A stretch of 64,000 nt of DNA from Cladosporium halotolerans (taxonomy: Eukaryota): assembly GCF_011745625.1 (NCBI RefSeq), contig NW_027191465.1, positions 372,001 to 436,000 of the forward strand, read 5' to 3'. Made by a program: the position numbers and the translations under genes. Below are positions 1 to 64,000 of this stretch, one piece after another (the first letter of the stretch is position 1; the number at the start of each line of letters is the position of its first letter). The notes under the pieces are model-generated. The model was not told the origin of the DNA. It did no database searches and worked only from the letters and a program-made list of their open reading frames with translations.

Positions 1-359
1 CGCCCTGGACCGAGACTTTGCTGGCACCAAGGGAGCTGATCAGCTGCTTGGCAAGAGCTGGTCCAACGGTGCTACCCATCGTCTATGGAAAATCAGCATC
101 GGTGAGTTTGAAGATCGTTGCAGGACATACTCCACGCTCAGTAGATCCGCGAGCGAAAATGAAAGTGAGATCGGTGCAGTCCGCTGGTTCTGTTAGATCA
201 ATCTCCTGAGTCGTTCTCAACAGGACTCGGAATACCTTTGTCGGTGACATCGTTGGCCGTCAAGCCGCCATTGTAGGAAGTGCGCTTCTCAATGGCGGAA
301 GGGGCTGCAAAGGCGGTTGAGGCTGCGAACAGCAAGCAAGACAATGCGGGGATCTTCAT
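1..359 (-). CDS. Secreted cutinase (CE5), 5' part; runs off the left edge of the window
   Basis: Manual splicing of exons 359-236, 183-131 and 82-<1 (GT..AG introns) gives MKIPALSCLLFAASTAFAAPSAIEKR-TSYNGGLTANDVTDKADCTDLTFIFARGSTERGTMGSTVGPALAKQLISSLGASKVSVQG. This has a signal peptide, a KR propeptide site and the cutinase C..FIFARGS.E.G.MG..VGP signature. Confidence 0.9.
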
Positions 360-2118
360 GTTTCGCAAAGCGTCTTTCTGAAAGAGCGCGTTGAGGAATG
401 CTTAGTACAGTTAGCGAATGGCTGCCAAATGAAGGTGGCTGTGGTGGTAAGAGCAGAAGCGCTGAAAACTGCCATTTTATAATCACGCGACCGGTTGGTC
501 AAGGGAAGAATCCGATCACACAGGTACCACAACATTCGACAAAACGACCGAGAGCTTACGCGCCATGTTAACGGCAATCCAACTGCCGGAATCATCAAGT
601 TGGACACGGTGGACCCAAGTGATCGTCCGCCTCGGAGACTTCAACGCCATTCGAAGACTCCGTCCAGCGCCATCGTGACAAGTTGGACGTGAAGGTTGAT
701 CCATCTGCTCAGTGAAAAACAGCCGGCCTGGGTGATTACAAGCCGCTTGATGCCCTTTGAGTACACTTCCGTCTTCTTGCGGGCGCATGCAGTGCCTTGG
801 CGGGCGCCTGAAGCCATGAAGATAGGGTCGCCCGTTCCCTTAGAGCCTCTCTCGTGCCACCTAGTTGCGCCTAAAGGGGCTTACAGTGGTCCAGAATGAA
901 GATCCCAAAAACTTGGAGCCTAGCCCAACGGACCCTTCATTACCATGATTCAGCTGTGCCAGTCGGAGCATTAGCGAAATGCTGTAGTTCAGAAGCACTT
1001 AGCCGGGGGGTCTGCCGGTGTGATCGTCGCACATCCATGAAGGTATTTAGGGCTGAATCGGTACCAGGCCATTCGACTGATCCCGATCTTGAGCAATCTC
1101 TCTGTAACGCAGGGCACATCACTTCTGGACAGTGACAGTAATGAATATATTGCTTGTGTGACAGGACGCTCGACCTGGTACTGCGTGTAAAGCACGGTTA
1201 TTATGCATGGCGTCTCGCTACCTGAAGGTGGTCCGCACATTTGTGACAGCCTCCTCTGGCACGTGGACCAAGGCGGGTCAGCACTGCAAAGGGGTTCCTG
1301 AAGCTCTGTGCAGACCGCGCCGTCGGGGGCGGGAGTGTGTGGACGGACGATTTGCCTGTGTTGGATGGAAAACCGCCCCAAGGAATCCTGCCGTGACAAC
1401 CGTGTTTGAGGGATCCGCATCGGGGCGAGCCTAATCCCCACCACGCTGGAGCGTGATGCAAGCCGATCTCAAGACTGGTGTGATGGACGGGCGAAGTGCG
1501 GTGGATGAATAACCGAGGCGATCAGCTGTTTGACGTGCGCCTCCAGATTCGTGCGAGCAAATCAGAATTGCAGCTGGCCAGCCGGCCCCAAAGCGGCAAA
1601 GTCGACCTCCCCCTTCGCCCGCGAGACGAGACGAGCGAGTCAAGGCCTTGCTTTGAAACCAGCCTGCATCAGAAGGCGTCCAGAGCCGTCAAACCCTATC
1701 TCAGCCATGCAGTCTTTCACTGCACGTGTTGGGGCGCCTTTGTCCATGCCTCGGCTTGACCTGCTGCTGGTCTGATGCTTACTCTCCTTGCACCAGAACA
1801 ACCCGCGGATATGCTTTCCTAGGCAGCCTGAGCCTGGCCCTTTCTCTCAAAAGCGACCGTCCTCCGCCTACTGTGCTGATCATACCCTTCGGGCCTAGAC
1901 GGCGGAAGCGGTCTCCAGTAGTGAACAGCTGATCATCGGCATCCTTGCGTCCTGCCGTCCATTCTTGTGCTCGCCGGTTGACCGTTGCACGTACATACGC
2001 TGTGCGTACATCGTGGACCTTTGTGACGCAGTTGTGAGCGATCGTGAGCGACGCAAATTGTACACTTGCGTTGTATATTCAACTCCAGCAAAGACGGCTT
2101 GTCTCTCCCTCTTCAACT

Positions 2119-3001
2119 ATGGCTTCCCGACCGAGATCCGAAGACTTCCCCAACGAAGCGGCGGAGCCACTCTACAGAGACAGCAGCGAGCAGGCGGAGA
2201 AGCCGTCCCAATACGAGCAGAACGACGAGACTCTTGCACTACAGGCGTCGATCCGAATATTACGACGGTGGCTCCTGGCAGTGAGCTTACTGCTTGCGAT
2301 AGCATGCGCATACACACTATTCTCCTTCGGAGGTGTTGTGAGCGATCACAAAACAACAAAGCGGTTATCATTCGCCCCAGATAGTGAGACAACTCGCCCA
2401 TGTCTGGCCATCTCCAAGCTGACCCGTTTCCAGTTCCCGAGAAGTTCGTCAAGTTTGAGCGCACGCTCTTCGCCTCTGGCTCGACACCTGAAGCAGACGA
2501 GGCATGGGGCAACGACCTCTCCCCACCCGGGGATGGTTTCGTCCTCATCCCTAACCCGAAAGACTACTCTCTCCCTCCCGGCCAAACTACTCGGGAAGGC
2601 GAGGGCGAAATCTACGACATCTCCGTCTTCCACCAGCTGCACTGCCTTAACCACGTTCGAACATTTCTGTTCACGCTAAAGGCAGGCATGGATTACAACA
2701 ACACTGTTGAAACGTACGACTCATTGTTGAAGCACCAGGAAGATCATGTGTATCACTGTTTCGACTACATTAGGCAGGCACTGATGTGCAATGCCGACTT
2801 GACTGTTGAGTGGCCGAAGACAGAGGCGAACGGGGAGAGGGTAGCTGTTGATGGCTGGGGTGTGCAGCATCAGTGCAAGAACTGGGTAAGCAAATCCTCA
2901 GAAGCTCCTCGACCTCACATTGCTGATATTCGACGCAGGACTCTGTTCTCGAGTTCATGGGTAAATACAGAATCCCCAATGCTTGGGGCGGTCACGATTG
3001 A
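2119..3001 (+). CDS. DUF3328 / UstYa-family oxidase
   Basis: Exons 2119-2383, 2434-2885 and 2939-3001. N-terminal TM helix, two HxxHC motifs (HQLHC, HVYHC), FDYIRQALMCNAD and GWGVQHQCKNW, all typical of the family. Confidence 0.9.
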
Positions 3002-3107
3002 GCTCCACGATATGTATTCTTTGTCCTTGCAACGATTTAACATTCGAAACTCCTGGCCACCAGAACCTTACGATATCTGCGAGCGTATGATAACTTTGTC
3101 GTGAGAA

Positions 3108-3527
3108 TCACACGAATTCCCACTCCGCGTCCTTCCTCGCCTCCTCCGCAAGGTGATATTCCACCGCGAGGGTCTCGACCTCCTTGAGGGTGATCTTTAC
3201 TATGGGTTCTCCGACGCGCGGAATGTTTGGATTGTACTGTCCAATGCGGCGATGAGATTTGCTCCCATCCTTCAAGTCAACGGTTTGCACTACAGCGCCT
3301 TTGCGGTCGACGCAAAGGTTCGTCCACGTCGTGAGGTTCTCAGTCGACTCGTTTGCATGGGCGACTTCTGAAGGTCCGACACTTGGGCGACGGTGGTTGT
3401 TCCCTTGTGCGTTGACTTTAGGCGCCGATGAGGGAGCCTTGATGTTTTGAAGCTCTTTGAAAGAAGCCTCTAGGTTGTTCTTCGCATTGCCCAGAGCTTT
3501 GAAAAATTGTGCTATTTGTTGAGCCAT
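3108..3527 (-). CDS. Hypothetical protein (139 aa), intact member of a tandem paralog pair
   Basis: ORF MAQQIAQFF...DAEWEFV. Coding status is supported by amino-acid-level similarity to the adjacent copy at 3860-4270. Confidence 0.65.
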   Translation of the reverse strand: MAQQIAQFFKALGNAKNNLEASFKELQNIKAPSSAPKVNAQGNNHRRPSVGPSEVAHANESTENLTTWTNLCVDRKGAVVQTVDLKDGSKSHRRIGQYNPNIPRVGEPIVKITLKEVETLAVEYHLAEEARKDAEWEFV

Positions 3528-3859
3528 GGTGAAATTGCTGTGCTGGGTGCGGAACTCGGTTTCCAGTGCTGGATTTCTGGTGCTGTGCTTGTGACTGGGT
3601 AGGCACATGAGCAGCAGCTGCCACACTCTTGTATACTCGTTAATCACCCGTCCAGGTAATATTGTTAGCTGACAAGGGGTGAATGAGGTCAACGCAAACA
3701 GCACGTGTTTGTCAGATTGGTCTGTCTTCACCATGAAGTTACAGCAGAACGACAAGCCGACGAGGCCATTTTAAGCATGTCGGCGCCCCGTTGTGTCATG
3801 ATCGATGAACCCGTCGACAGAAAGCTCTTGCGATATCTGGTTGCAGAGTATACCTGCCA

Positions 3860-4270
3860 TCAAGCTTTGACGAGCTCCCAATCTGCGTCCAACCTCTCTT
3901 CCTCCTCCCGGTGATGCTCCTCCTCGAGCGCCTGGACCTCTTCCATCGTGACATGCACCAATGGCTCGTCAACACGAGAGATATCCGGCAAATGATCGCT
4001 GCCATGGTAGTGAAGTGTACCACCTTTCTCTTCGAAATGGGTCGTGCGTAGTATGGCGCCTCTTCGGTCGACAGAGACATGCGTCCATGTTCCAAGGTCG
4101 TCGTGGAGATGATGAGAAATTGCAATCTTCTAGCTGTCGTCGCCAGTGAGCGTGAGTGCGTGACTATCTGATGGCGAAGGCTCTTTGAAGCTTGCAAATT
4201 TCTCCGTGAATGATTTGATGCATTTCATGGTTGCTTTCGCCTTCTGGAATAGGCCAGATGTTTGAGACAT
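3860..4270 (-). pseudogene. Paralog of 3108-3527 with an in-frame TAG at codon 47
   Basis: ATG at 4270, TAG at 4132-4130; the same frame continues to TGA at 3862-3860. The C-terminal half (LGTWTHVSVDRRGAI...PDISRVDEPLVHVTMEEVQAL...DADWELV) aligns with LTTWTNLCVDRKGAV...PNIPRVGEPIVKITLKEVETL...DAEWEFV. TATATAA lies at 4361-4355. Confidence 0.75.
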
Positions 4271-4818
4271 GGTTTGTGAGGGTGATTGGCAGGTTGATTT
4301 GGGTGGGTGTCGTTACAGAGGCCAAAGATTGCTTGATGTGCTTCTGAGATGCAGTTATATACCAAAGGTATATTGCCAGTCAATGAATGAGTAAAAGGTG
4401 ACTGTATTCAGATCATGGACATGAACTTCGCGCCGCTTGGAAATACTACCTTCACCAATGAGAGAAGGAGTGTCACTCATCGATGTTGGTATAGGCGACC
4501 TCGAGATCGAGACAACAGAAGATAGTATGGGGCATGAGCATTGCATGGTCAAGGTAGACAAACTGCATCTTCAACGACGAAAAAACTCACTTCCTGGGCA
4601 CAGTTAGAGGAACAGTAGGCACTCAGCACTGTATTTGAATTTGCCGTTAATTTTTTGGGTGCGATTCACGACTCGGACAAATTGATATGGTCGGACGGAA
4701 TTTGTATGACTGCGTTTCCATGTGTACGATTACGTCGGGTCGCAAGCATAAACAAGCAATTGCATGCTTGATGGCTCATAGTATCCACTTCGACTGTGCG
4801 CACCAGTCAACGAGGCAA

Positions 4819-5853
4819 TTAGAAGACGGTAGCACCGCCGTCAATCACGAAATCAGCGCCGTTAATGTAAGTGCCGGCGCGGCTCGCAAGAAGCACACAA
4901 ACACCATCAAGCTCTCCCACAGCTCCCATCCTTCCCATCGGGTTCCTGCTGGCCCAGCTCTGTCGCATTTCCTCCAATCCATCTCCGGCATTGAGGATAG
5001 TATCCATGTAGCCAGGCGAAATGGAGTTCACACGAATGCCCGAGCTCGCCCACTCCGCAGCGAGCGACGACTTCAACGCCACAATCGCCGCCTTCGAAAC
5101 GTTGTAAGCCGCCTGCGGCTGAGGGAAGTTGACACGGTGCGCGGATATTGAAGCCGTCAGAGTGATGCTGCGATTCGGACTCGGGTTGGCCGCCATGTGT
5201 TTCGCCGCGGCTTGTGCGCAGAGGAAAGAGCCCGTCGAGTTCACGTCGATGGTCTTGCGCCACTGCACGTCTGTCATGGAGATGGCTGGTACGCAGCCGA
5301 CGATGCCGGCAAAACAGAACAGGTGATCCAGAGAACCCAGCGTTGAAACTGTGGAATTGACGCCTTCTTGCACGGATTCGGCATCAGTGACGTCCACAGC
5401 GATGCCGAAGACACGTGTGCCTGGGTGTTCGGCGGCGAGAGCAGCGATGGCTGCTTGAGAGCTGCGGAGGGTTGATTCAAGATCCCAGAGGCAGATTCCA
5501 GAGGCTCCGTGTTCTAGTAGAGCACGGGCACAGGATAGGCCTAGGGTGCCAGCGCCGCCAGTCACTGGAGATCGAATGAGTTAGACGGTCTGGAAAATCG
5601 AAGGATCTCGCATGTGACAAATCACGTGAATGTTCATTCTCGTCTTGTACAGGCGGTCTGAGAGCAAGGAGTCAAAACGCAAAGATCACGTACCAACAGC
5701 ATTGCCTTCGACGGCGAAACGAGCGATGGCTCTGCCTTCGGCGTTAAGATAATGCGGTAATGGCGCAGGCGGTGCAGTCAGAGATGCTGCTGAGCCATCA
5801 GACAATTCCATAAAGGGAATTTGCCTGGTAGTAAGGTTGTCGCGGTCAGACAT
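4819..5853 (-). CDS. Short-chain dehydrogenase/reductase (D-arabinitol/sorbose reductase-like)
   Basis: Two exons with an intron at ~5567-5693. TGGAGTLG Rossmann motif, YNVSK catalytic motif, PQPQAAYN, NSISPGYMDT and final IDGG. Confidence 0.9.
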
Positions 5854-6342
5854 GGCTTGTAATTGAATGCTTCAAGAATTGGGTGTATACGTGTCGGTCA
5901 ACTGATGGTGCACTCCAAGTGGTGCACCGGAGGCAAATGATAATAAAACGGACGATATAAACTTAAGATGTTGTGTATCTGTATTTATCAAAGGGGAGCG
6001 AGGTTGAAAAAAATGGGTTTTGATTGTGTTGTTTTGCTGGACGCATAGAGGTACTGTGTATTCCGCTATGACCGCATCCTTGGAGGGCGACGGTGGCCCT
6101 GTGAAGCTTCGATGGACACCGCGCCTGGTGGGTCTGCCATTCGACCAATTGGATCACCCGTGGACTCCGAGTGTCAGCGTGCTATACACTCGAGAGCTGG
6201 ACGTATCAGGACATATCAGAGCACAGCACGCATGAATGTAGACCAACTGGCACGTGGAATAGTCAAGCGTGAGTGGTCAAAATGCGAAACGTATTGGTAT
6301 GTATGTACAGGTAGTCTATACAAATTGGACCCCTTGAACAGA

Positions 6343-7391
6343 TTATTTCTTCTCCTCCTGAGGCTCGGGCTTCGGAGTAGGAAGCTTGAACTATGCGAAT
6401 GATCAGTGTCTGTCGGAAAATTGGATGCGGTGTCTCATAACTTACGTCCTCAGGCTTGCGGTCATGACCCGGTCCCACTTGTTCCCATGCCGAGCTGCCA
6501 CCCTCAAAGTTCCTGAAGGCCTGAGTAAGCTCAAGCGGCTCGACCACAATGCGCTTCTTCTCCTCATCATATCTGATCTCAGTGTATCCGGTCAGTGGGA
6601 AGTCCTTCCTCAGAGGGTGTCCGTCAAAGCCGTAGTCCGTCATGATGCGCCTCAAGTCGGGGTGACCGGTGAAGAAGACACCGAACATGTCGTAGACCTC
6701 ACGCTCGTACCAGTTGGCACCGTCGTAGAGGGATGTGATGGAGGGGACGGGCGAGGCCTCGTCGGCGTAGGTCTTCACGCGAATGCGGGAGTTGTGGCGG
6801 ACGGAAAGCATGTTGTAGACAACCTCGAAGCGCTGGTCGCGGGTTGGGTAATCGACGGCGGTGATGTCGCTGACCTGGGTGAACTCGGCGGCTGTGTGGT
6901 ATTTGAGGAAAGAGAAGACGGGGATGACGCCGTCGGGAGAGATGTAGATCTAAAGGATGGGAGGTCAGAATGAGGCCGGAGCTCGCTGCTTCCACATCAA
7001 TCAATGCGCTCTTACAGTAAGCTCATCCTTCCAGACAGAAAACCTGTGCTCTGCGTCAGCTGCTAGGACGTCGTTCCAAGAGGTGAGCTAGAGCGTACTG
7101 CTGGATGTATTTGGGCAGACATGAGAGCAGGTACTGGCCGTAGCGGTGCTGCTCGCTGGCACGGTCCTGGGTCCTGTCGGCGTGGTTGATGACCGGCGCA
7201 TGCTCCAGCTTCCCCTGTGGTCCTCTCTGTGCGTGTCTGAGGTTCGGCAGGTCGCTCACGTCGGCGGCGAGCTCCTTCGCCCGTACGCTGCTGGTCGCAA
7301 AGGTCCTGAGGGCGCAGCGGGGGGTGTTGGAGGCCTTGGCCGCGCGCAGCGCAGCACCGAGCGGTCTCGCGATAGCGTGTTTCGAGGCCAT
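6343..7391 (-). CDS. NDUFS3: NADH:ubiquinone oxidoreductase 30 kDa subunit (NuoC homolog), mitochondrial
   Basis: Arg/Ala-rich transit peptide. Spliced product contains [62 protein letters not shown]; last exon [15 protein letters not shown]. Confidence 0.95.
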
Positions 7392-7800
7392 GGCGGGCGG
7401 AATGGAGGGAGGTGGTGGTGAGGTGGCGACAAGGTGGTGGTGTCGCTGCCAATGCTCTTCTCAAAGTCGCCGCCGCTCCCTCGATGCAGCGGTCATCGCC
7501 AATGCCTGCGCGTTTGAGGCTCCGGGACAGCCCGCGCGGAACGCCAAGCGCAGCTTCCGCTTCACGCTGGCTAGCAGGAGTCTCTTCGCCGCGAACAACC
7601 TCACTTCCATCCCCTTAATCGCGACTAATCATCACCTGATCCTCACTGCATCATCGGCCGGCGTTTCTGCTTTTCTTGCCCCGTTTCATTCGCAACACAT
7701 CACAGCCGCCACCCGCCCTGGCTGCCTCGCGCCACACCTCACCTCCGGTTGCGATCTCCACTCTACGCCTCCCCACGGCGCGTCTCATTTCACAGTCGCC

Positions 7801-10215
7801 ATGTCCAAAAGCATACAACAGGACTCCCTCATATTCGACGATGACGAGGAGGAGACCTGCCCGCTCTGTGTGGAGGAGTTCGACCTCACCGACAAGGGCT
7901 TCAAGCCCTGTCCTTGCGGATACCAGGTTTGAACCCCCGCGCCCGACTCCGCGATTTTGTGCGACATGGCTAATCATGTGATGTAGATATGCCAGTTCTG
8001 CTACAACAATGTCAAGAACAACATGAACGGCCTGTGCCCCGCCTGTCGGCGACCCTACAACGACAAAGACATCGAGTACAAAATCATCACCCCCGAAGAG
8101 ACAGCTATACACAAAGCCCGACAAGTACAGAAACAGAAGAAGACTCAACAGGCTCAGTTGAAGGAGAAGCAGAAAGCCGAAGCCGACAGCCTCAGCCGGA
8201 AACACCTCGCTGGTCTTCGAGTTGTGCAAAAGAACCTTGTCTATGTCACCGGCCTCTCCCCGAAGCTACAAGAGGAGGAGCTGCTGCAGACGCTGCGCGG
8301 CGACACTTATTTCGGACAATACGGAAAGATCATAAAGATTGTCGTCAGCAAGGCCAGGGATCGGCTGGACTCAGTCGGTGTCTACGTGACATACGAGAAC
8401 AAGGACGATGCTCAACAATGCATACACGCAGTTGACGGCTCGCCGAATGGCGATCGTACACTTCGAGCGCAGTTTGGTACTACCAAATATTGCTCGGCGT
8501 ACCTTCGCGGCGATGCTTGTATGAACAGGAATTGCATGTTTCTACACGAGGCTGGCGAAGCGGGTGAGAGCTACTCCCGCGCAGATCTGTCATCGATGAA
8601 CGCCGGCTCCACGCAGTCGGGGACTTCGCGACCACCCCCTCCTCAATCTCAACAGCCTATCTCTGCTGCAACACCTATGGCACGTACAGCGAGTGATCAG
8701 CCGCGTAGCCCATCCTCTGACCGACCGGCTCTGCCCTCTACAGCGAGCTGGGCATCAAGACCACCACAAACCCAACCGAGTAGGGCAGAAAGCAGGGCAG
8801 CCAGTGGGTCTGTTGGTAGCCCTGCCGTCACTGCAGCAACTCCTGCACCTCCGCCTGCTCAACCCGAGCCTTCTCCAGCATCACCAACACCTGAGCCAGC
8901 AACTGAGGCCCCTCCCGCGCCGGAGGAGGAGCCTGCGCCAAAGCCCGTCCAGGCCCGAAAGCCTCGTGCACCAAGCCCTATCCGCGATTTCCTCAAGCTC
9001 TTCAACCCAAGCGACCTGTGCCTCGAATTTTCGACTGCCAACATTCCGCAAAACGAACTCAATATCCTAACTAATTATCCCGCCCTTTTTGATTCAGACG
9101 GCGGCGCGAAACGCAGGCTTAGGAGAGAGAAGGAGGAGGAACAACGGCGTATTGAGCAAGAGCAAGCTTCTCAATTGGCGAACGTTGATGCAGAGGACAA
9201 CCCAGCAATGAGTGGCAGCATGCAGCTCGGCGGCGAACCAGATGATCAACAAGGACTTGCGTCTACACATGAAGCCGCGAGCTCATCTGGACAGGACGCT
9301 ACACTGGACCAGAGGTTTCAACTTGGAGGCGTCTCGAGCCCTGCCGGTATCAGCGAGCGTGGCTTGACGCCTCAGCAGCACCAACAGCTTCTCCTTCAGA
9401 CTATGAAATCGCCGTCGCCTAGCTCTCAGGGATCCTATCTGAACCAGTCGAATGCATTTCAGAGTGGCCATGGTGTCGGCCACCAGCGCAACGTCTCGCG
9501 CTTCAGCTTCGCAAACGATTCTTCTGCATCCACTGCGGTCAAGCCTGTGGCAAACCAGAAGCTCATGAGTCAGCAATCTTCCATGATGCCACCTAATGCA
9601 GGAGGCCATTTCGGCGGTCAACAGAATGCACAAGGCGGCCAGTTTTTCACGAGCAATGTGCAGGGACCTCCTCCTGGATTGAAGGCTAGCGGGACGCCCC
9701 CTGTCAGTGGAGGCATGACCTTCGGTCAAGGCCACGGATTCACCACCGGCGGTATGCAATATGGAAGCAACGTTGGTGGGCGCAACGCCAACGAGGAGAT
9801 GATGCGCGATCTTCTTCGCGGTCGTAATGCAAGCATCGCCGGTTCCGATGCGGCAAAGCGTGAGTTACACCCCTTCCCCTACACAAACCCCTCCGCTGGT
9901 GGCGTAGGATATCCTCCCACGTCATACCCCGCTTCTGCCTCAGCTCAATATGCGTCTTCCATGTCATCCTTCGGTGGCGATGGCGAGAAGCAGCGTAGTA
10001 AGAAGAAGGGCAAGAAGCACAGGCACGCTAACACTGGCTCCTCCTCTGGGGGAGCTGGCCTAGTCGATGCCGCAGACAGCCACCTACTTCAAGCGCGCTT
10101 GCAGCATGGTGGCATGGGCGGCGGACCCTACATGAGCACTCCGCCACCAGCGGCAGGCGGCATGTACAACTCTGCCATTCACGGCGGTGGTGGCTACGGC
10201 GGGCGCTGGGCCTAA
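7801..10215 (+). CDS. NOT4: CCR4-NOT E3 ubiquitin ligase Not4, short isoform
   Basis: Exon 7801-7926 joined to exon from 7987. C4C4 RING (CPLC..CPCGYQICQFC..CPAC), RRM (RVVQKNLVYVTGL) and CCCH finger (GTTKYC..C..C.FLH). Confidence 0.93.
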
Positions 10216-10823
10216 AAGCGTACGAACGGCAGCAACAGCAGGCATCTCTATCGAATTCGCGACGTGTGGCCATGATTTGCAATTTTCTCTTTCTGCTTTA
10301 ATTTGGAATCGGCCGGTTCTTTCGGTCAAACCCTTTTATCATGAGGTGTCTCGGGCATTCGATGCCGGCTTCAGTACCAAGTGTTGGTTGCTGGCTGGTT
10401 TTGGCAAGGCGTTCAGGACAACAGGCTCCCACCAGCTAGTTGGGATGCTTTTCATGGTGTATGCGGGTGTTGTCGCGTTGAGCACAAGGCGAGCGAAGAT
10501 TTCCTATTTCCAATCCTGCCTCTCGTCATGGCCACACCTTGTACGTATCTCACAGCTTCTCTTCTCTAGTGGCTGATAGATTGACGAAAGCTTAGTTTGG
10601 CTATCACTGCGCGTTTCTTTTCACATATCAATCGTGACGTGGCGAGAGACCTGGTTGTATTTAGAGTTTTCTTTTTTCGCTTTCTATTCTGCTGTTGCTG
10701 TTGCTGCCGTGCCTGTTGCCTTCGACTTGCCCAAGTAGTGGTCACGCCGTTAGATCTACTGCCGCCGCCGCCGGGAAATAGGCGGCATCTACTCAAGCCA
10801 CGATTTTTGCTAACGACGAGCAG

Positions 10824-13234
10824 CAGATGATCCGGAGTTCCCTCCTCTCGCTGGTTCAACAACACCGTCCCGGCGGCCGAGTCTGTCGTCTATGCCTCAG
10901 TTTATGGAATCTCGCCGCTCGACGCCTGCTATCCCACCTGGACTTGAGAACGAAGTCGCCTCCCGCCGTGGCACGCCTACTATTCCCCCAGGCTTCTCGA
11001 AGCCTCCGACAGCACTCCCTGACCTTGAAGGTATCGGTTCTCGGCCTTCCAGCAGGTCCAGCTTGAGGCGTGCTGCCTCTGGACATGTTGTTCCCGCCCT
11101 GCCTCTGCGACCTGGAACTCCAGGTGGCAGTGCAGCAGGTTCTAGGACCGCTTCGCGAGCTGCCTCGCCTGCTAAGAAGGACGAGGACGAAGTCGTGCAC
11201 GAAACCCCGACGAGGAAGTCTAAGGGCACGACTTCGAAGGTGCTTGATCAGCCTAGCGCGCCATCGAATGTCGAATCAGAAGGCAAACGCCAATCCCCGG
11301 AGGTCAAGGAAGATGAGAAGGCTGCGAAGCCTGGGCCAATCAAGGCTCCTCGCAGTGTGGCTGACGTCGTAAAGTCGGCTAAAGAGAACAAGCCTTCCAA
11401 CGTAGAAGCAAAGGGTTCCCAGGCTAGTACTGCTGCGCAGCAATTCGGCGCGAAACCCCAGGCTGGTAAAGCATCTGACGAAAAGACTGTCGAATCACCT
11501 GAGCCAGAACCTGCAAAAGATCAAGCTAGAGGCCAGAAGGAAGATTCGAGACCTACGCCTACGACCCCTGCAAAGACAGAGAGCAAAAGCGATGCATCAA
11601 AGCGAAAGCACCCTGGAAAACTGGACATCTCAGCTGCAGTGGAGAAGCAAACCCAAGCAGCTAGCACGAATGCTGCCTCTACTGCTTCACCTGCAGAAGC
11701 CGGAACCTCCAACAAGCAGAACCGGGCTGTCTCACAGGCAACATCCGTGCCATCGGTTCCGGTGAGCCCTAGTGCCAGCGCGTCTTCTCCGGCTGTGAAG
11801 AACGTGCCGAGAACACTTCGTGTAATCCAGACTCCAACTCCCAAAAATGAAGCGCCACCTTCGCAGCCCGCTCCTCCGATGCCTGCGCCAGCAGTCGCGG
11901 CAATTGGCAAGCTACCATCTCGCCAGCCCAGCGTGGCTTCGATGAATCCGCCGGGAACTCCTTCGAGCGAGCATGTATCAATCTCGGACAACATCTCCAT
12001 GACTTCTACATCTCAATCCCGTGCCAACACGCCCCCGCCGCCTGGTGGCAGCAGGGTAGGCTCGGCGCCTATCCGTGAGAAGACCAAGAGCCAGCAGAAG
12101 AAGGACCGTCAAGAGCGTGCTAAGGCTAAGGAGGAAGAAGAGAAGGCCAAGCTCATGAAAAATGGCAATGTCATTGCCGAAGAGCCCGCTCAGGAAGCCA
12201 TCGTCAGCCGCAAGAAGAAATCGAAGAAGGAAAAGGAGCCGAAGCCACCGAAGCCAAAAGAGCCGGCGCAGAAGATCGAGCCAGCAACTGCTAACACCAC
12301 TCCGACCGTGAGCCGTCCGGTCTCTCCGGGCCCAAAGGAAACTGAGCCTCAGGCTAAGAATGAGGCACCAATCCCGCCTCCAGTTCAGACTTCGATGCCG
12401 ATGCAGTCACCGCACGAACCCTCGCCACCACCAACACCGACTCTGAGCCCCGCCCAGATTGTGGCCGAGCTCCGCGCCGCCCAGCCCGAGATCCAGAAAG
12501 CCCTCGACTCTCTCTTCCGCACCTCAGGCGCCGCCTCCCTCAAACCCGGGCAAAACATCTTGCCCAAAGACCTCGCCAACCCCGCCTCCTGGAAGACCGA
12601 CTTCAACATCAAGCTCACCAAGGACGAAGTCGAAGCCCTCCTCAAAGGCACCGTGCCCGCCATCCAGTACGGCGGCGAAGAAGGCCGCATCTGGGACCGC
12701 GGCATGGTGACGCCGAGCGGCGCGCACCTGCGCGCTCTCAACCAGGAGCTCGAGCGCCGCTTCCTCGAGCTCGAGGGCGCGCTGCAGGGCATGCCGGAGG
12801 AGCTGCGCTGGCGGCCGACGAAGCCGCAGAACGAGACGCGCTTCCCGGCCTTCGACCTTGACGCGCTCAAGCGCGAGTTCGAGAACGTCGGCGCGCGCGG
12901 CGTCAGCGTCATGGAGGCCATGGTGCAGGACGGGTCGAGCATGAAGAAGGGCGCGTTTTTGGTCGACGAGGCGAGCCGCTATATCAACGAGTTCGTCATG
13001 CCGCCTGTTACGCCGCCGCCGAGCGTGGGCGGTGGTTCGAACGCGGGCAAGCAGCAGGCGGCTGGCGGCGCGCAGCAGCAGGTTTCTGCCATGCAGGCGG
13101 AGATTGTGCCGGCGCCGAGTGTGGATATTGCGGAGAGGCAGTTGCAGGAGGGGAAGAGGGCGAGCGAGGAGAAGGAGTCTTCGCTGAAGAAGCAGATGAG
13201 GAAGAATAAGAAGGCGTTGGGGATGGGGAACTGA
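10824..13234 (+). CDS. NOT4: Alternative long terminal exon of NOT4, or a separate low-complexity gene starting at 10892
   Basis: Donor GTGAGT at 9860 (phase 1), branch site GCTAAC at 10809 and acceptors at 10823/10826 are in frame with the 780-aa ORF. Confidence 0.7.
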
Positions 13235-15167
13235 AGTTGAGGTGTGAGTGATGGGTGAGCAGGGTGTCTTTTGTGGTTGTTGGGGTTTTGTTTGGATTAG
13301 GGGTTGGAATTTTGGGTATAAGCCTGAAAGTCTCGTTCGAATGGGAGGTGAAGCAGGAGTTGATTCTTATATCCTGTCTTTGTATTATCAACAGCACTAG
13401 CGACTTCATCGCTAGGTATATACCCCAGTCTTGTATGGTTACTGTGTCTATTACCTATCTGCGCCGTACATTCATCTCATATTTTGCTTGAACAGACGAT
13501 TGAACAAATCTTGAGTGAGACTTTTATGCATCTTAGGACTCTTGAAAATCCTAAGCGAGTGTTGCGAAGGGCTTCCATGGGATAGAATCTTGATAAAGAT
13601 CTTTAAGGACAAGGGTTCTAGCTATAGCAAGGTCCTATCTCGCAGCCGTTGTGCCACTGACGTCCACCGCGCGTACGCCGAACCATGTAAGAGCCATAGA
13701 CGCCAATTTGCCCTCTATAGTACATACGTTACGCAGCACATCAACGATAACCGTCCGCAGTCTCTACGAAAATGCCCTACCTCATCAATCCCAGGCAACA
13801 ATCAGGTGCCTATCATCCCCATCGCCAAGTCCACGTCGCGTATCCATCGGCCGCGGAGCCCAACCGAAGGCAACGATCCTGAAACCTAAGTCTCGCCGGC
13901 CTGGAAATGCGGTGTGCCTCTACTTGTCGATTTACTATAGGTGACACGGCGCATGCCGGCAGCCGGCGCGTAGGCTTCCACGGGCGCTTGCGGATACGCG
14001 AGACTGCTAAGGGCTTGCGGTGGTCGATTCAGGCCGCACGCGAGTGAGTGTCGTACGTGCATGATCGGTGGCTGGCTTTGGAGATCGATGTTGGGGTTCG
14101 TGCCTGGTTTGTTAGGGTACTGTGTGAATCGCTACGGTATGTCGGTGTCCATGCGGAGATGTCTGGTACTTGGGGAAGGCAAAGCATAATGATGACCACC
14201 TCCGCACGCGTTCCATCGAACCCTGCCAGCCAAGTCGGCCTGCTTTCCGTCGATGGACGAGCCTCGACTTTTGATGCTGTGCAAGGTGACAAGGCTCCTG
14301 TGGTAGACCAAAGCAGGGGCGAGGAGCTCTGTAGCTAGCCCGTCGACACAGCAATCGCCGCCCTTCTAGGCTCGGCCGCCCCTACCGACGACGCAGGTGG
14401 AGCAGGCAGGGCCAGGTAGTGGCGAGTGGGTCACGGGCTACGGACAAGGGCCCTGTGGCCTGCCGGTAGCCTGGGGAAATGGACCGGGATGGAGCGCTGC
14501 ACTGACGCCGGAGCCACCATCGAGTCTTCCAGGTGATCGCGCACGCCATCATAGAAAGCAACGGACGAGAGGCTGGCCAGCGTCTCGCCAGACTCCTCTT
14601 CCTCTCCATACACACCTCCCAAACCAGCCTCTATACTGTGCTGACAGGCACCGCCCCCCGTTGCGCACACGATAGGCGGCATCGCTCTCCGTGATTCACA
14701 CCCACTTGGCCGCGTGCGTGCTAGCCGGGCCCGAGACGTCAAGCTCGTGACAGCCGCCTCAACGCGCGCACCACGAGGGCAGCCAAGCGCCCATTTCCAT
14801 CCCAAGGGGCTTCATCAAGGTCCTCTGCCACCCGAACGCTGCATCGCGAAGCTGCAGCGACCCTCGCTCTGCCATCTGCCTCCATCGAAAGGTCCCCAGA
14901 GCGCCCCAGAGCCCGGCGATCGGCTTATCAGCGTTGCAACCGCCGGTGCTTGATCGCCCTAGGCTCTCCGGCTTGGAACGAGTGTGACTGACCGATTGAC
15001 TTGCCTGCCGCCCTCACGACGCACCGCCATGTGCCCGGCGGGTTGAGATCCCGGTCAGCTGCAGGAACAAGAGACTCATCAGGCACGCAACGACTCGCCG
15101 CCCGTAGCCTTTCGTCCCATCGAACCCTCGTACCTTTCCTCTCGCTCTGACGAAGTCGCCCGTTACC

Positions 15168-15212
15168 ATGGAGCATGAAAGTCACTCCCACCATAGCACC
15201 GTTCTGACTTAG
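15168..15212 (+). promoter_or_regulatory. Upstream ORF (MEHESHSHHSTVLT*) ahead of ATG13
   Basis: ACCATGG context; ends 112 nt before the ATG13 start. A second overlapping uORF spans 15175-15207. Whether it lies within the mRNA is unproven. Confidence 0.4.
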
Positions 15213-15324
15213 CGACTCCGACACGCACGAGACCCGATAAGCCTCTTGAGCTATCGCGACCACCACAACGAATCGATCACCCATCACAGCCGAGTCGCCC
15301 GAGCCCGGGCACCCTCCGCCACAA

Positions 15325-18304
15325 ATGCATCAACACATCCGCTCTCCACCCCGGAGCAGCTCCGCCGCCGGCAACCCAGCAACGAATCCCGACAGGACGA
15401 ACAACCAGAGAGATCAAGGAGGGCTGCCGCAGCGGACGAGATCGAGCGTCGATCTGGCGTCGTACACCGAGAGGGCTGCGGCCGCGGCCGCCGCGGGCAG
15501 CTCGCTGCAGCAAGATAAGGATCACACGAAGTTGAACCAGATTATACAGGTGCGTTTTGGAAAGAAATGTGAATTGGAAAGAGACGGACAAACATGCTGA
15601 CGGAGGCTGTGACAGAACTTCCACACCAAGGCGGCGCTGACGATCTGTTCTGCGCGAGCCAACTTGCCGCCGGCGTACAATAAGGATGGGGATTTGAGGC
15701 AGAATAAATGGGTAAGTTCTTCTTGATTTTCCAGGAAAGGCATGTCTTCTTTGGGCCAAAAACGACAACGACGATATATGGAGCTTGAATGCGAAAGACT
15801 CGGATGCTGCATATTGCGGAAACTCAAGGCGACATTATATGGGCATGTTAAGGAAACGATGGCGATGATACTGTACCGCGGCTCAAGCAATCTGAGCTCC
15901 AGACTGGCTCAGAAGTGTGGCAGTCGTCTGATGTCGGAAGATCAATAGCCGGCACATCTGGATATCCTGTCTAATCCCTGGCGCGTCAAAGTCGACGTGC
16001 TGGTGAACTTGCAGCCACGTCTTGCCGAAACTCGTCATATCTCGTTTATCGAGCTGGACATGGTGGCCCTTTGAACCATTTCCGGGACTGAACAATCGCT
16101 TACGAGCGGCCGATCGGAATCCAGCACTCCACATGTCAATCTGTAACGAGCACCGGCCGGCGCCAGTAAAGTCAATCATTGAGGCCTTTCTTGATTCTTG
16201 CTGGAAGTCGATCCGTGATGATACTCCCACAGCCCTGAACTTGTCGATCAACTTGCTCCTCAGAGCTCTTGGGACGAGCGTCTAGGACTTTCACGTCACG
16301 GACACTGCTACTGGTTTCAGCCTCTATGCCAGAAAGAGCAACGAGCCTGTTGGGTGATCCTTCGGTGGCCTGCCGTTTCTTTGTCCTTGCACATAGTTGC
16401 TTGCTTCTCTTGCTTGTTTGCTGCCTTTGAGTGTAGTCTGTGCCTATGAGCAATCCGCTGACATTCTCTTTCCACAGTTCAACATCGTGCTTGATGAGAC
16501 CGATGTCCTCGTCGATGACCTGCAGGAGTGGAGGCGCCCAGATCTGAGTGATGAGCCACCGCTGCCTCTAGTTGTCGAAGTGTACGTTGATACGTCTAAT
16601 CTCACCCAAAACCAGTCGCTCGTCATCGTTGATGATAACGGCAAGCACTGGGATGTGGCAGACTCAATACCCCCAGAGTCCAGTTCGAGATCCAACAGGG
16701 CTGGTGGGCGGTACTTCGAGGTGATGTTGGAGCGGTGGACGATTGAGTTGGGCGACTTGAGCCGATACAAGGCTTCTCAGCTCAACGATCAGCTGCCAAA
16801 CGTGTACAAGAAGGGTGTGCTTCTCTTCAGGTCGCTGTACACATTTGCACGATTCCTTCCTGCGTGGAAGTTGCACAAGAGGTTGAGTCGGCAGCCGAGC
16901 AATGCCCAGCCGCTGAAGTTGCGATATCGTATACGGCAAGGACGGCCAGGGGGTGCCACGCGGCAATCAAGAGAGGCACTGAGCACGCCTCTCTGCCCTT
17001 CCGATCGCAGCAGTAACACTGCCGCCGAACACCACAGCTTTGAGCCGTTGTTGTGCTCTGCAGGACCGCTAGCAATCTCCGTGGACTACCGCACCAACAC
17101 AGACCTCACGGTGGCAGACGCGGAGGCGCTGCTCAGCTCCAGATTCGCAGGGCTCGATGCAGGCCTGTCTGCTCGCCCTCTTGGCGGTCGCTCTCTTCCT
17201 GGAGGGCATCATTATCCCTCTGCTGCGGATGACAGCAGCTCGAGCCTTGGAGTCGCTGGTGGTAGCAGCCGCGCAGGCGCTCGAGTAGCCGGTGGTGGAG
17301 CGTATGGGAGCCTGGGGACTTTCCACATGACTGGAAAGCGCGAGTCCCCCGTCTCAGCGCTCCGCCATCGCGCTGTCTCCGGCGCCAGCGACGACGCACC
17401 GACTTTGGACAGGAAGGTAACACCGCAATCAATACCAACCTCGTCCGCGGCAATGGACTACCTCAAGAATCCGCCCTTCAAGGCGGGCTCCGTTGCCTCT
17501 TCACCTCGCACCACCACCGCCGCCTCGCCTTCGTCTGCACCTCGTCCCTCTCCCCTCTCCGGCACATCTGCCCATTCGAAGCGTCTGTCGCTGAACACAC
17601 TACCACAACAAGCACTACGCAACCCGGGAGGCATCCCCGCAGACACCGCCATCGCCTCCTCCGGTTCTACTTCACCCAAGCCCGCCCCAGTCCATCGCTA
17701 CAGCAGCAGTTTCGCCGGTCGTAAGCGCTGGACCAGCACCTCACAAAGCAGCCGAGCCGGTGAGAGCGCCACCAGCAGCGGCCGCGCGAGCACCTCAAGC
17801 AAAGAGAAATCCGGCCAGCTCGCTCCCGAACAAGCATCAGGCACGCCCGGCAGCTCAGGCAGCGCGCGAACCGACGAAGACGACATCGCGGCCTTCATCT
17901 CCACCGTTGAGCGCGCCAAAGACCTCAAAGCCTTCTCCGCCCGCAAACCCGCCCCGCACAACACCGTCGTCAACCTCAGCAAGTTCCGCAACATGACACT
18001 GGCCAGCAGCGAGCTCGCCGACGAGATGAGCTCCTCCAGCCTCGTGCAGACCTCCTCTCTCACGCCGCCGTCCCGCCGTCTGTCGAACGTGCCGGGCCTG
18101 TCGACCTCGTCTTCCCCGAACCGCGCTCAGCCTCACGCACCCCACGTCCGCTCCCGCCTGTCGACGCAGAGCATCGCCGAGGAGATCGGGTCGGAGAAGA
18201 ACCGCAGACCCGAGCGCGAAGTCGAAGAAGAAGACGAAGACGTCGGCGAGGAGGAGAGCGACGACGACGAGCCGTTTATCTTCCAGCAGGACAACATCCT
18301 GTGA
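15325..18304 (+). CDS. ATG13: Autophagy-related protein 13
   Basis: Three exons (introns ~15550-15615 and 15712-16477). HORMA-domain segments KLNQIIQNFHTKAA, NKWFNIVLDETD, LERWTIEL, LPNVYKKGVLLFRSLYTFARFLPAWK, followed by a Ser-rich disordered tail. Confidence 0.92.
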
Positions 18305-18904
18305 GTCTCGATCAGCGGATCGATCGCAATCAAGCATTGGCAGAAAGATTCGCAATGCGTTTTTGGCGTTTTAGTTCAACCCTGATTCAAGGGAGGGAGG
18401 GAAGGAAGCGTGGAGTTTCGTTTGATGGGATTTGCTACTTTTCTTTTCGCCTTTCGCCCGAGGTCTCTGATCTCTGGGTTTGCTTCGTTTTCTCGCCCTT
18501 GCTTTACTACAATAACATTGGCTCCCCGCGTGGAAGGGGATCGCAACATTTGGACGGGACGTGCATACGCCGTATAGACTGAACGATACAGGAGTTACTC
18601 TGAGCTTAGGTATATCAAATGCTGATGATGACTTGCTCTCCCTCCTTTTTTTTTTCTTTTGTCAGAGGAGTGCCTGCAGGATCAAGTGATTCGTGATAAT
18701 CTTATGAATCGGACACCACCTCAAGACGTTCGACGCGCCATAGACTGGCGACATCGTTAAGCATCTTCGGATGCTCTTCGCTCGGAACCGCGGCTGGTTC
18801 CGATGCTTCTGGAATCTCTCTACCTAGGTACTAGGATCCTGCACGCGCGTCGATCGACCTGAATCAGACATGCAGCTAGTTCCCAAGGACCCAAAAAGGC
18901 AAAA

Positions 18905-19023
18905 ACATACAACAGGCGGGATTTCCAGATGGTCACCCATCCTAGTACTAGTCGCCCGGTTCAGTGCTTATATCTGGCAGAGCGGACGGGATGCCCAGTT
19001 TTCACTGACCTATGGTCGTATGT
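18905..19023 (-). rRNA. Dispersed 5S rRNA gene
   Basis: 119 nt ACATACGACCATAGG...AGTACTAGGATGGGTGACC...GTTGTATGT with complementary termini, followed by a T-run Pol III terminator. Confidence 0.95.
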
Positions 19024-19413
19024 GTCCTTTCATTGATAGAACGTGATCATGATTCTGTTGTTGATCTTAAAATCTCACTATCCGACGGGAAAAGCGTGGT
19101 TTCATCCGGCGACTATGATCACGGAGACCGCCTCTGAGAAGGAGCTTCCCGAATAAGTCTCACAGCGCGATGCCCAATTTCCGTTTTGCCGCATGTCTGT
19201 ATATTTTTCCCAGTGGAACCTTTCTCGTGACGCATGTCCTGCATGATGTCTTCCTTCGTCCGAAGGTATACTATCCGTCACTATATCAGCGAGTGAGGCA
19301 CAAAAAAACGCAAGCGTGTGCTCAGAACATTCTGCGTGGATGAAAGACTGATTTTCACACGAAGCCTCCAATTCCCTGTCCGTCCAGGCTGTGAAGACTA
19401 ATGGCACAAGTCG

Positions 19414-22400
19414 TCATCGCACTCCGTTTTCTCTGACAGTTAGTAATCGTTTTCTCTGTGTGAGTACGAGTAGGAGCAGCTGTCTTTGATATTTTCGGAG
19501 CGAGCTTTCTTTGTCTTCACCTTCGGCAGAGTCGTGTGCATATGCATCGCCGAACTTGTGGAGAAGTAGTTCCACCAGTCCCTTACTTGTCAATTTCTCA
19601 GCGATGTTGAGGGCAGCCATAAGATCTTGTCCTCCAAAGTCAACACCGGCATTGACTAGCAACTCTACGATTGCCACGAGACCTGTAACGCAAGCAGCTT
19701 GGAGAGCATTTTCATATTTTCCGCCTTTGGCACTACCGTCGGCTCCTTTCGCAAGCAGTGTCCTTGCGATCTTTTCGTGGCCCCCAGCACACGCTGCTTG
19801 TAGCGAGTTTCCCCAGTACCCCCCCTGAGCGTTGACATCGGCATCCTTGCCAAGCAGAAATTCCGTGATCTTCGCATGGCCCTTAGCACAGGCTGCTTGC
19901 AGCGCATTACCGTAGTAGCCGCCTTGTACGTTGGTTCCGGCGCCCTTGTCTAGCAGAAGTTCTGTGATTTTCTCATGGCCTTGAGCACAAGCAGCCTGCA
20001 GAGCGTTGTTGTAGTAGCCACCTTGCGAACTGACCTGGGCACCCTTTCCAAGCAGAAGCTCTACAATCCTTCCATAGCCTCCAGCACAAGCTGCCTGAAG
20101 GGCATATCCGTAGTGGCCTGCTTGATCGTTAACCCCGGCACCCCGGTCGAGCAAGATCTCTGTTAGCTTTTCATGACCAAGGGTTGAGGTTATGTACAGA
20201 ATAGATACATTTTCCTCTGCTCGCCAGATAGTCGGATTCTGGAAAGCTCCTCGAGCATTGACTGCAGCACCCTTATCAAGGAGCATTTCTGCCACCCTCT
20301 GATGACCGCCAGCGCATGCAGCCTGCAGAGCATTACCGTATTTTCGACCTTGAGCATTGACTTCGGCACCTTGGTCTAGCAAAAGCTGAACGGCTTCTCC
20401 GTTACCCTTCTCTGAACATGATATGAGCATAGTCTCTGAACCTCCTTCTGACTTGATGGATATACCACTTTCGATCAGTAGTTTTGCCGATTCCAAAGCT
20501 CGCTTTGCTAATGCAACCCCCAGAAGCTTTCTCTGTTCTTCCTGTGAATGGTGTGCGATTGCACCGTGTTTGAGAATGACTCCGACGACTTCGGCGTTCC
20601 GCCCATGGATGGCAGCACGCAAGATTGTACGATGCCGCTCATATGATGAGAAAAACTCTGCATTTCGTTGCAGCTCGATGTTGAGAAGACCTGGTGCGCC
20701 TTTTTCAGTGAAGACGTACGCGCGTGTCACAGATGAGGAATATTGGCGAACCTCATACTTTTCAAACATGTTGTTGAGGGTAACCCAAGTTGCTAAAGGG
20801 AAAGACCATGCGATCTCATTCTGGTGAATGTTTCTGCTGCATATCTTTTCAGAGTGGAAGATCACGTTCTCTACAGCGTACCCAAGAAATGGATAGAGTC
20901 TGGCAATCTGATCGCGCAGGTCTCTCGCCTCTTTTGTCTTAGCAGTTGGGAGAGGATCGGATAAAGATAGCTGCCGGGTTGTGTTCTCTGAAATAGCTCC
21001 AAGGCAGCATTGCCTGACGTACTCGTGGCTCGAACCTTCCAGATCCTGACTAAGGTCTCGCGCAATTTGGTCATGGCCTTGCTTCATCCTCAATTTCTGT
21101 GCCAGTGTCCTGAATCCGGTATCGCGGAGGTAGTCTCGTACAGACTCATGTATGAATTGGACCGTTGCATGCTTGCCCCTTGTCGTTTCAGCAAGCCCCT
21201 TGGATGAGTTTAGCAGGAACCTCTTTGCGATTTCTGAGTCAGGTTCGTCACCGATGTTAGCCCCTTGGAGTTTATCGGGAGGAGTGCTCATGACAGCATG
21301 ATATAACTCCTTGCAGTCAAGTGGACGTTTTGCGAACATGATCCATTGCAGTGTTGGGATAAGATAGGTATCTTCTTGCGTCCCTTGGACTAAGATGTCC
21401 TGGAATAGCTTATCCAGATCATCTGGAATCTCTTCTAATCGATCCTTGATTTTGAAGGCATGTCCATGGTCGCTGTCCGTGTTGAGAATTTGTACAACAA
21501 GAACAACCCAGAGAAAAATGCCTGATGCTCGTTGCCGGATTTTTGTAGCCATCTCGGACTTCAAGCGAGTCGAAACTTTCAGCTTGTTTTGTATGTAAGC
21601 CGAGATATCGTCTTCGTGGCCCTCTTGATCTTCAAGAACGAGTTCTTGACAGGCTTTCATCGAAACGTGGGGATAATGGCGACTCGAGAAGCATATACGG
21701 AAGTTGAGATGCTCCAGAATAGCCGATTCAGTAATTTCCTCGAAGGCTTCGATCATACACCGAATGTCTGCTTCGTTGCATTCGTCTAAGGCGTCAATAT
21801 AGCATGTCAAGCTATTCTCCTTGAGAGACATGACTGCTTCGCGAGACAAGGTACTCAGCAGTCTGACTGGCCAAGTACTGCGATTTCTCTGCCCGCCCAG
21901 TGTTTTCTGAAGCCCTGGGATCTTTTCCATCATTTGATAGAGAAGTGACCGGTACATGCCTTCAGTAGATTTCTCCAGGTCGCTACCTCGCGCGTTGAAG
22001 AAGAAAGCAATTATGGTAGTCTCTTCTGAGTGTTTTCGAGCATGGTCGACTGCATGTTTCATCAATGTAGATTTTCCCACTGCAGGTTTGCCTTTGATCC
22101 ATAGAAAGCCATTGTTGTCTGATCTCATGTCTCTATTGACCCAATCTCTGTATGTCTCCCTTCCGAACAGCCACTGACATGTTTTCGTACAAGCCGGGCT
22201 AATGTTGAAATATCGGTCGTTCATCTGTTCAAATTGGAGTGAGTCGAAAGCTTCGCTGCTCTCGGCCGAGTCATATGATGGGCGCTCCGCAGGCTTCATC
22301 TGGTTTGCATACTGGTAGACGGGGGCGTAGTATTCGTGATGTTGAAAGCTATCCCCGAGGTGCGCACGAGCGTAGCCTTGCACCTGGCTATTGTTATAGG

Positions 22401-22524
22401 TACGCTGAGTTTGCTCATCTCTTCGCCTTTTCGCTCCTGAAAACTCGTTTTTGGTCAAGACATGTTTGCGAGGTGTGGTGTCCCTTGGAGGCGTCTGCAA
22501 TGGTTGAGATGTAGGGCTGGTCAT
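19414..22524 (-). CDS. Fungal NLR-like protein: N-terminal amyloid-like motif + NACHT NTPase + ankyrin repeats
   Basis: Intronless, 1036 aa. Walker A WIKGKPAVGKSTLMK, Walker B CYIDALDEC, SSRHYP, ASGIFLWVVLVV, VQFIHESVRDYL, and about 8 ankyrin repeats (NALQAAC..GH). Confidence 0.92.
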   Translation of the reverse strand: MTSPTSQPLQTPPRDTTPRKHVLTKNEFSGAKRRRDEQTQRTYNNSQVQGYARAHLGDSFQHHEYYAPVYQYANQMKPAERPSYDSAESSEAFDSLQFEQMNDRYFNISPACTKTCQWLFGRETYRDWVNRDMRSDNNGFLWIKGKPAVGKSTLMKHAVDHARKHSEETTIIAFFFNARGSDLEKSTEGMYRSLLYQMMEKIPGLQKTLGGQRNRSTWPVRLLSTLSREAVMSLKENSLTCYIDALDECNEADIRCMIEAFEEITESAILEHLNFRICFSSRHYPHVSMKACQELVLEDQEGHEDDISAYIQNKLKVSTRLKSEMATKIRQRASGIFLWVVLVVQILNTDSDHGHAFKIKDRLEEIPDDLDKLFQDILVQGTQEDTYLIPTLQWIMFAKRPLDCKELYHAVMSTPPDKLQGANIGDEPDSEIAKRFLLNSSKGLAETTRGKHATVQFIHESVRDYLRDTGFRTLAQKLRMKQGHDQIARDLSQDLEGSSHEYVRQCCLGAISENTTRQLSLSDPLPTAKTKEARDLRDQIARLYPFLGYAVENVIFHSEKICSRNIHQNEIAWSFPLATWVTLNNMFEKYEVRQYSSSVTRAYVFTEKGAPGLLNIELQRNAEFFSSYERHRTILRAAIHGRNAEVVGVILKHGAIAHHSQEEQRKLLGVALAKRALESAKLLIESGISIKSEGGSETMLISCSEKGNGEAVQLLLDQGAEVNAQGRKYGNALQAACAGGHQRVAEMLLDKGAAVNARGAFQNPTIWRAEENVSILYITSTLGHEKLTEILLDRGAGVNDQAGHYGYALQAACAGGYGRIVELLLGKGAQVSSQGGYYNNALQAACAQGHEKITELLLDKGAGTNVQGGYYGNALQAACAKGHAKITEFLLGKDADVNAQGGYWGNSLQAACAGGHEKIARTLLAKGADGSAKGGKYENALQAACVTGLVAIVELLVNAGVDFGGQDLMAALNIAEKLTSKGLVELLLHKFGDAYAHDSAEGEDKESSLRKYQRQLLLLVLTQRKRLLTVRENGVR
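19640..20420 (-). repeat. Tandem 99-nt ankyrin-coding repeats
   Basis: 33-aa unit GGxYxNALQAACAxGHxxIxELLLxKGA repeated six times, plus divergent units. Confidence 0.85.
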
Positions 22525-22776
22525 TTCAAGGTTCCGTAAAAATGACTGTTTGCATCAGCAAGGTCGTTTCCCTCGGTCTGTGTACTGTGGTTGCAAATCG
22601 GATAGAGATGGAAGCAAGAGGCAAAAATGCATCTTGGGCCAGCTCAGCCGCATCTCGCCTACAGCGCGAATCAGATGGGTGTCGCTTATAATAGATTGGG
22701 CTAACCTGAGATTCGACGCTCGGAAGCAGCTTTGTTTAGATCTTGTGGCTAAGAAGAAGGGGAGATTGGGGGTGTT

Positions 22777-22815
22777 GGATGGCATGCCCAATTTTCACTG
22801 ACCTATAGTAGTGTG
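22777..22815 (-). pseudogene. Degenerate 5'-terminal fragment of 5S rRNA
   Basis: 22784-22815 (atgcccaattttcactgacctatagtagtgtg) matches 18991-19022 (atgcccagttttcactgacctatggtcgtatg) at 28/32 positions in the same orientation. Confidence 0.8.
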
Positions 22816-23076
22816 AATTCTACTCCCATACTCCATACAATATGGGGGTTTCAAACATGCGATAGGCTGAGGCCACATCCGTCAACTTTAGCTCACATAT
22901 CATGTCGGCAATCCACGAATCTGCAGACCTGAGCGGGCTCGGAAAGCACTTTTCACCTCGTCTCGCGTTGACATGCAGATTCGACAATGACAGGACTTGC
23001 GTGGTCAATAATAGGAAGGTCTCTTTCGTCGGTCGACCTCAATGCAGAATCTAGACACTCCCGCCGCATCAACCAT

Positions 23077-24939
23077 CTACAGGGCTTTAGCCGTGCCGTG
23101 CAAAGCCTCGCCCACGTACTTGGCCAGCGCAATCATCTTCTCCTCCTGTAACCTGCGACCGACCAACTGCACGCTCACGTGAGCGCCGTCGTAAATTTCG
23201 GGGTCATCTGTAAATCAAGAGTCAGTCTCACATTGCCATCAACCGATATTCGAAAACGAGAAACTTACAATTATCCTGCGTCTCCTGATCAACCTCATCA
23301 ACCGCCTTGAAACTCTCGTTCTTCTTGTCGACGTTCTTATCCACCTGCGTAACCGGCACGACAACACTCGTGTAATCCAGCACATTGACGAAGCTCGAGT
23401 ACGTCAAATACGTGTACTTCGCCGGCCGCGCCGCCGCGAACGGCGCCAGTGGGCTGATCACCGCGTCCACGGGCCTGCCGGTCCCCGTCAACTCCGCGGT
23501 CGAGTTCCAGTACTCCATGTACGCCTTCTGCGCCTCGCGCTTCGCGACGTTGACGCGCATGATGTCGCTCGCGGTTTTCTGCGGCTCGTCGGCGGATATG
23601 AGCTGGGGAGCGGGTTCTTCGCCTGAGAGGGCGAAGGCGGCGCGCGCGTCGGCGCCGCCGTCGAAGGCGTAGATTTCGGAGGCAAGGGAGGCGAGGTGCG
23701 AGTGTGGGGGGTTGGGGTTCCAGTCGATTACTGTGTGGCCGCGGGCGCGGAGGGTGGCGGCGACGAGGTTCAGGGCGCGGGTTACGGGCGGGTGAGGGGC
23801 GCAGGAGCCGTCGTGGGAGAGGAGGGCGAAGGAGAGGGGGGTGCTGGTGCGGGAGTGGAGGTCGGAGATGGCGAGGTCGGCGGTTGGGCGCCAAGGGATG
23901 TCGTGCACGAGGGGGTCGTGGAGCCAGGGGGAGGTGCTGAGGATGGCTTGCGTGAGGAGTTTGAGGGCGCCGGGGGTGGTGGCCAGGGGGCCCACGACGG
24001 AGAGGATGCTGTTTTGCCCGTCCCAGCTGTTGGCCATGCCTTCGTAGGGGAGGCGGCCGGCGGACGGGCGCAGGCCGTAGAGGCCGTTGAAGGCGGCGGG
24101 AATCCTGATGGAGCCACCTGGGGTGGTGTGAGTATGTTGGTTCTGCAGGAGACAAGGTCATGATTGACACACCAATATCAGTGCCAAAGCCAGCACAGCT
24201 ACCGCGAAGTCCGATCAAGGCTCCCTCGCCGCCTGATGAGCCGCCGGAGCTGAGATTGCGGTTCTTGGGGTTCCAGGTATATCCGATAACGTTGTTGACG
24301 GTCTCACCACACATCAATGTGTGAGGGACCGAAGTCTTGCAGTATAGGGTGGCACCAAGCTTGCGCAACTCGCTGACCATCTCGCTCTCAAAAGTGCGCT
24401 CCTTACCGGTGTTCTTCTGGCCCTGGAAGTTGCCGATCCAGCCAACATATCCCATATGAGTGTCCACGCTGTGACAAGTTAGGCAGGCTCCAGACTCAGC
24501 ACCACAGTCCCTCAGATTGGACCTACCCTTTGACATGGAACTGATCTTTAAGACTGACAGGCAGGCCGTGGAGAGCTCCGATCGGCTTCTTGTGCTCCTT
24601 GAAGTAGTTGTCCGTTGTCTCGGCCTGGGCAATAGCTTGATCGAAGAAGATCTCGTGCAAGCAGTTGACGAGCTGGTGCGCGATCGACGCGCGGTGGCAG
24701 AACGCCTTCGCAACCTCTACAGCCGTCCATTGCCCGCTAGTAGTCTTCTCGACAATCCCCACGGCGTCTGTCTCGGTGATCTCAATCTCCTTCTTATCTA
24801 AGAACTGCTGGATATAGGCGCCGGTGACATCGCGCTGCTTGTCCGCGGACGGTATGTCGGAGATGCGCCATTCCTGTGGGATCAGCGACAAGACACTGTC
24901 GGCTTTGTTCTGCGCGGTCTGCTTCCAGTCCCCTGCCAT
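23077..24939 (-). CDS. Amidase signature family enzyme (acetamidase/general amidase)
   Basis: Four exons. LHGLPVSLKDQF (catalytic Lys), GGSSGGEGALI, GTDIGGSIRIPAAFNG, and final VQLVGRRLQEEK. Confidence 0.93.
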
Positions 24940-26546
24940 GGTGTTGCTTTCTTCGGGTCGCTGAATGTTGGCCTGGATCTTTCGCCAGTCGCTAGGCTTG
25001 ATGTGCTTTTTGAACGGGGACTCTTGGGCCTTTTCCATAGGGAGAACAATATAGATGGAAGAGAGATCCAACCTACCTTCTACTTCGAGTGAAACAGACA
25101 GGCAGCCCTCAGGTTTGAGCTGTTAGCTTATCTGAAGGTTGTGTTGTCGACCTTCCCTTTGCAGAGAGAAGGCGGGGACGGCACTTGGTGAGGGGAGGGG
25201 TTGTGCTCCGGTCATCGGAGGTGCTGAAGCTGAGCTCCTTTTAGCCGTCTTGACGACTTCCTGACTTGAACGCAGCAACATCGAACACAATGCAGTGGAG
25301 AGAGATTGTCCGAATGCACGAATGGCGCCTCGGGTGTCTTCAGCTGTGCATGCGGGTTGAACAATAATTCAAGCAGCACTTGTGAAAGCAGAGTCCGAGT
25401 GTTGCTTTGGCCAAGCTCCTCTCCCCCATGAAGCTGTCCTGTCGCGGCAGAGCGAGCTCCACACTGCATCATCGTTGCAGGGTCGCCCTTCGGCGGGAGT
25501 AAGGAGTGCCATTACGTGAAGTCTTCGGAGGGACGTACATCCGCCTCCAGCCAGGTGAGCGACGAGCCGGGTCCGAGAAGGCATAACTCATACCTCTCCA
25601 GAGTTTTCGCATATGCTGTGCGACGTTGATCTTTGCACAGCTCTCCGGGGGCCATCCCAAGATCTAACATGAAGCTGTTAATCATCGTGCATGCATCTGC
25701 CGAGCCGGGCGCATCGGACGTGTTTCTCACCGTCTAGATGCCCATTTGCATCTTTCATCGAGCCACGCGCGTACTAGCATGGTGGTACCGGGATGACATG
25801 GACGTGCACGCGTTCGTCTCAGAATCGCGGAAATAACGTTACTTGCATGCGCACGTGCACGGAGTTTGCGCTCTGAGGATCAATTGGCACCTCACGCTCG
25901 GGACAAGCTCGCAGCCACCAAAAGGCTTGGTCAATAACAATCCCCAGAGACATTCCTGGAGAGCCTCGGCCTGCCAGCCGTATGCACAATCGCATAGCGT
26001 TACCCGCGAATCATGAATGGCTTGGCCATCTACCGAACGCCCGTGATGAGGCTCTTCTCCACGATTCGTGCCGTGGGGGCCCCACGATAGGATTGACATC
26101 GACCGATGACACGGCCTCCCCATAGCACTCCCTCCGTCAGCCCGCGTGCTCCACAAGCCTTTCGTCCGCCAATCGTCTGGTTGGCTCGATGATTCTTCGG
26201 GCAGGCGATCGTCTCTATGGACCCGCGCGGGAGACCTGAGAACGACGAACTCTGGAGAGTGTGGGGATGATGATGGAACTGGCTGAGGGGAAGGTTGATG
26301 ATCGACGGCTCGGCCGCGTCAGAATGGAATAGCAGCAACGGTGAAGAGCCGCATGAGCTTCAATGGCTGTGTCAATCTCTGCTTGGTTGTTTCGGAGCCG
26401 GATGTTCTTTAGACTGGGTGTGCCTCGTCTTCGTTCCGTCGACGTCCTGCTCATCGCGCCGCACGTGCGACACCATATCGCATTGGACATCCCATCCGCC
26501 CAAACTCCTTACTGACCACTGAGTACGCCGTGCCATCGTCACCACC

Positions 26547-27499
26547 ATGACGGACTTGAAAGCGTCTTCCGACCGCGAGCTCGCGCAACACCGTGAGCGA
26601 CACAACAGCTATGGCGGCAACCCGCTCGCTCACATCCACTCGAGCGATTCCGCGCGCCTGCCAGCCTTTGGAGGTGCCGCGCAGCCGGGTCTCTACAAGC
26701 CTCCGAAGACACAGATCGCGAACCCCGTGCCTCTAGGACTTGCTGGATTCGCCTTCACGACGTTCTTGCTTAGCTTGGTCAATCTGGGTACGAGGAACCT
26801 CAGCCAGTCGACCATCGTCATCGCACCTGCGCTGGCGTACGGTGGTTTCATCCAGCTGCTTGCCGGCATGTGGGATATCGCTATTGGTACGTATTCTAAC
26901 GATCCACGTCGTCTGCCCTCAGCAGTCTTGACCACCTGACTGACCGAATCCCAGGGAACACCTTCGGAGGCTGCGCCCTCTCTTCTTACGGCGGCTTCTG
27001 GATGGGCCTCGCGATCCTCGAAATCCCCGGCGGCTTCCGAGTCGCTGAAGCATATGGCGGACAGACTCCAGACTACTACACCGCTTTCGCCCTCTACGTA
27101 AGTTAACAACCCCAACGCCCCCGAAACCTTCAACCGCTGACCATCAACCCCCAGATCTTCGGCTGGTTCATCTTCACCGTCCTGATGTGGCTCCTGACCC
27201 TCCGCTCGACCCTCGCCTTCAACACGCTCTTCCTCAGCGTCTGGATCGCCTTCATCTGCCTCGGCGTCGGCTACCTCGACGCGCGCAACACGGCAGACGG
27301 CGCGCCGAACGTGCCTTTGACGCGCGCTGGAGGTGTGTTCGGTATCATCGCGTCGTTCATCGCGTGGTATAATATGATGGCGGGTCTGCTGGATCGCTCA
27401 AACTCGTTCTTTTTGGTGCCTGTTGTGCACTTTCCGTGGAGCGATAAGGGAAGGGAGGCGAGGAGGAAGAAAAGTGAGGATGGGGATTCGATTGTGTAG
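26547..27499 (+). CDS. Gpr1/Fun34/YaaH (ATO/AcpA) acetate-ammonia transporter
   Basis: Three exons. NPVPLGLAGFAFTTFLLS signature, YGGFIQLLAGMW, GNTFG..SSYGGFW, AFIAWYN-like final helix. Confidence 0.93.
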
Positions 27500-28877
27500 G
27501 TGTGATGGGGATGGGTAGGTTTTCTCATTGGTAGATTCTTTTAGAAAACGAATCATCTGATCGTCTCGTGATTTCATTGCGTACCTTATGGTCCATCGAT
27601 GATGAGTTGATTGGTCGGTTCCGACATCACTTAGTTTTATGAAAAGGCGCCTTCCGCGCAACCACGCAGAAACATTATCAGACCTTACTTCAGCCAGCCT
27701 TGTGATACAGAAAATCCGCGCACGGCCAATGCTAAACGCAACCGTCAGCCGCAGGAACAGATGTCAGCTGCGGAGGAGGCTTTGTAACGCGGTGTAACGC
27801 GCTACATATCATACCCAAGAACACCAACACATGCTTAAAATCAATAGCCATGCTCACCGTGCCACAAGAGCTTGACATTCCTGCAACGAACTGCCTTGAT
27901 CAACGCTGCCGCTCTCCGGAATCCGCATGCGCCACAGTTCTAGACGCACATCATGCACCTAACATAGAGCTGCAGCGCGATCAACGGCTCGAACATGCCG
28001 CTGCCCTGGCAAGCGGCCCGCAGTCCTTACTGGTCTAAGCAAGCGAGTGCTGTATCGCAAGCTCCCGCGAGTTCGCTCGTCGCCGACGCCCGGCTGGCTC
28101 ATCAGCATGGCAGCAAGCAGCGTGGGATGGACGCGGCCGGCTGACGAAGCGGTCTCATGATCTTCGGGAGCACAGCTGCTGGGCACATGCAAGTTCGGAT
28201 GCAGGTATCGAGGCACATGCAGGTTCAGGTGGGCTTTTGATCATGGCTGTGTTATGTGTGTATGCAGGAGTGGGACTGGGAAGTAGTGGCGAGAATAGTA
28301 CGCGCAAACGGACAGCCCTACGCTGTGGAGCCTGGATCTGTGGCTGGACTGCGAGGGCCCACAGCTGGTGTGGCTGCTGCGGGCTTTGGTGAGACTGGTG
28401 GGGAGGGAGTGAGGCAGGCGGTGGGAGGGCGAGTGATGAGGTGATACTTCGCGGTTTGCGTGTAGTGGAGAGTAGTGATGCTCTTGATGTCGTACAATCG
28501 TTGCAGTAACTCCACACAGTCTAAGATTATCAACATTGCACATCCTCGCCATAACATTACAGCCCAAAACATCAACACCCCGCCAAGGCCGCGCCCGATC
28601 ACTCCGCCACCGGACGGCCAGACAGTGTGACGTCGAGGCCCGGCCGCACAGCCCGCGTGAAGGAGGTTGCAGCTGCAGGCCGCTCACTTGCGCGCGCCCA
28701 CTCGACTCGCTCGCCCAACTACGAGCGCCGCCGACAGGCGCATCCCAGTCAAACTTTCCTTTATCACCCAGCGCCGCGCCGCGACCCCAAACCCCCTGGC
28801 TCTTTCGCCCCTCCCGCAACTTCGCGGTCCCGCTGACTCAAAAACACCCCTTCACCCTCTCTCTCGTCCACAGAGGC

Positions 28878-29894
28878 ATGTCCGCCTACGACGACGACTA
28901 CGAACCCCGCCCTCGCCGCCACAGAGACCCTCGCCCGCCCTATCCTGACGAGCGCTTCGCTCCTGCGCCCGCCGGCCCCATCCCAGCTGCGCCGGACGCT
29001 CCCCCAGCGGCGAGCACCTCTGCCAACAGCCTCCCTCCTCCACCGCTCGGCAGCGCCATCAAACGCGAGGGCAGCCGCAACCGCAAGGCTCACCTGAAGC
29101 CGGAGTTCCCGGACGAAGCTTCATTCCTCAACGCCCGCTCCCACGACCTCGAGGGCAAGAACCGCGCCAACGACCGCCGCTTCAGAGAGAAGCGCGACGG
29201 CTACGAGGACGACGAAGGCGAGCGCCACAGACGAGCCATGGCGCCCGGACGCAGACCGCGCTACGACGACGAAGACGACCTGCCGCCGCCGCCCCGCGGC
29301 AGCCGCAGAAGAGACCGCGACCCTCCCGCAGACATGTACGGCCGCCCACCACCGCGCGACGACCCGTACGACGACCGCGAGCGCCGCCGCCCTCCGCCCC
29401 GCCGCCGCGACGACTACGACGACGAGGACAGCCTGCCGCCGCGCCGCAAAGGCCCCAGAGACGGCGTCGAGTACGGCGCGGAGCCTATCAAGCCGCGGCG
29501 CCGCGATACGGACCGCGGTCCCCCGCCGCGCAGACGCGATGACGACCGCCGCCGCCGTGATAAGTACGACTACTCCTCGGACGAGTCAGACTACCGCCCC
29601 CGCCGCCGGCGCAGCGAGGAGCCGCCGCGGCGTAGGCGCGACGACCGCTACGACGATGATTACGACGAGCCCAGGCGCAGGCGTGACGATGGTCGCCGCA
29701 GGGACAGGAGCAGACGCCGGTACTCTGATGACGAATACGACGACCGCCGTCGCGACCGCGACAGGCCGCCAAAGGAGATCAAGGTTGGCAAGTACGACGT
29801 GGGCCCGTGGCTGGAGAAGGGCCAGAAGTACTACGGCGTGGTGGCGCCCATTGTGACGCCGATGGTCATGAACTACCTGAGGAAGAAGAAATGA
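28878..29894 (+). CDS. Arg/Asp/Pro-rich low-complexity protein
   Basis: Intronless ORF with strong C/G-ending codon bias. Mixed-charge RRRDDD tracts and a short folded-looking C-terminus (KYDVGPWLEKGQKYYGVVAPIVTPMV). Confidence 0.7.
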   Translation: MSAYDDDYEPRPRRHRDPRPPYPDERFAPAPAGPIPAAPDAPPAASTSANSLPPPPLGSAIKREGSRNRKAHLKPEFPDEASFLNARSHDLEGKNRANDRRFREKRDGYEDDEGERHRRAMAPGRRPRYDDEDDLPPPPRGSRRRDRDPPADMYGRPPPRDDPYDDRERRRPPPRRRDDYDDEDSLPPRRKGPRDGVEYGAEPIKPRRRDTDRGPPPRRRDDDRRRRDKYDYSSDESDYRPRRRRSEEPPRRRRDDRYDDDYDEPRRRRDDGRRRDRSRRRYSDDEYDDRRRDRDRPPKEIKVGKYDVGPWLEKGQKYYGVVAPIVTPMVMNYLRKKK

Positions 29895-30608
29895 AGGAGG
29901 AATTTGATGATGTGACATGATGTCTTTGAAGCACGAATGACACGGCCTGGCGTCGGCACGGCGGGCATCAAGGGCAGCAAGCGGGCTTGTGGCGGGCTTG
30001 TGTGTGTTTTTCATGCATACATATGGGTACGTGTGGCTTAGGTATACCCCTCAATTAATTCTGGCGTTCCGGTTTCTCTTTCACAGTCACTGCAGTCTGC
30101 AGAAGTCTCTCCGATCCATCTAGAAGTCTCTTCACAGCTATCCGCTATCTACGCCTATCGGAGGCCGCCACGAGGCCCGGCTTTGTCACGAGCTGTGAGG
30201 ACACCAGCTGTGAGGACACTCGCATGCGCATACACATTGACACCCGACGTGTTCTGGCCTCTCACATTGTCCGCAAAGTCATAAGAAAGAAGACGTTCGG
30301 GCTCGTGCTCCTTGGCATCATGTATGCCAGAGGTGTGAGGACGCAGAGAGGGAAGCTGCGTCCGGGAGCTGCCTGGAGCGCGCCGCAGCAAGCACGCGTC
30401 TAGGCGCGGGCGTGTGCGACGTATAGCAATTGACTTTCACAGATCTCTCCCGGCCGCGAGCTCTCATATGTACGCACTCGAAGGCGTTCTGCCAGTTTCC
30501 AGACACACCACAAGCTCTACCTCGCTGACTGGCAGAGCGCGTGTCACCCCTGAAAGACCCACCGACCACAACTCGAACGCCACATTCCACCCAACGCCAA
30601 ACCCAGCC

Positions 30609-33104
30609 ATGTCCTCCTACACCTACGAAGCTCACGAAGAAGAGCCCAGCAAGCCGTGCAAATGCTGCCGCCTTGCCAGCGGCCTCGACCTGCCCGTGCC
30701 CAAGTCGCTCGAGAATGAGCAGATCCGGCCGCTGGCCCAGGCCTTCTCGCACAGCATTTTCGCCGACTGGACCCGGCTGAACGCCATCCTCAAGCGCTTC
30801 GAGGCGCTGATCCAGAAGCGCTGGCTCAAGAAATCGGCCAAGCAGCGGCGGGAGACTCTGCTCGCCGTGCAGCCTTGCATCCCGCTCGTCCACAGGCCGG
30901 ATTTCGAGGGCTTCAGGAACTTCAATAATCGTCGTCTTGGGAGAGAGAGGATCTGTAGCTCGCACGCGCATCTCACGCCGTACATTAACCTTGAGGATTT
31001 GATGCAGGGGCACAATCTCTTGCTGTTCCTCAACTCTCGTGGCCGCAATTTGCCTGTGTTGTTCGCTTCGACGGAGGCGGACAAGGCTCACCTGGGCTAT
31101 GGATGGATCACGCAGCCTGAGCGGGATGGGTATGCTATGGCGTTTTACGGCAAGCAGACGCCTAAGCAGTACGGCAGCGTGACGAAAGTTGCGTTCCTTC
31201 CGCGCAGAATTGGCGCGGTGCAGAGCTACACCCCAATTTACGGTCTATTAATCCTAGAGATTCAGCAGAGCATCTATGGCTTCCTGTTGAAATGCGCCCA
31301 GGCAGTCTTGCATGATCTCAATCCGGCCGATTACAAGCTCGCACCTCACAAGCAGGAGCCTCCGCCCCCGAAGGACTCGACGGGCTCGTGGGCATCAATC
31401 TCGAAGCACACAATCGAAGCCTACTATCGCACGCCTCATGAGACAAGTCTTGACCGGATGAAGCTCCTAGTCGACAGCGGGCGCCTTTCTGCTGAAGACC
31501 ACGTGAGCTTGCTACGCGAAGATCCGGGCTACTTCCTCGAAAATCTCAAAGACTGGCACGAGTATTTCGGCTTACCGACAACCTCCAAAGTGACTATAGA
31601 GGCCTGGCAATCCGCAGCCGCAGACATGGTCGCAAACTCGCTCGACTGCCTATACACCTGGACCTGGATCGCCGACACATTCGCCGGCATGCGACCCCTC
31701 AGCGTGCAAATCGCCGCCGCCAACCGCAACACCCTGCGCCTCAACCCGGGCGACGAGTTCGTCTGGGCCGTGCTCAGTAGCGCCGTGGGCATCGCCTTCA
31801 ACCTCCCCATGGGAAACCTTCGCATATCCCTCCCGCGCTCCTCCGGGCTGCGTGGTGCCCTGCACCCTGCCCACGACCCCGCGACCTGCTGGACGAAGAG
31901 CAAATGCGCCTTCGGCTGCGAAAGCGAGTGGAACGGCAGATTCACCACCTCGCCCGCGCAGCTGCGCGTCTTTCACATCTTCCGCATGCTCGCGAACGTG
32001 GACGATGCGGGGCTTGCTCTACACGGGATCCGGCCGATCGTGCAGGAAGCGCACTATCTGCTCGAGCACGACGCCGAAGCCAGCCAGCTGCTCGATTCAT
32101 GCCTGCTCACGAACTTCTTCGACATAGCCGTCCTCGCCGACCTGGAGCACTGCATCTCGTCTTTCCATCCCTACAGCAAGGCATGGGTCGCGGCGGGACT
32201 GGAAGACGACCCCTACGTGCGCGCGGAGCTGAACTTGGACTACATCACTAAGTCGGAGGTCCTCGTGCATGCCGCGTGCCACGGCGGGCGCGCTGTCACG
32301 AGCTTGGGCAATCCGCTCGACAGCCGCTTCAGCTACCCCGTCGACAAGCGGCGGACGGCGGAGACGGTCAAGCAAATGCAGCGAGCGGAGAGCGCGCTCA
32401 AGGACTTTTGGGCGGAGCTGACGGTGCGGATGGACAAGTACGGCATCAAGCTCGAGAACATGCTGCGGTGCCATCTGAGCAAAGACCCGCTGGACGTGCA
32501 CGCCACGAGCGACTGGGCGGAAATCGAAGAGCGCGCGGGTCCACCCAAAACCCCTCTGCGCTCTCCTCACGCCGCCAATCTTACGGAAAACCTCCCACCA
32601 ACCCCAACAAGCACCACCACAGACAACCTCAAAACCTCCCTCCCGCACTTCTCGAAACCCAAGCCCAAAACCCGCGGCCCGCCCCAGCACCCCTCCCCAG
32701 CATCCTGCTCCCCTCCCCCGTCCCCCAAAACACCCGAACCCGAAGCCCAGGCCCCAAGGCCCAAGATCCTCCTCCCCCACCGCCACCACAAAACCCTCTC
32801 CGCCCTCCTCCCCTCCGCCTCGACCCGCCCGCACGCCCCGCGCGAAATCGCCTGGGACGACCTCCTGCAGGCCCTCAACGCGCTGGGCCTCGCGCCGGAG
32901 GAGCTGTACGGGAGCGTTTGGGTTTTTAGGCCGAAGGGCGAAGCGGAGGGCGCAGGGGGGTTGGTGCTGACGAGGTCGATTCAGATTCACGAGCCGAAGG
33001 AGGTGCGCAGGGGCGGGAAGGTGCCGGCGAGGATTTGTAGGAGGCTCGGGGGAAGGTTGAGGAGGGTTTTCGGGTGGGAGGCGGGGGGGTTTGGGTGTGT
33101 ATGA
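30609..33104 (+). CDS. Fungal hypothetical protein (~830 aa) with a possible HicA-like C-terminal domain
   Basis: Long intronless ORF. Motifs PYINLEDL..LLLFLNSRGR, AEDHVSLLREDPGYF, F.YPVDKRRT and terminal WDDLLQAL..LG....YGSVWVFRP...IQIHEP...RL..VFGW. Confidence 0.75.
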   Translation: MSSYTYEAHEEEPSKPCKCCRLASGLDLPVPKSLENEQIRPLAQAFSHSIFADWTRLNAILKRFEALIQKRWLKKSAKQRRETLLAVQPCIPLVHRPDFEGFRNFNNRRLGRERICSSHAHLTPYINLEDLMQGHNLLLFLNSRGRNLPVLFASTEADKAHLGYGWITQPERDGYAMAFYGKQTPKQYGSVTKVAFLPRRIGAVQSYTPIYGLLILEIQQSIYGFLLKCAQAVLHDLNPADYKLAPHKQEPPPPKDSTGSWASISKHTIEAYYRTPHETSLDRMKLLVDSGRLSAEDHVSLLREDPGYFLENLKDWHEYFGLPTTSKVTIEAWQSAAADMVANSLDCLYTWTWIADTFAGMRPLSVQIAAANRNTLRLNPGDEFVWAVLSSAVGIAFNLPMGNLRISLPRSSGLRGALHPAHDPATCWTKSKCAFGCESEWNGRFTTSPAQLRVFHIFRMLANVDDAGLALHGIRPIVQEAHYLLEHDAEASQLLDSCLLTNFFDIAVLADLEHCISSFHPYSKAWVAAGLEDDPYVRAELNLDYITKSEVLVHAACHGGRAVTSLGNPLDSRFSYPVDKRRTAETVKQMQRAESALKDFWAELTVRMDKYGIKLENMLRCHLSKDPLDVHATSDWAEIEERAGPPKTPLRSPHAANLTENLPPTPTSTTTDNLKTSLPHFSKPKPKTRGPPQHPSPASCSPPPSPKTPEPEAQAPRPKILLPHRHHKTLSALLPSASTRPHAPREIAWDDLLQALNALGLAPEELYGSVWVFRPKGEAEGAGGLVLTRSIQIHEPKEVRRGGKVPARICRRLGGRLRRVFGWEAGGFGCV

Positions 33105-34447
33105 TGTGACTTTACTTTTCTTTCAGCTTTTGTTCTTTGGGGGGATTGGGGGAGTGGGAGAAGGGGGGAGAGTCGATGTGGGACGGGATGGGAATGTTGC
33201 TGCCTGCGAGCTAGGGCGGGGCGGTTGATGGATTTTCCTTATTGCGTGCGCGCGTGCGTACGTATGTATGCACGTATTGCGACGCGTTCCTACTAGCTAA
33301 GCTAACATACATACTACGTACTACCTAATGCATGAACGAGCGTCTCGGCCTCACTTGGAAGCAATGTACACGACGCACACGCCAGCGGAACAATCGCAAC
33401 GGGTGGTGTCTTGCGCATGGATGCCTCGCCTCGCCTGACTAGAAGTGCACACTACTCAAGGCTTGCGTGGTCTGATCAGTCAGAAACGCAACCAACCCGC
33501 CGAGCCAAGCGACCCCGCCTCCGCCCGGCTGCGCACTGGGAAGGCTCTGATATTGATTCTGCTGCTTTTTCCGGATAGCTCGGACCTCAGGTTCGCGCGC
33601 GCAGTATGCTTGGCGGCGTGAGGTGAGGTGGTGAGTGAGGCTTGGAATGCAGGGTGTGGGGTTCGGGAAGGGCTGAGGACGGGGGCATTGCGCTACGGTT
33701 TGTGAAGGATTACGTGGATTGAGTTGGGGGGATACGCAGCGCTGAGCTGAGGGTGAAAGGGAGATGGAGGTGGTGGTACGGCTTTCTGAGGTCATGATAC
33801 ATAGATGATGAGATTCTCTGAAGGTCGATTGAGTTGGGTTTTGCATATGTGCGGACGTGTGTACGTCGTTATTTTGCGGAGAATATCCTGCGGGTGATGC
33901 GTAAGGTGCATGTAGATTGTACATACTGATGATGGGCAGACGGCGTGAGTGCTAAAGATAGCATCACGTGCGGGCGGGAAGGGCAGATGCCGAGAGAGCC
34001 GCAGGGAAGTGCCGATGGCTGCCTGACTGGCTGACTGAGGCTGGCGCAGTTTGCTCCGCGTGGCCTGGCGGCGCGAGGCGCGAGGCAGTCGGCACCGCCT
34101 CGTGGAGCTTCGAGGCACCCGCCGCGACTGACACCACTTTGCACCCTCTCCTAAGCCAAGCCTAGCGAGGCGACGACTGAGAGATGCCTTTTTTTGGCGA
34201 GCCCAACGCGCTTAACACCGCCCTACGCCCCCGTCTGCCTGACTGAACCTCCTCACCTCCCTGTCTGTATCCACGCGATCTTCTCTCGCGCCCAACGTCA
34301 CCGCGTGCCGCTGAAACACTCCCACTACCACGGAAACGTTGGCGCAAAACGGCTTTTGGCCACCCCGCGTTCCCGCCTCGCTGTGATCGCCCGACCGACC
34401 TGTGCGACAACCAACAACTCCCTTCCCGGATAGAGCAGCAAACAACC

Positions 34448-35887
34448 ATGCTCGACGAGAACCTGCCGGCCTTCTTCCTCAGGCCGTCGCAGGATGGCGT
34501 CAAACACCACCGCTCTTTCTACCTCTCCCACCATGGATCCGATCCAGAGCCGGCGTATGCCCTTCACCATGCCGATCCGGCCTCGCCATCCGCTAACCAC
34601 AAGAGCTGCTACGCCGCCGCTTTGTTCGACGCCTATACCCCGGACGTTCTCTTTGGCGAAGTCCTCGCACGACCGCTCTGGAATCAGCCCACACTATCCC
34701 AAGAGGAAATCCGGCGAAATGGGGGCGTGCCACCGCCACCGCAGCCTTCACTCCCCCACGAATTCTTCGTCCAGCTCTACAACCCCGACCAGCAAATCAA
34801 ATGCGCCGTGAAGGAAGGCAAATGGGGCTCGAGTGACAGCTACGAATTCAGCATGCCCGAGACCTCCTTCCGCACCCCGTCCGCCTCCAACCTCGACAAG
34901 GGCGCCGACGACCCCTCCAGCCTCGCCATCACCCCCAAAATCATCTTCACCTGGCGCAAGGAGAGTAAGCTCAGCAAAGACCTGACCTGCTACATGACCG
35001 GCAAATCCACCGACACGGAGAAGAAGAAGTCCAAAAAGGACCCCGACATCGCCATCGCCCTCTGGCGCAGCCTGCGCGAGCTGACCATCTACGAGTCCAA
35101 CCTCGGCCGCGTCGACATCGAAGACCCCAAGGGCCTCGAAGTCGTCCTTCTGCTCAGCGCAGTCGTCATCAAAGACCTGTACTTCTCCAGCAAAGACCGC
35201 CTGCACGAGACCTTCAACGTGTCGTCCGCCGCCGGCGCCGCCGCCGGAGAGCCCCGCAAACTCACGCCCCGCAAGGCCTCCTCCCCTCCCCTCGCCGCAG
35301 CCCCAGCCGTCCAACCCCCCCTCCCAGCTCCAACACCCAACGACCTAAAACGCTCCTCCCTCCCCCGCCTCCAAACCACTCCCCCCAACTCCACCTCCCG
35401 GCCCCCTCCCCTCGACCCCCGCGCCCAATGGGCCCTCGACGCCGAAACCGCCCGCCTGCGCTCCCAGGCCGACGCCGAGTCCCGCGCCCTCGCCCGCCGC
35501 GCCGCCGAGCGCGAGAAAGCCGCCGAGGCCGAGCGGCGCCGCTTGCAGCGCGTCGTCGCCGAAGAGGAGCGCGAGGCGGCCAGGAGGCGGAGGGAGGAGG
35601 TCGAGAGGGAGACGGAGAGGTTGAGGCGCTTGTATGGGAATCCTGGGCCTCAGGTGGCAAGGCAGGGCGGGCCGAGGTTGGGGAGCAATGGCTTGTACGT
35701 CAACCCTGGTGCGAGTTCGAGCAGCGTTTTCATGTCTGGAGGCAATCAGGGGGGTCTGAGGCCGCCGCAGGGCAAGCCGCAGAAGAAGAAGAGCAGTTTC
35801 TTCGGGCTGAGGAGTTCGAGCGATGATGCGGCGGGGCCGGCGGGGGAGCAGAGGCGGTTGGCGAAGAAGGGGTCGGCGATGTGGTGA
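34448..35887 (+). CDS. Conserved fungal hypothetical protein with C-terminal coiled coil
   Basis: 479-aa ORF MLDENLPAFF..., ACCATG context and strong codon bias. Confidence 0.8.
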   Translation: MLDENLPAFFLRPSQDGVKHHRSFYLSHHGSDPEPAYALHHADPASPSANHKSCYAAALFDAYTPDVLFGEVLARPLWNQPTLSQEEIRRNGGVPPPPQPSLPHEFFVQLYNPDQQIKCAVKEGKWGSSDSYEFSMPETSFRTPSASNLDKGADDPSSLAITPKIIFTWRKESKLSKDLTCYMTGKSTDTEKKKSKKDPDIAIALWRSLRELTIYESNLGRVDIEDPKGLEVVLLLSAVVIKDLYFSSKDRLHETFNVSSAAGAAAGEPRKLTPRKASSPPLAAAPAVQPPLPAPTPNDLKRSSLPRLQTTPPNSTSRPPPLDPRAQWALDAETARLRSQADAESRALARRAAEREKAAEAERRRLQRVVAEEEREAARRRREEVERETERLRRLYGNPGPQVARQGGPRLGSNGLYVNPGASSSSVFMSGGNQGGLRPPQGKPQKKKSSFFGLRSSSDDAAGPAGEQRRLAKKGSAMW

Positions 35888-36708
35888 GGGATGGATCTAG
35901 CGGGTACGGTTTTTGAAGAAGGGGCTTACGTCGTTGCATTGTCGTTTCCAGCGTGGAGTTTGGGCGGCGGGATGGGATACCCTTGGGATTTACATGCACT
36001 TTTGGGGCGGATCATAGGTCCATCTGCGAGTAAATCGATATGTTTTACACCTATACTGGCTACCAGCTATTTCTAGTCGTGGTCGAGAGTGTTTCTTCTG
36101 AAAACACATATTGTCGTGGCGTTTGAAGGCTGCCGAGGTGTGGTCGGCTTGGACGAGGGATGAAGTCCGCTTTCGCACTTCGAAACCCAATGTTCATGCT
36201 TTGCCGGCACAGGCAGTCAAACATATATATGAAAGCCAGCTGGGATCACAGCTGAATTCTCCCAAACCATCGTGAAAAGAAGGCACAATGAAAACCAGCT
36301 CGGCTCGACTGTTACGCGCTGATCAATATGTGAGGGCGTAACCACCGAGCCCATTGTACAGTTTACAGAAGGTGCAAAGCCCATTCGGTATTTTCAGCCC
36401 GTTCTCGAAAGATCACTCTCATCGGCGCCTCATTTTTACTGAGGTGATGAACGCGAGGAATACTGATCTATTTCCCCATGCACTGTGGGGCTCGCATCGA
36501 GTGGGCCACACCCCACGTTCAAGGGCTTTTGTGGCGAAGATTTCGCGCTACGATCAAGTCGAATGATCAAGACGCATTTGATCGTCTACCAGGCCGTTAT
36601 GAAAGACCAGCCTCTCTTTGCGAGTAACTTCGTATACTTTTAGTTCTCATTGAACCCTACAGCACCATATGGCAGCGGGCTACTTTCCACTCTAACGAAG
36701 CATCCTTC

Positions 36709-38233
36709 ATGATGTTTCGTCAAACTCCCGACGTCACGGAAGACGACGATCCACAAGACGAGGCGCGCGACGGGATCTACCCCGAAGGCGGATGGCGGGC
36801 GTGGTCAGTTGTCTTAGGGGCCTGGTGTGCAATGGTGCCTTCCATGGGCATGCTCAATACCATCGGTGTCCTGGATGCCTGGATCGGCGAGAATCAACTG
36901 GCCAGCCTACCAAAATCACAGACGGCCTGGATAGTAAGCTTGTACGCATTTCTGCTGTATCTCGGGGGCTCTTGCATAGGTGAGGCGGCTTTCGATACTC
37001 TCATGCTATCTGGTACTTGGTACGCTTGGACTAACAATTGTGACATTGCAGGCGCAATCTTTGATCGGTACGGTCTTCGGCCTGTCATCATCCCCGGGTC
37101 TATTGGCATGGTGGTCTCGCTCATGTGTCTTAGCGTTAGCACAGGCAAGTAAAAACGCAGTGGATACCTAATGCTACGACTGACCATTTTGTGCAGAGTA
37201 TTATCAGTTCCTCTTGTCGTTCGGCGTCCTAGGCGGCTTATCGGCATGCTGTCTCTTCACGCCCAGTGTGTCGACGATCGGCCATTGGTTTTGCAAACGG
37301 CAAGGTCTCGCGACGGGCATCGCGTGCACAGCCGGCGGGATCGGCGGGATAGTGTTCTCTCTCATTATCCTCTACTGCGCCCCTGTCATCGGGTTTGGCT
37401 GGACGATGCGGATCATCGGCTTCATATCTTTAGGCCTGTGCTGCATTGCCTGCGCTACCTTGCAGACGCGGGAAGAGGCCTTATCGAAGGCCGAGAAACA
37501 CGGAAAACCGGGACTGCTTGCTTGCCTGAGGACGGCTATCGACCTCCGACCTTTAGCCCACGACCGCCCTTACCTTGCCACTACGGTTGCTGTCTGGCTG
37601 ATTGAATTCGCCGTCTTCATTCCCTTAACCTACATCTCCTCCGCCGCGATCAGTACAGGACAAGGGATGAGCTCAGAGCACGCCTACCGCCTGTTAACTC
37701 TGCTCAACGTTGGCTCGGTTCCCGGTCGCGCTCTGCCAGGCTACCTAGCCGACCGCTTTGGACGATTCAACGTCATGATACTCACAGCATTTGTTTGCCT
37801 GGTACTAATCCTTTGCATCTGGCTCCCTCCCACAGTGCTCGGGACAGCCAACGAGCCGGCATTCACGGCTTTCGCAGTCCTCTTCGGCTTCTGGAGCGGA
37901 GCGGCGATTAGTCTGACGCCGGTGTGTATAGCTCAAGTGAGCCGCGTCGAGGAGATAGGGAAGAGAGTTGGGACGACGTTCTCTATTTCGAGCGTAGGCG
38001 CTCTCGTCGGTGTGCCGATCGGTGGAGCAATTGTCGATGCGAATGGTGGAGACTATACTGGTCTGGTAGGGTTCGCGGCGGGATGCTATGTTCTGGCTTT
38101 AGGGGGGTTTGTCGTAGCTAGGTTTATAGCTAGCCTAACGCGCGCGAAAGCTATCTATCAAGGGATCGCTATTAATTTCATAGAGCTTATAAGAAACACA
38201 TATATAGAATCCAAAATCTGGAGAGATATATAA
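36709..38233 (+). CDS. MFS monocarboxylate/riboflavin transporter (MCH-like)
   Basis: Three exons. PEGGWRAWSVVLGAW, IGHWF.KRQGLATGIA..GG, GRALPGYLADRFGRFN, and multiple TM helices. Confidence 0.92.
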
Positions 38234-38381
38234 TACCGAGGGATATCTTCCCAAAGTCTAAGATGTTCATAGCGTAAAGGCACGTATGCCCTGCTAGTAA
38301 TAGTGTGGTCTTATGACTGGCAGAATAAGAATAAACGTTCAGCCAAATGGGTTCAGGATAGCGCGTATGCTACCCACTAGG
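38066..38381 (+). repeat. Left direct repeat (MFS 3' end + spacer + remnant of the CCDC130 3' end)
   Basis: Shares ggatgctatgttctggctttagg, tatcttcccaaa, taaaggcacgtatgcc and ttcagccaaatgggttca with 45308-45621, in colinear order. Confidence 0.9.
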
Positions 38382-39535
38382 GCATCTGGGACCGTTCATT
38401 AGAATGAAGTGCTACGAACCAAACTGAGCCGCTGACCGATCCGAAGCTGAGCAGCAGCGATTGCGCAGTGGCATGACCTGAGATCGACTGTGTAACAGGA
38501 AGCCTATGCTGGCAATGTTTAGCCACTTATATGGAGCTTGCCCTCTGAGCGCGATCATTGATGAGGTCCTTGGACTGCCACCAATCTTAGAAAAAGTCTA
38601 TCAACGAAGAAAGAAACGTACCTGTGACCGTTACATATCAGAAACCGAGCAGGATTCAAGTCTACTCTTGGCGTACAATTTGCCTCTACCTTGCTTGTGA
38701 GAGCAGAAGTTAGCGTCAAGTCTGTATAAGCATTCACCGTTGTCTGCTTAATACCCGATTTCTTTACAAATCTCTGCAAAGCGCCTCTCCAATGCAGCAC
38801 GGTGGACCCGATCCTGCTTCTTGAGCGAAACCAATGCGTGGCCTTAACACCTGGATTGCTCGTAATGATTCCGCATCATCTCCTTGATTGCATTGACGTA
38901 CGCATAGTCTAAGATTGCAGTGGTCTCGAGTAAGTCTCCTAATTTGCTCTCATTCGCCTCCAGTCTGTCTCAAGTGCATGATGCATGAGATTCTAGCGCA
39001 GACTCGATGCCTCTATTGACCCGTCCGTTGGCATTACGGTATCCGTATATTAACAACGGGATTCCCCCCGCTAGTCGGCTAGTGAAAGAATGGATTTTCA
39101 GATAGACTCGCAGCCGCGCCGGCTTTGTATGCTTTGTCGAAAGGCGCAAGCCCCTCAAGTAACTGCGTATGAGCGTTTGGAATTAAATCGTTCCAAGCAA
39201 CTCCTAATCTGCAATGCAACCACACACTTCATGTGAGGGGCGGGGAAAATGCCGGACTATTTACCACTGGCAAGCTGTAGGACGTTTCGCTCAATCCAAT
39301 AAGTGCAAACCCGATAATCCGGAAACATGTTGAGCTCGTTACATGGAGTGGAATGTCTTCTGATCATTGGAAATTACACTGGGCTCAAGTTATGATAACT
39401 GACCGGATATATATTTCAACGAGTGTATATGACAATAGTTGTCCTTCAGTCGTGAGTCTTAACAACAGTATGTTCTGAGCTTCCTAGCACCCTTCACGAG
39501 GAGCTGTATAGCTCAGCCAATGCAACTAAATTGCT

Positions 39536-39882
39536 TTAGGCAGAGCACGAGTCCTTTGGATAACCATCGTTGCAAGCTCCATTCTGGCATTTGATGCCAA
39601 TGCAAGACTCAGAGAATTCCCAGTAATGGTTTCCGTTGCCAGAGGGGTTGCACTTGATCTAGACTCAATTAGTGCTATTGGTTCGACGATAGCATTATCC
39701 AGGATTTCAACGCATTGTATAGCCAGAAAATATGATATGTCACTTACAACGGTGCACTCATCGTTTGAGCAGCCCAAGGTGCCAATGTGTTTACCACCGC
39801 AGCTGCTACCGAGTTTGTGGGTAGCCGACACGGATGCCGCTAGAACGGTAAAAGCAGCGCACATGGTGGTGGAGAAGTGCAT
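39536..39882 (-). CDS. Small secreted cysteine-rich protein (85 aa, 8 Cys in mature part), effector candidate
   Basis: Exons 39882-39748 and 39658-39536 (GTAAGT..CTAAT..TAG). MHFSTTMCAAFTVLAASVSA-THKLGSSCGGKHIGTLGCSNDECTVIKCNPSGNGNHYWEFSESCIGIKCQNGACNDGYPKDSCSA*. TATATAA at 40003-39997. Confidence 0.85.
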
Positions 39883-41999
39883 ATTGGAAATGGAAGAGTT
39901 GGATCTTGTTTGCTTTGGTTAAAGATGTAGCGTTCGTATTGATAGGAGGCGGCTGATGTGAGATAACGAGAGTTCAGAAAGTGAGAAGGTCGGATCTTAT
40001 ATACCTATTCACTGCCTTTTATTAGCTACTTCCTTGGCGTTCTACGCGGCCTTCCAATTGAGCTGAGGAGCATCTGAGCCTGAAGGATTAGTTGTGTGGG
40101 TCCATTCTTCCTTTATCGCAGGGTTATGTTCGCAGTCGAAGGATGAGTCGACATTGGAGTTAGTAACGATTCGGGATAATGGCACGAGCTGACCACCGAG
40201 GTCACGGTTCAAGCAGGATTCCTACACTGCCACACGAAAGCTGCGAAGTACTCTTCGAGAACAAAGTTGCACTGGCCTAGCCATTGCTTCTATCAGGTCT
40301 TATTGCCTAATCATGGTATCTCAATGACCGTGAGAGCGAGACGACATACTCTTAGTCGCAGTGGAATATGCTTAGTGTATGCAAGTGAGGACGCAAGTTA
40401 GTGAGGCGCAATGCATAGTTACGAACACCTTGAGTTGGAGTGCGTCACGTCGGAACATTAGTAGTGGGCCAGCATAAGTGTTGGGCAGAGCGCAACAAAG
40501 AACCTTTACAGGCTGTGATCGACGACATGCATACAATAAATTCTTGCAACAATGCGCTGGCATCTCGGTTGCGTGGATACATTCCCGACCTGATATGATC
40601 CTAATCGTGAAGATCCGCCAAACTTAGACTTCAAGGAGTGAAGTTCAGTGCCCCTGGATTTATGTCTAGTCGCTTATGGTCACACCCTCCGCTCCCACAG
40701 CCAGCTTCTTGGCGTCAGCTTGATTGTTGCAATGACGTCAGCGCACATAGAGGCACATAGAGGCCTAGTACTCGAACACTAGTCGAGCTGAAAGTCAAGG
40801 TCTGATCGTGGACAAGCTCGATCTGCTCTCTACACGCCAGAAATAGCTTCAACAGAAGTCGAAGAGGCCGCATGGAATGAGATCTGCAGTTTGCAGTACG
40901 GCGAATGAGAAAGCCGACCGAAATCCGTAGCAGCCGACCGAGGATGGAGATGTAACTGAATAAAAAACGCTCCCGACTACGGAAGAAGAGGCAAAAACAG
41001 ACACGATCCAACCAGACCTCGAGCACAATGCGCCAGTTCACGTGATCTCGACGTCCCTAGAAAAATCGTCGTTTTCACCATCACCGCAATCCGGCCTCTC
41101 TAGACACCCGCGTGGCTGGAATAAGGGCCAAAGGTCATGATAGACGCGACGCCCTCGGCGTTGGCGCACGCAGTGGAGCCGGGATCATGGTCTACGAGTC
41201 ATGCACTGATGTTGGCTTGATCAGCCCAGTTTCTTGCAAGGCGGCTTAGCAGGCCTATTCATATTGGGCTGCTGACGGGCCGCACTGTGGGCTATCGAGG
41301 CAACACAATCGACTCTGCTGGGAATTCAGAGGTCAAACATGTGCAAGATAAATCCGTTTGACCTAAAGCCAGGCCTCGTGAAGTCAGAGAACAGCCATGA
41401 AAGAGGCAAGAATATGGACGGCCATGAGGTAGACTTACGTACATAGCCTGAAGGACAGACATCATCACTACCGTCACTTCTCCCAAGAGATAAATTTAGG
41501 TGTAGATTTACGGTCCGCTTGAACCGTCGTACGCGCCAAGGTGAGGCTGAGCCGGTGAAGTGGGTCGGCATGTTTACAGATGCATTGCTGCAGGGTTCAG
41601 GACGCCTGTTGTGTTCCACGCTTCCCTCAACCAGCTTCCCTAACAGTACACCGTCGGGGGACATCTTCGGGGGTGGGGGGGCAACTGGCGTGAGCTGAAT
41701 GCTGCAAAGTCTCTCGCCTCAGCCCTACTTTGCTTTGCATCTGAGTGAACGTCACAGCCATGGCTTTGCTAATGGATCGATGGGTCAGAAGCGTTTCTAG
41801 TAGTGATCGTCGAACTTGCATTAAGGATGCTGCGCACTCTATCAGGTCGGCTCAGCCGGGCTTTTGAGTCACGAGGACGGCCCTAGGGACTATAACAAGC
41901 TGCGCAGTGCGAGGCAACGGCGAGCATTCTCCAGCTTCGTTGGAATATATTTGAGTGATGCGAGCCTGCTGCCTCTGAAGAGTGGTTGCCTGACGAACA

Positions 42000-44546
42000 A
42001 TGGCATTTTTCAACGTCAACTACAGCGCATTGAATTTCTCCAAGAAGGGTGATGTCTCGCCCCAGCATGAGCTGTCCGGCTTAGAGCTCGGACAGGTCCA
42101 AACTCCAAGGTCAGTCGTCCTGGTCTTCCTGGTACTCTTCCTAGCATATAGGATGGCAAGCTTAACTATGAATGACAGAATCTCAGGTCACCTCTCAACT
42201 GGGGCTAGTCTTATTGAAACGAACAACGACGATGACAGACCATTTGTTGAGCACAACGGAGCAAACAAGGACTCCAAGGACACAACGGCAGGACCGGCGA
42301 GCTCGGAACTCCCACTGGACTCTGAGGAAACCATACGCCATAACCAACAACGTAGAAGACTTCAAGGCTGGAGATTTGGCGTTGCATTTTCTGCGACACT
42401 GGCAGCCATAGTGTTGATGATCAACTTTGTTCTGGTGCTCTGGGCAAGTCTACGCCATCCACTACACGATGGTATAGGACGACTTTACGTCGGCGAATGC
42501 AACCTCGTTGATACCATGTCCTTCTGGGTACATTTACTCATCAACGGTCTGAGCTCAGCCCTGCTAGGCGCCTCTAACTATACGATGCAATGCCTCGCCT
42601 CCCCAACTCGATCAGAATGTGATACCGCTCACGCGCGTGGAGAGTGGCTCGAAATCGGTACCAGTGGGGTGCACAACCTCAAACGAGTTTCCTGGAAGCG
42701 TAGCACCGCTTGGGTCCTCTTAGGTCTGAGTAGTGTACCGATCCACCTTCTCTTCAACTCGACTGTTTTCAAGGCACTAGATGGCACTCTGCATAACATG
42801 GCTCTTGTGAACACAGCTTTCTTCGACAGGCCAAACGTGTCTGGCGATGTCGAGGCGACGGTTCGGGATCAAGGCTTTCCACCGACCTCCAGAGCGGCTT
42901 CCCAGTCCCTAGAGTTTGTTCAACACATGCAGCACACATATGCGGCCGATCAAGCCCAATTTGATCTGCTGAGCGCATCGGACTGTGTTTCTACATACGG
43001 CATGCAATTCGTCACTGGCCATTCGGACGTATTACTTGTGACTGCAGGCAACGATGTGCAAGATGAACGCACTGTGTTCTTCACAAGCTTTCTGTCGAGG
43101 GCTGAATCAGACTCATGGTGAGCTTTCATTACCCTGTAGATCTTTTGCCACCCTCTCACTCCGGCGCCCCCCCCCTCCTTTCTTCGTTGGCCGGGGAAAC
43201 ATAACTCCCAGGTTTCGGAGCCCTGTTCTTAATATCAGACCGCCTCTTCAGCCACATCTGAGCGTTACTTCCACTGACGCCACTATAGGATATGTCAGGA
43301 TGTGGACTACGGCTCATGGTATTGCGACTTCTCTAAAGTTCAGAGCAACATTACCAACTGGACTGTCGCTGGTCGAAAAATCGATCATTGCCTCGCAAAA
43401 CGCACAGACTCATACTGCCAGCTGCAGTTCTCCTCGCCCATCTCTATCGCTGTACTAGTGTGCAACCTGATCAAAGTGCTGTGTATGCTTTGGCTACTGC
43501 TGCTGCAGCGCGATGTAACACTTGTCACTTGGGGAGATGCAATTTCTAGTTGGCTGGATCAACCGGACGAGATCACGAAAAATTGTTGCCTCATGGGCAA
43601 GCAAGAGCTTACGGGACGAATGAATAGACCTGGCGACGTGTCTTTCTGTTCGCCTGAAACTGCTCATCCACTTCCCTCTCGCAATACTTTTCAACCTCGC
43701 TGGCATCACGCCGTGAGTTGGAGACGGCGGGCGGCTACATACAGCCTTTGCGTCGGAGCGCTAGTTGCCACCGGAGTGTTCCTTCATCAAGCCATCTCAG
43801 GCGTCCTCAAAGGAATCGTGGGACCAGACAGAAGCAGGTCTAATCCGATCACGTCTCTCGGTTTTGGCACCATTGAGGCAGATCTCGTCGTCGATATCGG
43901 TCTTCCAGAAAATGGTGGCCAAGGGTTCGCCGCCTCTGTCCTCCTTGCAAACTTGCCCCAGCTGGTCTCGTCGCTGCTATACATGTCCTACAATGGCTTG
44001 TATACATGCATGCACCTTGCGCATGAGTACAGTGGATTCGCCAAACATCGTAAGCCGCTGCGGGTTACGACGCCACGTGGCAAGCAAAGGACAACGTACT
44101 GGCTGCAGCTACCATACTCGTACAGTGTACCGTTACTTGTGACCTCGGTACTCCTACATTGGCTTGTCTCGCAATCGCTATTCTTGGTACGGATATCCTT
44201 CTGGTCGGACGGCGTGGAAATGGTGGAGTATAGCTCCTCAGCAGTGGGATACAGCTGTGCTCCCATCATGTGCGTAATGATACTAGGCGGCTGCATGACA
44301 CTGATAGCAATGGGACTGGGTTTTCGGAAACTCGACTGTCGTATGCCCGTTGCGGGAAGCTGCTCCATTGTTTTGGCCGCGGCCGCTCACAGGCCAGAGG
44401 CAGACGATAATGCCGCTATCTTACCGGTGAAGTGGGGCGAGGTGTCAGATGCATCTGTGTGTGACCCGGTAATTGGGCACTGTTGCTTCACGAGCGGAGA
44501 AGTGACGGATGTTCAAGAGGGTAAATTCTATGCTGGACATTTGTAG
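42000..44546 (+). CDS. Multi-pass membrane protein, DUF6536-like
   Basis: Probable introns at ~42109-42178 and 43118-43288. HLLINGLSSALLGASNYTMQCL.SPTR.ECD.AH..G.WLEIG, ANLPQL, RKPLRVT.PRG.QR.TYWLQLPY.YS.PL, GSCS..LAAAAH. Confidence 0.85.
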
Positions 44547-45307
44547 GTGCTGAAACACTCGGATCGGCAAGCGTCGTGTAGTTAAACGCTTCCATCAAGA
44601 CCTGTTTTACAAATCTTCTTTTCATAATCACTGCGACTTCGGTCGTTATGCTTCGTTCGTTTTAGAGTCACTGATACTAACCACATTCGTATGCTCTCTT
44701 GTTCCTTCTTTCGGATATACGCATAGTATGCATCCACATCAAAGATTGATTCACTACTCCGTCGCTCGGACTTATCCTCTTTCAGTTCCTCAAGCACAGT
44801 TAGAAAGCACGATATCCGTTAACGAGACGAAGCCAAGAGAATATGATGCGGAGCGAGTCTGACGAGATCTCTACAGAATTTCCCAAGGATGCTTCATTTA
44901 CCCCCTAAAATCACGGTACAAGTTCGCTTCAGGGCAAGTTCTTGGTTCATATCCAAGGAAGCAATGGACAATTCCGAACCGGCAATGATGTTACTAGAAC
45001 TTCTTTGGCCATCCATTACGACGAACTTGAAAATCGACTAGCAGACCCAGAATTGCTTCAGTCTATACCTTCGCTAGCGGATCCCGAAGACCCCCAGAAC
45101 AGCAGATTACCTTCGCCAGCCACGCAAGGCCGTGCAAGTCAGAACTGCGCTTACTATCGTCGCATCGGGAATGTTGATTTGAAATGCCACTGTAACGCAA
45201 ACTGTAGCGGGCGAATGGGACATTACATAGGGCAAAGGCTCTTGATCCGGGTACGGCGGAGCAGGCGCAATAACATTGTCCTCCCCAAGATCGCAAAGAG
45301 TAGACCA

Positions 45308-45621
45308 GGTGGGTTTGCGACAGGATGCTATGTTCTGGCTTTAGGAGGGTTTGTCGTGGCTTGGTTTATAGCTGCTCCGAAACGCGTAGTAGCTGTCTAT
45401 TGAAGTTTAACTATATGAGCTACATATAATTGAGAAATAAATGGGCAGGATGTACAGGATCGTGAGATGTGTAATGCCAACGGGTATCTTCCCAAACTCC
45501 AGGTAATCATATCATAAAGGCACGTATGCCTTGCCAGTGACGATTGTGTGGTTTTCAAACCAACAAGTAGGTTAGATTTCAGCCAAATGGGTTCAAGGCA
45601 GCGCGTGTGCTGCCTACTAGG
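45308..45621 (+). repeat. Right direct repeat (MFS 3' remnant + spacer + functional CCDC130 3' end)
   Basis: Encodes an orphan GFATGCYVLALGGFVVAWFIAAPKRVVAVY*, which matches the MFS C-terminus. Confidence 0.9.
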
Positions 45622-46472
45622 CGACGCCGCAAAGCATCTTTCTTGCTCTCGCTGTGCTTGACAGCCGAGCTCGATTTTGATCGTGAAGGTGTCTTCACAG
45701 TTTGGCGAGCCGGTGATCGTAAGAAGTTGCTCGAACCAGTTCCATTTGGCGCATTAACGTTAGTGCTCCCAAAAGAGACTAACTTGGCTCTTTGAGCATC
45801 TTGTTCTGCTTCGGGCAATATATCGATGTTCGTGCCTAGCCTCTCCTTCAAGCTTTCCGTGGCATCATCTTCCCTCTTACGAAGTTTTCTCTCACGACGG
45901 AATGTGTTTCTCAGCTTTTTGTTGACCGCACCAGGATCTTCCCAGTCTCGCTCCCTAGATCGATATAACTCCTCAATCCGCTTCGCATTATCCTTCACGG
46001 CTTCTCTATCCTCTACCTTGCGCTCAAGGGCCGCGAAAGCATCCTCCCTCCTCCTTTCCCTCTCTTCGGGCGTCAAAATTGGCAGGCCATCTTCGCCTTC
46101 TCGAACGCGATCTTTGCCCTCGCCGTAGTCTCTCGCCTTACCCCCATCCGTAACAACATAGGCAGTCTCTTTCGGATCGGTCTTGATCTCCAAGTACCCA
46201 CCACACGCCGCGTGCTTGATCCTGAACTGCCAGATCGGCGTACTATAGTAATAGCCAATCTTTTTCTTCTCGGCATTAAAGCGCACGCCCTGTCCGATTA
46301 TGGCATGGGGCTTGCAGGTATGACACCAGACGGCGAAGGGCATTTCGAAGCGGACGGTCTGCGTGCCGTCCTTGCGGAGCGTCCCAGGCGCACGCTTCTT
46401 GTTCAGCCGGTTGCCGGACGTGGTACCTTCGAGCTCCGGCGGGACGTAGCGTCCCATGTTGAAGCCTTGCAT
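45579..46472 (-). CDS. CCDC130: Saf4/Yju2 (CWC16) family splicing factor, CCDC130-type
   Basis: MQGFNMGRYVPP, VRFEMPFAVWC..C, GQGVRFNAEKKK.G.YYSTPIW.F, IKTDPK. Confidence 0.92.
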   Translation of the reverse strand: MQGFNMGRYVPPELEGTTSGNRLNKKRAPGTLRKDGTQTVRFEMPFAVWCHTCKPHAIIGQGVRFNAEKKKIGYYYSTPIWQFRIKHAACGGYLEIKTDPKETAYVVTDGGKARDYGEGKDRVREGEDGLPILTPEERERRREDAFAALERKVEDREAVKDNAKRIEELYRSRERDWEDPGAVNKKLRNTFRRERKLRKREDDATESLKERLGTNIDILPEAEQDAQRAKLVSFGSTNVNAPNGTGSSNFLRSPARQTVKTPSRSKSSSAVKHSESKKDALRRRLVGSTRAALNPFG

Positions 46473-49141
46473 CTTAGCGAGGTTGACAGCGGCCCCTCTG
46501 CGCTGCGCGTGTCAGAGTGGTATCGTGGGATTGGCGACTATGCGCGGCGCTCCATGTGCCCAGCAAGAGGATCAGGCAGTCGCGGAAGTGCTGTCCATCT
46601 TCACGGCCACTGATGGCGTTTTGACATGCTGTCAGTGCATGGCTGACGTTACCGCGAGGCGCGTGTCAATTGGTGAAGGAGGTCAGGGACGAAGTTGCGA
46701 TCGCGGGGAAAAGGTCAGCAGAAACTCCTTCTGCAGCACCGGATCTCCAACATCAACTCCAAGCTGACATTGTGTTGGCACGTGATTTCGTACATCGTTT
46801 ACTGAAGAGTGCGAATGCGAACATAGGACAAGACGAACCTGTTTGATTGTGCGCTATGTGGGACATGTCCAGGGCGGTGAAATCGCGAGAGGTGTGGCGG
46901 ACTGCAATCTCACTGCATCCGCATCACCTCCAGCCGTCTTTGCCTCTCAACTGCCACTCACTCAAACCGCGTCGTCAGAACCCATTATCGCCATCAAGGA
47001 CCAGCGTCTAACTATTTCAAATGCTAAGGCCTTGGCTCATTGCTGAGGTACACATGTTCGCTCATGGCGTCCCTGGCAAAGCCGCATTCTGTTTTCCCGA
47101 CCGATTCCATGCGAAAGTTCTCGTGCCTAGCCACGTTTTCGCCATTCCGCTGCGTGCTATTCTGAGATCCCGTACGATATCAAAGGAGGCTCAAGTCTAG
47201 ATTACTGGCTTGCATCGCTCTTTTCGTGCCAATGAAGCGGGCGTTTCATTGAGGCGTTGTTTGAAGGTTTGTTCCTAGGCAAATATGCTTGATCGAGGAT
47301 GCCGACGGAGATTAAGCATCTATTCAAAGGACTTTGCCTAACGTGCGAGGGTAGAGCCGTGGTTTGTAGCTTTTGCCGCGCGCTGCAGCACGCAGGAGTT
47401 CTCATCCTGGTTCTCTGCCGAGTTGACTTGGAGACAGGGATCAGGCAAAGAAGAAGCGGCACGGAGTATAATTGCATACTATCTCCAATCCGCCTGTCCT
47501 TGCCTCCAGGCTCATACGCCTTGGCTCATATGCTGCAAGTGATCTGTCTCCGACACAAATAATACGCTAGCGACCATGTGACCTAAGCATTTGGCGGTCT
47601 GGCCTAGATCTCGAACAATGGCGGCTACTGAATTGCCGCGCTGACAATCAGCATCTAAAACAACTGTCGCCTGAACGCCAAAACAATACTCTCACCGCGT
47701 ATTGTCCATGCGCAGGACCCGGGCCTTACCGATTCGATGAAGATTATACCGCTGGCTTAGTGCTAAGCGAAGCTGAACCGGATCACCCCAGAGCCCTAAC
47801 CGTTCCTGTCGTGGTTCATGCTGGGTCTCTACAGTACAAGCGGATGCTGGCATGCGAAAGTGAGCGGTATGATGCAGCGTCATGGGTCCCATGTTCATCT
47901 CATTTCCACTGTCGCCCATTCTACCGCGAAAGAAGACTGAGTGCTGACGACGTGACAGCTGTGCGAACATGGTTTTTCGGTTCCACGACAAGCATATGCA
48001 AGCCATGGCTAGCGCAGCCAGTGAAATGCTTTGCCCTTCGCCTTGGTACAATGGTCAGGCTAAGGCTGTGCATAGCTCGACGCGTGATGGATCCCTCGTG
48101 TCTGTAAGTTCAAGGCTGAGAAATCGATGTCACCACAAGCTTACGATACACATACCGTGCGACTCGCGCGACACCTTGGACCCGGCCGGCCCTAGCTCGA
48201 TGCCCATATCCGGCCACAAACCACAGAGATGCCGCATGTGCAGCAACGTGGTGGCGCAACATCTGCAGCCACCGGGATCCCCGCAGTTACGGCTCACACA
48301 GCTGCGGCGTGGCAGACACAACTCAGCATCTCCCTCTCGTGCTTGGCCTGAGACAATATCTCAGCCTTCCGAAGAGCCGGGAGCTTGTCCGTTGAGCTTA
48401 ACTTCTCGGCCTCGTCTGTGGCGGCGCGATATGAGAAAAAAGTTCCAGATCACCACAACAAGAGATTGGCGTCCTCGCGGCGATAATGCACCCTTCGCCT
48501 GCAGCTGCAAGACCCACACGTACGCCTGGATCTTCCAGCTGCATATCGCGTTCACATCGCAGCCTGCCGTCGGAGAATACTGCACCGGCAATCACCGCAT
48601 TTAGCAAAGCGAAAGGTTCCCCCACCATACCTCTGCGTCGTGATGATGACGGACCCAGACGTGCCGCAACCCATGGCTCTCACTCGCACCACGCGATCAT
48701 TTCCCGCCTCGGACAGCCCGCAAATGGCGATGCCTAAGCATGTGCTGTTCCCTCACTGCCGCCTGACCATACCCCATGCAGCAGCCTCACCACCCCGGCA
48801 CCAGACGCTTTTGGACTGGTCGATAGTATCCTGCTTGGTCGATGGCGTTGTGGATCGCTTAATGGGATTGCCAAGGGCTGAAGGTTGCTGTGGCTCTTCT
48901 GGTCACCGTAATCCAGTCCAGGCTTGTCCGCCGGGACATCTGCTCTCCTGAAGAATAAGTACCTCGCTCATTTCCTCCAAAAAACCTTTGATCTTCCACC
49001 GCATCTCCAGCGAACACATTAGCCCAGCACCTTTTGCTCCATTCGTTCGTGCTTTCAACGCACTTCATCCTCGCAACTTTCCTGGTCTCATCCCTCACTT
49101 CGCAACCGAAGTCTTCAGGAATTCATTCTACCTCCGTCACC

Positions 49142-49972
49142 ATGCGCTTCATCTTCGCTCTCGCGGCTCTCGCAGCCACCGCTGCCGCAGCTCCCTGGGC
49201 CAACTGGGGTGTCTCGCATGGCCTCAACTACCCGCGCACGACCTCCAACTGCATGAGCGACTCTGACGCCACCAAGGTCGCCAACAACTTCAAGACGCTC
49301 ATCGCCGCCTACAGCGATTCTTTCTCCAACAAGACCATGGCCGTCGACTTCGTCGACTATTCCGACTCCGTCATGGAGCTCATCAACGGCGGCTGCGAAG
49401 GCCCTGAAGTGGTATGCTTACACATCCAATCTCCCTCGCCTGCCACTGGGCTGCGAGATTTCGTGCATCTGACTTACATGCGTTCTCTTCTCCCTTGCAG
49501 CTCGGCACTGCCGTCTTCTCATCCCGAGCCGAATTCCAGGCGGGCCAGGGTGCGCAGCCCCCCATTCCATTCGAGATCATCAAGACTTGGAACGCCTGCA
49601 GCGCCGTAAGTATAATCTGCAATCCCCCTCATGTCTTCAAAGCCGTACCCGCTGAGTGTAACAACGCAGGTTACCATCCGCTGGCAGTCCGCGCAGACCC
49701 CCCAGCTCGTCACCGGCATCATCGTGATCGAGGTCGTTAAGAACGCCGACAAGAAGGCTTCGCAGAAGTGGCTCATCAAGACCGTCTACTCCGAGTTCAA
49801 CTCCGGTACGTCCCATCGGCTTTGCATTGTTCTATTGTTCTGTTATGTCAGGAGTGTGACTAATCATTTCCCAGGCGCCTGGCTCGTCAACCTCGACGTC
49901 TTCAACCCGCCCGTCTGCCCGGCGCCGCCGCCTCCCACTTCCACTCCTTCTCGCCGCATGCTGTTCGTCTAG
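49142..49972 (+). CDS. Secreted protein, probable NTF2-like fold
   Basis: Signal peptide MRFIFALAALAATAAA and three GT-AG introns. DFVDYSDSV, FSSRAEFQAGQGAQP, IRW, WLIKTVYSEFNSGAWLVNL. The fold assignment is inference. Confidence 0.75.
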
Positions 49973-50280
49973 AGGAGTGTGCTTGCCATCGTCTGATCGA
50001 ACGATCTGAACGGACAGTTTGACCGGCTCCTCGAACCTTTTCCGTCACTTAGTCTTCTCTTGGAAAAATCTCATGTTTCCCCTTCGTCTGCGCAGCGAGA
50101 AGTATTCCTCCAGCCGCAACTAGACTCTTTTGAAAAGTCTTTTTGGGTGATGTTTACCTGGCGTGGCGTAGGTGCAAGACATTCTGGTACGAATAGCTAC
50201 GATAATCTTGAATGCGGCGTTGTCATCACTTCCTCACATCATCGTTCCCTTTACCTCCACACCCATCAATATCTCCAAAC

Positions 50281-50713
50281 TGTCACTTGCCGCCCAACTC
50301 CCATCCTCGCACCTCTCAGACAAAGCTGAAGCTCAAAGACCTGACTCGCAAAGCCGACCCTCGACTCTGCGCCCCGGCAAATCCAGCCTGGCTCCCCACC
50401 TCGCAACTCCGCAGGATCCAGATCGGCGCGCTGGCGCGCAAGCGAGAGCGCTAAACTCTATCGGGCTCGCATTCGTAGGTTTGTCGAACCTGCGTTTTGT
50501 GGCCTATAGGTGGATGGGGTGACGTAGGCTGTTTGGGAGCGTTCCTCTTTTTTTTTGTGTGAGACGTAAGTCTTTGATGTGCCGGGCGGATTTGGAGTTT
50601 GAAATCTGGAGAGTTGGGGTGAGGCCGATGGGTCGGATGTGGGGTTAGGTCTGGGTTGGTTCGGGGTTAGGGCAAGCAGAGGGATAGGCACGGATGGAGA
50701 TGTGGCTGTGACA
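50281..50713 (+). repeat. Imperfect long inverted repeat / fold-back structure
   Basis: Seven nested complementary blocks sharing one symmetry axis near 50496 (see findings). Confidence 0.7.
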
Positions 50714-50844
50714 TGGTAAGGTATAGGTTCTCGCATTATCTATCGTGATCGTCCAAAAATATCTAGTGCGCCGGTGCTGTCAAGAAACCGCAAGTGTCCA
50801 AATGCCCATGCGCGCAAAACAACTCTCAAAAATCAATCGCTTCC

Positions 50845-52182
50845 TCAATACCCAATATCCACACTGGTAACATCCTCAACGAAATGCTTCTCCCTGCTCG
50901 CGCGAGTGAACCACAGGAACCAGGGGATAACGTAGGTCTTGATCGTGTGCCCGATGTAGCCGGCGTCGCTGACGGTCGAGACGACGCTCTTGCTCTCCTC
51001 GAAGGCGGCCTCGATGCGCGCGCGCCGCAGCTTCTCGTACGCGTCGAAGGCCTCCTTCATGCTGCCGGGCTTGCCCTTCTCGATCCAGCGCGTCAGGCAG
51101 CGCGAGAAGAGGACGGTGTCCTCGAAGACGATGCCGGTCGATTCGCCTTGGGGAGGCATAGCGTGCTGGAGGGGGGGTATTAGCGAAGTCTTCTTCAATT
51201 CATCAGTTCTTGAGCTGGGTCCACTTACTGCTGCATCACCGAGAAGCATAACGCGGTCCGTAGCCCACTTGCCGTGCTTAGACAGAGTGAAAACAGGCCA
51301 CAGGAAGAAATCCTGCGCCTTCTCGATCAAAGGCTTGATGCTGGGGATCTTGGCATCACCGAAACGCTCCAGAATATCCGCGCGGATCTTCTTCTCGTCC
51401 GCGCCCGCGGCCTTCCAGCCATCGCGCGACTCCAGCTCCGGCAGCTGCATCAGCGCGCCGACGTAGATCGAGTCCTTCTGCGAGTTGTGGTAGCTGGTGA
51501 GCAGCATGCCGCGGCGTGCGAAGTTGATGGCGGTGCACTCGAAGTGCACGGTAAAGTCGGGCTCGACGGGCGCGAAGCCAAAGGCGTTGCAGAGGCCCGA
51601 GTAGGTGGCTTTGCGCTCAGGCTCGACGTGCTTCAGGCGCGTGACGGAGTGGATGCCGTCGCAGCCCATGAGCAGGTCGGCGCTGGCGGAGCCGCCGTCT
51701 TCGAAGGTGAGGGTGACTTTGTCGGCGGTCTCTTTGATGTCTACCGTGCGCTTGCCGCAGGTAAGGGTGATGTTCTCGTGCTGCTCAACAGCGGCCAGGA
51801 CGCCTTTCAGGGCGTCGCCACGGGTGATTCGCAGGGCCTTGTAGGGAGGGTTGCCGATGCCCTTGCCTTCTGGACCGCTGAAGTCGGAGGTAGCGAGTCT
51901 GGTAGAGTAGATGTCGAAGACCTCAAGGTAGTCGATTGTTCGGCCATAGTCTCTCTCGCGGATGATCGGCAGAGCACCAAGGTGGTCTAGGAGCCTCAGG
52001 GCATTGGGTGTGAGGTTGACAGCACCGCCGATAGTCGCTGGCACTGTACGGATCTCGAAGATCTGAATTCGGGGCACCTGACCCTTGGGAGCGTACTTGG
52101 TGAGGGCGAGGGCAGTGGTCAAGCCTGCAATGCCTCCTCCGAGGATGATCACGTTCAAGCCATCTGGCGAGGCGGGAGCCAT
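50845..52182 (-). CDS. FAD-dependent monooxygenase (salicylate hydroxylase-like)
   Basis: IILGGGIAGL, GCDGIHS, LLGDAA|HAMPP with an in-frame 63-nt intron at 51166-51228. Confidence 0.92.
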   Translation of the reverse strand: MAPASPDGLNVIILGGGIAGLTTALALTKYAPKGQVPRIQIFEIRTVPATIGGAVNLTPNALRLLDHLGALPIIRERDYGRTIDYLEVFDIYSTRLATSDFSGPEGKGIGNPPYKALRITRGDALKGVLAAVEQHENITLTCGKRTVDIKETADKVTLTFEDGGSASADLLMGCDGIHSVTRLKHVEPERKATYSGLCNAFGFAPVEPDFTVHFECTAINFARRGMLLTSYHNSQKDSIYVGALMQLPELESRDGWKAAGADEKKIRADILERFGDAKIPSIKPLIEKAQDFFLWPVFTLSKHGKWATDRVMLLGDAAVSGPSSRTDELKKTSLIPPLQHAMPPQGESTGIVFEDTVLFSRCLTRWIEKGKPGSMKEAFDAYEKLRRARIEAAFEESKSVVSTVSDAGYIGHTIKTYVIPWFLWFTRASREKHFVEDVTSVDIGY

Positions 52183-53231
52183 GGCAGTCTGCAGTCTGGT
52201 GGGGTTTGAGGAGGGTAGTTGTGGGGTAGTTGGAGATCAATGATGCCGTGTTTCGACGACGGTGAAGCAGCGAAGGAGAGGAGCCCGAAAGAAAGATGGA
52301 AGAGCACTTACAACTTCGGCCGGAGCGGCCGGTGTCTATCAAAAGATGCTGACAGCGGTTCAGCGCCAGAGCTCAGGGCGGATCAGGTCAGGTCCAAGCC
52401 CTGCAGGAAGCAGGTCGATGTCGCGCTGCGGCGTTTCGTGGGGCCGATTCACATCAGCGGCGCGGGCAGCGACAGCTCGGCGTGTGGCAGCAGCGAGAGG
52501 CCGACGCCGCGCAGCCGGTCGCAGCGCTCCATTCGTCGATGGCGCGCTCGGCTGGCTGCACAGGCATCTGACCGGCAACGAGACTTTGCGGCTGCGCGTG
52601 AGATGCTGCTTTGAGACGCGTTGGCAGCAGCGATCACAGCGATCACCGCGTGGGTGGAGACGCTTCCTCGGAATAGCGCTGAGCTTATGCCATAAACTCC
52701 GAGCGCTAGCCACAGCTGTGACCCCAAAAATGGAAACGCCCAAGAGGCGGAGTCCCGCTGTGATGGGGGTCTACTGGCTGGGCGAGGCGTGGCGGGGCCT
52801 ATCTCACCTTGCAGCCTCACCTGCGAGAACCGCATGCATCCCGTTTCGGCGTACGGTGATGGAGACGGGAGCGTTGGTGCTGGAGATCTGTCTCATGTGG
52901 CTGATTGATGACTACGAAACGCTATCTTGGACTTGGTTGGTCTTGAACATCGTTGTAGGTTGAAAGAGTTCACGTTGGTGAAATCGGCAGACGTCAAGTT
53001 TCACGATCACCAAGGTTGCCTAAACGTCTTTCTCCAACCACACGTGCCGCTTCCCCGACTTGTACGACATCGTCCGTGCGTCACTGACCACAGACTTTGT
53101 GGGTACGGCTACATCGCGGGCATGCACATGGCCGACACGCCGTGTTCGTTATCGTGCTGTCGCCGATCATCCGTGTACAGAGTATGGACCTTCCTTGAAT
53201 ATCCTATTCCTCATCATTCACGTGTCCAACT

Positions 53232-56200
53232 TCAATCGCTTTCCAACCAGTCCGGTTCCGCGTCGTCGTCTTCCGGATCATGCGAGAGCAAGCTTCCACG
53301 ATCTTCCTCGTCTTCGTCGTCTCTGTCCATCGGGCCCTTATCCGTAAGGGGTCCTAGGTCGGGTAGGGCTGGTTTTTGCCTTCCCGAGTGGGCGACGCCA
53401 GGGTCCGTCTCTGCAGCATCGCTGGCTGGAGTGATTCGTTTCACAATTTCGTTGTTCGCAGTGATTCCTTCGTCTGCGACAAGTTCAGCTCGACCGTTAG
53501 CATCCTGAGATGTGCGTTTGTTCATCTTGGCCTCATCTGTGCCGAGATCCAGTCCATGGTCATTAGATTCGATCGGCATAGAATCTCCCCCAGCGAAGCC
53601 GCCGCCAGTGCCATCATCGCCGAACAGATCATCCTCTGCAGACTTATCCTGATCAACGTCGACGATGAATCCACCGCCACTGTCTCCATCACCGAATAGA
53701 TCATCCTGTGCAGGCCCACCCATGTCATTTTCGACAACAAACCCACCGCCTCCCATATCATCCACTGTATTTTCGGGCAGAAATCCTCCCCCTGACTCCT
53801 CAGCATCTGTGTTCGTTGTGATGAAGCCGCCTTCCTGCCCTGCGCTTTCATCCGGTAAGAACCCACCGCCGCCGCTATCTTCAGGCACAAAGCCGCCGCC
53901 CGTCTCAATCGTCTCCTCCGCTTGGTCAGGAAAGAACCCACCACCGCCACCCTCGTTGTCAGGCATGTACTCTGCCTCATCGTCATCTTCCTCATCGACC
54001 ACAGCGATGCCCTTCTTCCGGCCGCTTCTGCGAGCAGACGACGCGAAATCGTCATCGTCGTCCTCAACTTCGCTTTCGTACGATTTCTTCTTGCTTTTTC
54101 GCGCCGGTTTGGAAGGCATCGCGAGCTCCACGATCGAGAATTGGCCCGCCGTGGGCATGGTGGCGTCTGAAGCGTTCGTGGATTCATCCGCATCGCCGAC
54201 TGCAGATTCGCCTTGACCCAGTTCATTGTCATCCACCGCCTCTGTCGTGCTCTTTTCTCCATACGCAGCCACCCTCTCAGCAATGCGCAGACCCTTCAAG
54301 AAACGCGCCCACAACCGCAGCGCCGCCAGACTCCGGGCCTTGCTCGCGTCTAGCAAAGCTTCACACTCCAAGCCCTCAATGATAGCCTCCACGGCTTCGC
54401 CGTGCTCCTGCGAAACCACTGCACCCTCGATGATGGCAGTTCCTTTGCGCCCCTGAAACTTGAATCCTGTCACGGCGTCGGAGAAATCGATGTTCAGAGT
54501 CCGGGCAGCTTGCTGAGTCAACGCGTGCCGAATGTGCACACCGCCCGCAGGCACCATGGACGGAACATAGACGTCCAGATTCCCAAACGCGTTCTTCGGC
54601 ACCTTGCCCTTTCTGACAGGAGGCGGGACATAGACCTGCGTCTGGTGGATCGAATAAAGCGCCGTAGTAGGAGCGCCAGCCTCCTCGTCCTCGTCCTCCG
54701 GATCTCTGCGCCGAGAAGCGCGAGCAGGGACGTGCTTGAGCGGCTGCTCGCCGCGCTTGACTTCACGCCCGAGCCTATACCACTTGTCCGCGCTTTTGCA
54801 AGAGAGGACATCCTGCCGGCGGAAAACGGGCTCCATGCGCGGTTTCGCGGCCGTGCCGGCGTTGACTTTGCCTGCTTCGCGGCGAGGGTGCAGCACCTCG
54901 TGGCGGCGGAGGTGGCGTTCGAGAGCGTAGTAGGGATGGTCTTTAAAGTCGAGCACGTTGCTCGGCAGGCCTTCTCTCGCCTCCTTTTGCGCCAGCTCCG
55001 CGTCCTCCACCTGGTCGCGGTCGAGTCTGCTGCGGCGGCGGAAGAGCCGCAGGGCTTTCTTGAGCCATTTCGCGCCTTCTTCGCCGCTGCTCTCGACGCG
55101 CTGCCGGCGGGTCTTGGCGTTGAAGGCTTTGGCGTAGCGGCGAGTGACGTCGCGGGCGACGCCGTTGGATTCGAAGGCGATGGCGTAGATCAGCATGTTC
55201 AGATCGTAGGATGCGGGAGGCTCGATTTTGCTCGGTTTGCCGACTGTGTTGGTCACCATGGGGTCGACGGGGATCCATTTTTGGTGGGCGGTGTTGAAAG
55301 CTTCGACCCAGTAGACGGGATATGACAGGGTGCGGATTGGCTTTTTCTTTTCTTTGGGAGGCGGCGCGGTCATCACACTTGGAGAGAAGCCGGGCTGTCC
55401 TAGCCGTCGTCGTATTGAAGGTACTTTGCCGAATGTTGCGGAAGACTCCATGTTACCGTCGCTAGCGCTGGCATCACTGAGGTTGGGGTCGGTGTCAGGC
55501 GCAATGGCAAACACTGCTGGTTTCTTCTGTTTCTGTGGCGTGCTAGATTTCGGTGGAGGGTTCGCAAATGGGAGCGTCTGCAATGAGCACACCAAGCGAG
55601 CTTCCACACCAGCAGCTCGGAGCATGGCACAGAACAGCTGGTTCCCGGTGTCCTGTGAGCCTTCCAGGTCTCTTGCGGCTGACACGAAGTCGGCAAGATC
55701 CATGGGCTCTCCGTCTGCTGAAGATGATGGGCCGTCTCCGTTGTCCCCATCTGACGCCCAGCGAGGCCTGGCCATGCCTGAAGATGTAATCCTAAACTCG
55801 GCTTTGAAAGCAGTCTTTGCCTGCTCTAAGCCATCCATGAAAGAGCGATTGCGCTGGAACTGCGTATCATTGATCTTTGGGTTTAGATAAGACTTCATAC
55901 GCTTATCGACCAGCTTTCCTGTAAGCTTTTGTACAGCTGCACTGTTACAGCGGCTGTTGGCATACATGCAGTGGCCAAGTAGGGTGAGAAAATGCACCTT
56001 GTGCACACGCAGTCGGGAGGCTTTCTCAGAAGCAGAGGCAGGTTTGCGGCGATGGACTGTAGCTTTCTGTGCAGAGCCAGGCGGAGCAACGGAGGCCGCA
56101 ACATCAACGATGTCTTCATATTCGTCTTCTTGAGCAGGAGCTGGGCTTGAAGCTTCTTTTGGACCCAGATCGACATCTTCAAATCCGAAATCGCTCTCTT

Positions 56201-56570
56201 CTGAGCTTGAAGAATACTCTACAGTCTGCTGTTGCCGCTTCGCGGGAGTGATATCGCTCTCGTAGGACCCAACCCTTCCCTGAATCGGTGATGAGATTGT
56301 CGCAAGGCTCTTCACGGACGCAGATGCCGGCTCACTGTGGGCAATCCTGTCAGGCGTAATCGGTCCCTTGGATACCTTGCGACGCTTCAGAGGGCGGGAT
56401 TCAGTATCTACTGGGTCCGCAGCGACCGCCTCGGCGACCATGTCCCCGTAGACATCAGGGGCGGTGTCCCTTCCATCAGGCGCCGCTGCTTTTCGCGATC
56501 TTGTGCTGCGCCTTGGTGCTGCCGCTGCCGCTGAATCATGCGGTTTAGGCCTACCTGCTCTCGAGACCAT
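53232..56570 (-). CDS. RAD4: DNA damage recognition protein Rad4/XPC
   Basis: Transglutaminase-like domain (FCAMLRAAGVEARLVCSLQ, YWVEAF, ARDVTRRYA) and BHD domains (FKDHPYYALERHLRRHE, VPKNAFGNLDVYVPSMVPAG, DAVTGFKF). Confidence 0.95.
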   Translation of the reverse strand: MVSRAGRPKPHDSAAAAAPRRSTRSRKAAAPDGRDTAPDVYGDMVAEAVAADPVDTESRPLKRRKVSKGPITPDRIAHSEPASASVKSLATISSPIQGRVGSYESDITPAKRQQQTVEYSSSSEESDFGFEDVDLGPKEASSPAPAQEDEYEDIVDVAASVAPPGSAQKATVHRRKPASASEKASRLRVHKVHFLTLLGHCMYANSRCNSAAVQKLTGKLVDKRMKSYLNPKINDTQFQRNRSFMDGLEQAKTAFKAEFRITSSGMARPRWASDGDNGDGPSSSADGEPMDLADFVSAARDLEGSQDTGNQLFCAMLRAAGVEARLVCSLQTLPFANPPPKSSTPQKQKKPAVFAIAPDTDPNLSDASASDGNMESSATFGKVPSIRRRLGQPGFSPSVMTAPPPKEKKKPIRTLSYPVYWVEAFNTAHQKWIPVDPMVTNTVGKPSKIEPPASYDLNMLIYAIAFESNGVARDVTRRYAKAFNAKTRRQRVESSGEEGAKWLKKALRLFRRRSRLDRDQVEDAELAQKEAREGLPSNVLDFKDHPYYALERHLRRHEVLHPRREAGKVNAGTAAKPRMEPVFRRQDVLSCKSADKWYRLGREVKRGEQPLKHVPARASRRRDPEDEDEEAGAPTTALYSIHQTQVYVPPPVRKGKVPKNAFGNLDVYVPSMVPAGGVHIRHALTQQAARTLNIDFSDAVTGFKFQGRKGTAIIEGAVVSQEHGEAVEAIIEGLECEALLDASKARSLAALRLWARFLKGLRIAERVAAYGEKSTTEAVDDNELGQGESAVGDADESTNASDATMPTAGQFSIVELAMPSKPARKSKKKSYESEVEDDDDDFASSARRSGRKKGIAVVDEEDDDEAEYMPDNEGGGGGFFPDQAEETIETGGGFVPEDSGGGGFLPDESAGQEGGFITTNTDAEESGGGFLPENTVDDMGGGGFVVENDMGGPAQDDLFGDGDSGGGFIVDVDQDKSAEDDLFGDDGTGGGFAGGDSMPIESNDHGLDLGTDEAKMNKRTSQDANGRAELVADEGITANNEIVKRITPASDAAETDPGVAHSGRQKPALPDLGPLTDKGPMDRDDEDEEDRGSLLSHDPEDDDAEPDWLESD

Positions 56571-56619
56571 GACGATTACTTAGGTGATCAAGTGGTGATG
56601 TTTCCCAGAAGCTGCGTGT

Positions 56620-56950
56620 ACATTGTTGGTCGCGACAGCGTCGCGCGCTCATGTGACCTGTAATCTGCGGTCGGTGGCGGATCACGGCGCGCGGAGTCAG
56701 CCGTTGCCTGGCGTCGAGTGAAGCAGCATGCCTTCTGCCGTGTTAGGAATACTTAAATACCAACGCCGACTCTGCGAAGCGATGGCAGCGTATTGCTGCT
56801 GCGAGACCGAGTGAGATTGCGGCGATGCTTGAGAGTGACGTCTAGTCTGGCATCCACCATCTGTCAAGCACAAGCACAAGCATAAACGCACCGGCGCCGC
56901 GGGACGCGCTAGAAACGGGACTAGCCTTGAGCGCGCGCACGCGTGCGGGC
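56620..56950. promoter_or_regulatory. RAD4/CDK1 divergent promoter with an MCB box and CGCG-rich motifs
   Basis: ACGCGT at 56939-56944 and several CGCG cores within a 683-bp head-to-head spacer. Confidence 0.45.
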
Positions 56951-57253
56951 GAGTCCGCTGTTTACTGCCCTGTGCGCCCTGGTCCCGCCTTGCAAAGCCA
57001 AAGCAAGCACCCGGAATCTACAAACAACATTCGCTTCTTTAGGCGACTTGACGATCCCGACGACGACCCGGCCGGTACCAGACGAGGCGATCTTACCCAT
57101 CTCGGCGAATGGACAATTGAGGACCGACTAGCTCACCCACGACCTCAGACTCCCACCAAACAACGACACCGCTCTCTCACCGCGGTCCCTCATTACAGGA
57201 CCTTGCTCTGAATTCTACGCCACAAGCCCGCATTCCGCACCCTCTCGGCCACC

Positions 57254-58381
57254 ATGGAGAACTACCAGAAAATGGAAAAGATCGGAGAGGGTACGAAGCT
57301 CCAGCCTCACCGCAGAATAGAAAGAGGCATGTCGGAAACAGCACGCTAACCCCACCCTTTTGCAGGCACGTACGGTGTCGTCTACAAGGCCCTCGATCTC
57401 ACCACGCCGGAGCAGCGCATTGTCGCGCTCAAGAAGATCCGCCTCGAGGCCGAGGACGAGGGTGTCCCTTCCACCGCCATTCGCGAGATTTCCCTCCTCA
57501 AGGAAATGAACGACCCGAACATTGTGCGGCTCTATAACATTGTCCACGCCGACGGTCACAAGCTCTACCTTGTCTTCGAATACCTCGACCTGGATCTGAA
57601 GAAGTATATGGAGGCTCTGCCGGTTAGTCAGGGTGGGCGCGGAAAGCCTCTGCCCGAGGGTACCATGAACGGACGTCAGGGACACATGGGCTTGGGCCCG
57701 GAGATGGTAAGTTGGATACTGTGCTGTTGCGTAGGGGCAGGAGGGCACACATGCTGACCAATTATGCAGGTCAAGAAGTTCACTCTGCAGCTGCTGGAGG
57801 GCACCCGCTACTGCCACGCCCACCGCATTCTGCACCGTGACCTGAAGCCGCAGAACTTGCTCATCGACAAGGAGGGCAACCTCAAGCTGGCTGATTTCGG
57901 TCTCGCTCGCGCTTTCGGTGTGCCTCTTCGCACCTACACCCACGAAGTCGTCACTCTCTGGTATCGCGCCCCTGAAATTCTCCTCGGTGGTCGCCAATAC
58001 TCCACCGGCGTCGACATGTGGTCCGTTGGCTGCATCTTCGCCGAGATGGCCACCCGCAAGCCTCTCTTCCCCGGTGACTCCGAAATCGACGAGATCTTCA
58101 AGATCTTCCGCATCCTCGGCACGCCCACCGAGGCCGACTGGCCCGGCGTCACTTCCTTCCCGGACTTCAAGAGTAGCTTTCCGAAGTGGGAGAGGAAGCA
58201 GGACGACGAGATCGTCAACGCGGACGGTGTCAAGGTCCTCGGCGAGAACGGCCTCGACCTCCTCGAGAGCATGCTCGTCTACGATCCGGCTGGCCGCATC
58301 AGCGCCAAGCAGGCCGTACATCACGCGTACTTCCAAGAGGGCGCGAGGACTCTGGGCGCGAGGCAGAATGGGTACCACTGA
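57254..58381 (+). CDS. CDK1: Cyclin-dependent kinase 1 (Cdc2/Cdc28/NimX)
   Basis: [81 protein letters not shown]; two introns. Confidence 0.97.
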
Positions 58382-60498
58382 ATGACAAATCATTGTACAA
58401 CGAATGGTCCAGCGCAGCAACCTGCGTGTGGCCAGAGAACGAATGGCATGAAATGGCAGGCCGGGTGATCTTCATCACCATAATGGATCGGCTACAAGGG
58501 GCGAAGGGATGCGTTTCAAACATGGGAAGCAGAGGTGCGGTAAGGTAAGGCAAATTTTTCCTTGACCAGAGATAACCCCAAACGGTGCGAGGGCGCGGCG
58601 AATGAACTGCGCGCACCTCAATCCTTTCGTATGTTTACCATGGGGCTTGGACAAAGGGCATCGGGCTCGGCTTCGGCGTTTTTCTTTTTTCGGGACGGTA
58701 TGAATGAATAGTGTTTTTATCCGAGCTGCATTCTACTTCGAATCCGGCAAATAGCTTTTGGCAATGCATGTGTATGACTTGGTAAGGTTTCCGGTTGCTC
58801 AGGATTCGTCATTTCGGTCGTTGCATGATGCGTCAGCGGAAACAGTCGCTCAGCGTGATGAATTCCACCAGTCACCAGTCACCAACCATCTCAAAGTCTG
58901 TGGCATTGCACAGCTTCCCCGGCGTGCCCGGCTCTCTCTGGTAATACCAGATTGCTAAATTCTGATAGCATATAGTTGCACTTCAAGTTCGAATCTAGAT
59001 CACGGAGAGGCCCCTAAAACGCTGTCAGTAGTAGCGATCACCATATAGATAGATACTCTACCGTACTGCCATCCCTCCTAGACATCCTCAAATTGGTTTC
59101 TCGGCGGAGAGCCTATTAACAAGCAGGCCACAAACTTATAGACAACTGGTGGTCACAACGCCCAGCGTTTGGGCTTGCCACTGCTGACACGCATGGTGTC
59201 GGTGTTGGCATGCATTGCCCTCGGCGTTCTCGAATATACCTTAAATACTCGCTCAGTAGACATTGTCGAAGGTTTGATAGATCATTCAAGTACTATTCCG
59301 TTACACGCGCTGGGACTGGAAAAATGTGACGATCGATAGGTTAGTCGGTTCCATGCTTTTCATCTTCACGATATCTCACATGCGTGCATGAAGAAAGAAC
59401 ACATTTTGCCGAGCTGAATGCCCAACGCAATTGCCCCATGATGCGTACATTGTCGACATCGCCAGACACGCCTCAATAATACCGAAGCGCTCGCAACAAA
59501 CATTTCTCGAAGATGGATTGAGCTAACTTGTTGGCGCAAACATTCAACTGATGGTCTTCTCTCAAAAAAACATTGAGTGAGCCTCGGTCCGTCTTGGGTA
59601 CCTGCTCTACCCGCACAGTCGGTGTACAGGAGCGCAACTCGGTTTGTGATGGAGACGGCCACGGAAAATTGTAGCGTCGGCCCAGCGCAGTTCATCACAA
59701 AAGGTGCTCGACCTATCAATCGAACTAGCTCGACCTCGTCTTCGGAATACCTAGGTGGCATGTCGAGTTCGAAGTCACCTACACTATCAATACATCATCT
59801 CGAAACCATAATAAATTCTCTCAGCGTTCAAGCCCTCATCTCAACGCAGGCATGACATCTTGTTGCACATGAGTAACAACAGCTCACAAACCTGTTGAAT
59901 TCCTCCGGTGGGTATTGCCACGGCCAAAGGCTGTTGTCATGGTGCTTGAAGATCCGATCGAGAGCTCCCTTCTTGTAGATGCGGTCTAGTCAGATGGCGC
60001 TTTATTTTTGCCGTATTGGAGAGAATCTCACAAGTTGTGCACTGGTGACGGCTTTGAATAACCCCAAGGCCCACCCTAACCCTAGCGTGATCCGGGCGCG
60101 GCGCGCCTCGTACGCGCCGTAACTCACATCTAGAGAAGCTAACCCTGTTAGGATCTCGCCGAAGGCCTTCGCCAACAGCTGCACAGAGAGCAAACGCACA
60201 AGGCGTCGACGCAGATGTACGGCAATTTGAAAAACATCAAGAACGGAAAGCATTTTCCGTTCGGATGTTGTCAGAAACGCATTCAGAAAAGCAGCAGGTT
60301 GAAAGCTTTGGCTTATCGCTTCATTTGTGTATTTTCAATCAATCTATTGCAGAACGTCAGCCGATCAATCAAAACAAGAAGGCTCTATCACCGATAGATT
60401 CTGACCTGTGATTGATTGACTAATGGTGTCCATCCCTGTGTACGGAATATTGAGATAGTGTGATCGGACTCAATGCTCGATGATGTGGAGAAACTAAT

Positions 60499-61498
60499 CT
60501 ACAGAGCAGAATGGAACGATCTAACCATGCTCAAGTCACCTGTCCACAATGACCACAGTGCCCATCCAGTGCCACCGACGAGTAGCGCCAAGAACGTCAG
60601 GCGCTTGAAGATAGCGATTAATGTCAGCTTCAATGCTGCCTCGAAGCGCTTGTTCAACGTGACGGCGTCGTTACCCCTGGGGAACTCGATTCCCGGATGA
60701 GGCACCTCGAGGAACTTGCACAGTGGATCCCAGCCCTCCTTCACGTTGTATTCGAGAAGTCTTTCAGGTGGCACGAGAGAACGCACATGCTCGTAATGCT
60801 TCTCATATCCCGATTTGGCGTTCCGCTCAAAATCGCCGTCGAAAAGGATCGACCATGAGCGCGCAAAGGCTGGCCGTGTCCAGCGGGAGTGCATGCGCAG
60901 GGCGTGGCCAACAGGGATCAGGCCTTTTGTTAACGGATGAGCGAACCGGCGTTCGCAGGTTTCGAGGCATGACCTGGATGTTTCGTTCCGTCAGTTGGTC
61001 ATTTTCCTGGGGTATGTCGATCGCCACTCACTCACCTGTACCATGTGTCAAAGTTGCGATGAGTCAAGATCACTTTCGCTTCGGGGTACGCCTTTATCAG
61101 CTCGTCGGCGAACAAGATGGCGGGCATGTCAGAGACACCCTGACAGTGGCCAAGCAGCTTATCGAACTCTTCGCGACCGTAGGGCTTGCCTTTGCCATCG
61201 TACTTTGCCTCGAGAGCCTCCATCCACATCTCATTGTCTTTAGGATTGTTGAACAGGGGTTGCCAGCCATGATAGCACTCGTTGATGCCTAGGAGCCGGA
61301 GGGCATTGCTTGTTGCTACTTCAACGTCAGTTTTACGTTTCTTGATGTGTTGTGGCGTGTTTCTCACTGACATTCGGTACCAGTCCTGCCCATGCCGAGC
61401 ATAAGGACCTTCATAGGTGTGCTTCTGTAGCCATATTTCTTGCGGTCAATGTTTGTCACCACACACTTGTAATCTGCAAAATGGGTAGGCTCAGCCAT
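60499..61498 (-). CDS. P-loop sulfotransferase-like protein (Sulfotransfer_4 type)
   Basis: Three exons. MKVLMLGMGRTGT, CYHG, VSDMPA..FADELIKAYPEAKVILTHR, VPPERLLEYNVKEGWDPLCKFL...P...FPRGN, and a C-terminal TM helix. Confidence 0.88.
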
Positions 61499-62385
61499 GT
61501 TGAGTGTTGAAGTACGATAAATCGATTTCGAAAGAGAACTTTCGTCTCTATCAAACCGAACTACCAATCGAGCCTTTCATCGGCCCCAAGACTCAGATGG
61601 CATAGGGTCTCCCAGAAAGCTGGGATCTTCCCGGGTCCAAGTGCATATGTCTAGCGAAAACGACCGGGGACCGCACCGGCGGCACTACTGCAGGTCTGTC
61701 ACCACGCGTCTGGTTGAGCAGAAGTGTGATGGGCCATTGGATCCAGACACTTGGCCGGGTCACTGCCGCGAAGTTGTTGAGGGCTGCATTCAAGCAGCTA
61801 TAGCCGGGTCTTGTGGGTCGGGCGGTCAAAGTCCGCTCTATGGTCGGTGAGACCGCACACGGTGGATCTCTGTAGATCGTCCAGATACGTAGGCGAGAAG
61901 CCAAATCTGCATCGACCATGTATGTTAGCAAGCGCCCCATAAGGCAAAGGCTGGGCGAGGTCCATAATAATGCCGTCGGCAAAGGTGATGAAAAAGTGGG
62001 GCGTGATCGGCGCGGCTAATGCCAAAGCAACTCAAATGTAACCTCTGTTTCGCATTCCGATTACATAGAGCGTATGCACTGGACATTCCCCAACAATATC
62101 GCGTCAGGATTGAGTGGCTGGTATCCATGCGGCTTGTGTCGGGCGGCATGCGTAATTTTTGAACGCCTGTAACGGTATCTCTAAGGTCATGAACAAAATT
62201 GGTGCTATACCATCGCCTTAGGACTATCTACAGGTGATTGTTGATTAAAGAGCGTGCTGGCTGACCTGCTTTAGACAGAAGAGACTAGCGAGCATAGCTA
62301 TTGAGTCACCCAGATAGGAGAGGTTTTGACGCCTGCGTCTCGGAAACGGTGGCGATCACCGCATTCCCGTCTTGCGGTACCGTGC

Positions 62386-63936
62386 TCACCAGACATCCAA
62401 TGGCCTTGCTGTCAGACGTAGGATGCCATTTGTTTTGAGCATCACCGTGGTCCAGTGATCAGCCTCCACTGTCTTCTCTGGCCCGGGAGACCATTCAAAC
62501 TTGCCCACCAGGCCTGCGAGAAAGATCAAGATCTCATAGTGTGCAAACTTCTGGCCAATGCAGCTTCGCGCTCCGTGCGAGAAGGTCGAGAAGCAGTACC
62601 GATCTTTCGAGCCGCCGTAGGCCTTCGCCTCAGCGCTGCCGAGCCAGCGTTCTGGAATGAACTCTCCCGCAGTCGGGCCCCAGTTCTCTTTGGACCTGTT
62701 CATGAGGTAGAGACTGACCACGAGCGGCGTACGGGCTGGGATGGCCTGCCCGCACACCACCGTCTTCTCGGGAGAGACGCGAGTCTGCCTTGGCACAGGG
62801 CCCCAGAAGCGAAGTGATTCTTTGACCACCGCCTCCAAGTACTCCATAGAGTCAACTTTTGCCGGGTCGATTGGCGTGTCTGACCCAGGACTGGGCATGT
62901 TGGCGCGGATCTCCTCACGAAGCCTTTGCTGACGCTCAGGATCTTTCGACAATTCATAGAGAGTCCAACCGAGAGCCAGAGCGGAGGCCTCGTGGCCAGC
63001 AGCCAGGACAGCCATGCACTGGGAAACCATATCCTCCGTCGTAGCGAACTTTGGGGAAGCCAAGAGGACGCTCAGGATGTCCTTTTGTGCCTCTTTCTCA
63101 GCAGTGCTCTCGCTCTCACGTTTCTTGATGACCTCCCGAGTAGCACAGCGGATCGTTTGGATGCACGCTTTGGCATCGCGGTTACGCTTCATCGGAAGGT
63201 TGAACAAGATGCGTATGGGTACGATCTGTGCAAGGATCTTGATCAAAGCAGCGCTACCACTCGGTAGAAAAGCAGTACGGTAATTCCGGACCAGCTCAGA
63301 CTGGGGCTCTTCAATCGAGTTGAAGTCGAAGCCAAATCCTGCGAGTGCAATGGCATCCAGCGTGCCGCGAGAGACCCAGTCATCGACCTCAATGAGCTTG
63401 GCCGATTTGCCACAGAAGGAATCCAGTGAACCGAGTAGCTCCACAGTCTTCTTCCAAAACGTTGGATACATGTCCTTGAGCTGTCGATGCTTGAAGCCAG
63501 GCTGCATTTCCTTGCGCTGTGAGGCATGCTCAGAACCCTCGGCGGCGAAGATACCACCTCCGGTCAGGCGACATAAGATGGCTTTGGCGGCTGGTGGCCG
63601 AGAGTAGGTCTTCGTATCGCCAGAGTGGACGACTCTCGTTCCGTCCGTGGTAGTCAACAGAACTCTCTCGCCGTTCAGAAGACCAAAATAGCGAATCATG
63701 CCATTGTTAGGGACCGTCTCCGCCCACTGTACAAAGTCCAGGCTATTCGGTTCAATGAACAGGCGTTGCAGCAGCGGTTTCTGTGGCGCGCATGGTAGAC
63801 CGCGGAGGCTGCTGAAGCGAGGGCGTAGTGCGATTCTGTAAACTAGGTATATGGGCGTGAGAGTGGCAATGCATGCAAGAACAATAAGAATGTAGCCCTG
63901 CACGAACGCAATAGCTTGATACACTGAAGTAGCCAT
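62386..63936 (-). CDS. Cytochrome P450
   Basis: Intronless, 516 aa. N-terminal anchor, AAGHEAS I-helix, KESLR (ExxR), FIPERW, heme motif FSHGARSCIG. Confidence 0.95.
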   Translation of the reverse strand: MATSVYQAIAFVQGYILIVLACIATLTPIYLVYRIALRPRFSSLRGLPCAPQKPLLQRLFIEPNSLDFVQWAETVPNNGMIRYFGLLNGERVLLTTTDGTRVVHSGDTKTYSRPPAAKAILCRLTGGGIFAAEGSEHASQRKEMQPGFKHRQLKDMYPTFWKKTVELLGSLDSFCGKSAKLIEVDDWVSRGTLDAIALAGFGFDFNSIEEPQSELVRNYRTAFLPSGSAALIKILAQIVPIRILFNLPMKRNRDAKACIQTIRCATREVIKKRESESTAEKEAQKDILSVLLASPKFATTEDMVSQCMAVLAAGHEASALALGWTLYELSKDPERQQRLREEIRANMPSPGSDTPIDPAKVDSMEYLEAVVKESLRFWGPVPRQTRVSPEKTVVCGQAIPARTPLVVSLYLMNRSKENWGPTAGEFIPERWLGSAEAKAYGGSKDRYCFSTFSHGARSCIGQKFAHYEILIFLAGLVGKFEWSPGPEKTVEADHWTTVMLKTNGILRLTARPLDVW

Positions 63937-64000
63937 CTTTGCAGAAGAAGTCGTCGTTGCAGAGTTTCACTTTCAACAACAGGCTGCATTCCAGACTCGG

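Follow-up and report, generated by a model that had tools for sequence, protein, structure and literature searches.

The region described here lies on contig NW_027191465.1 of Cladosporium halotolerans (GCF_011745625.1), forward strand, positions 372,001-436,000; this whole 64,000-nt stretch is referred to as the window, and coordinates count from its first letter. Between the ATG13 and amidase genes, both recognised by Pfam, a block of three co-oriented features occupies the minus strand, in the order 5' stump of a 5S rRNA gene, NACHT-ankyrin ORF, complete 5S rRNA gene. The features of the locus are as follows.

16397..18304, plus strand: last large exon of ATG13, conserved flank (Pfam PF10033; spliced RNA contigs)
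18552..18583, plus strand: short element 3' of the ATG13 stop codon, conserved with relatives
18584..23076, no strand: lineage-specific segment of ~4.5 kb (blastn against relatives' contigs L001-L006; composition)
18904..19023, minus strand: complete 5S rRNA gene (Rfam RF00001, 78.8 bits, model positions 1-120; a T-run follows)
19024..19413, minus strand: 390-nt spacer from the NLR stop codon to the intact 5S gene
19414..22524, minus strand: intronless NACHT-ankyrin NLR ORF, 1036 aa (Pfam, tandem repeats, homologues, low-depth RNA contigs)
22525..22776, minus strand: 252-nt spacer from the stump to the NLR start codon (read from sequence)
22777..22815, minus strand: 5S 5' stump, nt 2-40 (alignment and repeat search)
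23077..25038, minus strand: amidase gene, conserved flank (Pfam PF01425; RNA contig joints; frame tracing)

The block is small, with 3.8 kb between the two 5S copies, 4.5 kb in the whole lineage-specific segment and one protein gene; ~320 and ~260 bp more of non-conserved DNA lie outside the bracket formed by the 5S gene and the stump. On the ATG13 side the conserved element at 18552..18583 marks the last ancestral DNA, while the amidase gene, in which RNA supports three introns, has its stop codon at 23077-23079. The 252-nt spacer presumably holds the NLR promoter and 5' UTR; its ORFs gave no Pfam matches, and it contains no 5S similarity. A further copy of TCCCGTC lies in the 390-nt spacer (19084-19090), 61 nt upstream of the intact 5S gene, with no 5S-like sequence after it. 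Pfam returned no family at E ≤ 0.01 in this spacer, and the single match of one partly overlapping short ORF (0.098) was read as chance.

The complete 5S gene and the stump

The 5S gene matches RF00001 over its full length (18904-19023, minus strand) at 78.8 bits (gathering score 38) and is the only RNA family to reach gathering level within the 64-kb window. It is a singleton sequence variant among the 5S copies of the genome, the contigs of other copies varying from it at 18924, 18940, 18941, 18972 and 18974. Loose contig ends at 18892 and 19024 indicate that the genome holds tens of 5S copies, scattered among unrelated flanking sequences.

Part of the gene recurs on the far side of the NLR. 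A 23-mer is found again, with one mismatch, at 22784-22806 on the minus strand (expected number 0.00 from 100 shuffles), and an ungapped alignment sets 5S nt 2-40 against 22815-22777 with 33 of 39 positions identical (score 54; shuffle mean 25.8, maximum 46). A repeat search independently returned the same pair, and the earlier note's observation that a full 5S gene and a co-oriented 5' fragment bracket the NLR is thereby borne out. The stump has diverged by 15% from the intact gene; the Rfam covariance search of 22300-23300 gave no 5S at E ≤ 10, the fragment being too short for the model. Nothing significant was found for 5S nt 41-120 in the 252 nt past the stump, where the null reached the observed score in 8-56% of trials. 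The 3' half of any 5S is absent throughout the window, which holds no 5S pieces besides the gene and the stump. The stump is a true truncation, showing the partial similarity and missing remainder of a truncated 5S pseudogene.

Other candidate 5S-like sequences were set aside: 19153-19202 scored 25, equal to the shuffle mean, and the 598 bp downstream of the intact gene gave nothing significant. By eye, the DNA past the stump shared an 8-mer alone with the loose-end consensus of one sequencing run (X3).

On its truncated side the stump reaches exactly to the final base of TCCCGTCC (5S nt 33-40), a string listed as a direct repeat for Arwing-family Starships. The motif stands in both 5S copies, but only within their 5S homology, and at the stump it has decayed to TGCCATCC. 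It also occurs at 18552-18559 inside the conserved UTR element, a chance match. Together with the TCCCGTC 61 nt from the intact gene, this match indicates that motif coincidences do occur.

An intact NACHT-ankyrin receptor gene

The ORF at 19414..22524 has the architecture of a fungal NLR (NACHT-ANK), with a central NACHT domain and C-terminal repeats. Pfam identifies NPHP3_N/NACHT at residues 115-282 (E = 4.9e-32) and ankyrin repeats (E = 2.9e-36); a Walker A motif, GKPAVGKST, is seen in the translation, and the repeats have a 99-nt tandem period with matches to both Ank_2 and Ank. As the earlier note had it, this is an intronless gene, a single 1036-aa ORF, between flanks that Pfam confirms as ATG13 and amidase. 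Residues 1-115 match no Pfam family at E ≤ 10 and contain no recognised HET, HeLo, Goodbye, SesA, PNP_UDP or amyloid motif; only a short motif is shared with homologues that are ~50% identical. The gene resembles fungal NACHT-ankyrin NLRs in its NPHP3_N domain and 33-aa ankyrin repeats in tandem, as well as in turning over rapidly and being confined to a lineage, and differs from them in having no recognised N-terminal effector domain. Apart from a strain copy at 98%, the nearest homologue is at most 54% identical. We regard the gene as an intact NACHT-ankyrin receptor of the fast-turnover fungal class involved in non-self recognition; NLRs are described as turning over faster than other genes and as associated with transposable elements (PMC13449251). 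Low-depth RNA contigs point to weak transcription.

The composition of the block is unusual for its surroundings. The NLR has a GC3 of 0.49, the lowest of the 12 ORFs tested (the others range from 0.57 to 0.875), and the GC content of the lineage-specific segment is ~0.49, compared with 0.56 for the whole window. Repeat-induced point mutation (RIP) was ruled out as the cause of the low GC (TpA/ApT 0.60; (CpA+TpG)/(ApC+GpT) 1.39).

Distribution among relatives and strains

Four metagenome contigs of relatives (L001-L004; ~75% nucleotide identity, about three taxa) carry ATG13 next to the amidase, separated by a 1.1-1.8 kb minisatellite spacer, and all four lack both the 5S gene and the NLR. A closer relative (L005) has a HET-domain gene, without a 5S piece, in the same slot, and blastn against L001-L006 showed no counterpart of the ~4.5 kb segment in the ATG13-amidase spacers of the relatives. 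The block is present in a strain ~1.3% diverged; since it is missing from the relatives, we conclude that it is lineage-specific, though the relatives that lack it are too diverged to define its ends. The ATG13-amidase spacer is a variable slot: one lineage has an NLR there and another a HET gene, so that it illustrates, on a small scale in nature, how one site can repeatedly receive non-self-recognition genes.

The earlier note's model predicts an empty site with one 5S gene and no NLR. No such site occurs among the relatives' contigs, the four syntenic ones lacking both, and in four sequencing runs no contig bridges across the block and no empty site was found. In the source run (X15), one 132-kb contig crosses the block at flank depth, showing it to be single-copy. 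In run X3 the depth over the block is 12.6, compared with ~26-60 on the flanks, and the flank contigs are ~3% diverged, the block contig ~1.3%. The drop in depth could reflect a more abundant strain free of the block, but with no bridging contig it does not count as evidence.

Possible Starship signals

The position of the break connects the locus to the Starships, of which the Arwing family has the core motif CCCG and most of its sites in 5S rDNA according to PMC11162782, in agreement with the earlier note's statement that some Starship families target 5S rDNA. Tables S1 and S7 of that paper list the direct-repeat strings tcccgtc, cccgtc and cccgtcc for many Fusarium Starships, among them fuscul1_s05160 (fam09, Arwing); we placed the Arwing repeats on 5S nt 33-40 by our own string comparison. 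Given that the stump ends at the Arwing direct repeat TCCCGTCC, a recombinase-type break is favoured. The coincidence is modest: no fewer than five 5S target sites have been published, and roughly 10-20% of random breaks would lie within 1 nt of one of them. The cargo also fits: PMC9156397 counts NACHT- and Ank-bearing NLRs as one of four conserved kinds of Starship cargo gene and describes cargo as outliving degraded elements, and the earlier note, too, had Starships often carrying NLRs.

The genes of a Starship are missing. Pfam found no DUF3435 captain, DUF3723, ferric reductase, patatin or transposase among the 37 largest ORFs of the window, and no DUF3435 or protein remnant among 34 short ORFs of the island flanks (32 without a match; two weak matches, E = 0.043 and 0.098, attributed to chance), so that the absence of a captain claimed by the earlier note is confirmed for both sets. 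The repeat search gave no terminal inverted repeats (TIRs) or target-site duplications (TSDs) beyond the 5S homology itself. The DUF3435 gene that enters the Starship definition (Gluck-Thaler et al., 2022) is thus lacking, and in place of a giant element with many cargo genes there are 3.8-4.5 kb and one protein gene. Degraded Starships are recognised by at least three hits to DUF3723, FRE, PLP and NLR in the absence of a captain; here the NLR is the only hit. The region, with this one conserved cargo gene, falls short of the rule. The site-specific insertion into a 5S gene proposed in the earlier note is partly supported, in that the absence of the block from relatives and the break at TCCCGTCC agree with it and the lack of a lone-5S empty site, TIRs and TSDs does not. 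Finally, had the insertion been canonical, a 3' 5S stump (nt 34/40-120) would be expected at the far end; a whole 5S gene stands there instead, which calls for at least one extra, unobserved step.

Origin of the block

The explanation we favour, albeit tentatively, is that a Starship-type element once struck a 5S gene and that the block is the immobile remnant, in which the NLR survives either as cargo or as a neighbour. The lineage has gained ~4.5 kb in the ATG13-amidase spacer, comprising the 5S gene, the NLR gene and the stump. The stump would be what is left of the 5' part of a formerly complete 5S gene, severed right after TCCCGTCC (nt 33-40), where Arwing-type Starship tyrosine recombinases would cut and join. 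After a Starship-type element had struck the 5S gene, most of that element, including the captain, may later have been lost, for example by recombination between 5S copies, leaving the NLR (cargo or neighbour) and an intact 5S gene. The anatomy, the missing block in relatives, the odd composition, the single copy and the place of the break are observations; that a recombinase made the break and that deletions followed is what we infer. The block itself is now a fixed, single-copy, immobile piece of chromosome.

Nearly as likely, the bracket is a coincidence: the stump would be a commonplace truncated 5S pseudogene, or would mark a segmental insertion whose breakpoint fell by chance within a 5S gene, and the NLR would have entered this variable slot by an unrelated duplication or insertion. 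Pseudogenes make up 18-83% of the 5S sequences of filamentous fungi, many of them truncated (PMC5555474, citing Rooney and Ward, 2005), and the rapid turnover and transposable-element association of NLRs (PMC13449251) also speak for this reading. The HET gene of L005 stands in the same slot without a 5S piece, the relatives' empty sites contain no 5S, no mobile-element gene was found, and a stump 15% diverged may long predate or postdate the NLR. Against coincidence, two co-oriented 5S sequences within 3.8 kb bracket the only accessory gene of the region, an order exceeding chance, the 64 kb hold no further 5S piece, and the break matches a published recombinase repeat. Like the truncated 5S pseudogenes that arise in filamentous ascomycetes as dispersed 5S genes undergo birth-and-death evolution, the stump is a partial copy without the internal control region, in a genome with dispersed 5S genes and unrelated flanks; unlike an ordinary one, it has a whole co-oriented 5S gene as its partner on the other side of a single accessory gene, and its end coincides with a known recombinase repeat.

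A captain-less cassette of ~3.79 kb (18991-22776), carrying 5S nt 1-33, integrating at TCCCGTCC and mobilised in trans, seems improbable. With 5S nt 1-33 at its end, its integration would rebuild an intact 5S gene, and it would account for the exact geometry of stump (nt 2-40), cargo and whole 5S gene, for the position of TCCCGTCC common to both copies, and for a whole gene kept while the stump diverged; a 3' stump is neither required nor found. It is countered by the missing lone-5S empty site, the single-copy block (on the 132-kb X15 contig at flank-level depth), a window without a recombinase or terminal repeats, and the additional ~320 and ~260 bp of non-conserved DNA beyond the bracket; moreover, published elements disrupt 5S genes and do not restore them. 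Fully specified, with a Starship-type recombinase acting in trans, the 5S gene rebuilt and the old 5' end displaced, the 3.79-kb cassette is a shade more doubtful still. In the absence of a lone-5S site, a Starship gene or TIRs, and with a single copy and published elements that disrupt 5S, the att-like, target-restoring, non-autonomous cassette of the earlier note is a conjecture. Nothing at the locus shows a small mobile cassette; the block more closely resembles what an old insertion would leave behind.

Homology-driven shuttling, in which a circle or segment bearing the NLR and a 5S gene recombined with a resident 5S gene through their homology, placing two direct 5S copies on either side of the cargo, and one copy later lost nt 41-120, is similarly hard to credit: co-oriented 5S copies do flank the cargo and tens of dispersed 5S genes would offer plentiful patches of homology, but the process requires a resident 5S gene, absent in the relatives, and a separate deletion stopping exactly at nt 40. 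Least probable is an RNA chimera, in which reverse transcriptase on the NLR mRNA switched to 5S rRNA at nt 40, continued to the 5' end of that RNA, and the intronless retrocopy with 5S nt 1-40 at its head was inserted; the start of the stump does correspond to the first bases of the 5S transcript, and an intronless, co-oriented NLR ORF lies 252 nt downstream, but there is no poly(A) tract past the NLR and no target-site duplication, and the whole 5S gene is left unexplained.

Comparison with known systems

The nearest parallels to the locus are the 5S-targeting Starships (Arwing, Voyager, Enterprise/Osiris), which are described as using a specific internal 5S motif, leaving 5S stumps, often occurring with NACHT-ankyrin or HET NLRs, and forming presence/absence blocks in syntenic regions; the Arwing repeat, (T)CCCGTC(C), coincides with the end of the stump. 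As described, the published elements split the 5S gene with repeats of 6-16 bp and no restoration, and span ~15-700 kb, compared with 3.8-4.5 kb here. The locus further differs from them in having no DUF3435 captain, DUF3723, FRE or PLP, a whole 5S gene where a 3' stump is expected, a single copy, and no clean empty site found. The Derelict regions of Macrophomina phaseolina (PMC9156397) offer another comparison, their cargo persisting without a captain and overlapping accessory-gene hotspots; they are called on at least three conserved cargo hits, whereas the locus has one, the NLR.

Bacterial tRNA-targeting islands have a partial copy of an RNA gene on one side of the cargo and the whole gene on the other, the duplicated part being the 3' end. 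The locus may be likened to them in its partial and whole RNA gene; it differs in having no integrase in the window, a duplicated 5' end, a eukaryotic host and only putative mobility. Target-restoring islands combine an integrase with repeated use of the target, and here there is neither an integrase in the window nor more than a single copy in the source run. A cassette at this locus, if real, would be a eukaryotic counterpart of such islands, one that carries single immune-receptor genes from one dispersed 5S locus to another.

Stumps as possible traces of past insertion

If the stump is a recombinase scar, the locus shows what a Starship-type event leaves once the element is gone: one immune-receptor-like gene now fixed among housekeeping genes, the 39-nt 5S stump being the sole trace of the event. 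5S stumps could then serve as a cheap genome-wide marker of past Starship activity and of the origins of accessory NLR and HET genes; should the stump be an ordinary pseudogene, nothing about the locus is remarkable. A scan of the genome contig collection with a 20-mer from the 5' part of the 5S gene returned two bacterial matches, about the number estimated from the size of the collection. Among the sequencing runs, short loose ends within the 5S gene at 18979 and 18984 (8 letters) and, in X3, at 18989 (13 letters) may be diverged 5S paralogues rather than stumps; a long unrelated extension occurs in an X17 contig only. In favour of the relic reading, one same-species RNA contig runs from 5S nt 1-35 into 255 or more unrelated letters, so that no fewer than one further stump is broken within this motif.

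Structure of the NLR block

A complete 5S rRNA gene and a co-oriented 5' fragment of one had been described in the earlier note as bracketing an intronless NACHT-ankyrin (NLR) gene between ATG13 and an amidase gene, and Rfam, alignment and Pfam confirm this anatomy. We refer to the fragment as the stump, and to the stump, NLR and whole 5S gene together as the block.

ends 18304, + strand: ATG13 (Pfam)
18904-19023, − strand: full-length 5S rRNA gene (Rfam, 78.8 bits; gathering score 38)
19414-22524, − strand, that of both 5S sequences: uninterrupted NLR ORF, 1036 aa (Pfam and tandem repeats)
22777-22815, − strand: 5S stump (ungapped alignment to 5S nt 2-40, 33/39 identical)
stop codon 23077-23079, − strand: amidase (Pfam; three introns in RNA contigs)

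The 5S gene, terminated by a T-run as read from the sequence, is the sole RNA gene detected by Rfam in the window, where no tRNA genes were found. One 23-mer of its 5' part is found a second time, with a single mismatch, at 22784-22806 (−); no such recurrence was expected (100 shuffles). The stump alignment scores 54 vs a shuffle mean of 25.8 and maximum of 46; the pair was also recovered by a repeat search of the window, while the 5S covariance model did not detect the stump. The stump is genuinely truncated: 5S nt 41-120 match nothing significantly in the following 252 nt, and the whole 64 kb contains no 5S 3' half. Immediately outside the gene, contigs of the other 5S copies in the genome depart from the locus, so the copies are dispersed. 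The local copy differs from them at five internal positions (window 18924, 18940, 18941, 18972 and 18974; 5S nt 100, 84, 83, 52 and 50, respectively) and is therefore a singleton variant; judging from these differences it may be a minor or slightly decayed one, and no RNA contig carrying it was seen in the public runs compared.

An NPHP3_N/NACHT domain (E 4.9e-32) occupies residues 115-282 of the NLR, whose ankyrin repeats have a period of 99 nt; no Pfam family matched residues 1-115. Apart from a 98% identical strain copy, its top homologues are at most 54% identical and come from metagenome proteins, the best named one being from Cladosporium inversicolor (50%); recent transfer from a distant taxon was rejected on this basis. 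Sequence comparison places the NLR in a large family, of which it is a lineage-specific member, and fast turnover and association with transposable elements have been described for fungal NLRs (PMC13449251).

An N-terminal motif, QRTYxN..ARAHxGDSxQHxEY (residues about 39-60; window 22345-22410, −), is shared by the NLR with homologues only about 50% identical to it (P0006 and P0100), and no partner gene with this motif lies nearby. It bears a loose resemblance to amyloid-type signalling motifs, which in some fungal NLRs form a short stretch at the N-terminus.

Around the block, the 37 largest ORFs of the window are ordinary core genes by Pfam, including those for the NADH dehydrogenase 30-kDa subunit, a RING/RRM protein, ATG13, the amidase, an MFS transporter, Yju2, Rad4 and a P450; none matches DUF3723, ferric reductase, patatin or a transposase. 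Apart from the 5S homology, the repeat search found no terminal inverted repeats or target duplications. The composition of the block is odd, with a GC content of about 0.49 vs 0.56 for the window and a GC3 for the NLR (0.49) that is the lowest of 12 ORFs (remainder 0.57-0.875); a RIP signature is absent. Within the amidase gene, positions 23600-23999 have a GC content of 0.72 and a GC skew of +0.48, and one RNA contig lacks a single nucleotide at 23911, near which loose ends occur (23906).

Distribution among relatives and strains

A scan of metagenome contigs for ATG13 yielded six loci from relatives (L001-L006). L001-L004, whose coding DNA is about 74-75% identical to that of the window, represent about three taxa, as L002 and L003 are the same in sequence. 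ATG13 adjoins the amidase in all four, across a spacer of 1.1-1.8 kb vs 4.8 kb in the window; the spacers consist of a minisatellite (units roughly 100-120 bp) that is conserved among these taxa and of which the window contains none. In L005, the closest relative found (ATG13 82% nucleotide identity), an ORF with a HET (heterokaryon incompatibility) domain lies downstream of ATG13 in place of the NLR, and there is no amidase within 5.4 kb.

L003:11602-12725: minisatellite spacer, an example
L005:1062-3440, + strand: 792-aa ORF, HET domain (E 7e-26)
L005:3844-5379, − strand: 511-aa ORF, no Pfam family

No 5S gene reached the Rfam gathering level in L001-L005 (0/5), and neither 5S pieces (blastn-short) nor the NLR (tblastn) were found in any of the six loci. 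Of the spacer, the window shares with the relatives no more than an element of roughly 30 bp (18552-18583) shortly after ATG13. Since the relatives lack the block and L005 differs in content, positions 18584-23076 (about 4.5 kb) are a lineage-specific segment and the slot between ATG13 and amidase is variable. Accessory DNA has here been inserted into a core region. The empty site with one 5S gene and no NLR anticipated by the earlier note was not found, because the empty sites have no 5S.

Four public sequencing runs were compared over 15500-26500. One (X15), from which the window probably derives, matches it exactly, with a single 132-kb contig extending from 18995 through the NLR and stump; depth is 34 over the block vs 32 over the flanks, and the block is thus single-copy. 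Another (X1) contains exact NLR pieces at flank depth. In X3, a 4402-nt contig spans 18997-23071 with 55 differences, so that a strain about 1.3% diverged also has the NLR and the stump position; its NLR protein (P0001) is identical at 914/937 residues. The spliced RNA contigs of X17 have depths of about 100 for ATG13 and amidase vs 0-3 for the NLR.

Comparison with Starships

The defining feature of Starships, which often carry NLRs, is a 5'-terminal captain with DUF3435; insertion sites in 5S rDNA make up 23% of 222 curated, at least five distinct target sites lie inside 5S, with direct repeats of 6-16 bp, and insertion fragments the 5S gene (PMC9156397, PMC11162782, PMC12153272). For the Arwing family the core motif is CCCG and most sites are in 5S, and direct repeats tcccgtc, cccgtc and cccgtcc are given for many Fusarium elements (Tables S1 and S7), one of which, fuscul1_s05160, belongs to family 9, i.e. 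Arwing (PMC11162782).

In the window's 5S gene, TCCCGTCC occupies nt 33-40, and stump similarity stops at nt 40. By string comparison, a stump ending at this motif would be the expected look of the upstream junction of an Arwing-type insertion, a suggestive but not strong match: a random break would fall within a base of some 5S target site perhaps 10-20% of the time (five or more sites), and a chance occurrence of TCCCGTCC is found at 18552-18559. The proposal of insertion into a 5S gene gains from the break point and loses from the far end, where, in contrast to the fragmented 5S left by 5S-targeting Starships, the gene is whole and no 3' stump exists. Also unlike Starships, and as the earlier note had remarked, there is no captain: none of the 37 largest ORFs encodes a DUF3435 recombinase, and of 34 short ORFs in the block's non-coding flanks, 32 had no Pfam match and the other two matched weakly (E 0.043 and 0.098), which we attribute to chance. 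By the criteria published for Starships, the locus qualifies neither as an intact nor as a degraded one.

Origin of the block

The best single reading, which we favour tentatively and at somewhat less than even odds, is that the block is a Starship-type relic; break site, cargo type, odd composition and lineage-specific presence lead us to prefer it. A Starship-type insertion into 5S would have produced the stump, with the NLR as cargo. Canonical insertion accounts for these two but not for the whole far-end 5S, and at least one further step is needed; for instance, a cargo 5S could have recombined with the right junction and so removed the captain. Close behind, though itself rather doubtful, is a reading in which the stump is a 5S pseudogene of the usual truncated sort, or marks a segmental breakpoint, and the NLR next to it was gained independently: in filamentous fungi such pseudogenes are reportedly common (cited in PMC5555474), and elsewhere the slot gained a HET gene without any 5S piece. 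We consider improbable the original proposal of a small mobile cassette that integrates into 5S and restores its target. Its geometry fits and requires no 3' stump, but we found no empty site with 5S, no recombinase, no terminal repeats and no second copy, and the model contradicts published 5S-targeting Starships. Homology-driven insertion between 5S copies is equally unlikely, and a retro-chimera more unlikely still. Nothing here shows present mobility or a new mechanism.

Upstream of the intact 5S, at a distance of 61 nt (19084-19090, −), there is an extra TCCCGTC in the orientation of the 5S motif; what follows it does not resemble 5S. One X17 RNA contig, from the same species, has a loose end at window 18989, where 5S nt 1-35 are joined to unrelated sequence of at least 255 letters, the beginning of which resembles the 5S 3' end; this transcribed piece would be a further stump or else a 5S with an internal deletion.

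Follow-up and report, generated by a model that had tools for sequence, protein, structure and literature searches.

An unpaired NACHT-ankyrin receptor of Cladosporium halotolerans with an HRAM3-like amyloid motif, and candidate HeLo effectors elsewhere in its genome

What does a fungal receptor signal to when it carries an amyloid motif at its N-terminus and has no effector gene at its side? The question is raised by P0001, an uninterrupted open reading frame of 1036 amino acids encoding a NACHT-ankyrin NLR, which lies in a 64-kb window (the whole stretch of DNA analysed here), positions 372001-436000 of contig C46 in the 27.9 Mb assembly of Cladosporium halotolerans. Its point of comparison is NWD2/HET-S of Podospora anserina (PMC4344463, PMC4518210), which P0001 resembles in being a NACHT NLR that has no effector domain and bears a single 21-residue motif at its N-terminus, in having two-repeat HeLo proteins in the genome, and in G19, R15 and most of the core positions of the motif. 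It differs from that system, as described in those papers, in having an ankyrin rather than a WD40 sensor, an HRAM3-like rather than an HRAM1 motif, a motif that sits at residue 39 behind a basic leader, and an effector that is not adjacent. Among the effectors covered by Daskalov, Dyrka and Saupe (2015), an adjacent NLR was reported for 98 of 155 and none for the other 57 (PMC4518210). A preliminary description of the locus had proposed either a mobile receptor that signals in trans to an effector elsewhere or an orphaned one. We read the sequence as favouring the first of these, signalling in trans to a shared and unlinked effector, which is the best explanation and a fairly probable one.

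The receptor and its amyloid motif

The features of the locus are collected in Table 1. The closest named homologues of P0001 are Cladosporium proteins with 42-43% identity, and a 96%-identical allele was found in which the motif is identical. The Walker A of the NACHT domain is intact (aa 145-152), with the invariant columns visible in the homologue alignment. P0001 had been described as having no enzymatic or HeLo domain at its N-terminus, and residues 1-120 indeed gave no Pfam match at E<=10, the motif itself being unmatched by any Pfam model; a search of the ESM Atlas with residues 1-95 returned no usable match. In the AlphaFold model the pLDDT is about 25 over residues 1-90, but it also falls below 60 across much of the NACHT domain, and the model therefore tells little either way.

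Table 1. Features in and around P0001, with positions counted from the first base of the window
Feature	Position	Strand	Remarks
Flanking ATG13 gene (long exon)	16724..18304	+	Not an amyloid-motif effector
Complete 5S rRNA gene	18904..19023	-	Whole gene, co-oriented, 390 bp after the P0001 stop
P0001 NLR ORF	19414..22524	-	Leader, then HRAM, then NACHT, then ankyrin repeats
Ankyrin-repeat sensor region, aa ~699-992	19549..20430	-	99-nt repeats, 60-73% alike
NACHT (Pfam NPHP3_N, aa 115-282)	21679..22182	-	E 4.9e-32
Single HRAM (r0), 21-residue register, aa 39-59	22348..22410	-	Scored with the effector-repeat profile
Basic cluster KRRR, aa 32-35, just ahead of the HRAM	22420..22431	-	Read from the translation
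Decayed left end of a 5S-targeting element family	22732..22776	-	Directly after 5S nt 40
5S rRNA 5' fragment, nt 2-40	22777..22815	-	39 nt, 85% identical to the downstream gene
Flanking amidase gene	23228..25038	-	Not an amyloid-motif effector

The peptide first singled out, residues 41-60 at 22345-22404 on the reverse strand, is reproduced exactly from the sequence, and this interval falls almost wholly inside the 21-residue register. We scored the N-terminus with an HRAM profile of our own, built from HeLo effector repeats only (254 repeats of 127 proteins, these being the 127 of 150 HeLo proteins of suitable length from which doubled repeats were extracted). Residues 39-59 reach 20.9 bits on this profile, and the next-best window anywhere in P0001 reaches -7.5 bits. 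None of 20,000 shuffles of residues 1-100 and none of 59,793 windows from NLR bodies attained 20.9 bits, and the score was the same after a near-copy of an effector of this genome had been removed from the profile. In the numbering of PMC4518210 the residues are R3, Y5, S8, V10, R15, A16, L18, G19 and D20. The conserved glycine of position 19 is thus present (G57), as is a basic residue at position 15 (R53); four of the five hydrophobic positions (5, 8, 10, 16 and 18, here Y, S, V, A and L) agree, position 8 being polar; and the motif occurs once, N-terminally, in an NLR free of any effector domain.

When the effectors are divided by a rule of our own on positions 3 and 5, the motif scores 20.0 bits against the HRAM3-like repeats (81 effectors) and 9.4 bits against the HRAM1-like repeats (15 effectors). 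Position 3 holds neither the histidine that is the hallmark of HRAM3 nor the asparagine of HRAM1, but an arginine (Arg41), and by its sequence the motif is filed as HRAM3-like only, rather than HET-s/HRAM1. The claim of a HET-s-like motif therefore stands as far as the HRAM is concerned and gives way as to its class. Set beside the published HRAM3 NLR/HeLo pairs (PMC4518210), P0001 is alike in its best profile match and in having two resident effectors that are HRAM3-like, and differs in the arginine for the hallmark histidine and the serine at position 8. Seeding barriers between HRAM classes have been attributed to a few side chains, including those at positions 1-4 (bioRxiv 2020.07.06.188508). 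Cross-seeding between [Het-s] and the P0001 motif may well be negative, and since the classes can be insulated by so few side chains, such a result would be no refutation of signalling in trans.

Two peculiarities of the motif count against the reading that we prefer. The first is the polar residue at position 8 together with arginine in place of His3. The second is its start at residue 39, the usual position of N-terminal motifs being residues 5-9 in the account of PMC9815663.

The motif is kept in 80 of 119 homologues of P0001. Among these 80, position 3 is most often H (18), R (16), Q (14), N (13) or K (12), and position 8 is G (26), S (24) or I (10), with G or S in 50; since Arg3 and Ser8 are both common on the NLR side, their presence is no sign of decay. 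In 18 close relatives the mean identity is 0.51 over the motif, 0.59 over NACHT, 0.17 over the leader and 0.32 over the linker. The receptor L062, of the same clade, shares 12 motif residues with P0001, eight of them written with different codons, and the motif is conserved as protein across this clade, whose members are about 52% identical. This pattern suggests that the motif is translated and under constraint, which counts against both a start codon downstream of it and its decay. A decayed motif we therefore rejected, given its retention in 80 of 119 homologues and its near NACHT-level conservation in the close clade. A start downstream of the motif appears unlikely from the sequences, the next methionine being residue 77 and close homologues starting 28-38 residues ahead of the motif.

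An island between 5S rRNA sequences

The absence of an adjoining effector, which had been claimed from the sequence, is confirmed. The flanks that separate P0001 from the 5S sequences measure 252 bp and 390 bp, the neighbouring genes are ATG13 and an amidase, a HeLo profile search of the 64-kb window gave zero matches, and no second HRAM of at least 13 bits was found in any of its six frames with the effector-repeat profile. Synteny between the flanks of the window and 80 related loci was sought and none was found.

The preliminary description had placed P0001 between two 5S sequences, and only the downstream one is whole. It differs from the common copy by five changes in its 3' part and by none in nt 1-41, and the 390-bp spacer between it and the P0001 stop (19024-19413) is unique in the genome. 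Upstream there is only a fragment of the 5' part; it breaks at nt 40, and directly after the break comes a left end, now decayed, that belongs to a family of elements targeting 5S genes. In a test anchored at this junction the left end scored 21.8 (the best of four offsets), against a maximum of 12.1 in 42,634 positions, and extension with blastn also supports it; an unanchored profile search missed it. Besides 46 Rfam 5S matches the genome holds eight such 5' fragments, most of which break at nt 40/41 and several of which then run into the common end sequence, and on contig C413 a second fragment is likewise followed by an HRAM NLR. An assembly error is excluded by an unrelated sequencing run, in which a single contig spans 18997-23071 (55 differences) and three contigs have a similar end following nt 40 of the 5S. 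In run X12 the flanks are covered 39-47x and the island 3-9x with gaps; as no contig bridges the island there, we give this contrast no weight, and no empty site was seen.

A search for the right end of the element gave no match, the downstream 5S gene being whole rather than a 3' remainder; the captain (DUF3435) is absent from the island, where the NLR is the sole gene, and the DUF3435 matches of the genome lie on contig C246, one of them with a stop. The mobility that had been proposed thus finds support for the past, in the decayed left end, and none for the present. Starships that target 5S genes and carry NLR cargo have been described, as have their captain-less, DUF3435-lacking derelicts (PMC9156397, PMC11162782), and their capture of NLRs has been noted (PMC13449251). 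The island is like the 5S Starships of the first two papers in the 5S broken at a fixed point (nt 40/41), the common end that follows and the NLR cargo; it differs in its small size (3.8 kb, with a single gene), in the lack of both captain and right end, and in the whole downstream 5S. We consider it quite probably a relic of a 5S-targeting, Starship-type element, as the cargo of which P0001 probably came to the site, and of which only the left end survives.

Whether the receptor family as a whole is tied to 5S genes is a question on which the evidence is mixed. In metagenome loci a 5S lies within 2 kb in 6 of 24 HRAM-positive clusters (0.15 expected at the 5S density of this genome) and in 0 of 43 HRAM-negative clusters, the source organisms differing between the two groups; the element end was sought at the metagenome loci, and none showed one. 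Among the other HRAM genes of this genome, 0 of 21 lie within 2 kb of a 5S and 5 of 21 within 20 kb (1.5 expected).

Many receptors and two HeLo effectors

The genome carries at least 21 N-terminal HRAMs of at least 13 bits, 17 from a profile scan and four from a pattern census, and two further ones at 9-12 bits. Three of the 21 are without NACHT, several are truncated, and in four the link to NACHT across an intron is inferred. The DNA-pattern census gave 57 matches, against 19 for a reversed control; the 40 that were fetched (matches known beforehand, or interrupted by an in-frame stop, were left aside) contributed the four new N-terminal motifs and no C-terminal HRAM, with a pattern that misses many true motifs, including both repeats of P0123 and r1 of P0122, the two effectors described below. 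All genome searches score first-look candidates, exon by exon. The unpaired state is the rule in this genome and not peculiar to P0001.

Against these receptors stand two effectors, a ratio of roughly 10:1. The check proposed at the outset, a search for HeLo proteins with a doubled and matching C-terminal motif, yielded six HeLo matches, and two of the six end in a doubled HRAM3, both HRAM3-like at 31-39 bits. P0123, on contig C217, is head-to-head with an NLR of its own. P0122, on contig C122, is a solitary HeLo protein, with no other HRAM and no recognisable NLR or NACHT frame within 20 kb around it; near-identical copies exist on 16 public contigs, together with one relative at 88%. The predicted structure of P0122 has a mean pLDDT of 86.8; it matches the N-terminal domain of HET-s at E 8e-6, and its modelled C-terminus is a two-rung solenoid like the HELLF/HET-s fibrils, with match probabilities of 0.85-0.99 and weak E values (0.3-0.6), so that P0122 models as HET-S-like. 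A genome search with its C-terminus recovered P0122 alone, which marks that search as insensitive.

The motif of P0001 is identical to r2 of P0122 at 8 of 21 residues (BLOSUM 40), a score equalled by 5 of 126 foreign r2 repeats, and to r2 of P0123 at 5 of 21. In published cases r0 tends to be similar to r2 (PMC4518210). The match to r1 of P0122 is below average, and for r1 and r2 together 29 of 126 foreign effectors match the P0001 motif as well as P0122 does; another motif of this genome (L036) fits r2 of P0122 better, at 10 of 21. A preference of P0001 for P0122 over P0123 is in these comparisons a hint only.

Other partners were tried and set aside. The PNP_UDP candidates comprise two housekeeping enzymes and a decayed PNP_UDP-NB-ARC gene that lacks the motif, and a PNP_UDP effector with one C-terminal HRAM was not found in the genome. 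Nine HeLo-like and five SesA matches carry no HRAM3, and the HeLo protein L004 has a different, glutamine-containing motif of about 1 bit.

Signalling in trans and its alternatives

By analogy with NWD2/HET-S (PMC4344463), we infer that P0001 would sense a non-self ligand through its ankyrin repeats and then oligomerise; the motifs, brought together, would form a beta-solenoid of the HET-s type that acts as a seed and converts the two HRAM repeats of a HeLo pore-former encoded elsewhere, with membrane damage and cell death as the outcome. On this view some 20 unpaired receptors, P0001 among them, would act through two effectors. The proposal of signalling in trans gains from the existence of a concrete candidate, P0122, unlinked and with a doubled HRAM3. 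We tentatively name P0122 (G000:C122) as the likeliest target, at rather less than even odds, and P0123 (C217) comes next, as an outside candidate.

The orphaned state is the weaker of the two options first offered, as matching effectors are in the genome, the motif is conserved and the unpaired state is usual there. In its full form this reading, which we regard as unlikely, holds that a cognate HeLo neighbour was lost at capture or during decay of the element and that the motif cannot seed the resident effectors; P0001 would then have no activity in this genome, or act solely where a strain or heterokaryon supplies the cognate effector. In a quick tree of 80 rows, which leaves out listed homologues beyond P0060, the sister group of P0001 (SH-aLRT 88) includes L064, a 48%-identical NLR head-to-head with a HeLo gene, as an orphan's relatives might be, and HeLo is therefore a plausible effector class for the P0001 clade. 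The L064 HeLo gene is cut by the contig end before any repeat and the L064 motif is a shortened variant, so that pair is at most putatively HRAM-coupled, and L062 has no HeLo within 3.4 kb upstream. The arginine at position 3, within the region of the seeding barriers, and the unremarkable summed match to P0122 would suit an orphan, as would the several paralogues that are truncated or carry stops; the intact frame of P0001, the allele that keeps the same motif and the conservation of the motif as protein across the clade speak against one.

It is a good deal less probable that, instead of acting mainly on a pore-former, the motif couples P0001 with itself or with other HRAM proteins (ankyrin proteins lacking a NACHT, for example), perhaps in the nucleus. 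The KRRR cluster ahead of the motif resembles what we take to be a putative monopartite nuclear localisation signal, from its sequence pattern. Among 69 homologues, 32 show the pattern K[KR]x[KR] ahead of the motif, against 41 of 1850 control windows, but those homologues do not count as independent, and the controls were taken from folded domains. Three HRAM frames of this genome lack NACHT (L175 and L181, both of which run into ankyrin repeats, and L011), although they may be derived or broken receptors; and while receptors far exceed effectors in number, canonical HeLo effectors of the same class are present.

Least probable, and to our minds very unlikely, is that the real effector was missed, being a single-HRAM enzymatic protein as in NLR12/PNP_UDP, a protein of unknown domain, or one absent from the assembly: the published HRAM3-like NLR12 class with unlinked receptors does use PNP_UDP effectors (PMC9815663), the searches cover first-look candidates by exon, the census catches part of the motifs and the assembly is in 691 contigs, but the sole NLR-type PNP_UDP gene is decayed and without motif, the HeLo-like and SesA matches lack HRAM3, and the fetched census matches include no C-terminal HRAM.

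That unlinked HRAM NLRs can outnumber their effectors is already published (PMC9815663). In the NLR12 class of that study (Wojciechowski et al. 2022), which P0001 resembles in its HRAM3-like motif and in receptors that are in excess and rarely beside an effector, the mean ratio of receptors to effectors is 5.7:1, and one strain of Trichoderma harzianum has 13 NLRs for a single effector; the effector there is a PNP_UDP protein with one motif, mostly from Sordariomycetes, and the candidates here are two-repeat HeLo proteins. The tables of that study also list, for Rachicladosporium, an NLR and a HeLo protein paired within one genome although their accession numbers lie far apart, and its authors put forward the control of one effector by many NLRs as speculation.

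Taken alone, P0001 is an ordinary gene. The locus contributes a candidate effector with a name, receptors at about 10:1 to effectors that are HeLo and not PNP_UDP proteins, a basic leader that is conserved, and a connection with an element that targets 5S genes. With about 20 receptors and two effectors, one of them solitary, the genome is a compact test case. A more speculative idea, which we think doubtful, is that giant 5S-targeting elements drop effector-less sensors into the genome and that compatible HRAM3-like tags wire them to one or two resident HeLo executioners, a connection of elements, sensors and shared executioners that was not found in the literature searched. If it holds, new specificities would be gained without a new toxin gene, and the network would have further parts in the conserved basic leader and in the HRAM-ankyrin proteins without NACHT, as means of nuclear targeting, amplifiers or decoys. 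If effectors are indeed shared, fungal immunity would have a fan-in architecture, in which receptors could move without their effector.

Ends and possible nesting of the 5S-targeting elements

The order in which P0001, the NACHT-ankyrin NLR with a single N-terminal HRAM, follows a 5S 5' fragment and an element left end has a second case in the same genome (L050:5145-7000, C413:62-64k), where the NLR lies about 0.9 kb further on and its HRAM scores 38 bits. The element right end (L054 and L155; table) is similar to 5S nt 14-35; in the targeted gene it substitutes for the 5' portion. On contig C246 (G000:C246:103.6k-200.5k; loci L048, L026, L002, L039, L059 and L054), a stretch of about 97 kb is bounded by 5S junctions and has three more element ends, together with a DUF3435 gene carrying a stop and ankyrin, HeLo-fusion and HeLo-like genes; it probably represents nested or serial 5S-targeting elements. 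At L054:1051-1182, a right end abuts a left end directly, with no intervening 5S, much like a circle junction or a tandem insertion.

Five changes are private to the 5S copy at window 18904-19023. All of them fall in the 3' part and nt 1-41 are unaltered, as though the 5' half of a once-split gene might have been restored. Related metagenome HRAM NLRs (L078, L081, L082, L088, L130 and L132) have 5S genes 0.55-1.7 kb away, mostly whole and without an element end. At window 23071, just beyond the amidase 3' end, contigs from three other runs diverge from the window sequence, which suggests a further insertion/deletion polymorphism adjoining the island.

The HRAM and its sequence context

Directly ahead of the P0001 HRAM lies a basic cluster (window 22420-22431) resembling a nuclear localisation signal; such a cluster is also present in 32 of 69 homologues, and a literature search found no mention of it. 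In the two NLRs that are head-to-head with a HeLo gene (L005 and L064) the HRAM falls one or two residues short of the 21-residue register, whereas in unpaired NLRs it is full length. N-terminal HRAMs also occur in three frames without NACHT, two of which (L175, L181) run straight into ankyrin repeats.

Positions of element ends, HRAMs and effector-like genes
Feature	Locus	Position
Element right end	L054	6342-6420
Element right end	L155	3957-4035
HRAM, frame without NACHT	L175	C57:522.8k
HRAM, frame without NACHT	L181	C112:52.7k
HRAM, frame without NACHT	L011	3744
HRAM, NLR head-to-head with HeLo gene	L005	2357-2437
HRAM, NLR head-to-head with HeLo gene	L064	~1570-1630
Effector-like, other candidate amyloid tail	L004	C111:1234.7k
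Effector-like, other candidate amyloid tail	L041	C142:44k
Effector-like, other candidate amyloid tail	L163	C18

Other NLR and effector-like genes

The sole NLR-type PNP_UDP found belongs to a decayed PNP_UDP-NB-ARC NLR gene (L061, C217:1150-1153k). Among the effector-like proteins, L004 is a HeLo protein whose candidate amyloid tail is a Gln-containing doubled motif, and L041 and L163 have G/N-rich candidate tails, on HeLo-like and SesA proteins. These candidate tails suggest that one genome may hold several parallel amyloid pathways.

Follow-up and report, generated by a model that had tools for sequence, protein, structure and literature searches.

In Cladosporium halotolerans, a 6.9-kb segment carrying two accessory genes lies between the convergent 3′ ends of a transporter gene (MFS) and a spliceosome-factor gene (CCDC130), flanked by direct copies of the very junction that it occupies (38069-38381 and 45311-45621; all positions refer to the window, the whole 64,000-nucleotide stretch that was analyzed). 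The structure resembles a footprint of ordinary repair rather than a mobile element. We see about an even chance that the segment was inserted at a staggered break that was then filled in, leaving an old, transposon-independent scar. The locus contains the following features:

36709 to 38233, plus strand: live gene for a monocarboxylate-type MFS transporter (Pfam MFS_1, 6.3e-25), ending inside the left junction copy
38069 to 38381: left junction copy, J_L, with the MFS tail (38069-38158), a spacer (38159-38337) and a dead CCDC130 tail (38338-38381, minus strand); may reach 38387
38382 to 45310: putatively inserted 6.9-kb segment (island), GC content 0.46-0.55 versus 0.55-0.65 in the flanks
39536 to 39882, minus strand: gene for a small secreted Cys-rich protein with a signal peptide and eight Cys in the mature part, two exons
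42000 to 44546, plus strand: intact gene for a DUF6536/DUF8419 multi-pass membrane protein, introns at ~42111-42179 and 43118-43288
45311 to 45621: right junction copy, J_R, with a dead MFS tail (45311-45403), a spacer and the live CCDC130 tail; may reach 45639
45579 to 46472, minus strand: live, single-exon Saf4/Yju2 (CCDC130) gene (Pfam Saf4_Yju2, 6.7e-61)

A preliminary description of the window had reported the junction duplication at this place, and a repeat search and gapped blastn agreed on it. Blastn aligned the two copies with 223 of 317 positions identical (70%), 10 gap positions and an E value of 3e-45, and the repeat search found three co-linear direct blocks with offsets of 7242 or 7240:

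38069-38158 and 45311-45400, direct: block 1, 90 nt, 80% identical
38267-38298 and 45507-45538, direct: block 2, 88% identical
38338-38381 and 45578-45621, direct: block 3, 86% identical

The copies comprise 313 and 311 bases of unique gene-end sequence; both are full length, and both repeat ends are sharp and coincide. As previously described, the left copy reads as the live MFS tail plus a dead CCDC130 tail, LVGSIRAILNPFG, and the right copy as a dead MFS tail plus the live CCDC130 end, LVGSTRAALNPFG. The ancestral TGA stop codon is kept in the dead MFS tail of J_R (45401-45403). By eye, the right end of the repeat may extend by six bases (GCATCT, 38382-38387 and 45634-45639), but only if the left copy suffered a 12-nt in-frame deletion. 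Within the spacers, two short blocks (38243-38257 and 38267-38298 in the left copy) are 88 to 100% alike between the copies; the two conserved motifs did not occur elsewhere in the window or in 24 metagenome loci, the spacers of relatives did not align to either junction spacer, and Rfam gave no match between 36000 and 47000.

Between the two copies, 51 transitions, 25 transversions and 22 gap columns were counted, and the raw divergence of their spacers is 31%. This amount of change and the occurrence of both the island and the decayed MFS tail in the two sub-lineages of the island-bearing clade support an old event, one of the two alternatives raised earlier; in the second sub-lineage, MFS and DUF6536 were found on contigs of equal size (11,024 bp). 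The transversions and gap columns likewise support the earlier statement that the spacers diverged more than repeat-induced point mutation (RIP) alone would predict. The differences were not restricted to C:G-to-T:A changes with CpA preference in both copies, and the composite RIP indices of the island were negative. A contribution of RIP is possible, since the context was CpA at 14 of the 28 sites where the left copy has T or A, compared to a background of 27%. The divergence of the copies fits an old event and not RIP alone.

The preliminary description had allowed for an assembly artefact, but independent Logan contigs from other studies span the copies and the island. In run X2, a single 15,241-bp contig runs uninterrupted from 37000 to 50543, through both copies, and shows 46 mismatches; its depth is flat over the island; contigs of run X4 cover 38032-43149 and 43167-45612. 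Pieces of the island were present in the contigs of all four runs examined, and at least half of the sampled words were present in 17 of the 24 runs listed. As the copies are moreover only 70 to 75% alike and thus too different for mis-joining, an artefact is ruled out as far as contigs show and can practically be disregarded. In metagenome X4, extra depth was seen over MFS and CCDC130; it was left out as evidence.

Both genes described earlier between the copies proved to be real. The Cys-rich gene encodes a signal peptide and has two exons (39882-39748 and 39658-39539) separated by an 89-nt GTAAGT...AG intron (39659-39747); exon 2 shares 68% identity (E 4e-11) and the Cys pattern with an 85-aa homologue (P0396). 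The Atlas rows for this protein named Bubble protein with a score of 0.84, under the lead threshold. The membrane-protein gene matches Pfam DUF6536 with 5.5e-55 and the Atlas family rows for DUF6536/DUF8419 with 0.97 to 0.98, and a 768-aa model (P0391) supports the splice ...ESDSW|ICQDV. Its nearest relatives outside the species were 82, 79 and 77% identical in a search with exon 2 alone among models of up to 739 aa. A literature search on DUF6536 gave nothing pertinent, and queries with the ORF of the small secreted protein (SSCP) and with DUF6536 exons 1 and 2 had no match in the 24 metagenome loci. The earlier impression that transposase and terminal inverted repeats are lacking was upheld: none of 16 further island ORFs matched Pfam, no transposase or recombinase domain was detected in the island ORFs or in 16 further long ORFs of the window, and between the first and last 400 bases of the island no match rose above chance (the best had 14 nt and E 0.054). 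A second copy of the island was not found in the 64-kb window.

The history of the locus was traced through its relatives. Among the matches listed, orthologues of MFS were 94 to 68% and those of CCDC130 95 to 60% identical, the closest lineages having 94% and 95%, respectively. Three sister types from the Cladosporium sphaerospermum complex carry MFS (P0001, P0369, P0368) and CCDC130 (P0376, P0374, P0373) on contigs of equal size, 7388, 4481 and 52203 bp, and it is from these equal sizes, not from DNA that was read, that their adjacency with a single junction is deduced. The two ORFs take up 1827 bp, leaving 2654 bp on the 4481-bp contig and 5561 bp on the 7388-bp contig; as both remainders are smaller than the 7242 bp required for the island plus a second junction copy, both short contigs look like the empty site. 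A further contig match of 4352 bp (P0046/P0144) was rejected as a likely coincidence (two listings of 120) that conflicts with the gene numbering of Cladosporium sp. NU13, and a match of 26,924 bp (P0069/P0138) was left out of the adjacency evidence. Exact look-ups of 11 guessed ORF starts (7 of 10 proteins in one set and 4 of 5 in another) gave no match, and the matches obtained for W-up, CDK1 and Rad4 revealed no further shared sister contig.

The ancestral tail-to-tail pair of MFS and CCDC130 that had been proposed is thus supported for the closest lineages, but not beyond this small clade; in more distant relatives, MFS adjoins CDK1. In tblastx comparisons of distant loci, MFS was followed by CDK1 in 8 of 11 cases, and CDK1, Rad4 and the FAD monooxygenase gene stood in inverted order; in NU13, MFS and CCDC130 share a contig and bear the gene numbers g00851 and g00846. 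Since MFS adjoins CDK1 in distant Cladosporium, the junction itself was probably made by inversion of a five-gene block, which was delimited by tblastx of loci L005 and L007 against the window, Pfam and the NU13 gene numbers. Starting with CCDC130, it comprises:

45579 to 58452: five-gene block, inverted relative to other Cladosporium
~49.1 to 49.9 kb: small gene
50848 to 52182, minus strand: FAD monooxygenase gene
53235 to 56570, minus strand: Rad4 gene
~57350 to 58381, plus strand: CDK1 gene (name from the source annotation)

The island-bearing clade was monophyletic with support values of 100/99 in the MFS tree and 96/95 in the CCDC130 tree, and the sister types formed a basal polytomy. With this topology, one gain of the island is at least as parsimonious as a loss.

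We infer that the island was gained here rather than lost in the sisters, and that a staggered break was the route. First, the block from CDK1 to CCDC130 would have been inverted in an ancestor that C. halotolerans shares with its closest lineages, bringing the CCDC130 3′ end against the MFS 3′ end. Later, on the stem of the halotolerans-type clade, this junction would have received a 6.9-kb chromosomal segment with both cargo genes: the target strands would have been broken ~313 to 330 bases apart, the overhangs filled in and the fragment end-joined. The fill-in would explain why the whole junction is present on both sides, and with both coding tails included in the duplication, neither neighbor would have been truncated. 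Finally, the redundant halves would have decayed by substitutions and small indels, with some RIP-like C-to-T changes.

The nearest parallel is provided by the staggered-break duplications at Drosophila inversion breakpoints, for which Ranz et al. (2007; PMC1885836) report a median of 321 bp and a range from 46 bp to ~1.9 kb. As in that account, the duplicated breakpoint sequence is non-repetitive and includes gene ends, no transposon is involved, the size falls within the range (tens to ~2000 bases), the copies diverge by substitutions and small deletions, and the locus had been inverted before. In contrast to the inverted copies that flank an inversion in Drosophila, those in the fungus are direct and flank a 6.9-kb insertion, an arrangement for which the model was not described. 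The locus also resembles the mesosynteny of Dothideomycetes, in which inversions rearrange genes in order and orientation but leave the gene content conserved (PMC3219968, PMC3516569), in that the CDK1-to-CCDC130 block is inverted; the term denotes a pattern and does not cover a gene insertion flanked by duplications. Literature searches on DUF6536 and on long target duplications in filamentous fungi turned up no account of an insertion of this sort.

Target duplications of DNA transposons and Starships comprise a few bases and are accompanied by a transposase or DUF3435 captain and by defined ends. The present locus shares with them the direct target repeats on both sides of a gene-carrying insert, but its repeat has ~313 bases, and neither captain or transposase nor defined ends were found. 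Integrative elements such as prophages and genomic islands insert into the 3′ end of a tRNA or protein gene and bring a replacement end. Similarly, the genes here are kept whole by a second copy of the 3′ end, an ancestral-like MFS end lies beyond the insert, and the direct repeats could support excision. Unlike in these elements, the host is eukaryotic and the repeat spans the junction of two genes; no integrase was found, and no circle was seen in the contigs.

Plain fill-in does not predict how unevenly the MFS tail has decayed. The C-terminus of all MFS relatives reads ...GP[KR]xxxxx[YF]*. It had been stated that the left copy completes the MFS gene, and this is correct insofar as the live reading frame ends there; the stop codon shared with the relatives, however, is lost (38159-38161 is now CAA), and reading continues for 24 codons to 38233. 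The live gene thus ends in the more decayed copy, which has lost both the conserved motif and the stop codon. Five of the seven fixed MFS differences between the island-bearing and the sister lineages fall within the last 12 codons (P 4.8e-6). As far as base 57, the protein encoded by the left copy is identical to that of the sister types, and polarized sites are ancestral-like twice in each copy; after base 57, the outgroup majority is matched by the right, 'dead' copy at eight sites and by the live left copy at two. Both copies share a derived Val-to-Ile codon, ATA, where all eight outgroups and all four sister types have Val.

A crossover ~57 bases into the junction would explain this pattern more naturally than fill-in, although selection on the last transmembrane helix could yield the same switch at base 57. 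The corresponding explanation, single-crossover integration, holds that circular DNA comprising the 6.9 kb and its own diverged junction copy recombined with the resident junction ~57 to 63 bases in, so that the element supplied the MFS end now in use together with the left spacer and the dead CCDC130 tail, and the native MFS end was displaced to the far side. It agrees with the switch point, beyond which the right copy has also kept the PKR motif, and the fixed MFS changes are tightly clustered. In addition, run X16 contains a diverged relative whose loose end, 30 letters long and immediately before 45576, is by eye far nearer to the right spacer (~26/30) than to the left, and direct repeats of this length would permit excision and re-integration. 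Against it, the island and the window lack a recombinase, and the joints of the four runs included no circle junction, no joint skipping the island and no back-joint; contigs drop rare forms and are therefore silent on rare circles or empty alleles. The first 57 bases of the copies differ at 6 positions (6/57), compared to 17/36 in bases 58-93. The shared Ile codon would place the donor within the same young clade and leaves the long branch of the left copy unexplained; the diverged-lineage donor suggested earlier is not required by anything observed, and the shared change argues mildly against it. A circle with junction and island presupposes an earlier junction-island-junction arrangement and so explains spread, not origin. 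Overall, we regard this integration as unlikely.

Slightly less probable still is a reversed polarity, in which the junction-island-junction arrangement predates the split and the sisters lost the island by recombination between the direct repeats. Such a deletion would leave one junction in which the MFS end is ancestral-like, just as in the sister proteins, and one loss could suffice because the tree does not resolve the sister types as a grade; the X16 snippet, the only sister-like one seen, fits in that the right copy is closer to the relative than to the left copy. However, the cluster of changes in the MFS tail falls on the stem branch of the island-bearing clade, the derived codon common to the copies is absent from every sister type, and recombination is unlikely once the copies are no more alike than they are now. 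Furthermore, the spacers have diverged to an extent that agrees with how far the proteins are from those of the sister types.

It is doubtful, to a somewhat greater degree, that two further inversions with re-used breakpoints and one 313-base staggered break moved a neighboring native segment between direct copies. The locus has already been inverted once, and the cited sources describe frequent small inversions in Dothideomycetes (PMC3219968, PMC3516569) as well as breakpoint re-use with staggered-break duplications in Drosophila (PMC1885836). This route needs two extra events, though, and it predicts island genes nearby in the sisters; the 52,203-bp sister contig is absent among the close DUF6536 matches listed, and no inverted junction remnants were found elsewhere in the window.

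We think it improbable that the junction-island-junction unit is a working, recombinase-free cassette whose direct copies once allowed the two genes to loop out as a circle and to re-enter, by homologous single crossover, any genome that had the plain junction, with replacement of the MFS end each time. If it were, the decayed and extended MFS tail in use would be cassette-borne sequence, and the cassette would be a fungal counterpart of the bacterial islands that integrate into gene 3′ ends. Very unlikely is a small tandem duplication of the junction followed by an unrelated insertion between the copies: duplications of this type and size, a few hundred bases, are common, but with complete copies and coinciding ends the later insertion must have hit the exact boundary within ~626 bases, and the full length of both copies fits duplication at insertion better.

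On present evidence, the locus does not represent a new kind of mobile element. Read as a staggered-break insertion, it is a clean, datable case of a fungus gaining accessory genes in a convergent 3′ junction without truncation of either neighbor, a spliceosome-factor gene and a transporter gene, by means of duplicated tails and a shared 3′ region. Three successive states of one locus are present within one genus (MFS-CDK1, MFS-CCDC130 and MFS-island-CCDC130), so that hypotheses on breakpoint mechanisms in mesosyntenic fungi can be tested with real sequence. The two copies also constitute a natural experiment that bears on which parts of a bidirectional 3′ region have to be retained once it is duplicated, and they probe how dispensable the C-terminal tail of a transporter is.

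The junction between the MFS transporter gene and CCDC130, a Saf4/Yju2 gene, is present twice in the window, as a direct repeat that encloses a two-gene island:

36709-38233, +, MFS transporter gene, live
38069-38381, left junction copy, with the MFS body attached
38382-45310, island
45311-45621, right junction copy, with the CCDC130 body attached
45579-46472, -, CCDC130, live

Each copy consists of the last 30 MFS codons (+), a spacer of ~180 bases, and the CCDC130 end (-), 13 codons and the stop. The repeat search returned three co-linear blocks with offsets of 7242/7240 (90 nt, 80%; 32 nt, 88%; 44 nt, 86%), and gapped blastn joined the whole repeat into one alignment (223/317 identities, E 3e-45), bearing out the duplicated MFS-spacer-CCDC130 junction of the preliminary description. 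Similarity is lost abruptly at either end. That both copies are complete and have coincident ends argues for a duplication made at the moment of insertion. By eye, the right end of the repeat may reach the hexamer GCATCT (38382-38387, 45634-45639), provided that the left copy has lost 12 nt in frame (Leu-Arg-Arg-Arg codons; compare 38382-38387 with 45622-45639). On this reading, the dead tail of CCDC130 seems two codons longer (Asp-Ala), and the original duplication would have measured ~330 bases.

The possibility that the duplication is an assembly artefact was ruled out with contigs of other public sequencing runs, which cover both copies and the island. Among the matches listed, 20 of 24 runs (12 studies) contained the stretch or part of it, 17 of them with half or more of the sampled words. 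Four of the 24 (X2, X4, X16, and X19) were aligned as contigs to 37000-56999. In X2, a single 15,241-bp contig spans 37000-50543 with 46 mismatches; X4 has contigs over 38032-43149 and 43167-45612, and in X16 and X19 numerous short pieces fall within the island. No joint skipping the island was found in these four runs, whose alignment as contigs could let rare alleles or circles escape. The arrangement junction-island-junction is no assembly artefact and is fixed as far as sampled. Two very short X2 contigs with depths of 813 and 505, where the locus as a whole has 19.5, overlap CCDC130 by 34-35 bases (45640-45673 and 46438-46472) and are probably chance matches to abundant sequence.

The two island genes are divergently transcribed. 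Pfam searches identified the large one as DUF6536 (5.5e-55), besides MFS_1 (6.3e-25) and Saf4_Yju2 (6.7e-61) for the flanking genes. The DUF6536/DUF8419 gene is intact (source protein model, 768 aa), its 171-nt intron at 43118-43288 is confirmed by the model splice ...ESDSW|ICQDV, and its protein falls in Ascomycota-wide families of unknown function in the Atlas. Outside the species, its closest relatives share 82, 79, and 77% identity and the next ones at most 52%; the named matches come from Dothideomycetes only. No sign of distant transfer is seen. The other gene has two exons and encodes a small secreted protein whose mature part has eight Cys residues. Exon 2 has one homologue of equal Cys spacing, P0396 (85 aa; 68% identity, E 4e-11), and two further, weak matches, both to long proteins. 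The cargo is thus as initially described, and the reported lack of a transposase and of terminal inverted repeats was upheld: none of 16 other island ORFs had a Pfam match, no transposase or recombinase occurred among 16 other long window ORFs, which show ordinary genes, and no terminal repeats of the island were found. No further island copy was present in the window or in 24 related metagenome loci, and the island's RIP indices do not stand out.

For the closest relatives, 90% clusters around the best matches were compared. Window-type MFS proteins (P0361-P0365, P0367, P0370) carry the tail ...ARFIASLTRAKAIYQ plus an extension, and sister-type proteins (P0001, P0369, P0368; P0366 with a small variant), 94% identical to the window, have the canonical end ...ARFVAGPKRAVAVY*. 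The CCDC130 cluster divides likewise. Sister-type MFS is found on contigs of 7388, 4481, and 52203 bp, and so is sister-type CCDC130; three exact size matches among so few entries are not chance, so each pair lies on one contig. As the two ORFs (948 + 879 = 1827 bp) leave only 2654 bp of the 4481-bp contig and 5561 bp of the 7388-bp contig, less than the 7242 bp of island plus second junction copy, the genes would lie close together without the island. The contig sizes thus point to an empty site in the sister lineages and support the predicted MFS-CCDC130 adjacency. In a second window-type sub-lineage, MFS (P0363) and DUF6536 (P0393) are on contigs both of 11,024 bp.

A metagenome scan with the C-terminal part of MFS gave 24 loci, 11 of them at orthologue level (68-79%; L001-L010, L024). 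None of the 24 had a tblastn match to CCDC130, to either DUF6536 exon, to the small ORF, or to the upstream gene. By tblastx against the window, the gene at 58381-57350, CDK1 (Pkinase, 9e-49; database source name), comes next after MFS in 8 of the 11 (L001, L002, L004, L005, L006, L007, L010, L024), ~450-550 bases from the MFS stop and inverted relative to the window. L004/L005 and L010/L024 look like duplicates, leaving six distinct sequences. L005 and L007 run on in step through Rad4 (56.3 to 53.9 kb), an FAD monooxygenase (52.2 to 50.8 kb), and a small gene (~49.8-49.5 kb), where they end; L008 and L009 stop at or within MFS, and the 3.1 kb past MFS in L003 are unrelated to the window. In L003 (9121-12220), neither CDK1 nor any other window gene occurs in the 3.1 kb downstream or the 7.5 kb upstream of the MFS relative (75-77% identical), which makes this either a paralogue or a third gene order at the locus. 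In Cladosporium sp. NU13, MFS (g00851) and CCDC130 (g00846) share a 991,311-bp contig with four genes between them, the same number as between CDK1 and CCDC130 in the window. The older gene order would then be MFS, CDK1, Rad4, monooxygenase, small gene, CCDC130, and inversion of the five-gene block would have brought MFS and CCDC130 tail to tail, creating the junction. Local inversions are a known habit in Dothideomycetes (PMC3219968, PMC3516569). The proposed split of a tail-to-tail pair stands insofar as contig sizes place the genes close together in sister lineages; the pair itself would be young and made by inversion. Past the CDK1 3' end lie ~2.1 kb (58382-60498, GC 0.49) with no recognisable gene. 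As MFS lies ~450 bases from this end in relatives, the other inversion breakpoint should lie there; only 58382-58452 still matches relatives.

Elsewhere, a 39-nt direct repeat (18984-19022/22777-22815, 85% alike) brackets a large NACHT-type (NPHP3_N) plus ankyrin-repeat gene (ORF 19417-22554, -). Diverged 33-48 nt direct repeats rich in GACGAC/TACGAC (28867-29759) lie inside ORF 28488-29891 (+), which has no Pfam match and probably encodes an acidic Tyr-Asp-rich repeat protein. Near the window ends are:

2388-3101, +, UstYa-like mycotoxin-biosynthesis family ORF (1e-28), near the start
60502-61445, -, Sulfotransfer_4 gene, split, near the end
62389-63966, -, cytochrome P450, near the end

Global alignment of the junction copies gave 72/90 identical positions in the MFS tail (14 transitions, 4 transversions, 0 gap columns), 115/167 in the spacer (31, 21, and 22), and 38/44 in the CCDC130 tail (6, 0, and 0). 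Transition direction is balanced (A or T in the left copy at 28 sites, in the right at 23), and CpA context is enriched only at sites with T or A in the left copy (14/28 versus 27% background); RIP may have contributed. The transversions and indels indicate plain long-term divergence, in keeping with the suggested old event. The diverged donor offered as its alternative would be unnecessary: with protein distances to sister types of ~0.03-0.06 per site, the raw spacer divergence of 31% fits, by estimate rather than computation, a duplication soon after the split from them. Two spacer blocks (38243-38257/45483-45497 and 38267-38298/45507-45538) are 88-100% identical, the remaining spacer ~60%; one includes the 15-mer AAAGGCACGTATGCC, which the window contains at these two places and nowhere else (chance expectation, 0.1). 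Both convergent genes may use the blocks as 3'-end or termination signals.

The MFS tails are asymmetric. All eight outgroup loci and four sister types end in ...GP[KR]xxxxx[YF] and a stop. The right, "dead" copy retains this kind of end (...APKRVVAVY, then TGA), and the left, live copy reads ...SLTRAKAIYQ plus 24 additional codons. At sites differing between the copies, the outgroup majority agrees with the copies 2:2 (left:right) over bases 1-57 and 2:8 over bases 58-93. Of the seven fixed differences between island-bearing and sister MFS proteins (251 columns), five fall in the final 12 codons (binomial P 4.8e-6), indicating a burst of change, on the insertion branch, in the part of the left copy that follows the last transmembrane helix. 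Relaxed constraint on a dispensable tail together with RIP-like hits is a possible cause.

The explanation we rank first, with about an even chance of being correct, is that staggered single-strand breaks arose at the junction, the island fragment was joined by end joining, and fill-in of the overhangs gave the direct repeats. In Drosophila, breakpoint sequence was duplicated by fill-in and end joining of staggered single-strand breaks in 17 of 29 inversions (median 321 bp, range 46 bp to ~1.9 kb; PMC1885836); the duplication size is alike, and in the case of an insertion this route gives direct repeats. Homologous integration of circular DNA into the junction, with a crossover at ~base 57 and an already decayed incoming copy, could also yield the tail asymmetry and is considered rather unlikely. 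Both copies have a derived Ile codon at bases 58-60, which argues for their common origin within the island-bearing clade. That the island is older and was lost in the sister lineages we regard as improbable. In trees, island-bearing rows form a clade (support 100/99 for MFS and 96/95 for CCDC130) nested in a well-supported group where the sister types make up an unresolved polytomy; a single gain on the clade's stem is at least as parsimonious as loss. Extra inversions with breakpoint re-use appear quite improbable, and a tandem junction duplication followed by an unrelated insertion is hardly credible, as the latter would need to land exactly on the copy boundary. The preliminary description is correct in its observation and is upheld in its core inference; on present evidence, the locus represents the well-preserved scar of a rearrangement, interesting for its asymmetry, rather than a new mobile system.
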